This document shows positions 1-64,000 of a stretch of 64,000 bases of DNA, piece by piece. Under the pieces are notes generated by a model. It searched no databases and was not told where the DNA came from. It was given only the letters and a program-made list of their open reading frames with translations. Source of the DNA: an uncultured delta proteobacterium (GTDB taxonomy: Bacteria > Desulfobacterota > Binatia > UBA9968). A program made the position numbers and the translations under genes. The stretch is from assembly GCA_963760795.1 (NCBI GenBank), contig CAVXEP010000017.1:1-64000 (forward strand). The letters are read 5' to 3'. Position 1 is the stretch's first letter; each line of letters begins with the position of its first letter.

Positions 1-245
1 TATACACCTAAAGCTTCAGCGAGCTCTTTTGTTATTGCTCTGGTAAATGTCCCTATGAATATTTTATTTGCTGAGACTTCATCGCCTTGAACGAGCCGTT
101 GAACCCTACGCTTAAGGCCGGTTGTCTTTCCTGATCCGGGGCCTGCAACAACCCGAATTACGGGAGAGTTGTCGCAAATGAGTAAAGGTAGCGCGTCCCC
201 TTCAATCCCATCGAGCCATGGCGTTTCACGGTTTTCAGCGTTCAT
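1..245 (-). CDS. UvrD/PcrA-like superfamily 1 helicase, N-terminal part (runs off window edge)
   Basis: Manual translation from ATG 245: MNAENRETPWLDGIEGDALPLLICDNSPVIRVVAGPGSGKTTGLKRRVQRLVQ...IFIGTFTRAITKEL; Walker A AGPGSGKT and motif Ia TFT; not in ORF track. Confidence 0.85.
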   Translation of the reverse strand, partial: MNAENRETPWLDGIEGDALPLLICDNSPVIRVVAGPGSGKTTGLKRRVQRLVQGDEVSANKIFIGTFTRAITKELAEALGV

Positions 246-411
246 TTCTGTGCCCCTACGTAAGTGCCTGACGGTCAGGCATGGGTATCGACTAACTTGC
301 CCTCTGAACCTCGTCGGCCACAATTTCATTGACGTACGAATTGTGCGGTTGTCTTTGTTTCTCAACAGTCTTGCCGACAGCGCAAACGTTTCGTGCATCT
401 TCCCCTCAATT

Positions 412-971
412 TCAGCTTGCGTGTAACTTCTCCGGCGCTTTCAAGCCACAGGTGGCTCTCCATTCTCCCGGTTCGCTGTCGATGAGCGTGAATAATTTCT
501 GATATTCTTCGACTTGCGCGTTGCCTTCCCAGGGTACGCTCTTGTGGGTGATCATAGCGTCGCGGTTCAGTATCCAGAGCGAGCGATAATAAAATCCACC
601 GTGGGGATGCTCTTTCTTTCGGATCAGGCCATAGCGCCGCGCGATGTCGAGGTCGCTGTCCGAGACGTAGAGATAAGGGAGTTCCTCGCGCAAGAGCGTG
701 AGAGCATATTGGCGATGTTCTTCGAGAGAATCGGGCGAGATCATGACGAGATTGGCTCCCGCCTTAAGAATTTTCGCATAGTCCTGCTTCAACGAAGCAG
801 CCATGCTGGCGGCTCAGTTCGGATGATATCGGTAACTATCCTGAGTCGTGAGAATGAGTTTCTCATGTCGCGCCGCCAGTTGATGCAGCGAAAACCTGCC
901 ATCCGAGGTGTGTCGATGAGAAACTCAGGGGCTTTTACTCCGACTCGTGGCGCTTTCGGTTTGGCGATCAT
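412..971 (-). CDS. Peroxiredoxin-like (AhpC/TSA, redoxin) selenoprotein; in-frame UGA at 816-814; one indel near 910
   Basis: Joined reading: MIAKPKAPRVGVKAPEFLIDT/SDGRFSLHQLAARHEKLILTTQDSYRYHPN*AASMAASLKQDY...VMISPD...LYVSDSDLDIARRYG...RSLWILN; Prx fold motifs; GAGGA RBS before ATG 971; hairpin follows the UGA. Confidence 0.75.
776..806 (-). promoter_or_regulatory. Putative bacterial SECIS element
   Basis: mRNA GCAUGG-CUGCUUC-GUU-GAAGCAG-GA-CUAUGC forms a two-part stem starting at the 8th nt after the UGA, with G in the apical loop. Confidence 0.65.
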
Positions 972-1015
972 ATTAATGTTCCTCGTTACCCTCAGTCCTC
1001 GGGCGACGCTGCTTT

Positions 1016-1621
1016 TTAACCGTAGCCAAAGACTTTTCGCTCCACGGTTCCGGCCTCGGCGTCGTACCAATTGCGCCAGGCGGTCTCCATCTCACGGCTG
1101 CGGATCACCACGCTCCAGTTTTCCGTCCGAGCAATTATCGCATGCGGCGCGCCGACTGGAATGACAATGACTTCTCCGGCACTTTGACGGATCGGCGGCA
1201 GCGGATGCAACTTGGCTCGGCCCGGTTCGCTGCCATCGTCCACGCGCTGGTAAATTTGCTGGACCGTCTCGCCTACCAATATACCGTAAACTGCCCAGCC
1301 GAGCTCGCCATGATCGTGCGGCTGCCGGCTGGTCGTGGAACGCTGGTGCGTAGGGCGGATACAGAATAGATGATCCGGATCCGTATAGAGCCGCCACGAA
1401 CCATAACCATCCTGATCCACAGGCTGGCCGTAGGGTATCGCTTTTCGTGACAGAACCCGTGCCAGCGATTCTTTGATCCGATCGAGGGAAGCGGGATTTG
1501 CTAGAAAGCGTTCCAGGCATTCCTTGCTCCGGCCAAGGATTCGACCGATCGTTGTCTCCGTTTCGAACGCAGAGCGCAGTTCCGCGATAAGGTTCTGCAC
1601 GGGATCGGTTGACTGACTCAT
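1016..1621 (-). CDS. Cysteine-dioxygenase-like cupin metalloenzyme
   Basis: PHDHG...WAVYG...Y.RVDDGS...PHAI, 3-His cupin pattern; GAGGG RBS before ATG 1621. Confidence 0.75.
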   Translation of the reverse strand: MSQSTDPVQNLIAELRSAFETETTIGRILGRSKECLERFLANPASLDRIKESLARVLSRKAIPYGQPVDQDGYGSWRLYTDPDHLFCIRPTHQRSTTSRQPHDHGELGWAVYGILVGETVQQIYQRVDDGSEPGRAKLHPLPPIRQSAGEVIVIPVGAPHAIIARTENWSVVIRSREMETAWRNWYDAEAGTVERKVFGYG

Positions 1622-1772
1622 GATTATCCCTCGTCGGTATTCGAGCACGATCTGGGTCACCGCCAGGTCGGGACTGGCCATATAAACAATCTAATCCCGC
1701 TAACTACTCGACGAATCATCTAGCAATGAGAATTCCCAACATCCACCGTGACACTCCGGCGATTTTCTATCC

Positions 1773-2096
1773 TCACTCAGGGAGATCTTCGAGCTTGGTA
1801 AACCATTTCTTCTCGCCTTCTCTATCGGCACGATCGATAAGCTTCCTAAATCCTTGACGCGGTGCATTGCGGGTACTGTTGGCGGCCTTAGGCGAGCGAC
1901 GCGCAACCTTCTTGGCCGCAACTGCCACAAGCAATCGCCGCTTCCGTTCGAGTTTAACCGCCGACGAGGCAGGAGTAATGGCGATGGTTCCATTTTCCCA
2001 ACGAACCTCGAGCGGCATGCCTGGCTTAATGCCGGACTGCCGCAGAATTTCCTTGGGAATCACCATTCGTCCGGAGCGATCAATGGTCGTTTTCAT
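1773..2096 (-). CDS. AbrB/MazE/SpoVT family DNA-binding protein (antitoxin-like)
   Basis: MKTTIDRSGRMVIPKEILRQSGIKPGMPLEVRWENG is a typical AbrB N-terminus. Confidence 0.85.
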   Translation of the reverse strand: MKTTIDRSGRMVIPKEILRQSGIKPGMPLEVRWENGTIAITPASSAVKLERKRRLLVAVAAKKVARRSPKAANSTRNAPRQGFRKLIDRADREGEKKWFTKLEDLPE

Positions 2097-2169
2097 GGTA
2101 TGGCCCTATTCCTTTAGGCGGACCGTCTGCTGAGCCGGGCGCTTTAATGAAATCCCCTGTGAATGACGG

Positions 2170-3842
2170 TTAGGCTTTGTTATCGTACGCCGACTTCTTA
2201 AACTCCGTCCGCATCTCCGACTGCAATCGTCCCAGGCGATACTTCTGCCAGTCCATAAACTTCCCCGACTCGGCCAGCGCCGGATGGACGGATTGAATCT
2301 TGCGCCACATCTCCTGGCAGATGAATCGATAGTCGGGATGGCCTTGCGGCATGGTGCGCAGCTCGCACATGTGCAGGGCTTCGCGCAGGTTCATCTTCAT
2401 GTACCAGCGGATCTTGTAGGCGAACGGCACGACGTACTGCGCTTCACTCGGCAGATCGGCATAAATCTGCTCGTACAACTCCGCCGTGCGTTTCATGCAA
2501 GCGGTCGAACTCGCTCTTGAACCCGCCCGCTTCGATCTCCGGCGGCGTGTCGTAGCCGTGCACCGTGGTAAAATCCTGGCGCTCCTGGGTGAGAATCCGG
2601 TGACGGTGCAGATCGCGGTACAATCCTAGATTGCCGAGAATATCGAAGGTGTAATAGACGTTCTCGAAAGCCCGGCTCAACTTGTCGCGGCGGTGGCGCC
2701 GCTTGGCAAAGTATTCTTGAAAAATCTGCTGGCGCTCCGCTTGGCTCAGCGCCGCCGGCGATCTTGCGCAATTGCTCCAGCGGTTGGCGCGCCTGGCCGT
2801 AGAGAATCGCCGCGAGCACTTTCTCTTCCGCGTCCGCATCGTAATCGACCAGCGTCACCGGCTCGTTGGCGGCGACCGGAGTCTGAGCCGTCGCACCGGC
2901 CGCCAGCGCTTTCGCCGCCGCGGTCGTCGCGACCAGATAGTCATTGCGCTGCGCCCGTTTGACGAAGGACGGAATCAGTTGATTCAGTTCGCCGTGAATC
3001 GCCGCGCCGAGCGCTTGCGCTTCGCTCAAGTCGTGCGAGTAGAACTTGCTGATCAGATACTCGAACGCCTGGCCGGCGCCGAACATGCCGACGTTGGTCA
3101 GCGTCGCCGCCGGCAGATAACTGCGCAGCACGTCGCAAGCCTGCGCCCGCACCGTGGCGCGGTAGGCGGTCTCGGCCCAGCGCTTTAACCGCTCGTCTTT
3201 CGCCGCTTCGCCGTAACTCAAACCTTTGCCCGAAACCGGATCGCGGACTTCGAGCTGGTCGATCGGCAGCGATTTGGCGACGTGATCGAGCATCGGCTCC
3301 ATCTGTTTGGAGTAGGTTTCGAACAGCAGATTCATCACTTCGAGATAAGCGTCGCGGTGGCGCGACGCCATGATTTTCGGCTCGCGGTAAAAGAGATAAT
3401 TACCGGCGGCGTCCTTCTGATCGAAGCGCACATAGCGCGTCGACTTTTCCAGCGGCGCGATGCCGATGCGCGCGTCTTCCAATAATTTCGCGGCCACGTT
3501 GGAAATGTTTTCGCAGGCGATATGCGCCCCGCCCAACTGGGCGACGGAATCGTCGCCATAGCCAACCAGCACTCGCTCGAAGAACGCCCGGGCTTTTTTC
3601 ACCGCCGCGCTATCGTCGCCGGCGGGCAACTGGCCGCCGAGCAGGTCTTTCAACGCCAGCTCGGGGTCGCCGAGAAACTCGTCGAGGAAAGTCCGGCGCA
3701 AATCTTTGGCCGAGCGGCTGTAGCGGGAGAACAGCGCGCCGGCCACTTCCTGCGGCAGTTTGAGCCCAAAGGTGTCGCGTTCGAGATTGGTAAAAAAAGG
3801 CGCTAGCCGTTTTTGTTCGTCGGAGCTGAACTCTGGGGCCAT
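2170..3842 (-). CDS. thyX: FAD-dependent thymidylate synthase, long tandem-domain form (two indels, ~2497 and ~2750)
   Basis: ALFSRYSRS, GYGDDSVAQL, LEKSTRYV, RDLHRHR, ELRTMPQGHPDYR spread over ORFs 2493..3842, 2444..2839 and 2170..2496. Confidence 0.85.
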
Positions 3843-3935
3843 GCGTCAAGTATCCTTATAATAGGTGGCAGCGGGAATCGGAACGATACGTGACCATAAC
3901 CAAGCGCGACGGTGACGGCAAGCCACAGCCGAGAA

Positions 3936-5120
3936 TCAAGCGGCGGCTTCCGGCCGGCAGATGGCGTGGACCAAGGATTCGAGCAACCGGGTTTTTTTGC
4001 CGGACAGATGGATGAAGGGCGCCAGGAGCGCCGGACGATACATCAAAAAGCGAATCGCCCCATTCAAGCCGCGGCGCCGGCGAAAATCCCCACGGCAGCT
4101 CCGCTCGTATTGCCACAACGCTCGGGCGGAAAAATCTCCCTGGTTAAATGCTCGATCGACGGTGGCGGCGGCGATGGCGGCGCTGCGCATGGCGAAATAG
4201 ATCCCTTCGCCGCTTACCGGCTCGTTAACTCGCGCGGCATCGCCGATCAGCATGAGGCCGGCGTCAACCGAGCGGCGCGGCGGGAAATAGACCGGATAGG
4301 TCGAACGCACCGCCCCCACCGGCTCGCTCGCGCGCAGGATCTCGCGCAGATGGGGATTCCGCGGCAGATGAGATTGCAGCAATGGCTCGATACCAACGCG
4401 CTCGCCAAAGCGCCGGCCATCGACGGCCAAGCAAAGGTTGATCGTGCCATCGCCAAGACCCAACAACCCGGCGTAGCCGCCGGGGAAAAGATGGATTTCA
4501 ATCCGGCCCTGCAGACCTGGCGAATAGTTGAGCCGCAGTTGAAAGCCGATACGCCCGCCGCCGTGGGCCGCCGGCCTGGCCATCCCGAGATGGTGCGCCA
4601 CCCAAGAGTTACGGCCATCGGCACCGATCAATACCCGCGCGTTGAGTTCGTCGACGGACTCGCCACGGCCATAGCTAAGCCGCCAGCCATGCGCCAGGCG
4701 ATGTAACGCTTTGACCCGGTAGCCTAGCAGGGCGGTCGCGCCTTCCTGCCGCGCTTTTCGCAGAAGAATTTGATCGAAGAAAAAGCGCCTGAGCCCCAGG
4801 CCGTAAACCGGCGTGCCGTCAATCGTCGGCAGCGCCGCTTCGGCCGCCGCGCCCGAGACGGCAGTGATGCGAAACGCCGTGACGACTTCGTGATCCTGCG
4901 TGTATAGCTCGCGGGTCACGCCAAGCTGGGCAAGCATCGGCCAGTTGCTTGGATTGATAAAATCGCCGCAGAGTTTCTCGCGCGGGAACTCTTCTTTGTC
5001 GATCAGCGCGACCGCGTAACCGCGCCGCGCCAGCGAAATGGCCGATGCGGCGCCAGCCGGGCCGGCGCCGATAATGATAACGTCAAAGTCAGTCTGCATC
5101 AGCTGGCGATCTCGATCCAC
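3936..5120 (-). CDS. NAD(P)/FAD-dependent oxidoreductase (geranylgeranyl reductase-like)
   Basis: GAGPAG, FPREKLCG, IGADG, GDAA...P.SGEGI motifs. Confidence 0.85.
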   Translation of the reverse strand: MDRDRQLMQTDFDVIIIGAGPAGAASAISLARRGYAVALIDKEEFPREKLCGDFINPSNWPMLAQLGVTRELYTQDHEVVTAFRITAVSGAAAEAALPTIDGTPVYGLGLRRFFFDQILLRKARQEGATALLGYRVKALHRLAHGWRLSYGRGESVDELNARVLIGADGRNSWVAHHLGMARPAAHGGGRIGFQLRLNYSPGLQGRIEIHLFPGGYAGLLGLGDGTINLCLAVDGRRFGERVGIEPLLQSHLPRNPHLREILRASEPVGAVRSTYPVYFPPRRSVDAGLMLIGDAARVNEPVSGEGIYFAMRSAAIAAATVDRAFNQGDFSARALWQYERSCRGDFRRRRGLNGAIRFLMYRPALLAPFIHLSGKKTRLLESLVHAICRPEAAA

Positions 5121-5797
5121 GCGCTCATGCGAAACGGCAGTAGCGGCGTGACCTGAAATTTGCCGACGCCGGCGCGACGAAACAGCTCACGCCACTCAGC
5201 CAAGGTAAACGCCCGCTGCACCGATAGCGGCGCGTCGGTCCGCGTCATGATATTTTTCGTGCTCATGCGCGTCAGCGCTTGGATGCCGTAGTAGGCCAGC
5301 GGATGGCGCACCAGATCGCTGACGACGATCGCCCGGCGCGCCAGCGTCGCCCAAGTTTGCAACAGCGCGACGATCTCGGCTTCGGAAAAATGGTGCAGGA
5401 ACTGCGACGCCAAGACACAATCGAAACGCTTTGGCGCAAACGGCGGCGCCAGCGCATCACCGCGCAGGACGGCGATCTCACGCCAGCCGGCAACTTGGGT
5501 GGCCGCCACCGCCACAGTCACCGGATCGCGGTCGAGGCTGACAACCGTCGAGTCAATATGATTGTCCCGGCACCAGCGCACGATCTCGGTAGCGACATCG
5601 CCGCTGCCGGCGCCGACATCGAGCACGGCAAGCTGCCGTAAATTCTGCCGCCGCACGAACTGGGCGATGCCGTGGCGCACACAACGGGCGCCGCCCAAGT
5701 AGCGATTGAGCCGGCGCAGATTGCGCAGATCCTCCTCGAGCAGCTCCCGAGGGTTATCGGCGCTGTCCATCATCTCGGCTGCGGCGCTACGTTTCAT
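5099..5797 (-). CDS. SAM-dependent methyltransferase
   Basis: VLDVGAGSGD, SQFLHHF, SDLVR, DAPLSVQRAFT. Confidence 0.85.
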   Translation of the reverse strand: MKRSAAAEMMDSADNPRELLEEDLRNLRRLNRYLGGARCVRHGIAQFVRRQNLRQLAVLDVGAGSGDVATEIVRWCRDNHIDSTVVSLDRDPVTVAVAATQVAGWREIAVLRGDALAPPFAPKRFDCVLASQFLHHFSEAEIVALLQTWATLARRAIVVSDLVRHPLAYYGIQALTRMSTKNIMTRTDAPLSVQRAFTLAEWRELFRRAGVGKFQVTPLLPFRMSAWIEIAS

Positions 5798-6149
5798 AGG
5801 AATAATTTACCAAGTACGCGCTGCCTGCGCGAAACTTTCTCGGACTGGGATAATTCCTCCCGCCAAGGCGCCCAGGCGACTTGACCCAAGACGAAACCAT
5901 CGCGCGCGCGGTCGAAGGGACGCGCGGCGGTCTTGGTTGTGAAAAGCGCTCGCCACGCGCATCACGCACAAGCCCTGCATGATGACCGGGTGTGTGATCG
6001 TCGCGTCGATGCCGGTGATAACACGCGGCGGGTGCTAGCGCAATTTTTTCGCAAGCTCATCTTGACTCGCTGGGAGCGACGAGGTTTCATTCTTAAGATA
6101 TCATTCGCAGTGGAGTCCGGGAAGCTCGGCTCGATAGGAACAGGGCAAA

Positions 6150-7058
6150 ATGCAGTTAGTGCTCACAGGTGCATCGGGATTTATCGGTTCCGTGCTATGC
6201 GCCCGCTTGCTGCAGGCGGGCCACAGCCTGGTGTTACTGACCCATGGCGCGCCAGCCAACGCCAGCACAGCGGGAAAACGCTGGATCCATTGGACCCCGG
6301 GAACCATGGGCGAGTGGGCCGAGGCCGTCGCCGTCGCCGACGGCGTGATCAACCTCGCCGGCGAACCCATCGCCGGACGCAGGTGGACAGACCGCCAACA
6401 GCAGCGCTTGCAACAAAGCCGCTACGATGCCACCCGGAGCATCGTCCAAGCCTGCGCGAGAGCGCAACAAAAACCGAAATTCTTGATCAACGCTTCGGCG
6501 GTCGGCTATTACGGTCCGCACCAAGACGAATTACTCCGCGAGGACGCGCCAGCGGGAAATGATTTTCTCGCCAAGCTTTGCTTTGGCTGGGAGGCCGAAG
6601 CGAGCGCTGCCGAGGCTCTCGGCCTGCGCGTCGTCCGGTTGCGCACCGGCATCGTCCTCGGCCCCGGCGGCGGTGCGCTGAAGAAGATGGTGCAGCCGTT
6701 CAAACTATTTGCCGGCGGCTATCTGGGTTCGGGACAACAATGGATGTCGTGGATCCATCTCGATGACGAAGTAAATCTCATTCTCCATCTTATCGCCAAT
6801 ACTTCCATAGCGGGGCCGGTTAATGCGACCGCGCCCAATCCGGTGCGCAATCTAGAGTTCAGCCAAACCCTGGGGCGGGTGCTGCATCGTCCCTGTTGGC
6901 TGCCGGTGCCGGCAATCGCGCTGCGCCTTGGCCTGGGCAAGATGGCCGAAATGCTGCTGACCGGTCAGCGGGTGATTCCCGCCGCGGCGCAGCGGTCCGG
7001 TTTCCAATTTCGTTATCCGAACCTTAAAGAAGCTCTCGAAGCCTGCGTGGGCGGCTAA
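6150..7058 (+). CDS. TIGR01777/YfcH-like NAD-dependent epimerase family protein
   Basis: TGASGFIG, INLAGEPI..RW, SAVGYYG, SWIHLDD, GPVNATAPNPV. Confidence 0.9.
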   Translation: MQLVLTGASGFIGSVLCARLLQAGHSLVLLTHGAPANASTAGKRWIHWTPGTMGEWAEAVAVADGVINLAGEPIAGRRWTDRQQQRLQQSRYDATRSIVQACARAQQKPKFLINASAVGYYGPHQDELLREDAPAGNDFLAKLCFGWEAEASAAEALGLRVVRLRTGIVLGPGGGALKKMVQPFKLFAGGYLGSGQQWMSWIHLDDEVNLILHLIANTSIAGPVNATAPNPVRNLEFSQTLGRVLHRPCWLPVPAIALRLGLGKMAEMLLTGQRVIPAAAQRSGFQFRYPNLKEALEACVGG

Positions 7059-7095
7059 CATTTTTACTCGTGACTCGATCGTCAGACTATTAGGT

Positions 7096-7902
7096 ATGGA
7101 GTTTGATAGCCAAATTATCTTGATTACCGGCGCCTCCAGCGGCATCGGCAAGCAGCTGGCCATCGATTTCGCCAAGCGCGGCGCCGTGGTCATCGGCTGC
7201 GGCCGGTCCATCGCCAGGCTGAAAGACGTGCTCAAGCAAGTGCGCCAGACCAGTCCCACGTCATTGATGATCGGCTGCGACGTCGGCGATCCGGAGCAAG
7301 TCCATGGCATGATCGAAAGAGTGCTCACCGACTACGGCGGGGTCGATATCTTGATCAACAACGCCGGCATCGGCATGCGCAAACCATTCCACCAGACCGA
7401 CTTGACTACTGTTGAAGAGATCATGCGCGTTAACTACTTCGGCGCAGTCTACTGCACCCATGAATTGCTGCCGTCGATGATCGCCCGGGGCAAGGGCCAG
7501 ATCGTCAACATCTCCTCCGTCGCCGGCAATATCGGCACGCTCAATATGGCCGCCTACTGCGCGTCGAAGTTCGCCATGAACGGCTGGTCGGAGAGTCTCT
7601 ATCACGAGCTCACACCGCTCGGCGTGAAAGTGTCGCTGGTCTGTCCGGGACCGGTGCACACCGGTTTCAGCCGCAACTTTCGCGACAGCGAGCCGCATTC
7701 GCCGCCGTCGCTGTTCGTCGACGCCAGCGACGTCAGCCAAGCAGTCTTCAAGGTGATCGAGCACAATCGCTTCGAGCTTGTCATGCCGCGTTGGCTGGCG
7801 CTGATATGTTGGTTGAAGAGAGTGTCGCCCGGCCTGTTTCGCTATCTGGCGCAGCGCCGCTTTCGTCCCTATGTGACGGTTCCGGCGAGCCGGCGCTCTT
7901 GA
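7096..7902 (+). CDS. Short-chain dehydrogenase/reductase
   Basis: TGASSGIG, NNAG, YCASK. Confidence 0.9.
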   Translation: MEFDSQIILITGASSGIGKQLAIDFAKRGAVVIGCGRSIARLKDVLKQVRQTSPTSLMIGCDVGDPEQVHGMIERVLTDYGGVDILINNAGIGMRKPFHQTDLTTVEEIMRVNYFGAVYCTHELLPSMIARGKGQIVNISSVAGNIGTLNMAAYCASKFAMNGWSESLYHELTPLGVKVSLVCPGPVHTGFSRNFRDSEPHSPPSLFVDASDVSQAVFKVIEHNRFELVMPRWLALICWLKRVSPGLFRYLAQRRFRPYVTVPASRRS

Positions 7903-7963
7903 ATAATCGCTCAGGGAATTTATGATCGCTGGATTCATCATGTGGAGTACCGGAGATAGAAAA

Positions 7964-8560
7964 TTGAAAACACCATGGCTCATGGCCGGCTTGGTTGCCG
8001 GCGTATTAGCGGCAAATCCGCTCTTCGGCCAGCTCGGACCCAAAGATCCAACCAGCGGCAGCGCCACCGAAATCGACCGCATCAAAATCGGTCAAGCCGC
8101 CCCCGACTTCGGCCTGGAAAACGTCGAAGGCCAAGCCATCAACCTGTCCGACTTTCGCGGCAAGAAAGCGGTGGTGTTGGTTTTCTACCGCGGTTACTGG
8201 TGACCCTTCTGCATGGAACAGCTCGGGAAGCTGAAAAGCCTTTTGACCAAAGCACAGAAAGACAAGGTGCAGATCCTCGCGGTCAGCGTCGATACCCGGG
8301 AGGAATCGAAAAAATTCGGCGAGATGCTGCGCAAGCGCTTCGACGGCGAATTCGATTTTCCGCTATTGGAAGACAAGGATCATAAAGTGATCGACCGCTA
8401 TGGGATTTTTAACCCGGACGGCAAAGGCTGGCCCTACCCATCGACCTTCGTAATCGATCCCCAGGGTGTGGTGCGCTGGCGCTTCATCGAAAAGACCCAA
8501 GACAAACGGCCGTCCAATCAGCAGATCGTCGCCGAACTGAGAAAGATCAAGTCGCTGTAG
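7964..8560 (+). CDS. Exported peroxiredoxin-like (AhpC/TSA) selenoprotein with UxxC motif; in-frame UGA 8201-8203
   Basis: ORFs 7922..8203 and 8213..8560 are in the same frame, joined by TGA: VVLVFYRGYW*PFCMEQL; signal-peptide-like N-terminus from TTG 7964 after GGAG. Confidence 0.88.
8219..8233 (+). promoter_or_regulatory. Putative SECIS hairpin
   Basis: CAGCT-CGGGA-AGCTG stem-loop 15 nt downstream of the UGA, with G-rich loop. Confidence 0.55.
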
Positions 8561-8651
8561 TCTCCTGACCTCGAAAGAGACCTACCCATTGCTCATAAGC
8601 TTCCCCCCTTTGAAAGAGCGGGGGAGATTGTGAGTATGAAGCGCTGAAAAT

Positions 8652-9410
8652 TTAATGTTTGCGCAGATCGCCCGCGGCATCCTCGGTAATAAACCAGGTG
8701 AGCTTACCGTGACTGGGTTTGATGCGCGCGGCCGGCGCGTCGCTGTATTGGCCAGTGAGTATGTCTTTCACGACGGCAACCTTGCTTTGCCCGGCAATCA
8801 AAAAACTAATCTGCGCGGCGTTATTGATCGCCGGGAACGTTAACGTCAGCCGATGCGTCTTGAGTTTCTCCACATAAGTCGCTGTCACCCAACGATCGGT
8901 GTCGGTCAACGCCGAACTATCGGGAAACAACGACGCTGTATGACCGTCCTCGCCAAGACCGAGAAAAATTAGATCAAAGCGCGGTGGTTTAGTTTCCGGC
9001 AAATCGAAGAAACCAGTTAACTGCGCTGCATATGCCGCTGCAGCAACCTCGGGCGCGAGTTCAGCCGCCATGCGGTGAACATTTTCACTGGGAATGGCGA
9101 TCTTGGCCAGCAACGCTTCCTTGACCATGCGATAATTGCTCTCGGCATGATCCGGCGCGACACAGCGCTCGTCACCGAAGAATAAATGAATGTGCCGCCA
9201 GTCAAGCTGTTCGCTGAACTCCGCTGTCGCTAACAAGGAATAAAGCGCTTTGGGTGTCGAGCCGCCGGACAGGGCCACGGCGAACCGGCCGCGCGCGGCG
9301 ATCGCCTCGCGCGCCAAGGCGACGAATTGCTCCGCCGCCTTGCGGCTGAGGCCGTCGACATCGCGGCATATGACTATATCTCGTTCAGTCACGGGCGAGA
9401 AAAGCGCCAT
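8652..9410 (-). CDS. pgl: 6-phosphogluconolactonase
   Basis: ALSGGSTP, GDERCV, SNY, LGLGEDGHTASLFP. Confidence 0.95.
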   Translation of the reverse strand: MALFSPVTERDIVICRDVDGLSRKAAEQFVALAREAIAARGRFAVALSGGSTPKALYSLLATAEFSEQLDWRHIHLFFGDERCVAPDHAESNYRMVKEALLAKIAIPSENVHRMAAELAPEVAAAAYAAQLTGFFDLPETKPPRFDLIFLGLGEDGHTASLFPDSSALTDTDRWVTATYVEKLKTHRLTLTFPAINNAAQISFLIAGQSKVAVVKDILTGQYSDAPAARIKPSHGKLTWFITEDAAGDLRKH

Positions 9411-10386
9411 AATAGGCAGCGCCGCGCAGCGCTGCTTGATCGTTCAAAACCACTTGTACGGGAACCGCTGTAAGGAAATCGGTGTAGCGGCCTTTATCGA
9501 CAAAGGCGCGCATGAAGACACCATCTTTGAGCTTGGCGAGAATTTTCGGCGCGATGCCGCCGCCGATGTAGAGACCGCGCACCGACTTGGCGCGCAGCGC
9601 CAGGTTTCCCGCCTCGGCACCGTAAACGGCAACGAAGAGATCCAAACTCTTGACGCAAATCTCCGCCTCGCCGGCGAGCGCCGCCTTGGAAACCACCGCG
9701 CTGGAATCGTCGGCAGCGGCAAAGCGCTCGGTCAACCATTTCGGCTCTTCCAGACCGCGGCGCTCTTTGAAGAAGCGATAGATATTGAACAGACCGGGGC
9801 CGGAAAGCACGCGTTCATAACTGACATGCTGGAAGCGCTCGATCAGGTAGCGCAACAGTTCGATCTCGAGCTCATTGCGCGGCGCGAAATCAGCGTGGCC
9901 GCCTTCGGATGCCAACGGATTAAAATGGTGGCCATCGTCATACAAGATCGCCTGTCCCAGCCCCGTGCCGGCAGCGATCAACGCTTTATTGCCCGACTGG
10001 CGCATCGCGCCTTCGTTGAGCGTGCAGAACTCGTCGTTTTCCAAGGCGAAAATACCATAGGCGCCGGCTTCGAGATCGTTGAGCAGGGTCACGCTTTCGA
10101 GTTTGAGCACCCGGCGCAATTCGTCGGTATCGAGCATCCAAGGCAGATTGGGCGTTTTAACTTTGCCGTCGACCACCGGTCCGGCGATGCCAAAGCACGC
10201 CCCGTCGACTTTAGGCACATCGCCGGCGAGAAACTCTTGCAGCACCGGCACCAGACCGGAATAGCGTTTACTTGGAAAGGTGCGGAGCGATTCCGAATGC
10301 AGCTTCTCACCGCGCACGGAAAACAAAGCGAGATTGGTTTTTGTGCCGCCAATATCGCCGGCGAGAACGAGGTTTCTTGGTGCCAT
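9385..10386 (-). CDS. glk: Glucokinase
   Basis: LAGDIGGTKT, LLNDLEA, GTGLG, SEGGH, SYERVLSGPGL. Confidence 0.95.
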   Translation of the reverse strand: MAPRNLVLAGDIGGTKTNLALFSVRGEKLHSESLRTFPSKRYSGLVPVLQEFLAGDVPKVDGACFGIAGPVVDGKVKTPNLPWMLDTDELRRVLKLESVTLLNDLEAGAYGIFALENDEFCTLNEGAMRQSGNKALIAAGTGLGQAILYDDGHHFNPLASEGGHADFAPRNELEIELLRYLIERFQHVSYERVLSGPGLFNIYRFFKERRGLEEPKWLTERFAAADDSSAVVSKAALAGEAEICVKSLDLFVAVYGAEAGNLALRAKSVRGLYIGGGIAPKILAKLKDGVFMRAFVDKGRYTDFLTAVPVQVVLNDQAALRGAAYYGAFLARD

Positions 10387-10396
10387 GATTATGATT

Positions 10397-10653
10397 CACC
10401 ACGAAGTGTCTATGAGCTAACGCTCGTCTACAGAAAATGAAAATGGATGGAATTCCCTCTATAGGCGGTCTGCTTGACGCGTCATTCCCGCGCACGCGGG
10501 AATCCAGGTTTGGTCTGCGTCCAATTAGCCTGGATACCCGCTTTCGCGGGTATGACGTAGCCCAGGTGACCTCTTCATGTGAGACACTAAGCGCGAAGCT
10601 TACGACGACCCACAATGTGAATTTCTGCTTTGCGCCCTTTGCGTTTTGCGGCC
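10397..10653. mobile_element. Nested non-autonomous repeat element (CACGAAG arm / TGTCT...AGACA insert / REP doublet)
   Basis: Inverted homologous copy at 36976-37255; inner palindrome pair CGTCATTCCCGCGCACGCGGGAATCC...GGATACCCGCTTTCGCGGGTATGACG at 10480-10557. Confidence 0.7.
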
Positions 10654-10666
10654 AATCTCTCTTCAT

Positions 10667-12216
10667 TCACGGTTTACGCCAGCGCCGGCCGTCGCGCTGC
10701 ATGAACTCATCCGCCTCTGCCGGACCCCAGCTGCCAGCCGCATAATTGGGGAAAGTTTTCGGCTTACTCAAATTCCACACTTGAATGATCGGGTCGGTCA
10801 ACGACCACGCCGCTTCCACCCAATCATGGCGTGTGAAAAGTGTCGAATCCCCCTCAATACAATCTTCCAGTAGCGTTTCGTAGGCCTCGGGGGAACCGCT
10901 GCCAAAAGCTTCCTCGTAGTTGAAGTCCAAACTCAGCGGACTGACGACCATGTTCGACCCGGGCGGCTTGACTTCAAACGTCAGCGACACGCCTTCATCC
11001 GGTTGAATGCGCATGACCAAAACGTTGGGATTGACGTTGTCCAGCGCGTGGGACTTGAACAGTAGCAGCGGCGGCCGCTTGAACTGAATCGCCACTTCGG
11101 TGACCCGCTTTGCCATGCGCTTGCCCGAACGCAAATAAAACGGCACGCCTTCCCAACGCCAGTTGTCGATGTAAAATTTGAGCGCGGCGTAGGTTACCGT
11201 CGCCGAGTTCTTGTGGACCCCGCTCTCCTGCCGGTAACCCGGTACCTTCTGATCGCCGAGCAGACCCGGACCATACTGTCCGCGCACCGCTGCCGAGGCG
11301 ACTTCCTCCGACGCAATGGCGCGCACCGATTTTAGCAGCTTGCCCTTCTCGTCACGCACCGCGTCGGCGGTGAAACCCACCGGCGGCTCCATGGCGGTGA
11401 GACAGAGCAGTTGAAGCAAATGATTCTGAAACATATCGCGCACGACACCCGCTTCTTCGTAGTAACCGCCGCGGTTTTCCACGCCGACGCTCTCAGCCGC
11501 AGTGATCTGGACATGATCGACATAGCGGCGGTTCCAGATCGGCTCGAACACGGCGTTGGCGAAGCGGAACACCATGATATTTTGCACGGTCTCTTTGCCG
11601 AGATAGTGGTCGATGCGGTACACCTGGTTTTCATCGAGCACCTCGTGCACCCGGCGATTGAGCTCCCGCGCGGTTTGCAGGTCGGTGCCGAACGGCTTTT
11701 CAATGACCACGCGAGTGCGCGCCTCGCCGTCGGTTTCCTTGGGCGCCAACCCCGCCGCGGCGATGCGCTCGATGACCGGACCGTAGAGATCCGGCGGCGT
11801 CGCCAGGTAAAATACCCGGCGCCGGCAACACCCGGCTGCTGCGATCGAAGCCGTCGATGAACTCCTTCAAGCTCTGATAGCCGTCGGCTTCCTCGTAGCC
11901 GCCGCGAACGTAATAGAGCGTTGTGGCGAACTAGTTCCCAGACCGCTTGGTCTTGCAAGTCCGGTGCGGGAGAACTCTTGCACCGCCTCGCGCATCTTGT
12001 CGCGAAACACTTCATGGGTCATTTCGCTGCGCGCGTAGCCGACCACGGCGAAGCGCTCCGGCAAGCTTCTTTTCCAGCGCTAAATTATACAGCGCTGGGA
12101 TCAGCTTGCGTTTGGTCAGATCGCCGGACGCGCCAAAAATCGTCACCACACAGCCGTGCGGTTTTTTCGCTTGTCCCAAACTCTGGTGCAGATAATCTTG
12201 CGCCGTCGCTCGCCAT
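10667..12216 (-). CDS. zwf: Glucose-6-phosphate 1-dehydrogenase (several indels in 5' half)
   Basis: [59 protein letters not shown]. Confidence 0.93.
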
Positions 12217-12222
12217 CGGCGA

Positions 12223-13120
12223 TTACCCCTTTTTCACCGCATGGCCGCCGAACTCGTTGCGCAGCGCGGCGATGACTTTGTTGGAAAACGCATCCTGCTG
12301 GCGCGACGCGAAGCGCGCGAACAGCGAATGGGCCAAAGTCGGCGCCGCGACGCCTTTTTCAATCGCTTCGATGACCGTCCAGCGCCCTTCGCCGGAATCT
12401 TCGACATAGCCTTTGATCGCATCGAGCTTGGGATCTTTTTCAAAGGCGCTCTCGCACAACTCGAGCAGCCAGGAACGCACCACGCTGCCTTGATTCCACA
12501 GATGGGAAATCTTCGCCAGATCGAGATCGAACTGCGAGGCTTTGAGCAATCTCGAAGCCTTCGCCGTAGGCCTGCATCATGCCGTACTCGATGCCGTTGT
12601 GAATCATCTTGACGAAGTGACCGGCGCCGTTGGGACCGGCGTGCAGATAGCCGTCCTTCGGCGCCAGCGTGAGAAAGATCGGCTCCAAGCGGCCGACGAT
12701 TTCCTTGTCGCCGCCGACCATCATGCAGTAGCCGTTTTGCAGTCCCCAGATGCCGCCGCTGGTGCCGGCGTCGACGAAGTGGAGCTTGTGCGGCTTAAGT
12801 TTCTCGGCGCGCCGGATGGAGTCTTTGTAGTTGGAGTTGCCGCCGTCGATGATGATGTCGCCTTCGGCCAAACTCGGCAGTAACTGCTCGATGGTCTGGT
12901 CCACCGCATCGCCCGACGGCACCATCAGCCAAATCGCCCGCGGCAATGATAATTGCTTGACGAAGTCGGCGAGCGAGTGCGCGCCCACCGCGCCTTTGTC
13001 GACGACTCGTTGAATCGCCTCGGCGCTGCGGTCGTAAGTAATCACCTTATGACCGCCGCGCACCAGCCGCTCGGTCATGTTGGCGCCCATTCGGCCTAAG
13101 CCGATCATGCCCAATTCCAT
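12223..13120 (-). CDS. gnd: 6-phosphogluconate dehydrogenase, short decarboxylating type (indel ~12550)
   Basis: [49 protein letters not shown]. Confidence 0.93.
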
Positions 13121-13150
13121 CGTATGTTCTCCTTCCCTGGAGAAGCTAAG

Positions 13151-15906
13151 TTATTTTTGCAGCGCCGCTGCCAAGCGCTCCAAACCGCCGGCGCTGTCGC
13201 CGCCGAGATTGACGCGCAGCGCGCGCCGCCGTCGTTGCTTCAGCGCGGTAAAATCGCCGATCGCTTGCGCCTGGATCAGGGCGTCAAAGGTATAGCTTGT
13301 CTCCGGTACAGCTAGATTATCGGCAGATTGGTCGACGATCTGTAGCACCAGCGCCGAATTGGGTCCGCCCTTATGAAGCTGACCGGTGGAATGCAGGAAG
13401 CGCGGGCCAAAACCCAAGGTCGTGGCCACGCCAAGACGGTTTTGCAGCGCGGCGCAGAGCGCCGCCAGCTTCGCGCTATTCTCCGGCGACGGCGCAATGT
13501 AAGCCTGCACCACGACGTAGTCCCGCGGCTTTTTCTTGCCAAGCCACGCGCCGACCATCTTTTCGAGACCGGCGGGATCGCTGGCTGCGACCTCGTCTTT
13601 CAACTTAGCACCAGCCGCTACCGCTCTCGCTCATGGCTTTCTTGGATAGGTCTTTCGCCAGCTGCACATCGGGCTGGTTGAACGGGTTGATGCCGAGCAC
13701 CGCACCGGCCGCCGCCACGGCGAATTCCCAGCGGAAAAACTCTTGGCCGATATCATACTTGTCGGCCAAATCGATGCGCGCCACCGGATGGCCATTGGCT
13801 TCCAGCGCCGCCACCTGGCGGTCGAGGTCGTGATTGCTGTCGCTTTCGAGACGAAGATAAACGAAAAAACGATCCGCGCCGTATTTTTCCGGCGGCGCCA
13901 GGTTTTCATTGGCCACCGGCACGATACCTTTGTTTTCTTTGCCCATGCTCTCGGCGATCAATTGTTCGACCCAGGAGGGAAATGCGCCAAGCGACGGCGA
14001 ACAAATAAACGTCACCTTATCGCGCTTGGCCAACGTCAACTCGCCCAACGCCGCGCCTAGAATCAAGCCGGGATTGCTCGCCGTCAGCGACCGCGGCGCC
14101 GCAGGCGGCGCTCATGCGCCGCGCCCGCGCCAGCACAGCGCCGATATCGACACCGATCAAAGCCGCCGGCACCAAACCGAACATGGTTAACGCCGAATAG
14201 CGCCCGCCGACTTCTGCCGGCGCATTGAAAGTGCCGCGAAAATTTCTCTCTTTGGCGAGCTGCTCCAACGGCGTGCCGGGATCGGTGATGGCGACAAAGT
14301 GCGGGCCGGGATCGGCGCCAAGCTTTTTCAGTTTGTCCCAGAAGTAAAAGAAAAACGAATTTGTCTCCGTGGTCGTGCCGGACTTGCTCGAGACTAGAAA
14401 GACCGTGTGCGCCAAGTCGATGCCGTTCTCGACGGCTTTAACTGCCGCCGGATGGGTACTGTCGAGGACGCGCAACTTGGGATAGCCCGGCGCATTGCCA
14501 AAGGTTTCTTGAAACACTTCCGGCGCCAGACTCGACCCACCCATGCCGAGCAGCACGACATGTTTCATGCCGTCAGCTTTCGCCTTGTCGGCGAATGCGC
14601 GGAGCGCGGCGACTTCTTTCTCCATGGTTTCGGGAAGCTCGAGCCAACCCAGACGATCGGCCAGTTCCGGCTGCACATCCTTCGACCAAACTTTGTGATC
14701 TTTTTCCCAGATACGTTTGCCGACTTGAGCCGTCTGCCAGTCCTTGAGCCGTTTTTCGACGCGCTTAAGGGATTTGCCGAGGTGGAGCTCTTGATGGTTC
14801 AAGGCGGCGCCGGCCATCGCCTCGCGCTTTTTCTCCAACGCGCCCATCAGCTGATCGAAGGAAGCTGAGAACGACGCCACGCCGTCGACTTGTAATTTTT
14901 CCGTGATCACGTCGAGGTTGATACCAAGCTTCGCCAAGGTCGCCAGAGCGGCATCAGCATCGTCGAAACCGGTTTTAACCGTAGCTCCGGGAATCTTGCC
15001 GTGGTCGCGAAAAGCGTTGATGGTATCCGGCGGTAACGTGTTGACGGTTTCCGGGCCGATGAGATTCTCGACGTAAAGAACGTCGGAGTAGGCCGGATTC
15101 TTCGTTCCCGTGCTCGCCCACAGCGGCCGCTGCACCCTCGCGCCGCGGCTGCGCAGTGACGCGAATCCTTCGCCGTGAAAAATCTCCATGAAGCGGCGAT
15201 AGACGACTTTGGAGTTGGCGATGGCGATCTTGCCGAGCAACGCGCGAGCTTCCGGGCTGCCGTTTTTTTCCAACTCTTTGTCGACCACGGTGTCGACACG
15301 GCTGACGAAGAACGACGCCACCGAAGCGACCTTGGACGGATCGGCGCAACGCTCCAATCCATTTACGTAAGCGCGCGACACCGCCTCATAGTCGTCCATG
15401 GAAAACATCAAAGTCACGTTGATGCTCAGTCCGTCGGCGATCAGCTGCTCGATGGCGGGAATGCCGGCGGGCGTCGCCGGTACTTTGATCATCAAGTTGG
15501 GGCGGTCGACCGCGGCGCGCAGCCGCTTGGCTGCTGCGATCGTACCTTGAGTGTCGTGGGCCAAATGGGGCGACACTTCGAGGCTGACGTAGCCGTCGTC
15601 GCCGTTACTGGCATCGTAAACCGGACGTAACACGTCGGCAGCCATCTGAATGTCTTCGATGGCCAGCGGCTCGTAGAGTTTTTCCACCTCCGCGTTGCCG
15701 TCCCGCGCCAGCATGGCGCGCAGCGCCTCGTCGTAGTCCGTGCTGCCGGCGATGGCTTTTTCAAAGATCGTTGGATTGCTGGTGACGCCGCGGATCCCGT
15801 CGTCGTCAACCAGGCGCTTCAACTCGCCGCTGCGAATCAAGTTGCGCCGGATGTAATCGAGCCAGATCGACTGTCCTTGGCCGCCGAGTTCCTTCAATGG
15901 ATTCAT
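13151..15906 (-). CDS. Bifunctional transaldolase / glucose-6-phosphate isomerase (indels ~13610, ~14085)
   Basis: Tal: [32 protein letters not shown]; Pgi: [43 protein letters not shown]. Confidence 0.92.
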
Positions 15907-15918
15907 GTTGATTCTCCC

Positions 15919-16377
15919 TCAGGCTGTCTTAGCGTAACGCCGCTCGAGCGCCGATATTTTTTCGACGCGTCTGCGGTGCCGTTCTTCGCCGTTGAATTTC
16001 GCCGCTAAAAATCGATCCACCAATTCACGCGCGACTTCGACACCGATAATTCTCGCCCCGAGCACGAGTATATTTATGTCATCATGCTCGACGCCCTGGT
16101 GTGCCGAATAAGTGTCATGACACAATCCGGCACGGATCCCTGGGATCTTGTTCGCCGAGACCGAGGCGCCGACGCCGCTGCCGCAGACCAGCACGCCGCG
16201 TTCCGCTGCGCCCGCCAGCACGGCATTGCCGACCGCTTCGGCGAAGTCGGGATAATCCACCGGCTGGTCGCTATCGGTCCCTTTGTCGATCACCTCATGG
16301 CCATGGTGACGCAGATAGGCGGCGAGAATTTGCTTCAATTCGAAGCCCGCGTGATCGGCGCCGATGACAATGCGCAT
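15919..16377 (-). CDS. rpiB: Ribose-5-phosphate isomerase B
   Basis: [34 protein letters not shown]. Confidence 0.95.
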
Positions 16378-16379
16378 GC

Positions 16380-18431
16380 TTACCCTGGCAATTGCGCTTT
16401 AGCCGCGGCGACAATGTTCTCCACGGTAAAGCCGAACTTTTTCTGTAAATGTGAAAACGGCGCCGATGCGCCGAAACTTTTCATACCGATCACCGCGCCG
16501 GTCATGCCGACATATTTTGCCCAGCCCATGGCCACGCCTTGCTCGACGGCGACGCGCGCGCGCACCGCCGCAGGCAGAACCTGTTCGCGATATTCTTTGC
16601 TCTGCCGCTCGAACAATTCCCATGACGGCATGCTGACGACACGCGCCTGGATGCCGTCTTTTTTGAGCTGCTCGTAGGCTTCGACGCACAAATAAACTTC
16701 GCTGCCGGTGCCGATCAAGATCACCCGCGGCTTGACGCCGTCGGCGTCAGCCAAAATGTAAGCGCCTTTAGCCAATCCGGCGGCGGCGCCGTACTTCGTC
16801 CGGTCCAATGTCGGCAGCGCCTGGCGCGTCAATGCTAGCGCCACCGGTTCATGCTTGAGCGCCATGATCACGCGCCAGGCCTCGACCACTTCGTTAGCAT
16901 CGCCAGGGCGAAGCGTAATCAGACCTGGAATCGCCCGTAGCGACGCCAGCTGCTCCACCGGCTGGTGTGTCGGACCGTCTTCACCGACGCCGATGGAGTC
17001 ATGGGTAAAGACGTGAATCGCGGGAATCTCCATAATCGCGCCGAGCCGGATCGCCGGTCGAGCGTAATCGCTGAAAATGAGAAATCCGGAACCGTAAGCG
17101 CGCACGCCGCACAGCGACATGCCGTTGACGATCGCCGCCATGACATGCTCGCGCACGCCGAAGTGAAAATTGCGCGCGCCGTAACTGCCGGCGGCGAAAT
17201 CGCCGGCGCCGTCAAACGTCAGGCGCGTCTTGGTCGACGGCGCGAGATCCGCCGAGCCGCCCATCAGCCAAGGAACGTGCTTGGCGATGGCGTTCAAAAC
17301 TTTGCCGGAAGAATCGCGCGTCGCTTGGCCTTTTGGATCGGCCGGATATTCGCTCAATTCCTTGTCCCAGCCCGCCGGCAGTTCGCGTTGCTGCAGGGTC
17401 GTCAATTGCTCGGCGAGTTCGGGGTATTTTTTCTGGTATGCGGAAAACTTGCCGGTCCACTCATCGCGCAGCGCGCGGCCGCGTTTGCCGAGAACCCGTT
17501 GGAAATTCTCCTGCACGCCCTCGGGAACGAAAAATTTCTCATCCTCCGGCCAGCCGTAGTTTTTCTTGGTCAGTTTGATCTCGCCGTCGCCCAGCGGCTC
17601 GCCATGCGCGGCGGCGGTGTCCTGCTTGGTCGGCGCGCCAAAGGCGATATGGCTTTGCATCACGATAAAGGTCGGCCGGTCGTTACACTGGCGGAAGTTT
17701 TCCAGCGCCCCATCGAGGGCACTTTGGTCGTTGGCATCGGCGACACGCAAAACGTTCCAGCCATAAGCTTCAAAGCGTTTGCCGACATCTTCCGACAGCG
17801 CCAAGCTGGTGCTGCCTTCGATGGAGATCCGGTTGCTGTCGTAAATCCAACAAAGATTGCCTAGTTTCAAATGGCCGGCGAGGGATGCCGCTTCGCTGCT
17901 GATCCCTTCCATCATATCGCCGTCGCCGCACAGCGCGTAAACCGCGAAATCAAATAATTCGAAGCCGGGCCGGTTGAAATAGCTACCGAGCCATTTCGAA
18001 GCTATCGCCATGCCGACGCTGTTAGCCACGCCCTGGCCGAGCGGCCCGGTGGTGGTCTCGACGCCGGCAGTGAGGCCGAACTCAGGATGGCCGGGGGTTT
18101 TGCTGTCGAGCTGGCGAAAGTTTTTTAAATCGTCGAGGGTCAGCGTCGGCTGATTGAGCACCTGATGCTTGGCATCCAACGCGCGCACGCCGACTAGGTA
18201 TAAAGTGGAATAGAGCAGCATCGACGCATGGCCGATGGACAGCACGAAGCGGTCTCGGTTGGGCCAGAGCGGATCGGCGGGGTCATATTTTAAATGGCGC
18301 TGCCACAGGCCATACATCACCGGCGCCATCGACATGGGTGTGCCGGGGTGACCGGAGTTGGCCTGCTGAACCGCGTCCATGGACAAAGTGCGGATGGTAT
18401 TGATGGACAACTGATCGATCGACTGGTTCAT
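16380..18431 (-). CDS. tkt: Transketolase
   Basis: [46 protein letters not shown]. Confidence 0.96.
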
Positions 18432-18573
18432 AGGATCTGCCTGTTCTAACCGGAGCGCTCCGGCAGGGTTGGTTGCACGCGTATCTGTATCAGTTTTATC
18501 ACTTTCGCTCGCCCAGGTCAGCAACATATTCGAACTAATTGGCAGTTTGTCACGGAAATGTAACCTGTCACCG

Positions 18574-19270
18574 TCAGACTTTTGACGCAGGCGAAAATCC
18601 GAACTTTTCCAAGCAAGCCAATGTCCGGCTCAGCCCTGCGCGCAATTCCGACTTCGGCAATTGCCACAATCGTTGAAAATCTTCAGCCACGTCGAGGTCG
18701 AACCAAGTCGGCAGCACGCTATAGGGCAGGCTAAGGGCGTCGAGTCGCGCGGTCGTGTCAGCGAAAACCCGGTCATGGCTCCAGGTCATGTTGGCGAATA
18801 TCTCCGGCGTCGGCTCGATTCATGCCGACTAAGTAATAGCCGCCGTCCGCGCTCGGTCCCAAGACTACTCGCCGCTCCGCTTGCGCCAACCGACTAATTG
18901 CTTCATCAAGAATTGCCCAAGGCAAAGCCGGCAAATCGCTGCCGATGAGGACAATGTTACGATGTCCCAGGTGCCAAAGATCGGCGAAGACTTGCTCCAT
19001 GCGCGCGCCGAGATCGCCATCGGATTGCGCCAGATAGACATAACCGGCGCCAGCGAGTTCCCGCATAACATTTTCGGCGTCAGCCGGTGTGTAAAACACA
19101 TAGCTCTCGACGCCGGTGAAATTTCTCAGATGGTCGAACTGATCGAGCAGCAGCGCGCGACAGATCTCCGCCGCTTGCGCCGGCGTCAACGGCGGCACCA
19201 AGCGGGTCTTCACCGTTCCCGCCACCGGCGCCTTGGCCATGATGGCAAGCGCGTTAACGTGTGTCGGCAT
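18574..19270 (-). CDS. TIGR04282/DUF2064 glycosyltransferase-like protein, arsenosugar-cluster associated (indel ~18810)
   Basis: MAKAPVAGTVKTRL, QSDGDLGARM, IGSDLP, VLGPSADGGYYL, WFDLDVAED. Confidence 0.85.
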
Positions 19271-19931
19271 AGAACTGTTTCAAGCGGGCCGGCGAAACAC
19301 CGGTGAGATAGAGTAGCTTCAGCGTCCACATGCGAAAAATCGTCCGCCACACGCCGTCCACTTCCCAACGGCGCGCCGAGGTCACCACCCGGCTGCGCAG
19401 GCAGGCGACTTCGCCCAGCCGCTTGAGCGCGCGGCAGAACGCGATGTCTTCCATGAGTGGAATGTCCGCGAAACCGCCCATGCGCTGGAACACTTCGCGG
19501 CGCGCGAACAGCGCCTGATCGCCGGTGGCGACTTTGGAGAGCCGCGAGCGATAGCTAATCAGCCGCCCGACCAGCGGCAACATCCAGTGCTTGCCGTCGA
19601 GCTCGACATCGAAGCGGCCGCCGACATAGCGAGGATCGCCCATCGCGCCGGCGATGTCGCTGAACGCCGTTGACGGCAAACGCGTGTCAGCGTGGAGAAA
19701 TAACAAGACATCGCCGCTCGCCTCCCGCGCGCCGCGATTCATCTGGCGCGCCCGGCCGCGCTCCGACGGGATCACTTTAACGCCGAACTCGGCGGCGATC
19801 TCCGCCGTTCGGTCCTGGCTGCCGCCGTCGACAACGATGGTTTCGTAAGGTTGCAGGCGCGCCAGCGCCTGCAAGGTCGCGGCGATCGATTTCTCTTCGT
19901 TGAGCACCGGCACGATGACCGAGATGTTCAT
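19254..19931 (-). CDS. TIGR04283 family GT2 glycosyltransferase, arsenosugar-cluster associated
   Basis: SVIVPVLNE, VDGGS, GRARQMN, FLHADT, GDQALF, PLMED, TSARRW. Confidence 0.9.
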   Translation of the reverse strand: MNISVIVPVLNEEKSIAATLQALARLQPYETIVVDGGSQDRTAEIAAEFGVKVIPSERGRARQMNRGAREASGDVLLFLHADTRLPSTAFSDIAGAMGDPRYVGGRFDVELDGKHWMLPLVGRLISYRSRLSKVATGDQALFARREVFQRMGGFADIPLMEDIAFCRALKRLGEVACLRSRVVTSARRWEVDGVWRTIFRMWTLKLLYLTGVSPARLKQFYADTR

Positions 19932-19948
19932 CGGACCTCTGGTGCGAC

Positions 19949-20800
19949 TTACGGCTTTAGGTCGACGCCGTTCAAGCGCCAATCGTAGTCGTGACTCAAG
20001 CCGCCCTGGTATTTTTCCAACGCCCCCGACAGTCCTGGATTTGCATAATTCCGCCAGTGCTCCATCAGCCCTTCAGCGTCGCCGCCAAAATCTTCTTGGA
20101 ACCAGACATAGATGCTCGACACCTTGAGCTTGCCGCCGGTGAGCGCTACGCCGCGCGGGTGATTGATGAATTCCTTGGCGCCCTTGTCGAGCAGCGCTTC
20201 GGTGTTTTCGCCGGTGTAAGCCGCCGGCTGTAAATTCGGGCAGCCCAAACTGGCGCAGTTGACCGCGTAATGAATCCGCTCATCTTTCCAGATCGGCCGC
20301 AAGATCCGATGCTCAATGTCATCCAGCGACAGCTTCTCGCCTTCCACCGTGAGCAATTTAGCGCCCCAAGGTCCGCGCGCCAGTAAGCCGGGAGAGATAT
20401 TGATGTCGCGGATCGACGCCACCGGAAAGCGCGACAGAATCAAATCGACGGTGAGCGCGTTGTAGAGATTGATCCAGTACGCCTGCTGCTCTTTGCGGTT
20501 ATAGCTGGAGATCGAAATCCCTTGCAGGCTCTGGAGATAATTCTTTAAAACCTTTTGATCCTCCGGGCGAATTTCTTGATAGCGCACCCGATTGATCCCC
20601 GATGGATGGATTACGACATACTGCTTGAGCAAACGATCCCAAGCCCCGTGTTCGATTGTTTGCCCGCTCGCCGGATCATGCTTCTGCCAGCGCGCCCACA
20701 ACTCCGCCTTGGGCGCGGCCTGCACGTCACTTACCAAGACCGCGCACATCGCCAATATCGCAATCCACGCGATTTGAATTCGAAACCCCTTACTCCTCAC
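19949..20800 (-). CDS. DUF547 domain exported protein
   Basis: AYWINLYNA, SLDDIEH.ILR, RIHYAVNCASLGCP, SSIYVWF.EDF; signal peptide. Confidence 0.9.
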   Translation of the reverse strand: MRSKGFRIQIAWIAILAMCAVLVSDVQAAPKAELWARWQKHDPASGQTIEHGAWDRLLKQYVVIHPSGINRVRYQEIRPEDQKVLKNYLQSLQGISISSYNRKEQQAYWINLYNALTVDLILSRFPVASIRDINISPGLLARGPWGAKLLTVEGEKLSLDDIEHRILRPIWKDERIHYAVNCASLGCPNLQPAAYTGENTEALLDKGAKEFINHPRGVALTGGKLKVSSIYVWFQEDFGGDAEGLMEHWRNYANPGLSGALEKYQGGLSHDYDWRLNGVDLKP

Positions 20801-20821
20801 CCTTTACTCCTTACCCTCTTC

Positions 20822-23075
20822 TCACCGTCGCCACTCCAACCATTTGGCAAATATCTTTTTCACCGTCGGCGTCAGCTTGGTGCGCATATAGCCATCGCCG
20901 ATTTTGCGCAGCACCTCGGCCTGAGTCGGGTACGAATGAATCGTCGACGACAAGACGCCAACCGTCTGCTTCGCCGTAATCGCCAGCGTCAGCTCGCCCA
21001 ACATTTCGCCGGCATGGCGCGCGACGATGGTGCCGCCGAGAATCCTAGCAGTTTTCTTGTCGTAGTGAACCCGGGCAAACCCTTCCGCCTCGCCGTCGAG
21101 GATCGCCCGGTCGACATCGGCGAGGGACTGCGTGATCGTCGCCACATCGTAGCCCGCGGCCTGGGCATCCTTTTCATAATAGCCGACGTGAGCGATCTCC
21201 GGGTCGGTATAGGTGCACCAGGGCATGATCAAATCGGTCGCCTTGCGCCGCGACAGAAACAGCGCGTTGGCGATGACGATGCGCGCCATGGCATCGGCGG
21301 CATGGGTAAATTGGTAGCGCGAGCAAACATCGCCGGCGGCAAATACTCGAGGATTAGACGTGCGCATGCGCGCATCGACTTCGATGCCGCGCCTGCCATA
21401 GCGTACTCCGGCGGCTTCCAAACCCAATCCTTCGAGATTTGCCGTGCGCCCCACCGCTACGAGGATCGCGTCGCAAGCTAAATTCATCGGCTGGTCGCCG
21501 ATATTTAGCGATAAACTCTTCGCGCCGTTCACCTGCGCGGCGCTGTTGAATCTTCGCGCCGGTGATAATCGTCACGCCGTCTTTTTCGATTTGCTGACGG
21601 ACCACCGCCGCGGCGTCGCGATCCTCGCGCGGCATGATCGACCCACCGTCGGTGAGCAAAGTCACTTGGCTGCCGAAGCGTTGAAAACTTTGCGCCAGCT
21701 CGCAACCGATGGGCCCGGCGCCGATGACGGCTAGCCGACGCGGCAATTCGGTGAGCGTGAAAATCGTTTCGTTGGTGTAGTAGCCAGCTTCGCGCAGGCC
21801 GGTGATCGCCGGCTCGGCGGCGCGCGCGCCGGTGGCGATTACCGCGCGGTTGAACCGTAGACGTTTGCCGTCGACTTCGATGGTGTTGGGATCGACGAAG
21901 CGGCCATGGCCGATGAAGACATCTACGCCCAACTTGCGGAATCGCTCCGCCGAATCATGTTCGCTGATGCCAGCGCGCAGCCGGCGCATGCGCTCCATCG
22001 CCGCGGCAAAATCGATCTGCGGCTCGCCGGCATGGTGAACGCCGAACTCGGCGCCGTTGCGCGCGTCATGGGCGGCCCGCGCCGCGCGGATCACGCCCTT
22101 GGACGGCACGCAGCCAACGTTGAGGCAATCGCCGCCCAAGAGATTACGCTCGATCAGCGCGACCTTCGCGCCCAGCCCAGCTGCGCCGGCGGCGCTGACC
22201 AATCCCGCCGTACCGCCGCCGATGACAACCATATTGTATTTTCCCGCCGGTGTCGGATTGCTCCAGTGCGGCGGATGGCAGTTGTCGATCAGCCGTTTGT
22301 CGTGGGCATCGTCGGCAAGCAGCATTTCATCATAGGCCGCGGGTTTGTGCCGCGGATTGAGCAGCGGCTGACCGGTCGTGACACTTCCTTCTTGTTGCTG
22401 TTCCGCCTCACGCAACGCTTTGCGCGCGATGCGTGTCACGACCACGACCACTGCGACAGTCGCCAGCAATCCGACATATTTCACAATCGTTTGATAAAAA
22501 CCGGCGGAAGCGTCGGCTTGGCCGGCCAGCGCGTCGCGCGCCGCCGCGCCGATGTAGACGAATAAGAAAGTCGCCGGCAGCATGCCGAGTAAGTTGGCCA
22601 GCACATACGACGGCGTGCGCACCGCCGTGAGGCCAAGCAAATAGTTCAGCAGGACGAATGGAAACACCGGGCTTAATCGGGTCAGCAAAACCATCTTGAA
22701 ACCCTGCTTGCCGATGGCCTGATCGAGGGAGCGAAATTTCGGATTGGCGGACGCCCAGCTTGTGACTTTTTCGCGCAGGAAACTCCGCGCTAAGAGAAAT
22801 GACGTTAGAGCGCCGAGATTGGCGCCGATAACGACGACGATCAATCCAGTCGACAGGCCAAACAAAGTTCCTGAGCCGATGGTGATGGCGCTGCCCGGTA
22901 TGAACAGCACGGTGCACAAGACATATGCTAACACCATTACGACAGGCCCGATGGGTCCGAGCGACCGCACGTGGCCCTCGATCTGCATGAACCAAGCGCG
23001 CACCGGCAGAAACAGCAAGCCGACAAAAAGCACCGCCAGCAACAACGAAATCATTACAAGTTTGAGCCTTTTCAT
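20822..23075 (-). CDS. VTT/TVP38 (DedA-like) membrane domain fused to MerA-like pyridine nucleotide-disulfide oxidoreductase (indel ~21535)
   Basis: N-term LTRLSPVFPFVLLNY; C-term GGGTAG, GGDCLNVGCVPSK, GAGPIGCE, HSYPTQAE; no MerA C-terminal CC pair. Confidence 0.85.
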
Positions 23076-23158
23076 GATTCTCGTTAGCTGCGAGACGCCC
23101 TCGATGAGTTCTGTTTACTCCGTCAGAAATGAACGGCTGCTCGGACGAAATCACTGTG

Positions 23159-24122
23159 TCAGATCAGCGTGCCGCCGCAACTGCTACCGCTACCAGCAGT
23201 GCAAGCGTAGCAGTGATCGCCGATGATAATTGCCGGCTTGGTAACCTGTTCTAACGTAAGCGCAGCGATGTGCAGAGGTTTGCCGCCGCCGCTGTCGGCG
23301 ATCGGCAGATCGAGCATTTGATTGAAGTCACAGTCGTAAATCCCACCGTCCCAACCAACACTGATCAAATTGCGGCACATGACTTGATCGACGGTGGCGG
23401 CGTTGAAGCTGTTTTCAAGCAAATCCATATAAGGCTCATACTCGCGCGCGCAGTTTGAGATGAGTCGCGTAGCGTGTGATCGGCATGTTGGTGAGACAGA
23501 ACAGATGATTGAACTCGATGCCGAACTGTTCAGCGAGAATTCGCTTGTAGTCCTGCTCAAGTTTCTCCTGCGGCGGCGGTAAGTGCGGATCGACCGGATT
23601 GTAGACCAGATTTAGGACCAAGCCGCTGTCCGGTTGGCCGTAGCCGAGTTCGTTGAAAATTTGCAACGCCCGAATGCTGCCATCAAAGGTTCCTTTGCCG
23701 CGTTGCTTATCGACGTTTTCGATCGAGTAACAAGGTAGCGAACAAACCAATTCTACTTGATGACAGCGAAAAAACTCCGGCAAGTAGTCCTTGCCCGGCT
23801 CGAAGATCACCGTCAGATTGCAGCGATCCATCACATGCCGACCGAGCCCGCGCGCTGATGCGACCAGATAATCGAAATCCGCGTGGAGCTCCGGCGCCCC
23901 GCCGGTGATATCGAGAGTCGGAATGTTGGTATCGCCGAGAAAGCGCAGCACCGCGTCGACATTCTCCCGGCTCATCATCTCCTTGCGCGTCGGCCCCGCT
24001 TCGACGTGGCAGTGAATGCACGCCAAGTTGCAGTAGCGCCCAAGATTCACCTGCAGGACATCGACGGCCCGCCGCTTGAGTCCATTGCCGTTTAGATGCA
24101 GTCTTTCAGCGAAGGGTTGCAT
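23159..24122 (-). CDS. arsS: Arsenosugar biosynthesis radical SAM protein ArsS-like (TIGR04167 type; indel ~23450)
   Basis: LQVNLGRYCNLACIHCH, DITGGAPE, YDCDFNQML, HCYACTAGSGSSCGG. Confidence 0.85.
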
Positions 24123-24184
24123 GGCAGGATTCTATGAATTCGTACGCACTCGTAAATTTTGACTTTAAAATTTTACCTTTTTAC

Positions 24185-25378
24185 TTACGGACAACAGTTC
24201 GACCCCGGCCCGCACACCGCAGCGGAAATTTGCGTGACCTTGTACTCCAGCCCCTTGGTCTCCCGTGGATGGCGTTTGTGATCGCGCAAGCAGTCAAACA
24301 CGCCGGCGTTTTCCAACGCCACCTGTGTCCGTGGCGGCACCAGAATAAACTGTCCGGCATAAGGCGACTGGGAATAAAGTTTGAAAGTCTTGTCGCACAC
24401 CGCCATGCGCGCGCCGCGCTCCAGCGTATGACCGTCGTCGTCGACCACTTGTTTCCACGGGCCGCGGTAAATCACCGCATGATTGCGCTCGATGCACGGG
24501 CCCTCTTTACCTTTGTACGCCGTCACGGTAACGGCGCGAAACTCGATGCCCTCGACGGTCTGGTACGCTTCCGTGCGCAATTCTTCGATCTGAATGCCAT
24601 GAAACTTGGCGTCCTCGAAGGCGCGCAAGAAGTCCTCCTCTTGAAACGCACCCGACACACAGGCGCTCCACAGAGCGGGATCATTGGCTAAATGCTCGGG
24701 CACCGCCTCGTCGCTGACGATATCGGAGATCGCAATCCGCCCGCCGCGCTTGAGCACGCGGTACATCTCGGCGAATAATTGTTTCTTGTCCTCGGGCCGG
24801 ACGAGATTGAGCACGCAGTTGGACACGATCACGTCGATGGACTCATCGGCGATGAGTGGCTGTTCCTGGCGCACCTTCGCTTGGTAATCTTGCAGGTTGG
24901 CCAGATCGGCCACGGAGCGAACCGGATTAGCTTGTAGATAGCCATCGACTAAATCGACATCGGTTTGCAAGTCTTGAATCTTGCCGCGGCGAAACTCGAC
25001 GTTGTTAAAGCCCAGTTTTTCGCCGATGGATTTCTGGTACTTGCGCGCCAACTCCAACATCGGCGGATTGAAATCGACGCCGATGACTTTGCCATTGGCG
25101 CCGACAATTTGGCAAATAATGTAGCAGGCCTTGCCGCTGCCCGAACCGAGATCGAGGACCGTCTCTCCGGGATGAATGAAACGCGACGGGTCGCCGCAGC
25201 CGTAGTCCTTTTCGATAATTTCGTCCGGGATGACTTTGAGTAAAGCCTTGTCGTAACTAACCGGCAGGCAGAGACAAGCTTCGACTTCCTCGGCGGCGTT
25301 GCCATAGCGCTGCAACACAGCCGCTTCCAAGTCAGTAGGTCCATTACTAACGCCGCGGTTGACAATCTCCGAATCCAT
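24185..25378 (-). CDS. ArsM-like arsenite SAM methyltransferase
   Basis: LCLPVSY, DYGCGDP, LDLGSGSGK, SNCVLNL, W.ACVSGA, Cys-rich C-terminus CGPGSNCC; directly upstream of arsS. Confidence 0.8.
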   Translation of the reverse strand: MDSEIVNRGVSNGPTDLEAAVLQRYGNAAEEVEACLCLPVSYDKALLKVIPDEIIEKDYGCGDPSRFIHPGETVLDLGSGSGKACYIICQIVGANGKVIGVDFNPPMLELARKYQKSIGEKLGFNNVEFRRGKIQDLQTDVDLVDGYLQANPVRSVADLANLQDYQAKVRQEQPLIADESIDVIVSNCVLNLVRPEDKKQLFAEMYRVLKRGGRIAISDIVSDEAVPEHLANDPALWSACVSGAFQEEDFLRAFEDAKFHGIQIEELRTEAYQTVEGIEFRAVTVTAYKGKEGPCIERNHAVIYRGPWKQVVDDDGHTLERGARMAVCDKTFKLYSQSPYAGQFILVPPRTQVALENAGVFDCLRDHKRHPRETKGLEYKVTQISAAVCGPGSNCCP

Positions 25379-25579
25379 AACCCCTCCGACAATTGGCTGC
25401 GAACTTGATCGATGCCGAGAAAATCATCTTGATCGAATCGGCGCAAGCTAAAACCGCACACACCCAGCCAGCGCAATTGTTTAGATGTCGTCACAACGAC
25501 AGAAGTTGCCGAAAAGTTCCGTGGGGCTGGGCGGGGCGGACGTCTTGCCCCTCACTCCTTACCCCTCACCTTCTTAAAC

Positions 25580-26684
25580 TTAAACCGGCTCGTCCGCCAT
25601 CAAAAGATAGGCTTCGATAAACTGATCGAGATCGCCGTCGAGCACCGAATCGGCGTTGCCGACCTCGACATTGGTGCGGTGGTCCTTGACCAGGCGGTAG
25701 GGCGCGAGCACATAGGAGCGGATCTGGCTGCCCCAGGCGATGTCTTTCTTGGTCTTGTGATAGGACTCCATCTTTTCTTTTTGTTTTTTGACCTCGAGCT
25801 CGTAAAGCCGCGATTTGAGAATCTTCATCGCCATGGCGCGGTTTTTATGCTGCGAACGTTCGTTTTGACAGGCGACCACGATATTGGTCGGCAGATGGGT
25901 CAAGCGCACCGCCGAATCGGTTTTATTGACATGCTGGCCGCCGGCGCCGCTGGAGCGGTAGGTATCGACGCGCAGATCGTCGTCATTAATTTCGATTTTA
26001 ATATCGTCGTCGACCTCGGGATAAACGAAGACCGATGCGAACGATGTATGGCGGCGCGAGTTGGCATCGAAGGGAGAGATCCGCACCAAGCGGTGAATTC
26101 CGGCTTCGGCTTTGAGATATCCGTAAGCATAGTCGCCGGTAACGCTGAACGTAACGCTTTTGACCCCCGCTTCCTCGCCCGGCTGATAATCGAGTATCTC
26201 TTTGCGATAACCGCGCCGGTCGCACCAGCGCAGATACATGCGCAGGAGAATCTCGGCCCAGTCCTGCGCCTCGGTGCCGCCGGCGCCGGGATGAAGCGTA
26301 ATCAGAGCGTTACGCCGGTCGTCGGGCTCGCCGAGAAGCTGAGCAAGCTCGGTCTGGGCCATCTCCTTGGTGATCGCTGTGACTTTGCCGGCGGCTTCGC
26401 CGAGCGCGTCTTCGCTTTTCTCGTCTCTAGCGACGTCGAGAAAAAACCGTGCCTCTTCAAGATCGGCTTGATGTTTTTCCCAACTCGAGAGAATCGCTTT
26501 GAGAGCGGACTGTTCTTTGAGAACGGTTTGGGCTTTGTCGGCGTCGTTCCAGAAATCCGGCTGGGCGGTGATTTGGCTCAGCTCTTCGACGCGCTTCTGC
26601 TTGCTGTCGACGTCAAAGCCGCCTCCGCAGCTGCTCAAGACGCCCTTCGAGATGGGTAAGTTGTTCTGTGGTATCTTCGATCAT
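25580..26684 (-). CDS. prfB: Peptide chain release factor 2 (programmed +1 frameshift)
   Basis: SPF and GGQ motifs; first 23 codons MIEDTTEQLTHLEGRLEQLRRRL end at CTT TGA C. Confidence 0.96.
26612..26626 (-). promoter_or_regulatory. prfB +1 frameshift site with internal Shine-Dalgarno
   Basis: mRNA GGAGG-CGG-CUU-UGA-C, the canonical RF2 autoregulatory signal. Confidence 0.93.
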
Positions 26685-26727
26685 TGGATCTTTCTTCCGA
26701 CTGGGACCTGACCTGCAACTGTCAGTA

Positions 26728-27177
26728 TTATAGCTTCAATAGCCCGCGGTCACAAAGGTGGGCGTAAAGTTTCCGCTCATAAGCGAACATGATCTGCGCC
26801 TGGCGCGGCGATTTTTCATGATCGTAGCCGAGCAGGTGCAGGATACCGTGAATCAGCAGGGTCCCTATCTCGCTTTTGAGGGACTTGCCCTGCGCTTTGG
26901 CTTGGCGTCGCGCCTGTTCCACGGAGATCACCACGTCGCCCAAAATTTTTGCGCCCAACATGGGTTGGTCTTCGACGATGAAGGACAAGACATCGGTGGT
27001 TTGCTTTTTTTTGCGATACTTGGCGTTGAGCGGACGCATTTCGCGGTCGCCCACCAGGGCGATACTAAGCTCGGCGTGGTTTTGTTTGAGGGCTCGAAGG
27101 AGAGTCTCCGCGGTCCTACGCAGTGCCGCGGTCGGATACTTGGTCCCCGCGCCCAACCGAGTGATCTCAACAGCCAT
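26728..27177 (-). CDS. ybeY: rRNA maturation RNase YbeY
   Basis: TDVLSF, LGDVVIS, HGILHLLGYDH. Confidence 0.95.
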   Translation of the reverse strand: MAVEITRLGAGTKYPTAALRRTAETLLRALKQNHAELSIALVGDREMRPLNAKYRKKKQTTDVLSFIVEDQPMLGAKILGDVVISVEQARRQAKAQGKSLKSEIGTLLIHGILHLLGYDHEKSPRQAQIMFAYERKLYAHLCDRGLLKL

Positions 27178-27202
27178 TCTAATCAAATTACCAGCTGCAT
27201 TC

Positions 27203-27229
27203 TGTCATTTCGAGCGCAGCGAGAAATCT
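27203..27229. repeat. REP-like palindrome TGTCATTTCGAGCGCAGCGAGAAATCT
   Basis: Near-identical to TGTCATTTCGACCGAAGGGAGAAATCT at 52595. Confidence 0.6.
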
Positions 27230-27279
27230 CTCCCCCACCGCGCAGATAAGCCAGAAGCAAGTTAATCCATGACCTCGGC

Positions 27280-28359
27280 TTAACGGGTGTTGAAAACTTG
27301 CTGATAGGAAGCGATTAGCTCGGTCAAATTAGCGCCGAGATAGGCTGGATTGACGAAGACGAAATCTTTTTTGTAAAGTTCCTGATGGCGGGGAATCTGT
27401 TTGACGCCCCTGCGCAAGGTAATCCGCGGCACTTGCTGCGCTAACACGGTCTGGCCTTCTTCGGAAAGCATCCAGTCGATGAACAGCATCGAGGCATGCG
27501 GATGGGCCGCCCGGCGCATCAAGGCCAAGCTGTTGGGCTCAGCGGGATAGGGGTCCAGTAAGCGATAGTCCACCGGCGCGCCTTTTTCTTTGTACTCTGT
27601 CGCGCGCCGTCCCCGCGCCGCGATCACCATCGAGGATTCGCCGGCGAGCATCAACTGCAAGCGCATGATGCTGCTGCCGCCGGGAATATGCAGCTGCTGG
27701 CGTGCCAGGGCGCGCATAAAATCCATCCCTTTCGCCTTGCCCATGCCGTCGAGCAGGACCGAATACCAGGCGTATTCGTCGCTGCCAAAATTCATCTTGC
27801 CGCGCCATTTGGGATTTAACAGATCCTGATAACTCTTGGGCGCGTCGTCGGGAGCGACCAATTTAGTATTCAAAGCGAGCACGATGGGCGTGACTTCCGT
27901 CGACGACCAGTAACCCTGCGGGTCGAAGGAACCGGCGGGGAACGCTATCAGCTCAGGCGAAAGATAGGGCGCGGAGAAATTGCGCTGCTTGAGTTCCCAC
28001 ATCTCCACCGGCGCCGACGCGACCAGATCGACGGCATAGTGCCCGGCCCGCGCTTCGGTCTCGATCTTCGGCATGATCGAAGATTGCGACAAGCGATTGG
28101 TTTTGATCTTGACGTAAGGATAACTCTTCTCGAAAGCGCCGACGATCTTGGGGAAGTCGGTCAAGCTCATCGAGGTGTACCAAACCGCCTCGCCTTCCTT
28201 GCGCGCGCCCTCCTCAAGCAAGCGCTTGCGCTGCGGCGCGCTTAGGTTGCGCAGATTCTTGACAGCCTCGTCGGCCGTCGCCGCAAGCAAAGGCTTGGGC
28301 CACTCGACCCAGCCAAAGGTCGCGGAATAGAAGAAAAAACAAAAAATGAGTCGCAGCAT
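27280..28359 (-). CDS. Extracellular solute-binding protein (AfuA/Fe3+-thiamine type)
   Basis: Signal peptide; ARKEG..VWYTS, PKSYQDLLNPKWRG, APHPHA..LFIDW.LSEEGQ-like motif. Confidence 0.85.
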   Translation of the reverse strand: MLRLIFCFFFYSATFGWVEWPKPLLAATADEAVKNLRNLSAPQRKRLLEEGARKEGEAVWYTSMSLTDFPKIVGAFEKSYPYVKIKTNRLSQSSIMPKIETEARAGHYAVDLVASAPVEMWELKQRNFSAPYLSPELIAFPAGSFDPQGYWSSTEVTPIVLALNTKLVAPDDAPKSYQDLLNPKWRGKMNFGSDEYAWYSVLLDGMGKAKGMDFMRALARQQLHIPGGSSIMRLQLMLAGESSMVIAARGRRATEYKEKGAPVDYRLLDPYPAEPNSLALMRRAAHPHASMLFIDWMLSEEGQTVLAQQVPRITLRRGVKQIPRHQELYKKDFVFVNPAYLGANLTELIASYQQVFNTR

Positions 28360-28523
28360 GATGGTTTCCGCCGATCTCGAGTAAGTTTCATCTAACATCG
28401 GCCGGGTCAAAGGATCAAGGTGGGCGGTTGGCGGGCGGTTCCAACGCCGCGGGAAGTGACGATAAATTGACATGCGAGAGTCGATTTGCTAACTAGGTTG
28501 GAAGCTGAATCTAGGAGGAATAG

Positions 28524-28796
28524 ATGACCTACATTATTGCTGAACCCTGCATCGGGACCAAAGACACTGCCTGCGTCGATGTCTGCCCGGTTGATTGTAT
28601 TCACCCGACCAAGAACGAGACCGAAGAATTCGAGAAAGAAACTAAGCTCTATATCGATCCCGAGGAGTGCATCGATTGCGGCGCTTGCGAGCCGGTCTGT
28701 CCGGTAGAAGCGATCTTTGAGGAAGCGGCGGTTCCAGACAAGTGGAAACAGTTTATTCAAATCGACGCTGACTGGTTTAAAGCTAAAAAAGCCTAA
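28524..28796 (+). CDS. 7Fe-type ([3Fe-4S]/[4Fe-4S]) ferredoxin
   Basis: [18 protein letters not shown] and [12 protein letters not shown]; AGGAGG RBS. Confidence 0.93.
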
Positions 28797-28827
28797 CCTC
28801 TAACCACCTGCTGCGTGCCGTTTTACC

Positions 28828-28861
28828 AAGGGCTGAGAAGAGTTTCTCGGCCCTTCATTTT
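28828..28861 (+). terminator. Rho-independent terminator after ferredoxin
   Basis: AAGGGCTGAGAA-GAGT-TTCTCGGCCCTT stem followed by a T-rich run. Confidence 0.65.
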
Positions 28862-28942
28862 CTCTACCGCTGAATTTACTTTCCCCGCCGCCTTGACTCC
28901 GCTTCAAGCTCTGTTGTAGGCAGAGCATCTAAGGAGAACTGC

Positions 28943-30011
28943 ATGGTCCTCGTCCTAAAAAACCATCAGATGGAAAACTTGCTGCCGATGGCCGAAGAAA
29001 TCGATGCCATCGAGCTCGCATTTCGCGAGTTGGGCCAGGGCAAGGCGATGCTCGCGCCGCGCGCCCGGCTGCGCACACCTTGGAAAGAGGAAGGCGGCCA
29101 GTATTATTTTAACAACATCATGGGGCTGGTGCCCGGCATGAAGTCGATGGCGCTGCGCATCGACTCGAGCTTTTCCAAGGAAATCCAGGTCGACGGCAGC
29201 AAGCGGCGCGTCTATCCTGGCGATTTCATTGGCCTGGTCATGCTCTTCGACATGGACACCTGCAATATCTTGGCGATCATGGACGATCACTACATCTCGG
29301 CCATGCGCGTCGGCGCCACCAGCGCGGTGGCGAGCAATTACCTGGCGCGCAAAGACGCCAGCGTCATGGCCCTACTCGGCTCCGGCGAACAGGCCAAGAC
29401 CCAGGTCACCGCCCATGCCTGCGTGCGCAAACTAACCAAGGTCAAAGTCTACAGCCCGACCAAGGCGAACCGGGAGAAATTCGCCAAGGAGGTGAGCGCG
29501 GAAACCGGCATCGAGGTCGTGCCGATGAATTCCGCCGAAGAAGCGGTCCGCGGCAGCGACATCGTCACCGCGGCGACCAACACCGTCGATCCGGTGATCT
29601 TGGGCAAGTGGATCGAGCCCGGTATGCATCTCAACAGCATCGTCGGCGGCGACGGCTTCCTGCCGAGAAAAGAGCTGGACGACGAGGCGGTGTTGAAAGC
29701 GAATCTAATCGTCGTCGGCTACAAAGCGCAGATCTTTCTCGACAAGCAAGCCGAGTTTCACGACCGCCTGGAGCGCGGCCTGGTCAAAGCCGAAGATCTC
29801 CATGAGCTGGGCGAGCTGGTCAACGGCAATTGCCGCGGCCGCCAGAGCGAGCAAGAAATCACTTTTTTCAAGAACAACACCGGCATGGGCATTCAGTTCG
29901 CCGTCACCGCGCAGAAAGATGTACGACAAAGCCAGAGAAAAAGGCATCGGCACCGAATTGCCGCTTGAACTGTTCATGACCCAGCGTGGCGACAAACTGT
30001 TTTCACCGTAA
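28943..30011 (+). CDS. Ornithine cyclodeaminase/mu-crystallin family protein (indel ~29912)
   Basis: SAMRVGATSA, GSGEQA, GSDIVTAATN, PGMHLNSI, ELGEL, GR...EITFFK. Confidence 0.88.
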
Positions 30012-30073
30012 AGAGTCCGCGCAAGGCGTAAATAGTTAGGAGTTAGGAGTCCTCCTGCACCCATTTCGACGGT

Positions 30074-30127
30074 TTGAACGGAGCGTAGCGATTGAACGGA
30101 GCGAAGCGGTTGAACGGCTTGAACGAA
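30074..30127. repeat. TTGAAC 9/18-nt periodic tandem repeat
   Basis: TTGAACGGAGCGTAGCGA TTGAACGGAGCGAAGCGG TTGAACGGC TTGAACG. Confidence 0.75.
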
Positions 30128-30202
30128 AACGTCCAGACCGACACCGACTCCAGTGAAAATCAGCAACTCACTCAATAATCGAATTCGACAGGAGTAATTA
30201 TT

Positions 30203-30910
30203 ATGCGCGACTGGGAAGCGTTCATACCTGAAACAGAAAGAGAAATTTACGAGAAGGCCGGCTACAAAGGCAAAGAAAAGTTCGGCGCTAATCCGGCGTT
30301 GATTATCATCGACGTCATTACCGGCTTCACCGGCACCAAACCCATGCCGGTGATGGAGGCGATCGACGAGTTTCCCACCAGCTGCGGCCAGGTGGCCTGG
30401 GACGCGCTGCCCAGGATTAAAGAGCTGCTCCACGCCTGCCGCGACGCCGAGATTCCGGTGATCTATTCCACCAGCGATCCCGATTTCAAAGCCGCCTTCG
30501 GCAACGCCACCAAACGCGGCGTCGACAAGACCGATTTCGAAAAACTCGCCGTCGAGTTTCCCGACATGATCAAACCGCGCGACAACGAATTCATCGTGCG
30601 CAAGGCCCGCGCCAGCGCCTTCTTCGGCACCCACTTGATTACTTATCTGGTCCGCAAAAACATCGACAGCCTGCTGATCGCCGGCACCAGCACCTGCGGC
30701 TGTGTGCGCGGCACGGTTCTCGACGGCTACTCCTACGGCTACCCAGTTTTCCCGGTCGAGGAATGCATCTTCGACCGCTCGCGCACTTCGCACTTGGTCA
30801 ATCTCTTCGAGATGAACGCCAAGTACGCCTCGGTGATCCAGCTCTCGGAAGCATTAGACTATGTGAGTAAGATCAAACGAATGGAAGGCAGAAAAGCTGT
30901 AGCAATTTAA
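30203..30910 (+). CDS. Isochorismatase-family cysteine hydrolase (maleamate amidohydrolase / N-carbamoylsarcosine amidase-like)
   Basis: PALIIIDV, RKARASAFFGT, GTSTCGCVRGT (Asp-Lys-Cys triad). Confidence 0.85.
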   Translation: MRDWEAFIPETEREIYEKAGYKGKEKFGANPALIIIDVITGFTGTKPMPVMEAIDEFPTSCGQVAWDALPRIKELLHACRDAEIPVIYSTSDPDFKAAFGNATKRGVDKTDFEKLAVEFPDMIKPRDNEFIVRKARASAFFGTHLITYLVRKNIDSLLIAGTSTCGCVRGTVLDGYSYGYPVFPVEECIFDRSRTSHLVNLFEMNAKYASVIQLSEALDYVSKIKRMEGRKAVAI

Positions 30911-30916
30911 CGGGAG

Positions 30917-30967
30917 GGAGGGCGGACATTCCTGTCCGCCTGGCGGGTTGGAAAACCCGCCCTCCTA
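30917..30967. repeat. GGAG-type REP doublet
   Basis: GGAGGGCGGACATTCCTGTCCGCC-TGGCGGGTTGGAAAACCCGCCCTCC; second copy at 35728. Confidence 0.75.
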
Positions 30968-31018
30968 TAGAACCAAATGCGCGCCTAAGTTTCATACAAT
31001 TGATGAGGAGCTTTGCCC

Positions 31019-32156
31019 ATGGCAACCGAATCCCCGTTCGTGGATCAAGAATATTTCGACCGCCATGCGCGCGCCCAGGCGCTCATGCAGCGCGACGGTC
31101 TCGACGCGCTAGTCGTCTCGGAAAAAAATAACTACTGGTACTTCAGCGGCCTGATCAGCTACCAGCTTCGACCACATCCAGCGACCACAGATCTGCATCC
31201 TGCCCAAGACCGGCAAGCCGCTCCTGCTGGTTTACGGCAACGACAAAGCCAAGGCCAAAGCGCTGCCCTGGGTCGGCGAAGTGCGCTCTTACACCGACGT
31301 GCCTTTTCCCCAGGAAATGATCGCCGCCAGCATCAAGGAAATGGGGCTGGGCGAAAGCAAACTCGGATTCGAGCTCGGCGACGATCAGCGCTTGGGTATA
31401 CCGGTGAACTATCTATCCGGTCTCACCGAAGCTCTACCGAAAGCGCAAGTCAAAGACGGCACTGCCGCATTGAACGAGATGCGCATCATCAAGAGCCCGC
31501 GGGAAATCGACTTCCTGCGCAAGGCTTGCGAGATTTCCGTCAAAGCCTACGACCGCTGCCTGCCGCAGCTAAAGCCCGGCATGACCCGCCGCGAAGTCGC
31601 CGACCGGCTCTATATTTCGATGATCCAGGAAGGCGCCCATCCGCGCCATCCGGGATTCTTAATGTTAAATTCGTCGACCCGCTACGACGACCGGCGCTAC
31701 GAAAAGGGCGATCGTATGATCGCCGATTTCGGCGCCTGCTACGAAGGTTACTACGGCGATATCACGCGCATGGCGATCTTCGGCGAACCGACCGCTGAAC
31801 ATAAGAAAGATCACGAGACCGCCTGCGACGTAATTCAGCTCTGCTTCGAGTCCATGAAAGTCGGCACGCCGCTGGCAGAAGTCTCCCGCGTCGCCAACCG
31901 CGAATTGATCAGGCGCGGCTACCAAGCCGTCGACAGCCCCAAGCGCATCGGCCACGGCATCGGCATGTCGCGAGCGGAACCGCCGTCATTGAATGAAGTC
32001 GAGACCGAGACCTACCGTCCCGGCATGGTGCTCGCACTGGAACCGAAAGTGCGCTCGGAAAAGAGCGCTGTCCATCTCGAAGAAGATGTTCTGATCACCG
32101 ACAAGGGACAGGAGTTTTTGACCAGCGGTTGCCGAAGATTGGATGTAATCAATTAA
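31019..32156 (+). CDS. M24 / Xaa-Pro peptidase (creatinase-fold) family protein (indel ~31165)
   Basis: Creatinase N-domain; MRIIKSPREI, DFG..YEGYYGDITR, GHGIG, ALEP, HLEE. Confidence 0.85.
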
Positions 32157-32322
32157 CTTACCGTTGGAGACAGCCGGTCTGAATTCTTACGTCCTCTCCC
32201 ACTGGAAGGGACAGAGGTGAAGGCTCTGTCGCAGCAAACCAGAACCCTCACCCTAACCCTCCCAAAGGCGCTGGGTAATATCTTTGCGCACCGCGATAAT
32301 GAGCAATCATACGGGGCCATCC

Positions 32323-33319
32323 ATGGATCAAAAAGGCATCCTCTACCTGTCGAATAACGACGTTAAAAAAGTCCTCGACCTCGGCCGGGCCATCGAGATC
32401 ACCGAGCAGGCGCTGCGCGACCACAGCGAGGGGCGGGTCACCTGGTCGACGCCGGAAGATCTTCGCGATCAAACCGGAGCAAGGCTGGCAGTCCTGGGTT
32501 ACCGGTTGCGCGTTGCAGACATCGCCGGTAGCCGGCTTTCGCATTCGTTCCATCAAAGCCGCCGGCGGCAGCCGGGATGTCTCGCGCCCGCCGCGCGGAC
32601 CGAGACGAATGCTGATACTCAGCGATCTTGAAGGCGGCGAGATCCTCTCCTTCATGGATGAAGACTGGTGCCACGCCGTGCGCACCGCGGCGGCGGCAAC
32701 CGTCGCCATGCGGCTGCTCGCGCGCAAGGGCGCAAGCACGATGGCGATGCTCGGCGCCGGCGACACCGCTCGCGCCGCCGTGCCAGTAATGGCGCAAGCG
32801 TTCAACCTAAAAGAAATCCGCGTCACCTCGCGCACGCCCGAGTCGCGGCAAAACTACGCCAGGGAAATCAGCCAGGAATACGGACTAAACATGGTCCCGG
32901 TGGAATCCACGGAAGCAGCGCTCAAAGGCGCGGACGTCGTGATCTCGGCAACCACCACATCGACGCCATTCGTGAAAGACAGCTGGCTCGGCGAAGGAAT
33001 AACCGTTTATTCCATCGGTAAGAACCAGGAGGTGGACAGCGAAGTTTACAAAAACGCCGACAAGTTCATCGTCGACAGTTGGGTCCACTGCAAAAACAAG
33101 TCGGACATGCAGCGCATGCTCAAAGAAAATTATTTGAGCGAAAAGGATCTCTACGCCGAGCTGCCGGAGCTACTCTCCGGCAAAAAGCCAGGACGGCAAT
33201 CCGATCAGGAACGGATCTTCATCCGCGCCATCGGCCTGGTCAATCAAGACATCGCCATGGCCGATCACATTTTTCGCAGCGCTCTGGAAAAAGGTATCGG
33301 CACCCGGCTGCCGTATTGA
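32323..33319 (+). CDS. Ornithine cyclodeaminase/mu-crystallin family protein, second paralog (indel ~32460)
   Basis: ILYLSNNDV, VRTAAAA, GAGDTA, ADVVISAT, ELPELLSGKKPGR, GLVNQDIA. Confidence 0.85.
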
Positions 33320-33424
33320 CGTTGCTCCGTTGATTCGGGCGACCCCGCTACCACACCAAGGCGTCATCAGCCAATAGGCAATACCAAGAAGTTTGGAATC
33401 ACCATTTTCGGAGGGGAGAAGAGG

Positions 33425-34454
33425 ATGAACAAAAAACTCCAGAGACAATGGTTAAATTATTCTTTCGGCAATCCAAAATGGCTTGGGCTTTTCGCTCTGC
33501 TTTACATATTCGCGTTGAGTGCGACGGGAATGGGCGATGCCCAGCCAACAAAGGTTTGGAAGATCGGCGTGCTGGTTTCGAGCTCGCAGGCGTTGAACGC
33601 TGCCCGCGACGAGGCTTTGCGCCAGGGGCTGCGCGACCTGGGTTACGAAGAGGGCAAGAATATCGTCATGGAATATCGTTACGGCGAAGGAAAAACCGAC
33701 CGCTTGGCGGCCCTCGCGCGCGAGCTGGTCGAGCACAAAGTCGACGTCATCGTCGCCGGCGGCACCAGCGTTGCGGTGGCGGCGAAGAACGCCACCAGCA
33801 CGATACCGATCGTTGTCGCCGGCGCCGGCGATCTGGTCGAGGCCGGCTTGATCAATAGCTTCGTGTACCCCGGCGGCAACGTGACCGGTGTGGCGCGCCT
33901 GTCCGCCGACTTCTTCGGCGACCGAATCAAATTGATCAGAGAAATCGTTCCGAAAGGTTCTATGATAGCCGCGCTGTTCAATCCCAAGAACCCCGGCCAC
34001 GCCCGCAGCTTGAAGGATGCCGAGCTGGGAGTGCACTCGTCGGGAATGACCTTTCAATCCGTCGCGGCGAAATCCGCCAACGAATTGGACGGCGCCATTA
34101 GTGGCGCAGCCAAAGGCGGCGCCAAGATGCTTTTCCTCCTGACCGACGCTATGTTCAACAGTAACCTCGCGCCGATTGCGGCAAGCGCGATCAAATTCAA
34201 ACTGCCGTCGGTGTACGACCGTGGCGAGTTTGTCGAAGCCGGCGGACTGCTAAGCCACGGCGTCAACCTGCCTGACCTATCGCGGCGCGCCGCCGAGTAT
34301 GTCGATCAGATACTCAAAGGCAAAAAGCCCGGCGATCTCACCCTGGTCCAACCGATCAAGCTCGATCTGTCGATTAATCTCAAAGACCGCCAAACAGATC
34401 AACGTAACGATTCCAGCCCCGATGGTACAGCGCGCGGTGAAAGTCATTCAATGA
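33425..34454 (+). CDS. ABC-type substrate-binding protein (COG2984 type; indel ~34385)
   Basis: GLRDLGYEEGKN, ATSTIPIV, PGGNVTG, GGLLSHG, ILKGKKPGDL; corrected end INLKTAKQINVTIP. Confidence 0.88.
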
Positions 34455-34662
34455 AAGAAGCCAACCGGCATTAGGCAGTGGCAGCCAGGGAGCATGAATA
34501 AAAGAAGTGGGAAGCGACGGCTCGATTTCTTTTCGGCCAATTGAAAATCCGATAGCGGCCCCGCAGACGCAAAGCGGCGCATCTCACCCAAACGGAGTTG
34601 ACAAAGACTCCGTGTCGCGAGTTTGGCTCAAGGAAAACCAACCTCCCGAGAACTCGACTCCG

Positions 34663-35694
34663 CTACCGGATCTGAAAAATCTCGCGCCAGAGTTTTTGAT
34701 ACTTGGGATAGTCTTTGCCGTCTTCAACCGTCAGCATGTAGACCTTCGCCGGGCGGCTTTTTTCCAGCGGCTCCACTTTGGGATGGGCCGGGGTCTCGCC
34801 GGCTTGGGCGTAAACTTTCTGGCCTTCCTCGCTGATCAGCCAGCGCGCCCAGAGTAAGCCCGGCGTTGGGATGGGGCGAGTCTTTCAAAACTGTCACTGT
34901 GCCGCCGACATGGCCGACGCCTTCGGAGAGCATCAACTGCAACGGCGATCCTAACTTGATGCGCGGCGGGAAGTGATGTCCATAACAGGTCAAACAGACA
35001 TCGGCCTGGCCGGCCGCGAGGAGCTCGATCAATTGCGAGTGGCCGCGATGAAACTCGGGGTTGTTGACGGCGATCTTTTTGAACAGCTCGATGGCTTTGT
35101 CGTCGCTGGCGTACTTGTACTTGGCCAAGCCCATGAGCAATTGGAAATCCCGCGGCTCGGCAGCCAGTCGCTTATTCCACTTCGGATCGGCGAACTCTTC
35201 GAACTGCCTGGGCTCTTCGCCCTTTTTCACCCGGCTGGTGTTCCAACCGGCGACGAAGTATTCGGTATCCGACGCCACCCAGTAGCTGCCCTTCATGCCG
35301 GCGGGATAGGCGGCAGCTTCGGGTAGTGCAATATCCATCAGCAGGTTTTGTTCCTTCAACTGCTGCAGGTACACCTGCGTGCCGCCAAAGACATCGCCGA
35401 ACACTTTACCGCCGCGCGCCTCGGCGATGGCGCGCGCGACCAGCTTGTCGGAAGTCGCGTCGACATGCTCGATGGTGATACCGGGAAAACGCTTGCGGAA
35501 CGCCGGGAAAACGATCTCTTCGGTTTTCGCCGATAACGGCGCGTAGACAACCACGCGCCCTTCTTTTTTCGCCCGCTGATAAATCTCATCTAAAGATTGC
35601 GCCGCCACCGAGCCAGGCTGCAGGAGAAGATAACCAACAATAACGATTAAACTCGTCAGCGATTAGTTTTTCTCGAAAGACTACCGTAACCCAT
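34663..35694 (-). CDS. Extracellular solute-binding protein (AfuA type; indels ~34857, ~35665)
   Basis: AKKEGRVVVY, WNTSRVK, DPKW, SPHPNA; corrected C-terminus YQKLWREIFQIR; AGGAGG RBS. Confidence 0.8.
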
Positions 35695-35727
35695 GCCCAG
35701 TCCTCCTTCTAGGTTATTCGAACGAAA

Positions 35728-35775
35728 GGAGGGCGGACATTCCTGTCCGCCTGGCGGGTGGAAACCGCCTCCTAT
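35728..35775. repeat. GGAG-type REP doublet
   Basis: GGAGGGCGGACATTCCTGTCCGCC-TGGCGGGTGGAAACCGCCTCC; copy of 30917. Confidence 0.75.
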
Positions 35776-35841
35776 CGCTCCGTCGCGCAAAGCAGCTTTC
35801 GGTAATTTTTGAATTTCCCATCAGGCGCGCTTTGCGCGCGC

Positions 35842-36893
35842 CTACATATCCACCTTCACGCCGTTCTTGGCGCACTCGTCGGCGAACATTTGCCGCATCC
35901 ACTCGTCGCCTTCCTCGAACTCGATCTGCTCGACGCCGCGCTCTTCGCCTTGCACCGCCGTGTTGGCGTGTAGCGCGACAAACTTACAGGGCTTATTGCC
36001 GGTGTTGTAATGCTGGTGCCACGAGCCTGCCGGCGGCGAGATCACCGTGCCTTCATGCCAGTCGTAGCGCTGCGGCTTTGCGCCCTCCTGCCACATCAGC
36101 GTGTAGCCGGTGGAGTCGAGCAGAAACACATGGGCGCCGGGGCCGTGGCGGTGGGCTTTTTTGTAACGGCCGACGGGGAATTCCGAAACATGCGCCAGCA
36201 TCGAGCCGCCGGACATGTGAATATACATGTTGCGCGTGCCTTTGCCGCGCTTCTCGCGGGCGACGAGATTGATCTTGCGGATGTCGGGGATGAAATTGGA
36301 GTGTAAAATGCCGCCGTAGTACTCAGTGAAATATTTTCCTTCTTTGGCAAAGAACTCGGCGTCACCGGGATCGAAGCGGTCCTTGAACTGGTAATTGGTG
36401 TTGTAGATAAATTCCGGGTCGCGGTACAGCTCGAACGCCACCGGCTGGCTGGTCAGCGCGAAATAGCGGCCGGCTCGCTGCCGCTGGCATTGAAATGCTG
36501 GTGCCAGGCGTTGAGCGGAATCGCGAAGGTGCTGCCGCGCTCCCACTCAAAAGTTCGCTTCAACCTGCCGTCATACCACACCGAAGTCGCGCCGCGCCCG
36601 GCGGCGACAGTGATGATCTCTTCGTAGAGTTGGCGCTGCGGCTTGGAACTTTTCCCCGCATCGATCTCGCAAATATAGCCGTCCGCCACCATCTGATCGG
36701 AGAAAGTGCAAATCGCCCCTTTACAGTCTTTGCGCGGCCAATACTTGAGCGGTTCGGTGCGCACATCCTGGACGAACTCACCGCCGACGATCGGCACGCC
36801 CTCGGCTTTGAGCCAATTCTTGTACGGACTGTACTTGTCCATCATGAACTGGACATAGGGATGAACTTCAAATTCCTTCTGCGGCCCGGCCAT
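35842..36893 (-). CDS. Bicupin protein (gentisate 1,2-dioxygenase-like; indel ~36470)
   Basis: Two cupin repeats: QRQLYEEI...PLNAWHQHFN and AHRHGPGAH...PPAGSWHQHYN. Confidence 0.8.
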
Positions 36894-36975
36894 AAACTAC
36901 CTCCATGAACCTGCGCCGAACTTACTTCCCACAGTGAAGCAGTGTCAATGCTTGGAATCATGATGAAGGAGATCT

Positions 36976-37255
36976 CACCACGAAGATCGCGAAGGACACG
37001 AAGGTTTTGGACGAATTAAATTCCGAACTTCATGCTCTTCTGTCCTCCTTGAAAAGTGAGGGATGATATGCACATCGAAGAATCTCCGGAGCTCCGTCAT
37101 ACCCGCGAAAGCGGGTATCCAGGCTAATTCGGCGCAGAACTAAACCTGGATTCCCGCGTGCGCGGGAATGACGAATCGAGGAGGGGGGATGTTCTGGGAG
37201 TGGTAACCATTTTCATCGTCTATAGGCCAGCGCAAGCTCATGGACACTTCGTGGT
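36976..37255. mobile_element. Nested non-autonomous repeat element (CACGAAG hairpin interrupted by TGTCC...GGACA insert containing a REP doublet)
   Basis: Insert 37041-37246 flanked by CTTC on both sides; REP doublet 37095-37173; empty outer element at 54078. Confidence 0.72.
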
Positions 37256-37316
37256 AAATACGTCTTTGCTTGGTGGCGGACAAGGGTGATATACGACGGC
37301 TTGTGGAGGAATTACC

Positions 37317-38318
37317 ATGAGCCAAACCGTACGCGCCTTTGCGGTCGCTTTTTGTCTCCTGACGACACCGGTCCTAAGCTTTTCCCAAAGCAAAGATCTC
37401 ACGCGCATTCGCGTCAGCTACTCCTCCATCGGCGCCGCGTCGCTGCCGACCTGGGTTGCCGTGGACGCCGGCATCTTCAATAAACATGGCCTCGATGTCG
37501 GCTTGATTTACATCGGCGGCGGGCCGCGCGCCATGTCGACCACCATCGCCAACGAAACCCAGATCACTCAAGGCGCCGGTACCGGCAGCATCCTGGCGAA
37601 GGTGGGCGGCGCCGATACCGTCATGTTCGCCACGCTGGTAAATACCACGCCGCAAAGCCTGATCGTCCATCCGGACCTGCGCTCGCCGCAGGATTTGAAA
37701 GGCAAGAAGCTCGGCGTCACCCGCTTCGGCGCGCTCAGCGATTTCGGCGTGCGCAAATATTTGCAGAAAATCAATCTAGAGCCGGAAAAAGATGTCGCCC
37801 TCTTGCAATTGGGCGGCCTGCCGGAAATCCTCGCCGCCCTGCAGAGCGGCGCCATCCATGGCGGCGCACTGTCGTCGCCGGCGCTGACTAAAGCGAAGCA
37901 CTTAGGGTTCAAAGAATTGATGGATTTGGGTAATCTCGGCATTCAATATCCCGGTCTCTCCTATATGGCGACCGAATCCTACATCAAGACCCATCGCGCC
38001 ACCGTCATTAATTTTCTCAAAGCGATCATCGAGTCGACGCATAGCTTGAAGCGCAACAAAGACTTCACCATCCGCGTGCTGAAAAAATATACCAAGATGG
38101 ACGAGCCGGCCGTGCTCGACGAAACCTACGAATTGTTCACCCAGCGCTATTTCCGTCTGGTGCCAACGCCGTCGGGCGAAGAAGTAAAAACCGTCCTCGA
38201 CCAGATCAAGGACAAAGATCCAAAAGCCCGCACCACCGACTACGACAGCTTCATCCGCACCGATCTGCTGCGCGAGATCGAGCAGAGCGGCTTCATCAAG
38301 GCATTGGCCAAGGGTTAG
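37317..38318 (+). CDS. NMT1/SsuA/TauA-type substrate-binding protein
   Basis: Signal peptide; GIFNKHGLDV, DLKGKKLGVTRFG, AALQSGAI. Confidence 0.88.
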   Translation: MSQTVRAFAVAFCLLTTPVLSFSQSKDLTRIRVSYSSIGAASLPTWVAVDAGIFNKHGLDVGLIYIGGGPRAMSTTIANETQITQGAGTGSILAKVGGADTVMFATLVNTTPQSLIVHPDLRSPQDLKGKKLGVTRFGALSDFGVRKYLQKINLEPEKDVALLQLGGLPEILAALQSGAIHGGALSSPALTKAKHLGFKELMDLGNLGIQYPGLSYMATESYIKTHRATVINFLKAIIESTHSLKRNKDFTIRVLKKYTKMDEPAVLDETYELFTQRYFRLVPTPSGEEVKTVLDQIKDKDPKARTTDYDSFIRTDLLREIEQSGFIKALAKG

Positions 38319-38522
38319 CCGCCTAAATCAAAATCCGTAGGGAGTTTCGAGGTTAAGTCCCGATTGGCTCATCGAAGCCGGCCAAATTCGGGGTATTTTT
38401 TCACTTTCGCCTCGATCCGGCGGCGATTCCATTGCGGCTACCCTCATGGACTTTGCCAAGAAAAATGTGATAAGAATTTTGCTTCAATCCTGAATTATTA
38501 TTCATCACAAGGAGATAGAAGA

Positions 38523-39518
38523 ATGGCGACAAAGCTGAAATTTGGATTACTGCTGCCGCATTTTTGCGAGTATGGCTCCACCGAACTATGTGTTGAGGGA
38601 TCAAAAAAAGCCGAGGCTTATGGCTTCGACTCGGTTTGGGTCAGAGACCACTTGGTTTTCGAGCCCCATGGCATGGAAGGTGAAGACAACACCCACATCG
38701 AAGGCTTGCTGATCCTCGCGGCGGTGGCCACGGTTTGTAAAAAATTGACGCTCGGCACCGGCACGGTGATCTCCCATCGCCATCCGATTCATCTGGCACA
38801 ATCCATGGCCGGCTTGAGCACGATGTGCGAGAACCTCATCATGGGTCTGGGCCTTGGTACTTTTCCCCATGAATTCGAAGCCGCCGGTCACACCAAAACG
38901 ACACTGCAGGATCGCGCCAACGTCGCCAAGATCAATGCGCAGCTGTGCCGCCGCTTCTGGGCCGGTGAAAAGATCAGCTACAAGGACGACTATTACGATT
39001 TCAAGGACGTCGAGCTCAAACCGACGCCGAGCAAAAAAATTCCGATTTGGTACGGCGGCGGCACGCCGGCTTCGGCGCGCCGCGCGGCGGATTATTGCGA
39101 CGGCTGGATGCCTGGCCGTATTCCCACGGCGACATTCAATAAGATGGTGAAATACTTGGAAGAGCAGTGCAAGCTCGCCGGCCACCCCATGGTTACCACC
39201 GGCGCGATTCCGATCACCAGCATCGATAAGAATAGAGATGTCGCGCTCAGCAAGGTCAACACCAAGGGGCTGATCAACGAAGGCAACTCGCCGAGCAAAA
39301 AGACCTGGGTGAAACCGAAATCCGGGACCTTTTCGACTGTCGAAGATATAGAAGGCTTGCTGATGGCCGGCACCCCGGCGGATATCGCGCGCGACACCAA
39401 GCGTTACGAAGAGGCCGGCCTCAATCACATCGTTTTCGATCTGCGCTTCCGCTACGCCGATTGGTATCAGCAGATCGACTATCTGGGTCAGGAAGTGCTT
39501 CCCGCGGTTCGCGCGTAA
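38523..39518 (+). CDS. LLM-class (luciferase-like) flavin/F420-dependent oxidoreductase
   Basis: FGLLLP, AEAYGFDSVWVRDHL, LGLG, IPIWYGG, RRAADYCDGW. Confidence 0.88.
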   Translation: MATKLKFGLLLPHFCEYGSTELCVEGSKKAEAYGFDSVWVRDHLVFEPHGMEGEDNTHIEGLLILAAVATVCKKLTLGTGTVISHRHPIHLAQSMAGLSTMCENLIMGLGLGTFPHEFEAAGHTKTTLQDRANVAKINAQLCRRFWAGEKISYKDDYYDFKDVELKPTPSKKIPIWYGGGTPASARRAADYCDGWMPGRIPTATFNKMVKYLEEQCKLAGHPMVTTGAIPITSIDKNRDVALSKVNTKGLINEGNSPSKKTWVKPKSGTFSTVEDIEGLLMAGTPADIARDTKRYEEAGLNHIVFDLRFRYADWYQQIDYLGQEVLPAVRA

Positions 39519-39523
39519 TTAAG

Positions 39524-39598
39524 GTTCAAACAGTTCAAACATCCGATCCGAATCCGCAATACGGTTTGAACGACTTGAACGGTTTGAACTTTTTGAAC
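39524..39598. repeat. GTTCAA/TTGAAC 9-nt periodic inverted-repeat hairpin
   Basis: GTTCAAACA GTTCAAAC ... GTTTGAAC GACTTGAAC GGTTTGAAC TTTTTGAAC. Confidence 0.8.
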
Positions 39599-39617
39599 GA
39601 ACTTTAGGAGATCTAGA

Positions 39618-40538
39618 ATGCGTACCGAAAAAGTAAATTTCTACAGCGAAGGCATCAAGCTCGCCGGCGTGATTTACCTGCCAGACTCAGACCAAGGCAA
39701 GCCTTATCCCGGCATCGTTCAGGGTCCCGGCTTTCTCGGACTCAAAGACGCCAAGCACTATATCTTGATGTTCGAGAAGCTCTGCGCCGCCGGTTACGCC
39801 TGTCTGTGCTTCGATTACCGCGGTTGGGGCGATAGCGAAGGTGACGACCGCGGCTGGGTCATGCCCAAATGGCAGGCGGAAGATATCCGCAGCGCGCTCA
39901 GCTTCATGGAAACCCGCGCGGATATCGACCCCGACCGGCTCGCCACCTACGGCTCCGGCGGCACCGGCGGCGGCAACGCCGTCTACGTCGCGGCCATCGA
40001 TGCCCGGGTGAAATGCTGCGTCAGCTACCTGGGCGTCAGCAGCGGCCGCGAGTGGCTCCACTCCATGCGCCGCGAGTACGAATGGGTCGATTACTTGAAA
40101 AGCATGGAGGTCGACCGCAAGCAACGCGCGCTAACCGGCAAAGGCGCCATCGTCAGCGCCCGCGAAGGCGGCGTCATGGTGCAGACCCCGGAGCGCGTGA
40201 CCACTACGATCAAGAAAGACGTGGCCGATAAAATTCCCGACGCCATGCCGCTCGCCTGCGCCGAGGCGATCCTGGAATATAATCCCATCGATTTGGTGCA
40301 CAAGATTTCGCCGCGCGGCGTGCTCTTCATCGCCGTCGAAGGCGATGCGGTGACACCGGAACAGCAGTCCTTCGATTTATACAAAGCGGCGGGTGAGCCG
40401 AAGAAGTTGGTGCTCTATAAGAAAACCACCCACTACGGCATTTACAACGATTATTTCGACGATGTCGCCGCCAACGTGGTCGACTGGTATAACCGCCACT
40501 TGAAGTACCACAAAGTCGAAATCACCGAGACCAAGTAG
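39618..40538 (+). CDS. Alpha/beta-fold hydrolase (FrsA/CocE-like) with non-canonical nucleophile elbow
   Basis: FDYRGWGDSEG, IDPDRL, GSGGTGGG, EGDAVTP, TTHYGIY. Confidence 0.8.
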   Translation: MRTEKVNFYSEGIKLAGVIYLPDSDQGKPYPGIVQGPGFLGLKDAKHYILMFEKLCAAGYACLCFDYRGWGDSEGDDRGWVMPKWQAEDIRSALSFMETRADIDPDRLATYGSGGTGGGNAVYVAAIDARVKCCVSYLGVSSGREWLHSMRREYEWVDYLKSMEVDRKQRALTGKGAIVSAREGGVMVQTPERVTTTIKKDVADKIPDAMPLACAEAILEYNPIDLVHKISPRGVLFIAVEGDAVTPEQQSFDLYKAAGEPKKLVLYKKTTHYGIYNDYFDDVAANVVDWYNRHLKYHKVEITETK

Positions 40539-40547
40539 GAGTAGAAA

Positions 40548-41570
40548 ATGAACAAAATTTCCTTTGGCGTGCGCGTGCCCAACTCGGGACCGCTGTCGAG
40601 CATCGAGAACATCGTTAAAGCGACCAAGGCAGCCGAAAGCATGGGCTTCGACGCCGTCTGGGTGCATGACCATGTGGTGTGGAGTTCGGAAATGCACCGC
40701 CATCATATTTCGTCCGGCGCCGCCGAAGCGCTGACCGACACCCAGGATGCAAATTTTTTTGAAGCGACGACGATTCTGTCGTACTTGGCGGCGGAAACCA
40801 AAAAAATCGTCCTCGGCGTCGCCTGCTTGGTCATGCCCTGCCGCAATCCGATTTACGCCGCCAAACAATACTCGACCCTAGACATTCTTGCTCAGGGCCG
40901 TTTGCTGGTCGGCGTCGGTTTGGGTTCCAAAGCGACCCGCGAGTCGGACGAGTTCGGCGTCTTTGGCGTGCCCTATGATCGCCGCGGCGACCGCACGGAC
41001 GAATATATCGAAGCGATGAAAGCGATCTGGACCCAACCGCTGGCTTCTTACAAAGGCGATTTCATCCAATTCAACAATGCCGAAGTATTTCCCAAGCCGT
41101 TTCAAAAGCCCCATCCGCCAGTCTGGGTCGGCGGCTGGATGAAGCTCGCCGCCAAGCGCGCCGGTAAATACGGCGAAGGCTGGATTCCCGGCTGGTTGTC
41201 GCCGAAGGAGATGAAAGTCGGCTGCGATATTCTCAACAAGACCGCCGAAGACAATGGCCGCGATCCGAAAAAGATCACCATCGCCGTTGAAAAGCTGGCG
41301 ACCATCGCCAAGACCCGCGACGAAGGTTTGAACCTGGCGATGCCGACACTCAAAACCAGCAGCGAGAGCTACGAGCGCGACATCGACAGCATGCAGTTCG
41401 CCCTGGACCGCCATATCTTCGGTTCGGTGGACGATGTGCGCCGCCGCGTCGATGAGTTTATCGAAAACGGCGTGCAGCATTTTGAACTCAAGATCATCTA
41501 TCCGACCATGGATAGCTTGACCGAGCAGATGGAACTGTGGGCCGAGAATATTCTGCCGCGGTATAACTAA
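40548..41570 (+). CDS. LLM-class probable F420-dependent oxidoreductase
   Basis: FGVRVPN, GFDAVWVHDHV, GRLLVGVGLG, PKPFQKPHPPVWVGG. Confidence 0.88.
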   Translation: MNKISFGVRVPNSGPLSSIENIVKATKAAESMGFDAVWVHDHVVWSSEMHRHHISSGAAEALTDTQDANFFEATTILSYLAAETKKIVLGVACLVMPCRNPIYAAKQYSTLDILAQGRLLVGVGLGSKATRESDEFGVFGVPYDRRGDRTDEYIEAMKAIWTQPLASYKGDFIQFNNAEVFPKPFQKPHPPVWVGGWMKLAAKRAGKYGEGWIPGWLSPKEMKVGCDILNKTAEDNGRDPKKITIAVEKLATIAKTRDEGLNLAMPTLKTSSESYERDIDSMQFALDRHIFGSVDDVRRRVDEFIENGVQHFELKIIYPTMDSLTEQMELWAENILPRYN

Positions 41571-41573
41571 AGA

Positions 41574-41649
41574 TTGGAGTAATGGAGTGGCGGAGTGATG
41601 GAGTATTGGGTCTAAGAAAACCCAGCACTCCAGGACTCCATTACTCCAA
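41574..41649. repeat. GGAGT/ACTCC 8-nt periodic inverted-repeat hairpin
   Basis: TTGGAGTA ATGGAGTG GCGGAGTG ATGGAGTA TTGGGT...ACCCAG CACTCCAG GACTCCAT TACTCCAA. Confidence 0.85.
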
Positions 41650-41661
41650 TTGAACTTACCC

Positions 41662-42159
41662 ATGAATCTGCAATTTATCCTAAACGGCAAGCCCTGGTCG
41701 GTGGAGTGCGAGCCGGCGGACACGCTGGCCGAGGTGCTGCGCAATCAGCTCAACTTGAACGGCACGAAAGTGTCCTGCGAAGTGCAAGTGTGCGGCGCCT
41801 GCACGGTGCTGGTCGATAATCTGCCGGTGAGCGCCTGCACCTATCTCGCCTACGAAGCGCGCGGCAAAAACCTCTTGACCGTCGAAGGTTTGGAAAAAGC
41901 CGATGGCACGCTGCATCCGATCCAGCAGGCCTTCATCGACGAGTTCGCCTTTCAGTGCGGCTTCTGCACGCCGGGCATGATCATGGCGACCAAAGCGCTG
42001 TTGGATGAGATTCCCAATCCGACTCGCGAAGAGATCATCCACCACATGGACGGCAATATCTGCCGCTGCACCGGCTACGTGCCGATCGTCGCCGCCATCC
42101 AACGCGCCGCCGGCATGATGTCCAAGGAGATCCCAAGTGAGCGCCGAAAAGCCAACTGA
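41662..42159 (+). CDS. Molybdenum hydroxylase small 2x[2Fe-2S] subunit (CoxS/XdhC-like)
   Basis: CEVQVCGACTVL, QCGFCTPG, NICRCTGY. Confidence 0.92.
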   Translation: MNLQFILNGKPWSVECEPADTLAEVLRNQLNLNGTKVSCEVQVCGACTVLVDNLPVSACTYLAYEARGKNLLTVEGLEKADGTLHPIQQAFIDEFAFQCGFCTPGMIMATKALLDEIPNPTREEIIHHMDGNICRCTGYVPIVAAIQRAAGMMSKEIPSERRKAN

Positions 42160-44414
42160 ATTTCACATCGTCAATCATTCGATTCCGCGACGCGATGGCC
42201 GGGTCAAGGTCACCGGTAAAGCGCAATATGTCGCCGACCTGCGGCTCATCGGCATGGCCTACGCGAAAGTGCTGCGCAGTCCGGTCGCCCATGCGAAAAT
42301 TATTGCCATCGACAAGTCGAAAGCCGAATCCCACCCCGGCGTCTACTGCGTCGTCACCGGCTACGATCTCGACGGGTTGAATCCCTACTTCGGCCACGCC
42401 GTCAAAGACCATCCGCTTATTAGCAATCGACAAGGTGCGCTACACCGGCGAGCCGGTGGCCGCGGTGGTCGCCGTCGACGAGCGCACCGCCTTCGAAGCC
42501 TTGGAATTCATCGACGTCAAATACGAAGAGCTCAAAGGCGTCTTCACGCCGCAAGAGGCGCTGGCCAAAGATGCGCCGTTGTTGCACGACCGGAAATTCG
42601 AAGCCGGCGCGCTGCGCGGTTTCGAGGGCGAAGTTACCGCCGGCAAAGGCACAAATATTTGCCAGACGCACAAGATTCAGTGGGGCGATGTCGAGAAGGC
42701 ATTCAAGGAAGCCGCCGCGGTGGTCGAGGGCGACTATTATTTTCCCATGACCTACGCCTACGCCATGGAACCCTATGTCGCCATCGCCGATGTCAGCGAC
42801 CAGGGCGTGAATGTTTATTCGTCGGCGCAGCACCCGTTCATGGTGCGCCATGATCTGAAATCGATTTTCAATTTACCGGTCAGCAAGGTCCGTCTGATCG
42901 TGCCCTTCGTCGGCGGCGGTTACGGCAGCAAGTCCTACACCAAAGTCGAACCGCTGGTCGCCGCCTGCTCGTGGAAAGCCAAACGGCCGGTGAAACTGCA
43001 ACTCACCGTCGAAGAAGCGATGTTGACCACCCGCAGCGACGACGCCTACACCTGGATGCGCACCGCGGTGGATAAGAACGGTAAAATAATCGCGCGCCAG
43101 GCGAAAATCATGATGAACACCGGCGCCTACGCCGAGAACAGCCCGCTGGTGGTCGAGAAATCGACCAACCGCTGCGTCGGTCCCTATGCGATCGCCAATG
43201 TGCTGATCGAGAACATGTCGCTTTATACCAATACCGTGCCGGCCAGTTCATACCGCGGTTTCGGCTGCGCCCAAGTGACGCTGCCCGGCGAATCGCAGAT
43301 CGACGAGCTGGCGGCCAAGATCGGCAAAGATCCCTACCAGTTTCGGCTAGAGAATGCGGCCAAACCCGGCGAAGAATTTTTTCCCGGCATGCGCCCCTTC
43401 GACGGCACGCTCAAACAAGATTTAGACACCGCGGCCAAAGCGATCGGTTGGGGCACGCCGTTGGCGAAAGGCCATGGCCGCACCGTCGCCGTCTCCGGCA
43501 GCGACGCCGGCGCTTATCCGCTGACTTCAACGGCCGTGCGCGTCCACGCCGACGGTTCGGCGACCATCATGACCGGCAGCACCGAGCTGGGCCAGGGCAG
43601 CCACACCGTCCTGCCGCAGATCGCCGCCGAAGAATTGGGCATCGCCTACGACCAAGTCAACGTGGTGTCGTCGGACACCGCGATCACGCCCTACGATCGC
43701 TCCACCGGCGCCAGCCGGACAACGACGCTGATGGGCAGCGCGGTGATGGAAGCTTGCCAGGAAGCGATTCAGCAGATGGTCGTCATGGCCGCCGATGTGC
43801 TCAAGGTCAAAGTCGAAGAGATTGAAAAAGTGCGCGGCGGCGTCCGCTGCGGCGAGGTTGAGCTTAACTGGTCCCAGGTGATCAGCAAATTTTACGCTCT
43901 ACCCGACGGCGAAGTGATCGGCCGCTCGTACATTAGAAAGTCCGGCAGATTCGCCGCGCTGCCGGTGTTCTGGGAAGCCGCCGCCACCGGCGTGGAACTC
44001 TCCGTCGACGAAGACACCGGCAAGATCACCATGGAGAAACTCGCCACCGTCGGCGATGTCGGTTTGGCGATCAATCCGGCGCTGGCCGAAGGCCAAGACA
44101 TCGGCGCCGCGACCATGGGCATGGGCATCGGCCTGTTCGAAGAATTGATTTACGAAGGCTCGCAGTTGATGAACGGCTCGATCCTCGACTACCGTTTGCC
44201 GCGCTTCTCCGATTTACCGAAACAAGTCGAGCTCCACTTGGTGCAAAACCGCGACGGTGTCGGCCCCTATGGCGCCAAAGGCGGCGGCGAAGCGTCGCTG
44301 AACTCCATGGCCGCCAACATCGCCAACGCCGTCGACAAAGCCGTCGGCGTGCGCATCCGCCAAGCGCCGCTCACGCCGGAACGAGTCTGGCGCGCACTGA
44401 AAGAAAAGAAATGA
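42137..44414 (+). CDS. Xanthine-dehydrogenase-family molybdopterin large subunit (indel ~42420)
   Basis: KVTGKAQY, GGGYGSK, SYRGFG, ELGQG, GAKGGGE. Confidence 0.9.
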
Positions 44415-44416
44415 AA

Positions 44417-44494
44417 GGTTCAAGGATCGAAGTTTGAGGATCGAGAATAGAAAGTCGCGATCATCGAACCATCGATCCTTCGAATCTTCGAACT
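44417..44494. repeat. 7/8-nt periodic GGATCGA/TCGATCC inverted repeat
   Basis: GGTTCAA GGATCGA AGTTTGA GGATCGA GAATAGA ... TCGAACC-A TCGATCC-T TCGAATC-T TCGAACT. Confidence 0.65.
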
Positions 44495-44503
44495 AGACTG
44501 TTT

Positions 44504-45358
44504 ATGATGCCCTTAAGAAAATTTGCCATTCATCAACCCAACACGGTCGCCGAAGCGTCGCAGATGCTCACCCAGTACGGCGAAAAAGGCCGGCTCTACG
44601 CCGGCGGCACCGAGCTGCTGCTCGCCATGAAGCATGATCTCTTGCGTTATGAGCACTTGGTCGATGTCAAAACCATTGCCGACTTGAATAAGATCGAGTT
44701 GAAAAATGGCGCGCTAATGATCGGCGGCAGCGCCACCCATCGCGCCATCGAACGCTCGCCGTTGGTCAAACAAAGCCTGCCGGTATTGGCCGAGATGGAA
44801 ACCAAGGTGGCAAACATTCGCGTGCGCGCCTGCGGCACCCTCGGCGGCAATCTCTGCTTCGCCGAGCCGCACTCCGATCCAGCGACGTTATTGACCGCGC
44901 TCGGCGCCAAGGCCCATGTTCAAGGCAAGGCCGGAGCGCGAACCGTGGCGATGGATAAACTGATCACCGGCGCCTATGAAACTTCCCTCGCCAGCGATGA
45001 ACTGTTGGTCGGTGTCGAGGTTCCAGTATTGGCAAAAAACCAGCGTGCCGCTTATCTAAAATTCCAACTCAAGGAGCGGCCCACGTTGGGACTAGCGCTG
45101 TTCTTAGAACTCGACGGCGACAGCATCAAAAAAGCTGCCGCCGTCGTCGGCAGCGTCAGCGTCGCACCGACTCAGTCCGACAAAGCCAACGGCTTGCTCA
45201 CCGGCGCGAGATCACAAGTTGAAAAGCAACTAGGCGACGCCGCCGAAGCCTTAGCCCAAGCCGCCGATCCGGTCGACGACACCGAGGGCGGCGCCGACTA
45301 CAAGCGCCACTTGATCGGTGTGTTTCTCCGCCGCGCTTTCATCAAAGCCCTGTCTTAG
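44504..45358 (+). CDS. Molybdenum hydroxylase FAD subunit (CoxM-like)
   Basis: AGGTELL, IR..GTLGGNL, EPHSD, YKRHL. Confidence 0.9.
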   Translation: MMPLRKFAIHQPNTVAEASQMLTQYGEKGRLYAGGTELLLAMKHDLLRYEHLVDVKTIADLNKIELKNGALMIGGSATHRAIERSPLVKQSLPVLAEMETKVANIRVRACGTLGGNLCFAEPHSDPATLLTALGAKAHVQGKAGARTVAMDKLITGAYETSLASDELLVGVEVPVLAKNQRAAYLKFQLKERPTLGLALFLELDGDSIKKAAAVVGSVSVAPTQSDKANGLLTGARSQVEKQLGDAAEALAQAADPVDDTEGGADYKRHLIGVFLRRAFIKALS

Positions 45359-45687
45359 AAACATTTATTCTTGCCGAGTTGGCATATCCACCCGTAACGG
45401 CGCGGATGATTTCGCGATCGCTTCCCGGACGCGGTGAAATTATCTTTTGACCGGCAATTACTCCCGCTCATTCAACGTCCGGAAAAAACTCTTGTCCACA
45501 GCGTCCGCTGATGGAACGTTTTGATAATCGCGTGCATCGGTGAAATCTTCTCTCCCGCCAAACATTCCCGTTACCCTTTAGGCGCTGCTGACGGTTGCGC
45601 TTGAATCTCTGCTCGGTCCTGGGCTAGTGTCACCGCCAAAGCGCGTGCCTGCGCTGGCTTAGATTTACCGAGCTTCAGGAGGAACAG

Positions 45688-46134
45688 ATGGCAGGAGAAA
45701 AGACCGTCGGTGACATCACCTTTCGCATTCGTCATACGATGATGCTGGTCAGCAATCTCGATCGCAGCATGGATTTTTACACGCGGCTGTTGGGCATGGA
45801 TGTGCAGCGGCTGCGGCCCTCGCCTGATAAGAACGAGCGGGTCGGCTACATCGGCTATGGCACTGAAGATGAATATCCTGGGTTAGAGCTGATCGAAACC
45901 GGTGGCCCCGGCCATATCCCGGCGATGCCCAAGTGGTACGGCCATGTCGCGATCTATGTTTCCGATCTCTACACGTTAAGCGAAAAACTAAAAGCCGAAG
46001 GCGTGAAATTTACCCTCGGCCCTCAGCCCAACCGTCCCGGCAGCCAAGATAAGGTTGCCTTCATCCAAGATCCCGATGGTTATCTTCTGGAACTGACCGA
46101 GCGCCACTCGAAGAGCGGCGCGCCGCTAAGCTGA
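45688..46134 (+). CDS. VOC family protein (lactoylglutathione lyase-like)
   Basis: HTMMLVSNLDRSMDFYTRLLGM, LEL, GHVAI, AFIQDPDGYLLEL. Confidence 0.88.
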   Translation: MAGEKTVGDITFRIRHTMMLVSNLDRSMDFYTRLLGMDVQRLRPSPDKNERVGYIGYGTEDEYPGLELIETGGPGHIPAMPKWYGHVAIYVSDLYTLSEKLKAEGVKFTLGPQPNRPGSQDKVAFIQDPDGYLLELTERHSKSGAPLS

Positions 46135-46317
46135 GCGCATACCTGCGGTATGGTTAACCCAAAATCCGCAGGAGAAAAACGGCAGTTCACCCTGCACGTG
46201 TGAGTCCGGAGCAGTGAAGTCGCAAAGTCGTGTTTCATTGGCAGCTCCAAGATCTCACTTCCCTGCCGAATAAACCGGACGCGCCATAGCCCAAGGAGTG
46301 CTCTGAGGAATCCGCGT

Positions 46318-47323
46318 TTAACGGACAAACATGGCGCGATATTGCCGGCTATAATCGTCGAGCTTCTCAGCCAACTGCACCCGGCTGGGAATCACTTTGA
46401 GATGACCGGGGTAGCCCTCCGGTCTTAAGCCGGGCATGGCCGGCTCGCGGCCGCGCTTGAGAAAAACTCTCTGACCTTCATCCGATAAAGCGAAGTCGAT
46501 GAACAAGCGCGCCGCATTGGGGCGCGGCGCTTTCTCGACGATACTGATCGGATGAAGCGCCAGGATCGCCGGCTCCAATCCCAGCCAATCCACCGGCGCG
46601 CCCTGTTTCTTCATCAGATGAGGCCGGTACCAGTAGGCGACGATCTGCAAGTCGAACTCGCCGGCACTGAGCAGTTGGGTGATGAGCGAGCGGCCGCTAC
46701 GGATGGCCACTTCTTGTTTCGCCAACGACTGCATGAACTCCAGCCCTTTTTTCTCGCCCATGAAATGGAGCATGTTGGCAAACCAGCGATCTTCATTCTG
46801 ATCCAACACCATGCGCCCCTTCCAACGCGGATGCAGCAGATCTTCCCAGCGCTTGGGCAGTTCGTCGCGTTTGACTCGGTTGGTGTTGTACGCCGTGACG
46901 ATCAGATTGTCGTAAAGATCGGTCCAATAACCGTTCGGGTCTTTGAATCCCTCGGAATAGACCGCGGCGTAGGGAGATTTGTAAGGCGCGAGAAAGCCTT
47001 TCTTTTGCATGTGATAGGTTTCAAACTCGCCGACGCTGACCACGTCGGCGACGTAGGTATTCGTCTGGCGCTCGATGTTCATGCGGCTAAAGATTTTGTC
47101 ATGGGTCGAGCGAAAAATGTCGGTCTTGATAAATGGATACTTGGCCTCGAAGGCGCTGGTGAGCGACCGGGCAAACTCGGTCTCCACCGAAGTGTAGAAA
47201 ATCATCTTGCCTTCTTTACGCGCCGCTTCGACGAGCAGCCGCTGTTGCGCATCGCTCGGCGCCCTGGCTGATTTCACTCAGGCTTAAGAGAAAGAGAATG
47301 ACCAAGGCTAGTACTCGCGTCAT
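46318..47323 (-). CDS. Extracellular solute-binding protein (AfuA type; indel ~47260)
   Basis: Signal peptide MTRVLALVILFLLSL; ARKEGK..FYTS, PKRWEDLLHPRWKG, APRPNAARLFIDF. Confidence 0.85.
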
Positions 47324-47342
47324 GGCTTAGTACCTCCCAAAT

Positions 47343-47909
47343 TCACGAAGCGCTTTTGCCCCATGGTAGTTCGAGCTTGTTGACGATATCGAATTGCGAA
47401 CGGCCGGTATAGTATACGTTCTTGCCGTAGACGTGCAGTGACACGCTTGGTTCGTCCGTCGTATTTTCGACGCTATGAATTATCGAGTTCGGCAACACCA
47501 CGGCCTGGCCGAGAACGCAGTCCATTGCACCGACCCGTTCGAGTTCCGCATAACCGGCGCGGCTGCCGTCGTCGATGCGCCGCCAGAAAATGTTTTTCTC
47601 CGCGCCTTCGAGTCCGACGACGATGCCCCACGTACCATGGTTATGCGGCAGGGTCGCACCGCTCGGCAGCCAACTCAACAGCGCCACCGCCAACCCGTGA
47701 TCCGGCTCTTCGTGGAGTAGATTGAAGCTGAAGCCTTTCTCGACGTTTGAATGAATCGGCGCTTCGTTCTTCAAGTCTGGGTTGGCAGCCAAACGCTCGG
47801 CCAGCGGCGCAACTTGGCGGAGGATGTCCCGTTCTTCGGTTACGCTGGCCGTGATCGTCCGCAATGCGGTGACAAACTGCGCTAGTGAATAAGCAGTCTT
47901 GGTATCCAT
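47343..47909 (-). CDS. Cysteine-dioxygenase-family cupin
   Basis: W.P..ATLPHNHGTWG, IHSVEN, SVSLHVYG. Confidence 0.85.
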   Translation of the reverse strand: MDTKTAYSLAQFVTALRTITASVTEERDILRQVAPLAERLAANPDLKNEAPIHSNVEKGFSFNLLHEEPDHGLAVALLSWLPSGATLPHNHGTWGIVVGLEGAEKNIFWRRIDDGSRAGYAELERVGAMDCVLGQAVVLPNSIIHSVENTTDEPSVSLHVYGKNVYYTGRSQFDIVNKLELPWGKSAS

Positions 47910-48063
47910 TAAAATTTACGGCACCTGCGAAAATGTTCTGCCGATCATTCTTGCCGCCATCGCATCGCAGGCAACGACTGGAGTTGCCCTTACAAATCCG
48001 ATTCCTTTTTGTGAACTTTGCGTTCTTTGCGGCCATTCTCCTTTTCGGTTGCGGCCAATTCTC

Positions 48064-48681
48064 TTATCTTCTTTGGCGCTTCGGCATCTGCGCCGCGAGC
48101 GTCGGCCAATCAGCGTAGCGGCCAACATTGGCGTGATCTTCGGCGACGCGATTCCACGGGCAATCGATCAGCGCCACGGGAAGCTTCATCTGAGCAGCGA
48201 GAAACTGCGCCATCGGCAGGGAATCCTCCACCGCCCAACAATACGTTCGCTGAGCTAATTCGTCAAGGCGAATCGCCACCGTGTTCTCTGTGCTAAAGCG
48301 CGAATACTTGTCGACCATGTTAAATGATTGATGCGGCACGCGATAACGCGCCAGCCACGCCAACGAAGGTTCATAGGAGTCGGGCGGCCTGCCGGTCACG
48401 ATGGCAATCTCGTAACCGTCATTTGCCCAACGGCCTAGTGCGGCGATGGCTGCTTCGATGGGCGCAATTCGCATGAGTTCATCCGGCCGATGCACGATGC
48501 GGTACAGCTCCTCGGTTTCCTCCGGCGCCAAGCCGCACGACGTCCCGATATCGAAATCCGTGAGATCTTCATAGGCGATCCGTTTGGCGAATTCGCGCTC
48601 CACGACGGCAAGGAAATGGCGCGCGGTCTCGCATAGCACATCGTCGAGATCGACGTAAATGGTTTTCGAGTTTGCAGTCAT
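48064..48681 (-). CDS. HAD-superfamily 5'(3')-deoxyribonucleotidase (NT5C)-like protein
   Basis: YVDLDDVL (DxD), IVTGRP, VEDS, CPWNR. Confidence 0.75.
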   Translation of the reverse strand: MTANSKTIYVDLDDVLCETARHFLAVVEREFAKRIAYEDLTDFDIGTSCGLAPEETEELYRIVHRPDELMRIAPIEAAIAALGRWANDGYEIAIVTGRPPDSYEPSLAWLARYRVPHQSFNMVDKYSRFSTENTVAIRLDELAQRTYCWAVEDSLPMAQFLAAQMKLPVALIDCPWNRVAEDHANVGRYADWPTLAAQMPKRQRR

Positions 48682-48687
48682 CGATTT

Positions 48688-49167
48688 CTAGAATTGGTTG
48701 TCGCGCGGTTGCTCAACGAGCGCCAATTCGAGTTTTCCCGACAGATGATCGACTGTGAAGCTGGCGTTGCGCAAGAATATCCGGCCAAGAATGCCGATGA
48801 TATCGGCGCGATGATCGTGGCTCTTCTCGCGCAGCGACGGCACGCCGACGCATTCGAGCACAGTCGAATACAGCGTTGGCTTACCGTCCACATCCACCGC
48901 CGGCAGATACACGCGGCCTAAGTAAAGTTGTAGGGTGCCATAGCCATGGATGCCATGCACCGCCCGCGTACCGAGCGGCGACAAGGGTAACATCTCGGCG
49001 ACGGCAAGATCGATCATCGCACCGTAGGCGCCGGTGTCGATGAGAAATTCGCCTCTGATCTCGCGACCCAGTTCGTCGTGCTGCCGCGCCCAGCTTCCTG
49101 ACACGACCGGCCCCGTCTCGGCTAATCGTTCTGCACTGATGTCCGCTCGGATTACGTACTTATTCAT
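48688..49167 (-). CDS. Retropepsin-like (clan AA) aspartyl protease
   Basis: FLIDTGA catalytic motif, flap-like VHGIHG, C-terminal GILGRIFL. Confidence 0.75.
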   Translation of the reverse strand: MNKYVIRADISAERLAETGPVVSGSWARQHDELGREIRGEFLIDTGAYGAMIDLAVAEMLPLSPLGTRAVHGIHGYGTLQLYLGRVYLPAVDVDGKPTLYSTVLECVGVPSLREKSHDHRADIIGILGRIFLRNASFTVDHLSGKLELALVEQPRDNQF

Positions 49168-49194
49168 CGAGAATTGCTGCCCAACTGAGTGCGT

Positions 49195-49776
49195 TTAACC
49201 TTTCGAGACAAATTCGCTGTCACGAACAATAAAACGCAACGGCTTGTCCTTCCACTTACCGGCGTAGTCAACACCGATCCGCGGCGTGGCGGTGAACTTC
49301 GGCATCGGTTCGCCGCGGTCTTCGAGGTAAAGACTCTTGCCGCAAACATCGGCGCCATTGAGCGATCGGTCGATGGCGAACGCCTGGCAAAGTTTGCCTG
49401 GACCGCTGGCGAGATTGTGCAGCAAATCAGTCTTTCGATTCTGCTTCATTTGCTCGATCCCGCGCACCGGCTCCACCGCCCGGATCAACACCGCCGCGGG
49501 AAAGTCCTTTGCTTCGGTGACCAAATTGAGCATGTTGTAAAATCCGTAGATAAAGTAAACATAGGCGTGCCCCGCCGCGCCGAACATCACATCCGTCCGC
49601 TTGGTTCGCCCTTTGGAAGCATGACAAGCTAGATCGTGCGGGCCAAGATATGCTTCGGTCTCAACGATCCGCCCGGTCAAAATACCCTCTTCGCGCCGAT
49701 GCACGAGAAATTTGCCTAACAGTTGTTTGGCAACATCGATGGTCGATTGTTCGTAAAATGAGCGTGGCAGCTTCAA
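49195..49776 (-). CDS. mpg: DNA-3-methyladenine glycosylase (MPG/AAG family)
   Basis: VAKQLLGK, GRIVETEAY, AYVYFIYG, AVLIRA, GPGKLC, TPRIGV. Confidence 0.93.
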   Translation of the reverse strand: MKLPRSFYEQSTIDVAKQLLGKFLVHRREEGILTGRIVETEAYLGPHDLACHASKGRTKRTDVMFGAAGHAYVYFIYGFYNMLNLVTEAKDFPAAVLIRAVEPVRGIEQMKQNRKTDLLHNLASGPGKLCQAFAIDRSLNGADVCGKSLYLEDRGEPMPKFTATPRIGVDYAGKWKDKPLRFIVRDSEFVSKG

Positions 49777-49839
49777 GGGCAGAATGAATAGAGGTCAACC
49801 GATTCTGACTACTGATTCCTGATCGCTGGCTTCCGTTCT

Positions 49840-50226
49840 CTATCCCGACTGCGGCAAGCCATCCTTGATTTCGACCCAAGGCGCCTTCGAGCTGACGTGA
49901 ATATGCTTGGAAATTTTCACACCCGGGTCGCTGTCCAGACTGCCGGGACGAAAGCGTAAGCTGCTCGGATCTTTATCTTTCCGCTTCACTAATGGCGTGC
50001 CGCAGCGACCGCAAAATACCCGGTGATTGCCCGGCGACGATTGCCATTCCTTGAGCAGCTCTTGTCCCGCCGTGAAACGAAACGACGCCGCCGGAATCGA
50101 CGCCCCGCTGGCAAACGCCGACCCCGACATCTTGCGGCACAAGCTGCAGTGACAGTTGGTTACGGCGCTAATTTCGCCGTCGATTTGGTATTTCACACCG
50201 CCGCAAAGACATGAACCGGTCAACAT
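49840..50226 (-). CDS. GFA family (glutathione-dependent formaldehyde-activating) Zn-binding protein
   Basis: GSCLCG, CHCSLCRK, FCGRCGTP. Confidence 0.92.
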   Translation of the reverse strand: MLTGSCLCGGVKYQIDGEISAVTNCHCSLCRKMSGSAFASGASIPAASFRFTAGQELLKEWQSSPGNHRVFCGRCGTPLVKRKDKDPSSLRFRPGSLDSDPGVKISKHIHVSSKAPWVEIKDGLPQSG

Positions 50227-50290
50227 GGAACCTCCACTGACTATCATTTATATGATTTGCTTATGTCGCTCAGCACTGCGCTAAACAATT

Positions 50291-51223
50291 CTATTTGATT
50301 TCCCGCACCAAACTCCAATCGACCAACTGGCTCAGCGGAATATCTTTGGTCAGCTTGAGCCGTTCCTTGGTGAGCTGCACGTCGAGGAGGACGCCTTTGT
50401 CGGAGATTATGCCGTCGTCGGTGAACGAATTGATCGACGCGTCGTAGGCTCGGGCGGACTGGGACGGCGTGATGCGCAGATAATCGGCAAGCATCTGGAC
50501 TGTCTCATTGCGATTCTGTTTCATGAAACGCAGGCCGCGCACGCCGGCGCGCACGACTCGCTTGATCTGATCGCGCTGGGTCTGAAGTTTCTGGTCCATC
50601 ACGGCGATACCGGAAAGCGGCAATTCAATGAGGTCGCCTAAATAGACCAGCCGCTTGAACCCCTCGTCCTCGGCTTTGACCGCGAAGGCGACGTCGATGG
50701 GCGTCGCGTCGATGGCGCCGGCGCGCAACGCCGCCAGGCGTGTCGGGCTCTCGCCGGTGACGATGATCTTGACATCTTTCTCCGGCTCGAATCCGAAGTG
50801 GCGCACCGCCACGCGCGACAGGTAGTCGACCGTGCCGGCAACCGAATCGACGCCGATAATTTTGCCTTTCAAATCCTTCGGCGATTTGATCTCCGGCCGG
50901 GCGATCAAGACATGCAGAGGCCGGCCGGCAAAACCTAGCACCGCTTTGATCGGCACGCCGCTTACCGCTGCGCGCAACGCCGAACCCCAGGCGAGCAGAT
51001 AATCGACGTCGCCGGACATCAACGCCTTGACACCAATGGCCGGCTGCATTTGAATCTTATCGACCTCGATCCCTTCGTCTCGGTAGAATCCCTTGCGCAT
51101 GGCGACGACGACGGGAAACTCGAACAGTCCGCGGCTCGGCGTCGCGATCGTCACCCGTTCCGCCGCCGGCGCGGGATCGCCAGTGGCAAGAATCGTCAAC
51201 GCGACCAGATATCGCCAGAACAC
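50291..51223 (-). CDS. NMT1/SsuA/TauA-type substrate-binding protein
   Basis: Signal peptide; KGFYRDEGIEV, DLKGKIIGV, AALRAGAID; true start may lie ~51257 across an indel. Confidence 0.85.
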   Translation of the reverse strand: MFWRYLVALTILATGDPAPAAERVTIATPSRGLFEFPVVVAMRKGFYRDEGIEVDKIQMQPAIGVKALMSGDVDYLLAWGSALRAAVSGVPIKAVLGFAGRPLHVLIARPEIKSPKDLKGKIIGVDSVAGTVDYLSRVAVRHFGFEPEKDVKIIVTGESPTRLAALRAGAIDATPIDVAFAVKAEDEGFKRLVYLGDLIELPLSGIAVMDQKLQTQRDQIKRVVRAGVRGLRFMKQNRNETVQMLADYLRITPSQSARAYDASINSFTDDGIISDKGVLLDVQLTKERLKLTKDIPLSQLVDWSLVREIK

Positions 51224-51265
51224 GCAAGAAAATCTGGCTCTGTAGTAAATGCATCATGACCCCCG

Positions 51266-52094
51266 CTATTCCATCCGAACATTTTTGCTTGAAATCGTAG
51301 GTCGTCGAATAGTCGCTTTCGTAAGTGCAGAAAATCCGATTCTTATCCCAGCCGCCGGCAAAACATTTTTTCAGAAACGCCATCATCAGCTTCCACGCGT
51401 CGTTGGCGGCTTCTTTGCGATAGCGTCCCGGCATGGTGTCGTTGAGCCAACCATGGGGCGCGTCGCGATAGATGCGGATGTGGCAGCTCTTCTTCGATTT
51501 CTCGAAGCAGTTGCGGAAGCGCGCGACATCGTCGACGGAGATAATATGATCCGCCTCGCCGAAAATCCCCAGGACCGGACAGTTCACCTGGGCGACCAGC
51601 TCGTCTATCGGAGTAGGCCGCAGTTCGTTACCTTGCCACTCACGGCCGCCGACCGCGCCGTAGAGCACCACGGCACCGGCGATGTCATCGCGCTTGGCCG
51701 CCAGCAGCACCGGTTGACGGCCAGTTTGGCAGACGCCGATGATGCCGATCCGCGAGCCGTCAACTTGTTTCAGTCTTTTGAGATATTCCACCGCCGCGTT
51801 CAGATCGGCCAGCGCGCCATCATCGGTGAGGTCTACGCGCTGCTCGCCGCGCAATACCGCCTTGCGGTCGCCGGTGAAGCGATGAAACAGATCCGGCGCC
51901 AAGCCGACAAAGCCCGCTTGGGCCAGCTTGGCGGTCAGATCTTTGGTATGCTGATCGACGCCATAGCGCTCGTGAAGAATAATCACCGCCGGCCGTTTAC
52001 CTTTAGCCTTGGGCAAAGCCCGCGCGGCGCTAATGCCGCCGCCGAACTTGATCATGGTTGCACTGATTCCCGTCGATTTCTTGGCTGCCATCAC
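51266..52094 (-). CDS. Dienelactone hydrolase family protein (indel near 3' end)
   Basis: HERYG, APDLF, GVCQTG, GEAD, APHGW; corrected end KNVRME*. Confidence 0.88.
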
Positions 52095-52220
52095 GCCTCC
52101 ACTGCGGTTGTCGTAGAATTTAAAATTGTCTAATCGCCGCCAAGCTTATCCCTCGATCCGCGAGGGAGTCAAGGTAGGCAAAGCTTGTGTCATATCGAAG
52201 TTGAACGTATATTCCGGCCC

Positions 52221-52539
52221 ATGAACCTCAAAGACGGCTCCACCCTGGTTGCCGATCTCACGACCATCGGCCGCAAGAGCGGCTTGGCCGCGCGCCGTTA
52301 AGCTGCGTTTTCTCTTTTTCCAGGGAAACTTCTACGCCACGTCGACCAGAGTACAAGGCAAACACTGGTGTCAGAACATGATCAAGAATAGCGCCGTCGA
52401 TATCACGGCTAAAGGCGAGAAGTTTTCCTGCACAGCCAAGCAGGTGACCGATGAGGCGCTGCGCAAACAGGTGCTGACCCTGCGCGACTCGCCGCCGCAG
52501 TTAGAACGCGTGGTTTTCGAAATCACGCCTAATAAATAA
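52221..52539 (+). CDS. Deazaflavin (F420)-dependent nitroreductase (DDN)-like split-barrel protein (indel ~52285)
   Basis: Manual join: MNLKDGSTLVADLTTIGRKSGL/PRAVKLRF...HWCQNMIKN. Confidence 0.75.
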
Positions 52540-52552
52540 CGATCTCGGGGAT

Positions 52553-52760
52553 TCGGATATTGCTCGCGCTAAGCGCGCAAAGGTAAGGCAAACATGTCAT
52601 TTCGACCGAAGGGAGAAATCTTTCCGAGATCCCTCGTATTCCCTCGGGATGACGGGCCTCGGCCCGTCACTTTGCGACCTTGGCGTCCTTTGCGCGAGAC
52701 AATCCGAGATTAACCGGTGCGCGAAGCGCACCCTACGAAACCTTCGTGCCTTCGTGGTGA
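52553..52760. repeat. Composite repeat: CGCAAAG/CTTTGCG arms around a TGTCAT...ATGAC palindrome, then a GTAG-type REP and a CTTCGTG arm
   Basis: CTCGCG..(52563)/..CGCGAG(52698) arms; GTAGGGTGCGCTTCGCGCACC on minus strand 52716-52736; CTTCGTGCCTTCGTGGTG. Confidence 0.7.
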
Positions 52761-52766
52761 ACAAAA

Positions 52767-52869
52767 CTATTGACTATACGCACGCTTCAAAAGCAGCGGG
52801 CCGATGCCCCAGAACACACCGGCGAGCAGCGCATAGGCGATGCCGGTTTGCAGTTCGGAACTGGAACAT
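52767..52869 (-). pseudogene. Truncated EamA/DMT transporter N-terminus
   Basis: M/SSSELQTGIAYALLAGVFWGIGPLLLKRAYSQ*; a typical first DMT helix ending right at the repeat composite. Confidence 0.6.
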
Positions 52870-52882
52870 GGACGAAGTAAGT

Positions 52883-53098
52883 TTACTTTTTCGTCTCTTC
52901 CTTCGCCTCGGTCATCTTCTTTTCGACGGTCTCAACGCCCTTGACCATGCCTTCCATCATCTTCTGTTCTTTCTGCGCGCCTTGTTGGATCGCCTGCTTG
53001 GCCGCTTCGTCGCGCGCCGCCTGATCCTCCTTGTTGCCGCAAGCCGGTAATGCCGCGACTAAGCAGAAAAGAACAATCATTCGAAATGTTTTACCCAC
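52883..53098 (-). CDS. Small lipoprotein
   Basis: GGAGG RBS, GTG start, hydrophobic stretch and lipobox LPAC, charged helical tail. Confidence 0.75.
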   Translation of the reverse strand: MGKTFRMIVLFCLVAALPACGNKEDQAARDEAAKQAIQQGAQKEQKMMEGMVKGVETVEKKMTEAKEETKK

Positions 53099-53211
53099 GA
53101 TAACCTCCAAGATTGATTTGCCAGCTCGTCCAGTTAGCAGGAACTCGCTAAGAGAAGCAACCTGCGGCATGACTGTTCTTTTGGCGTCGGTTTGTTATGC
53201 TTTTACAGACA

Positions 53212-54047
53212 ATGAAGCGGTTCCCCTTCACATCTGCGCTGATTGTTTTGGCGCTGTTTTTTCAAACTGTGCCGCTGCAGGGTCAAACAGCTGGGCGATT
53301 CAAGATCAGCGGGACTCTCAGCGCCACCGATTTGGGTAGCTGGCGAACCATTCAGAAAGGCGTCGAGCAGCGCAAGATCGCCTTCCAGCGCGCCGAGCCA
53401 AACTACACGCTGGAACTGAAGACTTTTGCGCTTCGATCCTAAAATCATCAGTGCGCGGATTCTGTCGAGCGGCGATTTCCAATTGAAAGGCGCCACGGTA
53501 AAAGACTTCGTTGAAAAGAGCGGCGCCATCGCGGCGATCAATGCCAACTATTTCGACGAGCGCGGCCGGCCGCTGGCCTATCTGAAAACCGCGGAACAAT
53601 GAAATCAATCGCGCAGTCTCCAAACACGCACTCTACACCGGCGTTTTCGCGGTCGCCGATGGCAATCCGCAGGTCATGCATCGCGACGATTTCTCGCCCG
53701 TCCAGGCGAGCGAAGCGCTCCAGTCCGGGCCACTGTTGTTAAACCACGGCGCGCCGGTGGAGACTTTGCGCAGCCTCGGCCGCTACGCCCGCCGAGCCGT
53801 GCTCGGCATGGACAAAGCCGGCCGCATCGTCATCGCGGTGACCGACGCCGTGCTCGGCGGCTTGAGTTTCGTCGAGCTGCAAGAGCTCTTTGCCAACGCC
53901 AAATGGCAACTGGACACCCCGGAGTTATTGAATCTCGATGGCGGCGGTTCCGCCCAGCTCTACTTCAAATCAGGCAGGTTGGAAGAATCGGTGCCCGGCA
54001 CCTCCGAAGTACCGGTGGCGATTGGCTTCTTCGTCAAAGCGAACTAA
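53212..54047 (+). CDS. Phosphodiester glycosidase (NAGPA-like) family exported protein (two indels)
   Basis: Signal peptide; AIAAINANYF, QSGPLL, ARRAVLG, LNLDGGGS. Confidence 0.82.
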
Positions 54048-54077
54048 CCGGTTTTTTCAAACACAGAGATTGTTTTG

Positions 54078-54155
54078 ACCACGAAGGCACGAAGGACACG
54101 AAGGTTTCGGATGATTAACGTTCCGAACTTCGTGAGCTTCGTGTCCTTCGTGATG
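54078..54155. repeat. CACGAAG/CTTCGTG 9-nt periodic inverted-repeat hairpin (uninterrupted form); possible bidirectional terminator between convergent genes
   Basis: ACCACGAAG GCACGAAG GACACGAAG GTTTCGGA..TCCGAA CTTCGTGAG CTTCGTGTC CTTCGTGAT. Confidence 0.85.
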
Positions 54156-54163
54156 AATGAGTA

Positions 54164-55611
54164 TTATTCCAACGAGCTGAAGGCCATTCGGCTCCAGTCG
54201 AGAGCATCGGCTGGCAGAATACCTAAATAGATCGTGCCGATCAGCGCGATGGCGATAGCGATGTAAACGAACGGCGCTTGGCGAAACGATTTTCCTTCAG
54301 CGCCGCCCTCTTCCATGTACATCGCGACAATCGACGCGCAGATAAAAAATCACCGACAGCAGGCTATTGAGCACGCCGATGATGGCGAGATCCAAATGGC
54401 CGGATAAAACCGCCGAGCGGAAAACATAGAACTTGCCGGTGAAACCGGCGAGCGGCGGAAAACCGGCGAGCGATAGCATGAACAGCGTCATGGCCAGCGC
54501 CAAGAACGGCCGCTTGAAGCCCAAGCCGGCAAAGTCGCTATAACTATCACGAGGCTCGTCAACCTCCGCCATGCTGCTGAGCACGGCGAAGGCGCCCATG
54601 GTCATGAATGAATAGGTGAGCAGATAGAACAGCAGCGGCAGCCCGCCCCACTCGACGCCGACCACAATGGGAATCAGCAGATATCCCGCATGGGCGATGC
54701 TGGAATAAGCCAGCATGCGTTTGACGCTAGGTTGGGTGATCGCCAGCAGGTTACCCAGAGTCATGGTGCCGATGGCGATGATCCAGAGGGGAAAAACCCA
54801 GTCGCTGTCCAACGGCGAGAGCTTGTAGAGCAGGATGCGCGCCCAGGCGGCGAAAGCGGCGGCTTTGACCGCCACCGACATGAAACCCGTCACCGGCGTC
54901 GGCGCGCCCTCGTAGACATCCGGCACCCAGAAATGAAACGGCACCGCGCCGACTTTGAAGGCAAAGCCGATCAGCAGCAAGAATCCGCCGCCGATCAGAT
55001 AGACCGGCCACTCGGTGGGCTGGTCGAGCAGATAAGCGGAGATTTGGGTTAAATTAGTCGAACCCGTGGCGCCGTAAATCAAGGCGATGCCATAGAGTAA
55101 GAAACCGGTGGCGAACGCACCCATGATGAAATATTTCATCGACGCTTCGCTGGAGCGGCCGTTGGCGCGCCACATGCCGGTGAGCACGTAGACCGCGATC
55201 GACATGGTCTCCAAGCCAAGAAAGAAAACCATCAAATCGTTGGCCGCCGCCATGACGATCATGCCCACGGTGGCGAACAGGATCAGGGCGTAAAATTCAC
55301 CCTCGCGGATGCCGGTCTGGCGCACATAATGGATCGAGGTGAGAATGGTCAGCGCTGCCGCCATGATAAAAATCATCGCGAAAAACAACGCGAAGCGGTC
55401 GAGCATGATAGCTGTCGTTGAACGCGCTTTCCTGCCCGCCGCCGATCAACAACAGGACCTCAGCCGCGGCCAGAGCGAGTCCGATGAGGCTGTAGAGCGC
55501 CAAGACCCCGCGCGGCTCGCCGTCCTTGATGAACAGATCGCGCATGGTGACCACCAATGCGGCGACCAGCACTTGCAGCGCCGGGAGCAGAGGCAGGAGA
55601 TTAACGTCCAT
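54164..55611 (-). CDS. nuoN: NADH-quinone oxidoreductase subunit N (indels ~54335, ~55407)
   Basis: GEFYAL, EASMKYF, FKVGAVPFHFWVPDVYEGAPTP, KRMLAYSSIAHAGY. Confidence 0.93.
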
Positions 55612-57154
55612 CGTTCTTGCGCTCCGCGCTGACACCGGATTGGGCAGCCACCGGTATGACTGGCATGGTGAAGATTCGTTTCAAATTAACGTCCACCGCC
55701 GGCTGCATGCGGCTCAAGAACGGCTGCGGATAGACACCCATGTAGAGGATCAAGAAAATGATCGGCGCTAAAATGACCCATTCCCGGCAATTTAGATCTT
55801 GCAGCTTTTGATTCTCCGGGTTGTTGAGCGGTCCGAAGATCACCCGGCGAAACATCCACAGCATATAGATCGCGCCAAGAATCACGCCGGTGGCGGCCAC
55901 CGCGGTCCAGCGCGGGGTCACGCTAAACGATCCGAGCAAGATCAGGAACTCGCCGACGAAACCGTTCAGGCCAGGCAGCCCGATGGACGAAAAGGTCACG
56001 ACCAGAAGCAAAGCTGAAAACACCGGCATCTGTTTCCACAGCCCGCCAAACTCCACGATCATCCGCGTATGGCGGCGGTCGTAGATCATGCCGACCATGA
56101 GAAACAGCGCGCCGGTGGACAGGCCATGGCTGAGCATTTGATAGATGCTGCCCTGCACGCCCTGCATGTTGAGGGCGCAGAGTCCGAGCATGACGAAACC
56201 CAAATGGCTGACCGACGAATAGGCGACGAGCTTCTTAATGTCGCTCTGCATCATCGCCACCACCGCGCCGTAGATGATGCCGATGACCGACAGGGCGACC
56301 AGGTAGGGCATCAGCGCGATCGCCGCGTCGGGAAAGAGCGGCATGGCGAAGCGCAAAAAGCCGTAGGTGCCGAGCTTCAACAGCACGCCGGCAAGAATCA
56401 CCGATCCGGCGGTGGGTGCCTCCACATGGGCGTCAGGAAGCCAGGTATGAAACGGAAACAGCGGGACCTTGATAGCGAACGACAACGCGAAAGCGAGGAA
56501 CAGCCAGGTTTGCTGCTCAACCGGCAGATGCAGGTCATAGAGTTGCAAGACATCGAAGGTCAGCACCTGGGTGACCTGGGCGTGGCGTGTGGCCAGATAA
56601 ATAATCGCCACCAGCATGAGCAAACTGCCGGCCATGGTGAACAGGACGAATTTCACCGCCGCATAGATGCGCCGCGTGCCGCCCCACACACCGATCAAAA
56701 AATACATCGGCACCAGCATCACTTCCCAGAAGACATAGAACAGCACCAGATCGAGCGCTAAGAACGCGCCAAGCATGCCGGTTTCCAAGAGCAGCATAAA
56801 AATCAAATACTCTTTGACCTTGTCGCGCACCGACCAGGAAGCCAACAGCGCCAGCGGCATGAGAAAAGTCGTGAGCAAAACCAGAAAAATGCTGATGCCG
56901 TCGATGCCGAGAATATATTGAATGCCAAAGGCCGGCATCCACGCCACCCGCTCGACCAGCTGCATCTCGCCATTAGTGCCGTCGAAGCGGTCGAGAATTT
57001 TTAGCGACCAGAGAAACGCCACCGCGCTGGCGAGCAATGCAAAGGAGAACAGCCCGGCCGACTGGCGCCGCGGCAAAAACACTAACACCGCCGCGCCGAT
57101 CACCGGGATGGCGAGTAGCAGAGTCAAATCTCCGAAACCCTGGGCTGACATCAT
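55601..57154 (-). CDS. nuoM: NADH-quinone oxidoreductase subunit M
   Basis: GIDGIS, FYVFWE, KVPLFPFHTWLPDAHVEAPT, AYSSVSHLG. Confidence 0.96.
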   Translation of the reverse strand: MMSAQGFGDLTLLLAIPVIGAAVLVFLPRRQSAGLFSFALLASAVAFLWSLKILDRFDGTNGEMQLVERVAWMPAFGIQYILGIDGISIFLVLLTTFLMPLALLASWSVRDKVKEYLIFMLLLETGMLGAFLALDLVLFYVFWEVMLVPMYFLIGVWGGTRRIYAAVKFVLFTMAGSLLMLVAIIYLATRHAQVTQVLTFDVLQLYDLHLPVEQQTWLFLAFALSFAIKVPLFPFHTWLPDAHVEAPTAGSVILAGVLLKLGTYGFLRFAMPLFPDAAIALMPYLVALSVIGIIYGAVVAMMQSDIKKLVAYSSVSHLGFVMLGLCALNMQGVQGSIYQMLSHGLSTGALFLMVGMIYDRRHTRMIVEFGGLWKQMPVFSALLLVVTFSSIGLPGLNGFVGEFLILLGSFSVTPRWTAVAATGVILGAIYMLWMFRRVIFGPLNNPENQKLQDLNCREWVILAPIIFLILYMGVYPQPFLSRMQPAVDVNLKRIFTMPVIPVAAQSGVSAERKNDGR

Positions 57155-59053
57155 GACAGTTGTCCGAGGTAGTAGGCGAGCAGCGCCAGGGCGCCGACCA
57201 AAAACATCGCCGCGTAGTGCTGTACGTTACCGGTCTGCAAACCGCGCCAGACGGTGCTAAAACCGCGCACCGTGGCGGCCAGGCCATTGACCGCGCCGTC
57301 GATCACCCAAGGATCGACGATGCTGGCGAAAAATTTCGCCAGCGCGGTGAACGGACGGACGAAAACAAAATCGTAAATTTCGTCGACGTAATATTTGTTA
57401 AGCGAAATGTCGTAGAAAATGCCGTTGGCTGTCTGCTGCGCGGTCTGCGCCCCAGGCTTACCGTACATGAGGTAAGCGAGATAAATTCCCGCGGCCACCA
57501 CGGCCAAAGTCAGGGCGGTCACCAATAATTCGGTGCTTACGGTACCATGATGTTCCGCGACCGCGCCAAAGGTCGGCGCTAGCCAATGGTCCCAACGGCT
57601 GCCCCAGAGATATTCCGGCGCGCCCAACCAGCCGGTGAAGATCGAACCGACGGCAAGAATCATCAGCGGCCAAGTCATCACCGCCGGCGATTCATGCAGA
57701 TGCGCCTTGGCATGGTCATCGGCGCGGCACTCGCCGTGAAAGACCATGAATAGTTGACGAAACATGTAAAACGCGGTCATGCCCGCGGTGATTAGCCCGA
57801 CGCCCCACAAGATTCCTGCGCCATGGCTGAAGGTCTGCCAGAGAATCAAATCTTTGGAGAAAAAACCGGCGGTGAACGGCACCCCGGCGATCGCCAGCGT
57901 GGCGACGACATAGGTCCAGTAGGTCTTGGGCATATGCGTCTTGAGGCCGCCCATCTTGCGCATATCCTGCTCGCCGCCGAGGGCGTGGATCACACTGCCC
58001 GAACCCAAGAACAGGCAAGCTTTGAAAAATGCATGGGTGAAGACATGAAAGATCGCCGCGCCAAAGGCGCCCATGCCGACGGCGAGAAACATGTAACCCA
58101 ACTGGCTCACCGTCGAGTAGGCCAGGACTTTCTTAATATCGTTCTGGGTCAGCGCGATGGTGGCGGCGAAAAATGCCGTCGCCGCGCCGATCACGGCGAT
58201 CACCGCCAAGGTCGCCGGCGCCAAGGCGAAGAGAAAATGCAGCCGCGCCGTCATATAGACGCCGGCGGTGACCATGGTGGCGGCGTGAATCAACGCGCTC
58301 ACCGGCGTCGGCCCAGCCATGGCATCGGGCAGCCAGACGAACAGCGGTAGCTGCGCCGATTTGCCGGTGGCGCCGATAAAAAGCAGAAAGGTAATCAACG
58401 TGATCGTGCCGGGTTGCAGCAGCTTCACATGCCTGCTGCAATTCGACGAAGTCCAAAGTCCAAATGCCCTGGCGGCCCAACTCCGCCACCAAAACGAAAA
58501 TGCCGAGGATGAAACCCAAGTCGCCGATGCGGTTGACGATGAACGCTTTATTGCCGGCGATGGTATTGTTGTGATCGTGGTACCAGAAGCCGATCAAAAG
58601 ATAAGAACAGAGACCGACGCCCTCCCAGCCGACAAACAGCAAGAGCAGATTGTCGCCCATGACCAGCACAAGCATGAAAAAGATAAACAGGTTGAGGTAG
58701 ATAAAAAAGCGCACCATGTCCGGGTCATGGCCCATGTAACCCAAGGAATAGAGATGGATTAAAAAACCGATGCCGGTGACGATGAGCAGCATCACCGCCG
58801 TCAGGGCATCGACTTGAAAGGCGAGATTGACCTGAAAAGAGCCCGACTGAATCCAGGTATAAACCAGATCGCGAAAAATTCCCGTTGCCGGCAGCTGCCA
58901 AAATATATAGAAAGCCAGCGCGAACGATGCGCCCACCGCCGCCGACGCCAGAGCGCCGGCAGTTTGCTTGCCCAGGGCGCGGCCAAAGAACAAATTGATC
59001 ACGCTGCCCAACAGCGGAATCAGCGGAATCCAGCGCAGCAGATCGGTGCTCAT
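57151..59053 (-). CDS. nuoL: NADH-quinone oxidoreductase subunit L (indel ~58430)
   Basis: WEGVGLCSYLLIGFW, GKSAQLPL..WLPDAMAGPTPVSALIHAATMV, THAFFKA. Confidence 0.95.
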
Positions 59054-59071
59054 ACAGGTTTTGACTAGTCT

Positions 59072-59383
59072 CTACCATTTGAGCAGCTGCATCTCCTGGG
59101 GATCCAAAGATTGGCGATGGCGATAGACGGATATGATGATGGCAAGGCCGATCACAGCTTCAGCGGCGGCCACCGCCATGACGAAAAACACCGCCACCTG
59201 GCCGTCGGTCGAGCCCAGATAGCGTGAGAACGCGATAAAAGTCAGGTTGACGGCGTTGAGCATGAGCTCGATGGACATGAGAATGACGATCAGATTGCGC
59301 CGGATCAGCACGCCGACGACGCCGATGGCGAAGACCACCGCGCTTAGAATCAGATAGTAATGCAGCGCAATCATGGAACTCAA
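59072..59383 (-). CDS. nuoK: NADH-quinone oxidoreductase subunit K
   Basis: [21 protein letters not shown]. Confidence 0.95.
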
Positions 59384-59874
59384 TTTTCTCGCTTGGCCAA
59401 AACCACCGCGCCGATGATCGCCACCAGCAACAACACCGAGGCGATTTCGAAGGGCAGAACAAAATCACTGAACAAACTTTTAGCCAACATTTCGGGACTG
59501 CCGAACAACTCCGTGGCCGCCACCGGATCGGCCGGCAAATCGTTGATCATCACCAAAGGCACCAACACACCGGCCAACATCAGCGCGAGCATTGTGCCGA
59601 AGCCCCACCATAGGCCGCGCTGCCGTTCCAGCGCGGCCGGGTTGAGAAGCATGATGACGAAAAGAAACAAGACCATGATTGCGCCGGCATAGACCATCAC
59701 CTGCAACACCCCGACCATGGGCGCCTGCAAAGTGACGAACAACACCGCGATCAAGAGCAGCGCCGAAACCAGCGCCATGGCGCAGTGCACGACGTTGCGC
59801 AAAAACACCACCAGCAGCGACGCGATCACCAGCAAGGTGGCCAACAGGTAGAAAATCAGACTCGCGGTATCCAT
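59380..59874 (-). CDS. nuoJ: NADH-quinone oxidoreductase subunit J
   Basis: [32 protein letters not shown]. Confidence 0.95.
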
Positions 59875-59886
59875 GGATTCAATCGT

Positions 59887-61017
59887 TCACTGTGCCGCCA
59901 GGATCCAAATCGCCGTGGCGACGACGTTAAGCAGTGCCAGCGGCAAAAGCATTTTCCAACCCAAGCGCATGACCTGGTCGTAGCGAAAGCGCGGCACACT
60001 CCAGCGCAATAAGATCTGCAGCCAGCAGAAAAAAATCACTTTGACGGTGAATGCCGTCACCTGCAGCAGGACGATAAAGACATGCGGCAGCAGCCAGGTG
60101 CCGCCCCAGGGGAAATGGAAACCGTCGCGCAAAAGATAGGGCACCTGCCAGCCGCCGAAGAACAGCGTCGTCACCAAACCCGCGACGGTGACAACCTCAG
60201 CGAACTCACCGGCAAAAAACATCAAGAACTTGCCGCCGGAATACTCGACATGATAGCCGGCGACCAACTCCGACTCCCCTTCCGGCAAGTCGAACGGGAT
60301 GCGTTTGGTCTCCGCCACCGCGGCGGTAAAAAAAAGCAAAAAGGCCAGCGGCTGGAGAAAAATCCCCCAGGCCGGTAGCCAACCGACGATTGGACTTAAG
60401 AAACTCAGCCAGCTGGGCATGAGATCGCGGATCAGCGCGCCCTGGCCGCGGGCGATGTCTTGCAGCTCTAACGTCCCGTAAACCATCAAGACGCCCATGA
60501 CGGATAAGCCCATGGCGATTTCATAGGAGATCATCTGCGCCGAGCCGCGCACGCCGCCGAGCATGGAAAATTTATTGTTCGACGCCCAGGCGCCGATGAC
60601 GATGCCGTAGACACCGAGCGAGCCCATGGCGAAGACGTAGAGTATGCCGATGTTGAGATTGGCCACTTGCAGGTTGATCGAGCGCTCGCCGATGTTGAGG
60701 ACATCGCCAAACGGAATGACCGCGAAGGTGACCAGCGCCGGGAACAGCGCCATGCACGGCGCCAAGGTGTGCAAGAAGCGGTCGCCCGTGGGCGGAATGA
60801 AGTCTTCCTTAAAAAGAAACTTGAGCGGATCGGCGATCAACGTATTGACGAGACCCATACCGGCGAAACCTAAAATCGACGCCCGGTTGGCGCCGATGCG
60901 GTCTTGGATCAGCGCGCTGCCCTTGCGCTCGATCCAGCCGAGAACGCCGGCGAGGTTGAGCACCATACCGACAACCAGCACAGCTTTAAGAATGATAATC
61001 GCGAGGTCGACGATCAT
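59887..61017 (-). CDS. nuoH: NADH-quinone oxidoreductase subunit H
   Basis: ERK..A.IQDRIG, AQMISYE, PFDLPEGESELV, PRFRYDQ. Confidence 0.96.
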   Translation of the reverse strand: MIVDLAIIILKAVLVVGMVLNLAGVLGWIERKGSALIQDRIGANRASILGFAGMGLVNTLIADPLKFLFKEDFIPPTGDRFLHTLAPCMALFPALVTFAVIPFGDVLNIGERSINLQVANLNIGILYVFAMGSLGVYGIVIGAWASNNKFSMLGGVRGSAQMISYEIAMGLSVMGVLMVYGTLELQDIARGQGALIRDLMPSWLSFLSPIVGWLPAWGIFLQPLAFLLFFTAAVAETKRIPFDLPEGESELVAGYHVEYSGGKFLMFFAGEFAEVVTVAGLVTTLFFGGWQVPYLLRDGFHFPWGGTWLLPHVFIVLLQVTAFTVKVIFFCWLQILLRWSVPRFRYDQVMRLGWKMLLPLALLNVVATAIWILAAQ

Positions 61018-62603
61018 GACGCTGCGCCACCGCCACTTCCCAATTCATACCCTTGATCGCCGATCGAGTCGTAGGTTAGTCCATTGTAGGCGATCACTTC
61101 CTTGGTCAACGCCGTGAAAATGTCGCCGGGCGTCGCATAGTCGAGCTTTTGCCCCGCGCCATCGAGTAAGCGTATAAAAATCTCGCTGTCTTGGCGCGCC
61201 CCTTCGGGGCAGATCACGGCGGCATTAAGCTTTTGCACCCGGCCCTGGCGATTGGTGTAGGTGCCCTCTTTCTCGCCAAAATGCGCCGCCGGTAAAACCA
61301 CCTGGGCTAACTTGGCGGTCTCGGTCAGCTTGGTATCTTGTACCACCAGGAAACTAAGTTTCTCTAAAGCGCTGCGAATCTTCGCGCTGTCGCCATTGGC
61401 GCCGAGCAAGTCCTCGCCGACGATGAAGGCGCTGGAAAAATGATTACCGGCCAATGCTTGCATCAGCCCCGCGAAACCGCCGCTGCAACTAACTCCCATA
61501 TCGCGGGCGCCGCGGAAATTCGGCGAGCGGTCCGGGCTCATCAGAATCTTTTGAACTTCGGTGAGTTGGCGTTCCTGATAAAAAACTTCCATGGAACAAT
61601 CGTTGGCGAGCTTGGGCACTAGCTTGGCGAATAAGTATGCCTCCTCGTTGGTACTGCGGCCGGAAAGAATTCCCGCCAGCGGCTGCGCGCCGCGCAGACC
61701 ATTGACCACGGCTTGCAATGCCGCCTCCCAAGTCGCCGGTACCAGTCCGCCTTCCTGGCGAATCAGCGGCGTGGTCAGCCGCTCGCCGCCGGCGAGATCG
61801 TGAAAACAGTAACGCCCCTCGTCGCAGATCCAGTGGCTGTTGACCGCTTCGTTCTGGCGCGGTTTGAAGCGCGCAATTTTGTTTTGATAGGCCTCGACGC
61901 TGATGTTGCAGCCGGTGCTGCAGCCTGGACAGATGGACGGGGTCTTGTCTAAATACCAGACCCGCACCTTGAAACGAAAATCCCGGTCGGTGAGCGCGCC
62001 CACCGGGCAGATGTCGACGACGTTGGCGGATAACGGGTTGTCGAGCACGGCATCGTCGAACAGCGAAATCGTCGAGTGATCGCCGCGGTTGATCACCGCC
62101 AGCTCATGGGTCTTGGTGATCTCTTGGCAAAAGCGCACGCAGCGGGTGCACTTGATGCAGCGCTCGCCGTCGAAAACCACATTGGGGCCAAAGATGGTTT
62201 TCTTGCGGTCGTGGATCTTGCCGACTTCGAGGCGGCTCTCCTCGCGGTTATGCTCCATGTAGTAATTCTGCAACTGGCACTCGCCGGCCTGGTCGCAGAT
62301 CGGGCAATCCACCGGGTGATTGATCAGCAGAAATTCCAACACCGCTTTGCGCACCGCGACCACCTTGGGACTTTGGGTCAGGATCGACATGCCCTCGGTC
62401 ACCTGGGTATTGCAGGCGATCTGCAGCTTGGGCATTTTTTCGATCTCGACCATGCACATGCGGCAGTTGCCGGCGATGGACAGCTTCGGGTGATAACAGT
62501 AGTGCGGGATCGCCACGCCGGCCTCGGCCGCCGCCTGAATCACGGTCTTGCCTTTGCTGGTGACGACTTCTTGGCCGTCAACGATGATCTTTACTGGATC
62601 CAT
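61014..62603 (-). CDS. nuoG: NADH-quinone oxidoreductase subunit G (short form)
   Basis: CYHPKL..AGNCRMC, HPVDCPICDQAGEC, CIKCTRC, CPGCSTGC. Confidence 0.9.
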   Translation of the reverse strand: MDPVKIIVDGQEVVTSKGKTVIQAAAEAGVAIPHYCYHPKLSIAGNCRMCMVEIEKMPKLQIACNTQVTEGMSILTQSPKVVAVRKAVLEFLLINHPVDCPICDQAGECQLQNYYMEHNREESRLEVGKIHDRKKTIFGPNVVFDGERCIKCTRCVRFCQEITKTHELAVINRGDHSTISLFDDAVLDNPLSANVVDICPVGALTDRDFRFKVRVWYLDKTPSICPGCSTGCNISVEAYQNKIARFKPRQNEAVNSHWICDEGRYCFHDLAGGERLTTPLIRQEGGLVPATWEAALQAVVNGLRGAQPLAGILSGRSTNEEAYLFAKLVPKLANDCSMEVFYQERQLTEVQKILMSPDRSPNFRGARDMGVSCSGGFAGLMQALAGNHFSSAFIVGEDLLGANGDSAKIRSALEKLSFLVVQDTKLTETAKLAQVVLPAAHFGEKEGTYTNRQGRVQKLNAAVICPEGARQDSEIFIRLLDGAGQKLDYATPGDIFTALTKEVIAYNGLTYDSIGDQGYELGSGGGAAS

Positions 62604-62611
62604 AATGAAGA

Positions 62612-62683
62612 TTGGAGTGATGGAGTACTGGAGTGTTGGAGTATTGCGTCCGGACCCATCACTCCATCACTCCGATACTCCAT
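62612..62683. repeat. GGAGT/ACTCC 8-nt periodic inverted-repeat hairpin between nuoF and nuoG
   Basis: TTGGAGTG ATGGAGTA CTGGAGTG TTGGAGTA ... CACTCCAT CACTCCGA TACTCCAT; same family as 41574. Confidence 0.85.
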
Positions 62684-62685
62684 TC

Positions 62686-63954
62686 CTAGCCTCGCACCGT
62701 GCATTTCCCCGCCGCGATATGCGCTTCGAACTCGTCGCGGTACTTTCTGATAAACGCTCCCGCCGGCATCGCCGCGGCATCGCCAAACGGACAAATCGTA
62801 TTGCCGGCGATGTTGCCGGCAATGTTGAGAATCAGATCTAAATCGTTCTTTTGTGCGCCGCCATGTTCGACGCGGTAAAAAATCTTTTCCATCCAGTGGC
62901 AGCCTTCGCGGCAGGGACTGCATTGGCCGCAGGATTCATGGGCGTAAAAGCGCGCGATGTTCCATGCCGCCCGCACCATGCAGACAGTCTCGTCCATGAC
63001 GATGACGCCGCCGGAACCGAGCAGACTGCCGGCCGCCGCCACCGATTCGTAATCGAGATTTACTTTTTCGATCTCATCGGGCTTCAACACCGGCATCGAG
63101 GCGCCGCCGGGGATGACGCCTTTTAATTTCTTGCCGTTGGGCACGCCGCCGCAGTCCTCTTCGAGAAATTTCTTGAACGGGTAGCCCATCTCGACTTCGT
63201 AGACCCCCGGCCGGACGATATGGCCGCTGACGCTGAACAGCTTCGTCCCCTTGCTTTTCTCCGTACCCATGGCCGAGTATGCCGCGGCGCCGCGCTCGAG
63301 AATCCATGGCAAAGCGGCTAACGTTTCGACGTTGTTCACCACCGTCGGACAGCCGAACAGGCCGTGAGTAGCCGGGAATGGCGGTTTGACTTTCGGCCAG
63401 CCGCGGCCGCCTTCAAGAGAAGACAGCAAGGCGGTCTCTTCGCCGCAGATATAAGCCCCCGCGCCACGGTGCACGATGACATCCAAGTCGTAGCCGGTAC
63501 CAAAGATATTTTTACCGATCAAACCGGCTTGGTACGCTTCGGCGACCGCCTGCTCCAACCTGGTCGTGCCAAACACCATCTCGCCACGAATGTAAATAAA
63601 CGCCGTATGCGACTGAATCGCGAAGGCGGCGATCATCGTGCCCTCGATAAGCGCGTGGGGATCCTGCTCGATCAGCAAGCGGTCTTTAAAGGTTCCCGGT
63701 TCGCTCTCGTCGGCGTTGCAGACTAAATATTTCGGCTTGGGACTGTCCTTGGGAACGAAACTCCACTTCATGCCGGTGGGGAATCCTGCGCCGCCGCGGC
63801 CGCGCAGACCGGAAGCTTTGACTTCCTCGATCAGCTGTTCCGGCTTCAAGGTCTCGACGACCTTGCGCCAAGACCCGTAGCCGCCACGGGACTGATAAGT
63901 TGCCAGCGTGTGCGAGCCCGGAACGCCGATATTGCGGAGGAGTAGCTTTTCCAT
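62686..63954 (-). CDS. nuoF: NADH-quinone oxidoreductase subunit F
   Basis: SGLRGRGGAGFPTG, NADESEPGT, GAYICGEET, ESCGQCSPCREG. Confidence 0.97.
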   Translation of the reverse strand: MEKLLLRNIGVPGSHTLATYQSRGGYGSWRKVVETLKPEQLIEEVKASGLRGRGGAGFPTGMKWSFVPKDSPKPKYLVCNADESEPGTFKDRLLIEQDPHALIEGTMIAAFAIQSHTAFIYIRGEMVFGTTRLEQAVAEAYQAGLIGKNIFGTGYDLDVIVHRGAGAYICGEETALLSSLEGGRGWPKVKPPFPATHGLFGCPTVVNNVETLAALPWILERGAAAYSAMGTEKSKGTKLFSVSGHIVRPGVYEVEMGYPFKKFLEEDCGGVPNGKKLKGVIPGGASMPVLKPDEIEKVNLDYESVAAAGSLLGSGGVIVMDETVCMVRAAWNIARFYAHESCGQCSPCREGCHWMEKIFYRVEHGGAQKNDLDLILNIAGNIAGNTICPFGDAAAMPAGAFIRKYRDEFEAHIAAGKCTVRG

Positions 63955-63966
63955 GAATATTTAAGT

Positions 63967-63994
63967 CAAAATGCAAAATGAAGAATGCAAAATG
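63967..63994. repeat. 7-nt tandem repeat (CAAAATG)n upstream of nuoF
   Basis: CAAAATG CAAAATG AAGAATG CAAAATG. Confidence 0.7.
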
Positions 63995-64000
63995 CTCCGG

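Follow-up and report, generated by a model that had tools for sequence, protein, structure and literature searches.

A peroxiredoxin-fold gene of Binatia-type bacteria with an in-frame UGA at the peroxidatic position and a probable HxxU selenocysteine site

Selenoproteins of the peroxiredoxin (Prx) fold have long been known as a class, and the Thr and Pro of canonical peroxiredoxins position the peroxide. A 2026 review gives the canonical motif as PxxxT/SxxC (PMC13188914). Its selenoprotein table lists Prx (PF00578, TxxU), a Prx-like thiol:disulfide oxidoreductase (UxxC/UxxU), a Redoxin family (UxxC), Prx-SUH (CxxU) and a family entered as 'Peroxiredoxin-like (AhpC/TSA), cd02970, UxxS', with MDX2448127.1 as its representative (PMC13188914). 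The corresponding table of the GOS survey has TxxU, UxxC and UGC forms and 'Prx-like 1-3', and counts, for Prx, 253 forms with Sec and 7,348 with Cys (PMC2398784). We found no description of an HxxU site in the portions of PMC13188914 and PMC2398784 available to us. Binatia genomes are among those analysed in Table S1 of PMC13326102 (BSepDB), the available part of which does not state their use of Sec, and we found no literature on selenoproteins or selenocysteine in Binatota or Binatia.

We analysed a 64-kb stretch of DNA (hereafter, the window) whose minus strand encodes, at 971..412, an AhpC/TSA-fold protein of ~185 aa with an in-frame TGA at 816-814. We put at roughly 0.87 the probability that this is a genuine selenoprotein gene, and that it belongs to a separate subfamily, associated with Binatia, within the peroxiredoxin (AhpC/TSA) fold. 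The length of ~185 aa holds if two surplus bases of the window are absent, as they are in nine orthologous loci described below; in two of these, L002 and L003, the gene is a single frame of 185 aa. A Shine-Dalgarno-like GAGGAA (979..984) lies 7 nt 5' of the ATG at 971-969, and GAGGAG occupies this position in L001, L002, L003 and L009. The N-terminal 22 codons (MIAKPKAPRVGVKAPEFLIDTP, 906..971) are in the frame of this ATG and align with the N-termini of the nine loci. They are followed by the surplus bases CG (904..905), which break the frame, and by 29 codons (DGRFSLHQLAARHEKLILTTQDSYRYHPN, 817..903) that share the frame of the TGA and of a 130-aa ORF downstream. Within these 29 codons, the codon at 825-823 specifies His at the position of the catalytic Thr. 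The in-frame TGA itself (814..816) falls in the column of the peroxidatic Cys and is the proposed Sec codon (U52). A SECIS-like hairpin follows at 776..806, and the C-terminal 133 codons (415..813) include the catalytic Arg (585-583), an HPHGG motif and a candidate resolving Cys (450-448). The gene closes with a second TGA (412..414), which has no accompanying hairpin and is taken as a stop; in L002-L006 the gene ends at the same place, also with TGA.

Conventional ORF calling with translation table 11 yields a 130-aa ORF at 412..804(-) and, in a different frame, a 60-residue piece from the ATG at 971-969 that reads MIAKPKAPRVGVKAPEFLIDTP and thereafter runs out of homology. The frame of the 130-aa ORF reads ...DGRFSLHQLAARHEKLILTTQDSYRYHPN-TGA-AASMAASLKQDY..., with AAS-M after the TGA. 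A preliminary description of this DNA had reported both this split of the gene between frames and the position of the TGA in frame with the 130-aa C-terminal ORF, and we found both to be so.

Among described families, PrxU (Eubacterium acidaminophilum type, NF040737) has in common with the window gene the AhpC/TSA fold, a peroxidatic Sec, the Arg and a SECIS hairpin just past the UGA. The window gene, however, carries HxxU in place of TxxU and lacks the Pro of PxxxTxxU. The window family is also almost devoid of Cys forms, in contrast to the 7,348 listed for Prx in the GOS table (PMC2398784). The gene scored 13.7 bits against NF040737, the cutoff of which is 270, and is therefore not a PrxU ortholog. 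BCP/PrxQ proteins (5enu, 3drn) are the best match in both sequence and structure, with a monomer-sized domain of ~160 aa and the same order of secondary-structure elements. They differ in having Cys, in TPxC, where the window family has Sec, in HPNU, preceded by an SYR insertion; the window family also has a loop with HPHGG ahead of its Arg strand, and its C-terminal tail bears a conserved Cys. The UxxC/UxxU Prx-like oxidoreductase selenoproteins belong to the same superfamily and are likewise systematically shortened by gene callers. The window has a member of this type, a second gene with an in-frame TGA (7922..8560(+), VFYRGYW-TGA-PFC), whose Sec, by extrapolation from Pfam profile coordinates, lies three residues before the position matched to U52. 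By contrast, the HPNU gene has its Sec at the peroxidatic position, and Ser rather than Cys at +3. The listed UxxS AhpC/TSA family (cd02970, PMC13188914) has the literal UxxS in common with it, a comparison that extends to the motif description in that table. The HPNU variant is apparently undescribed, though it may already be catalogued as this UxxS entry.

In a scan of a GTDB set holding one genome per species, 16 loci matched the pattern and nine were confirmed by tblastn. Six of the nine are labelled 'uncultured delta proteobacterium' MAGs, two 'Candidatus Binatia bacterium' and one, on an 8.6-kb contig, 'Chloroflexota bacterium'. All nine, which come from Binatia-type MAGs and show 69-93% identity, have TGA at the same column, in the context DSYR[Y/F]HPN-TGA-AA[S/G][M/V]AASL[K/R][Q/H]DY. 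The N-terminal 51 codons share a frame with the remainder of the gene in every one of these loci. Over residues -14..-1 before the TGA the protein is conserved while the codons vary, with synonymous diversity of 0.76, 0.64 and 0.67 at codons -10, -5 and -2, indicating that the frame upstream of the TGA is coding and is continuous with the frame downstream.

Protein databases present the family differently. Searching 5.8 billion proteins by word index, we recovered 381 homologs, of which 120 were listed, with identities of 82-94% and lengths of 124-137 aa; 109 of these 120 are exactly 130 aa. All 120 among the matches listed start with M[A/T]AS[L/F][K/R], at the Met that lies four codons past the TGA. 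The one example named by NCBI is a 130-aa 'redoxin domain-containing protein', and querying the ESM Atlas with the plain 130-aa ORF gave only AhpC/TSA-type clusters of ~120-133 aa. The family looks like proteins of ~130 aa in databases because gene callers terminate at the UGA and begin anew at this Met. An exhaustive HMMER search of 1.84 billion representatives gave 37 hits at E <= 0.001, 23 of them at E <= 1e-10. Among these hits, P0126 (216 aa, 50% identity) is the sole full-length homolog found with a residue at the TGA column; it reads ...DSYRFHRS-C-SGSLMASLRQGY, with Cys at that column. A search for further Cys forms with P0126 as the query returned P0126 alone (1 hit among 1615 candidates). 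A 78-aa protein, P0146, represents an N-terminal ORF whose last residues are precisely ...DSYRFHPN. The preliminary description had suggested that the subfamily might be unannotated and had made its case depend, among other things, on Cys or TGA at this column in homologs and on conservation of the upstream frame. Each of these points is borne out: the column has TGA in the nine tblastn-confirmed loci and Cys in P0126, the frame is kept in all nine, and NCBIfam yielded no model at cutoff, with weak sub-cutoff peroxiredoxin matches only, while the listed homologs start past the TGA.

With the TGA read as a residue, the protein matched Pfam AhpC-TSA (PF00578) with E 7.5e-11 and 42.5 bits against a cutoff of 26, and matched Redoxin (PF08534) just under its cutoff. 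A phmmer search of the PDB paired 'yHPNc' with 'nTPGc' in 5enu, a Burkholderia BCP, and with 'fTPVc' in 5ovq, an Aquifex AhpC2, and paired 'gfyyRSLW' with the catalytic-Arg strand of both structures. BLASTP and a MAFFT alignment with seven distant canonical peroxiredoxins gave the same pairing, with column C52 and R129 invariant. We made an AF2 model from the intact L001 ortholog (93% identical), as the window copy is broken. The model (pLDDT 84.9, pTM 0.81) has U52 in the first turn of helix 50-69 (alpha-2), and its C-terminal ~20 residues are of low confidence. In a Foldseek comparison of this model with the PDB, BCP and Prx6 peroxiredoxins ranked top, the best being 5enu (E 1.3e-11, TM 0.79 by target length).

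Judged from these alignments, the proposed Sec occupies the peroxidatic position and the site is H-x-x-U-x-x-S: His stands in for Thr, Pro has gone and Arg remains. The replacement of the catalytic Thr by His (H49) is common to the window, all nine loci and P0126. There is no Pro at -7, where the region reads TTQDSYRYHPNU and contains a 3-residue insertion. After the Sec the motif is U-A-A-S, or U-A-A-G in L003, without Cys at +3. Among the 120 matches listed, the catalytic Arg (R129) is kept in all, and so are both His residues of HPHGG (H121 and H123). The C-terminal Cys174 (EWRATC) is present in 118 of the 120 matches listed and in five of six divergent members, and is missing in L008. We regard Cys174 as a candidate resolving Cys, located in the lower-confidence tail of the model. 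These results agree with the preliminary description in placing the UGA at the peroxidatic-Cys column, in treating HPNU as a different motif, which is better written H-x-x-U-x-x-S, and in drawing attention to the Cys of EWRATCG.

We propose that the UGA at 816-814 is read as Sec, with the hairpin at 806..776 presumably recruiting SelB with Sec-tRNA(Sec). The selenolate of U52 would then be oxidized to a selenenic acid by peroxide or a similar two-electron oxidant, the conserved Cys174, part of the flexible C-terminal tail, or else an external thiol would resolve the selenenic acid, and the enzyme might be recycled by a thioredoxin-type reductant. Peroxidase chemistry is what we infer. Since the Thr and Pro are missing, the substrate could nevertheless be a different one. 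The protein might thus be a selenoprotein and yet not a peroxidase, its His-Sec-Arg site and HPHGG motif acting on an organosulfur or organoselenium compound or on a metal(loid). We consider this possible, if unlikely. The loss of Thr and Pro from an otherwise universal PxxxTxxC, the presence of H121 and H123 throughout the matches listed and the near-absence of Cys forms all point towards it, as does a mercaptosuccinate dioxygenase-related cupin (8vni, E 1.4e-6), which is the upstream neighbour in four of ten loci (the window, L003, L005 and L009). However, the Arg and the placement of the Sec correspond to a peroxidatic site, with BCP and Prx6 as the closest folds. Moreover, the cupin is the only recurring neighbour, the neighbourhood differs in the other six of the ten loci, and Pfam annotation of 39 of the 75 neighbouring ORFs around the nine loci revealed no conserved partner gene. 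It is more doubtful still that the family is obligately Se-dependent and confined to Binatia-type soil bacteria, with a new His-Sec-Arg site and non-classical chemistry, for example on organosulfur or organoselenium compounds, with which the cupin next to four of ten loci would agree; were it so, the dependence on Se and the other chemistry would explain why Cys versions are nearly absent.

The window copy of the gene is interrupted. Comparison with the nine orthologous loci located the interruption to two surplus bases at 905-904, directly 3' of the GACACACC run (914-907) and present in none of the nine. The window has ACACCTCGGATGGC (ACACCT-CG-GATGGC) where its closest loci, L001 and L009, have ACACCC--GATGGC, and the gap is common to the other seven. 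These 2 nt are the only frame-breaking difference in the gene. The preliminary description had inferred one indel in the run near ~910; a single indel is indeed responsible, but it is not in the run itself and lies immediately 3' of it. Found in the window alone, the break most likely reflects faulty assembly and not biology, given that at least five other window genes are split into overlapping same-strand ORFs with profile coordinates continuing between the ORFs. These encode ArsS radical-SAM, 6-phosphogluconate dehydrogenase (6PGD), a Mo-hydroxylase large subunit, a pyridine-nucleotide disulfide oxidoreductase and NuoL; for ArsS, TIGR04167 positions 2-212 fall in one ORF and 212-303 in the next. 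Several further window genes lack N-terminal profile positions. L009, the closest relative (91-94% nucleotide identity), has a frameshift of its own elsewhere in the gene, and differs from the window by 29 gaps over the adjoining 1.8 kb. Alternatively, a genuine mutation that recently inactivated the gene in the window strain could be the cause. We rejected a programmed frameshift at 905-904 on the grounds that the shift is missing in all nine orthologs.

A more far-reaching version of inactivation would make the locus a pseudogene, the frameshift and the TGA being two lesions of an ordinary Cys-peroxiredoxin. Two frame interruptions less than 90 nt apart, in a window with many other broken genes, are what such decay would look like. 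Nevertheless, we judge it very unlikely, as the TGA is present in all nine orthologs, at 69-93% identity and with the protein conserved on both sides, and every homolog among the 120 matches listed begins just past it. The 2-nt surplus is the only feature private to the window, which is otherwise ~92% identical to the intact L001, and each residue that we checked is the commonest letter of the family, with the exception of variable position 104.

The RNA downstream of the UGA folds as the preliminary description had stated, into a 13-bp bulged hairpin. The lower stem, GCAUGG/CUAUGC (6 bp), is separated by a GA bulge from the upper stem, CUGCUUC/GAAGCAG (7 bp, 800-794 with 790-784), which is closed by an apical GUU loop (793-791). 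The hairpin begins 10 nt past the UGA, with 20 nt between the UGA and the loop. Its minimum free energy (MFE) is -14.5 kcal/mol alone, of which the upper stem by itself gives -8.9 kcal/mol; in a 60-nt context it reaches -23.3 kcal/mol, with a z of -2.31 and equal stability in 4 of 200 shuffles. The bSECIS model as summarized in PMC13188914 has a loop of 3-9 nt with G in its initial two positions and an upper stem of 4-16 bp. The Fig. 2 legend of the same source gives a distance of 16-37 nt from UGA to loop and an MFE <= -7.5 kcal/mol. With its GUU loop, 7-bp upper stem, 20-nt distance and -14.5 kcal/mol, the hairpin conforms to this published model on all four counts (PMC13188914). A scan of the whole window at Rfam gathering thresholds gave no matches.

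We next examined conservation of the hairpin. It is kept in 10/10 sequences with minor mismatches, and 95.4% of the pair cells are standard pairs. Substitutions over the ten sequences comprise one double change, from A-U to G-C, and three wobble changes; an A.C mismatch occurs in the lower stem of three sequences, and in L006 two upper-stem pairs are broken in the given register. Covariation over the ten sequences could not be distinguished from that of shuffles, 185 of 500 of which reached the observed score. The great similarity of the sequences leaves covariation with little statistical force, and we therefore relied on suppression of change at synonymous sites. This analysis used nine sequences, L009 being omitted because it is frameshifted downstream. 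Synonymous diversity was 0.037 over codons +5..+10, which form the upper stem and loop, compared with 0.398 outside codons +1..+13, and was the lowest of 125 sliding windows. Over codons +1..+13 as a whole it was 0.223 (permutation p 0.009).

These constraints bear on the possibility that the TGA is a true stop and the locus two cistrons, encoding a 51-aa peptide and a 130-aa protein from ATG 804 that perhaps reassemble. This arrangement matches the annotation of gene callers, and an ATG lies 9 nt past the TGA in nine of ten sequences; however, it is scarcely credible, in that L007 has GTC, no start codon, at the Met position, no Shine-Dalgarno is evident in the 9 nt between TGA and ATG, the split would drop the active-site residue and sever the fold after strand beta-3 and ahead of helix alpha-2, P0126 runs through uninterrupted and has Cys at this column, and the conserved hairpin and suppressed synonymous change fit a SECIS element.

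TGA is the stop of 23 of the 53 Pfam-matched ORFs in the window, and of the selenoprotein gene itself; it is thus an ordinary stop there, and a reassigned genetic code is ruled out. We detected no selA, selB, selD or tRNA-Sec within the 64-kb window or the nine loci, where ARAGORN predicted no tRNA of any kind, tRNA-Sec included. Use of Sec by the organism gains indirect support from the second in-frame TGA of the window, that of the UxxC-type gene at 7922..8560. For this gene, 111 of the 120 homologs among the matches listed are 97-115 aa long and nine are longer. All three examined among these nine, of 172-196 aa, have S or W at the TGA column; the W could come from contigs called with a code in which TGA is Trp. 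The hairpin downstream of this TGA is a weak one, at -4.2 to -5.3 kcal/mol with a z of +0.62 for 65 nt, and falls short of the -7.5 kcal/mol of the bSECIS model.

Read as a selenoprotein gene, the locus at 971..412 brings into the bacterial selenoproteome one more family with good support, whose source is an uncultured and little-studied soil lineage. Annotation of the family is wrong across the databases that we searched, and an HMM combined with a recoding rule would mend hundreds of records. The gene breaks of the window combine true recoding, in what we read as two UGA-Sec genes, with assembly indels, and telling these apart matters for the annotation of such MAGs. For the peroxiredoxin fold, the family represents a natural experiment on the active site, with a peroxidatic Sec, His in place of a supposedly universal Thr, and Cys forms that are nearly absent.

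An in-frame TGA also occurs in a second gene, at 7922..8560 of the plus strand, which encodes a secreted-looking AhpC/TSA/ResA-like protein. This TGA, at 8201-8203, stands in a UxxC-type context (VFYRGYW-TGA-PFC). The TGA column is occupied by S or W in the three homologs of 172-196 aa that were inspected, and 111 of the 120 homologs among the matches listed are 97-115 aa long. The hairpin 3' of this TGA (CAGCU-CGGGA-AGCUG), with a UGA-to-loop distance of 20 nt, is weak; its folding energy of -4.2 to -5.3 kcal/mol falls short of the -7.5 kcal/mol limit of the bacterial SECIS model (PMC13188914).

The SECIS-like hairpin of the peroxiredoxin (Prx) gene carries two upper-stem changes in one orthologous locus (L006:6094-6153), U to G in the 5' arm and G to C in the 3' arm, and the 3'-arm change also replaces Q by H in the encoded protein. 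In the common register, two upper-stem pairs are lost through these changes. Judged by eye, bulging out one A would restore seven pairs, and it is possible that the changes represent a compensatory re-registering.

Many genes in the window appear as overlapping same-strand ORF pieces whose profile coordinates run on from one piece to the next. Genes split in this way encode 6PGD (12226-13120), a disulfide oxidoreductase (20825-23075), ArsS (23162-24122), a Mo-hydroxylase (42137-44411) and NuoL (57154-59053), and the ThyX-like (2173-3842) and G6PD (10670-12015) genes lack their N-terminal parts. This window-wide pattern is typical of uncorrected assembly indels. The Prx gene of L009, the locus closest to the window, has a frameshift of its own (L009:6094-6549, after ...KILKAGAE), at a site different from that of the window's break. 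The prfB ORF for release factor 2 (25583..26638, minus strand; TIGR00020, E 4.7e-159) begins at profile position 14. Such a start would be expected if this prfB has the programmed +1 frameshift that usually lies close to the N-terminus.

The split ArsS and disulfide oxidoreductase genes belong to an arsenosugar/arsenolipid-type cluster on the minus strand (19250..25400), together with an ArsM-like methyltransferase gene (24188-25378) and DUF547, GT2 and DUF2064 genes. The oxidoreductase is of the VTT-domain/pyridine-nucleotide type. ArsS, a radical-SAM "(seleno)protein" (TIGR04167), is encoded by two pieces, 23439-24122 and 23162-23560, with the break at profile position 212. The profile match extends through the C-terminus, so a frameshift, rather than a Sec codon, seems to account for this break.

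Immediately upstream of the Prx gene, across a 44-nt gap, is a minus-strand gene (1016..1681) with no match in Pfam or NCBIfam. Its product is related to a cupin thiol dioxygenase, the mercaptosuccinate dioxygenase 8vni (E 1.4e-6). A relative of this putative cupin gene is also the neighbour upstream of the Prx gene in L003, L005 and L009, and thus in 4 of 10 loci including the window. The 78-aa homolog P0146 appears to consist of the first residues of such a cupin protein fused to the Prx N-terminus. L005 (JBLMXG010000266.1, 8.6 kb) is the sole Chloroflexota-labelled locus of the nine from other genomes. The 79% identity of its Prx gene and the common cupin neighbour (86% amino acid identity to that of the window) suggest that L005 is a mis-binned Binatia-type contig, rather than evidence for a second phylum.
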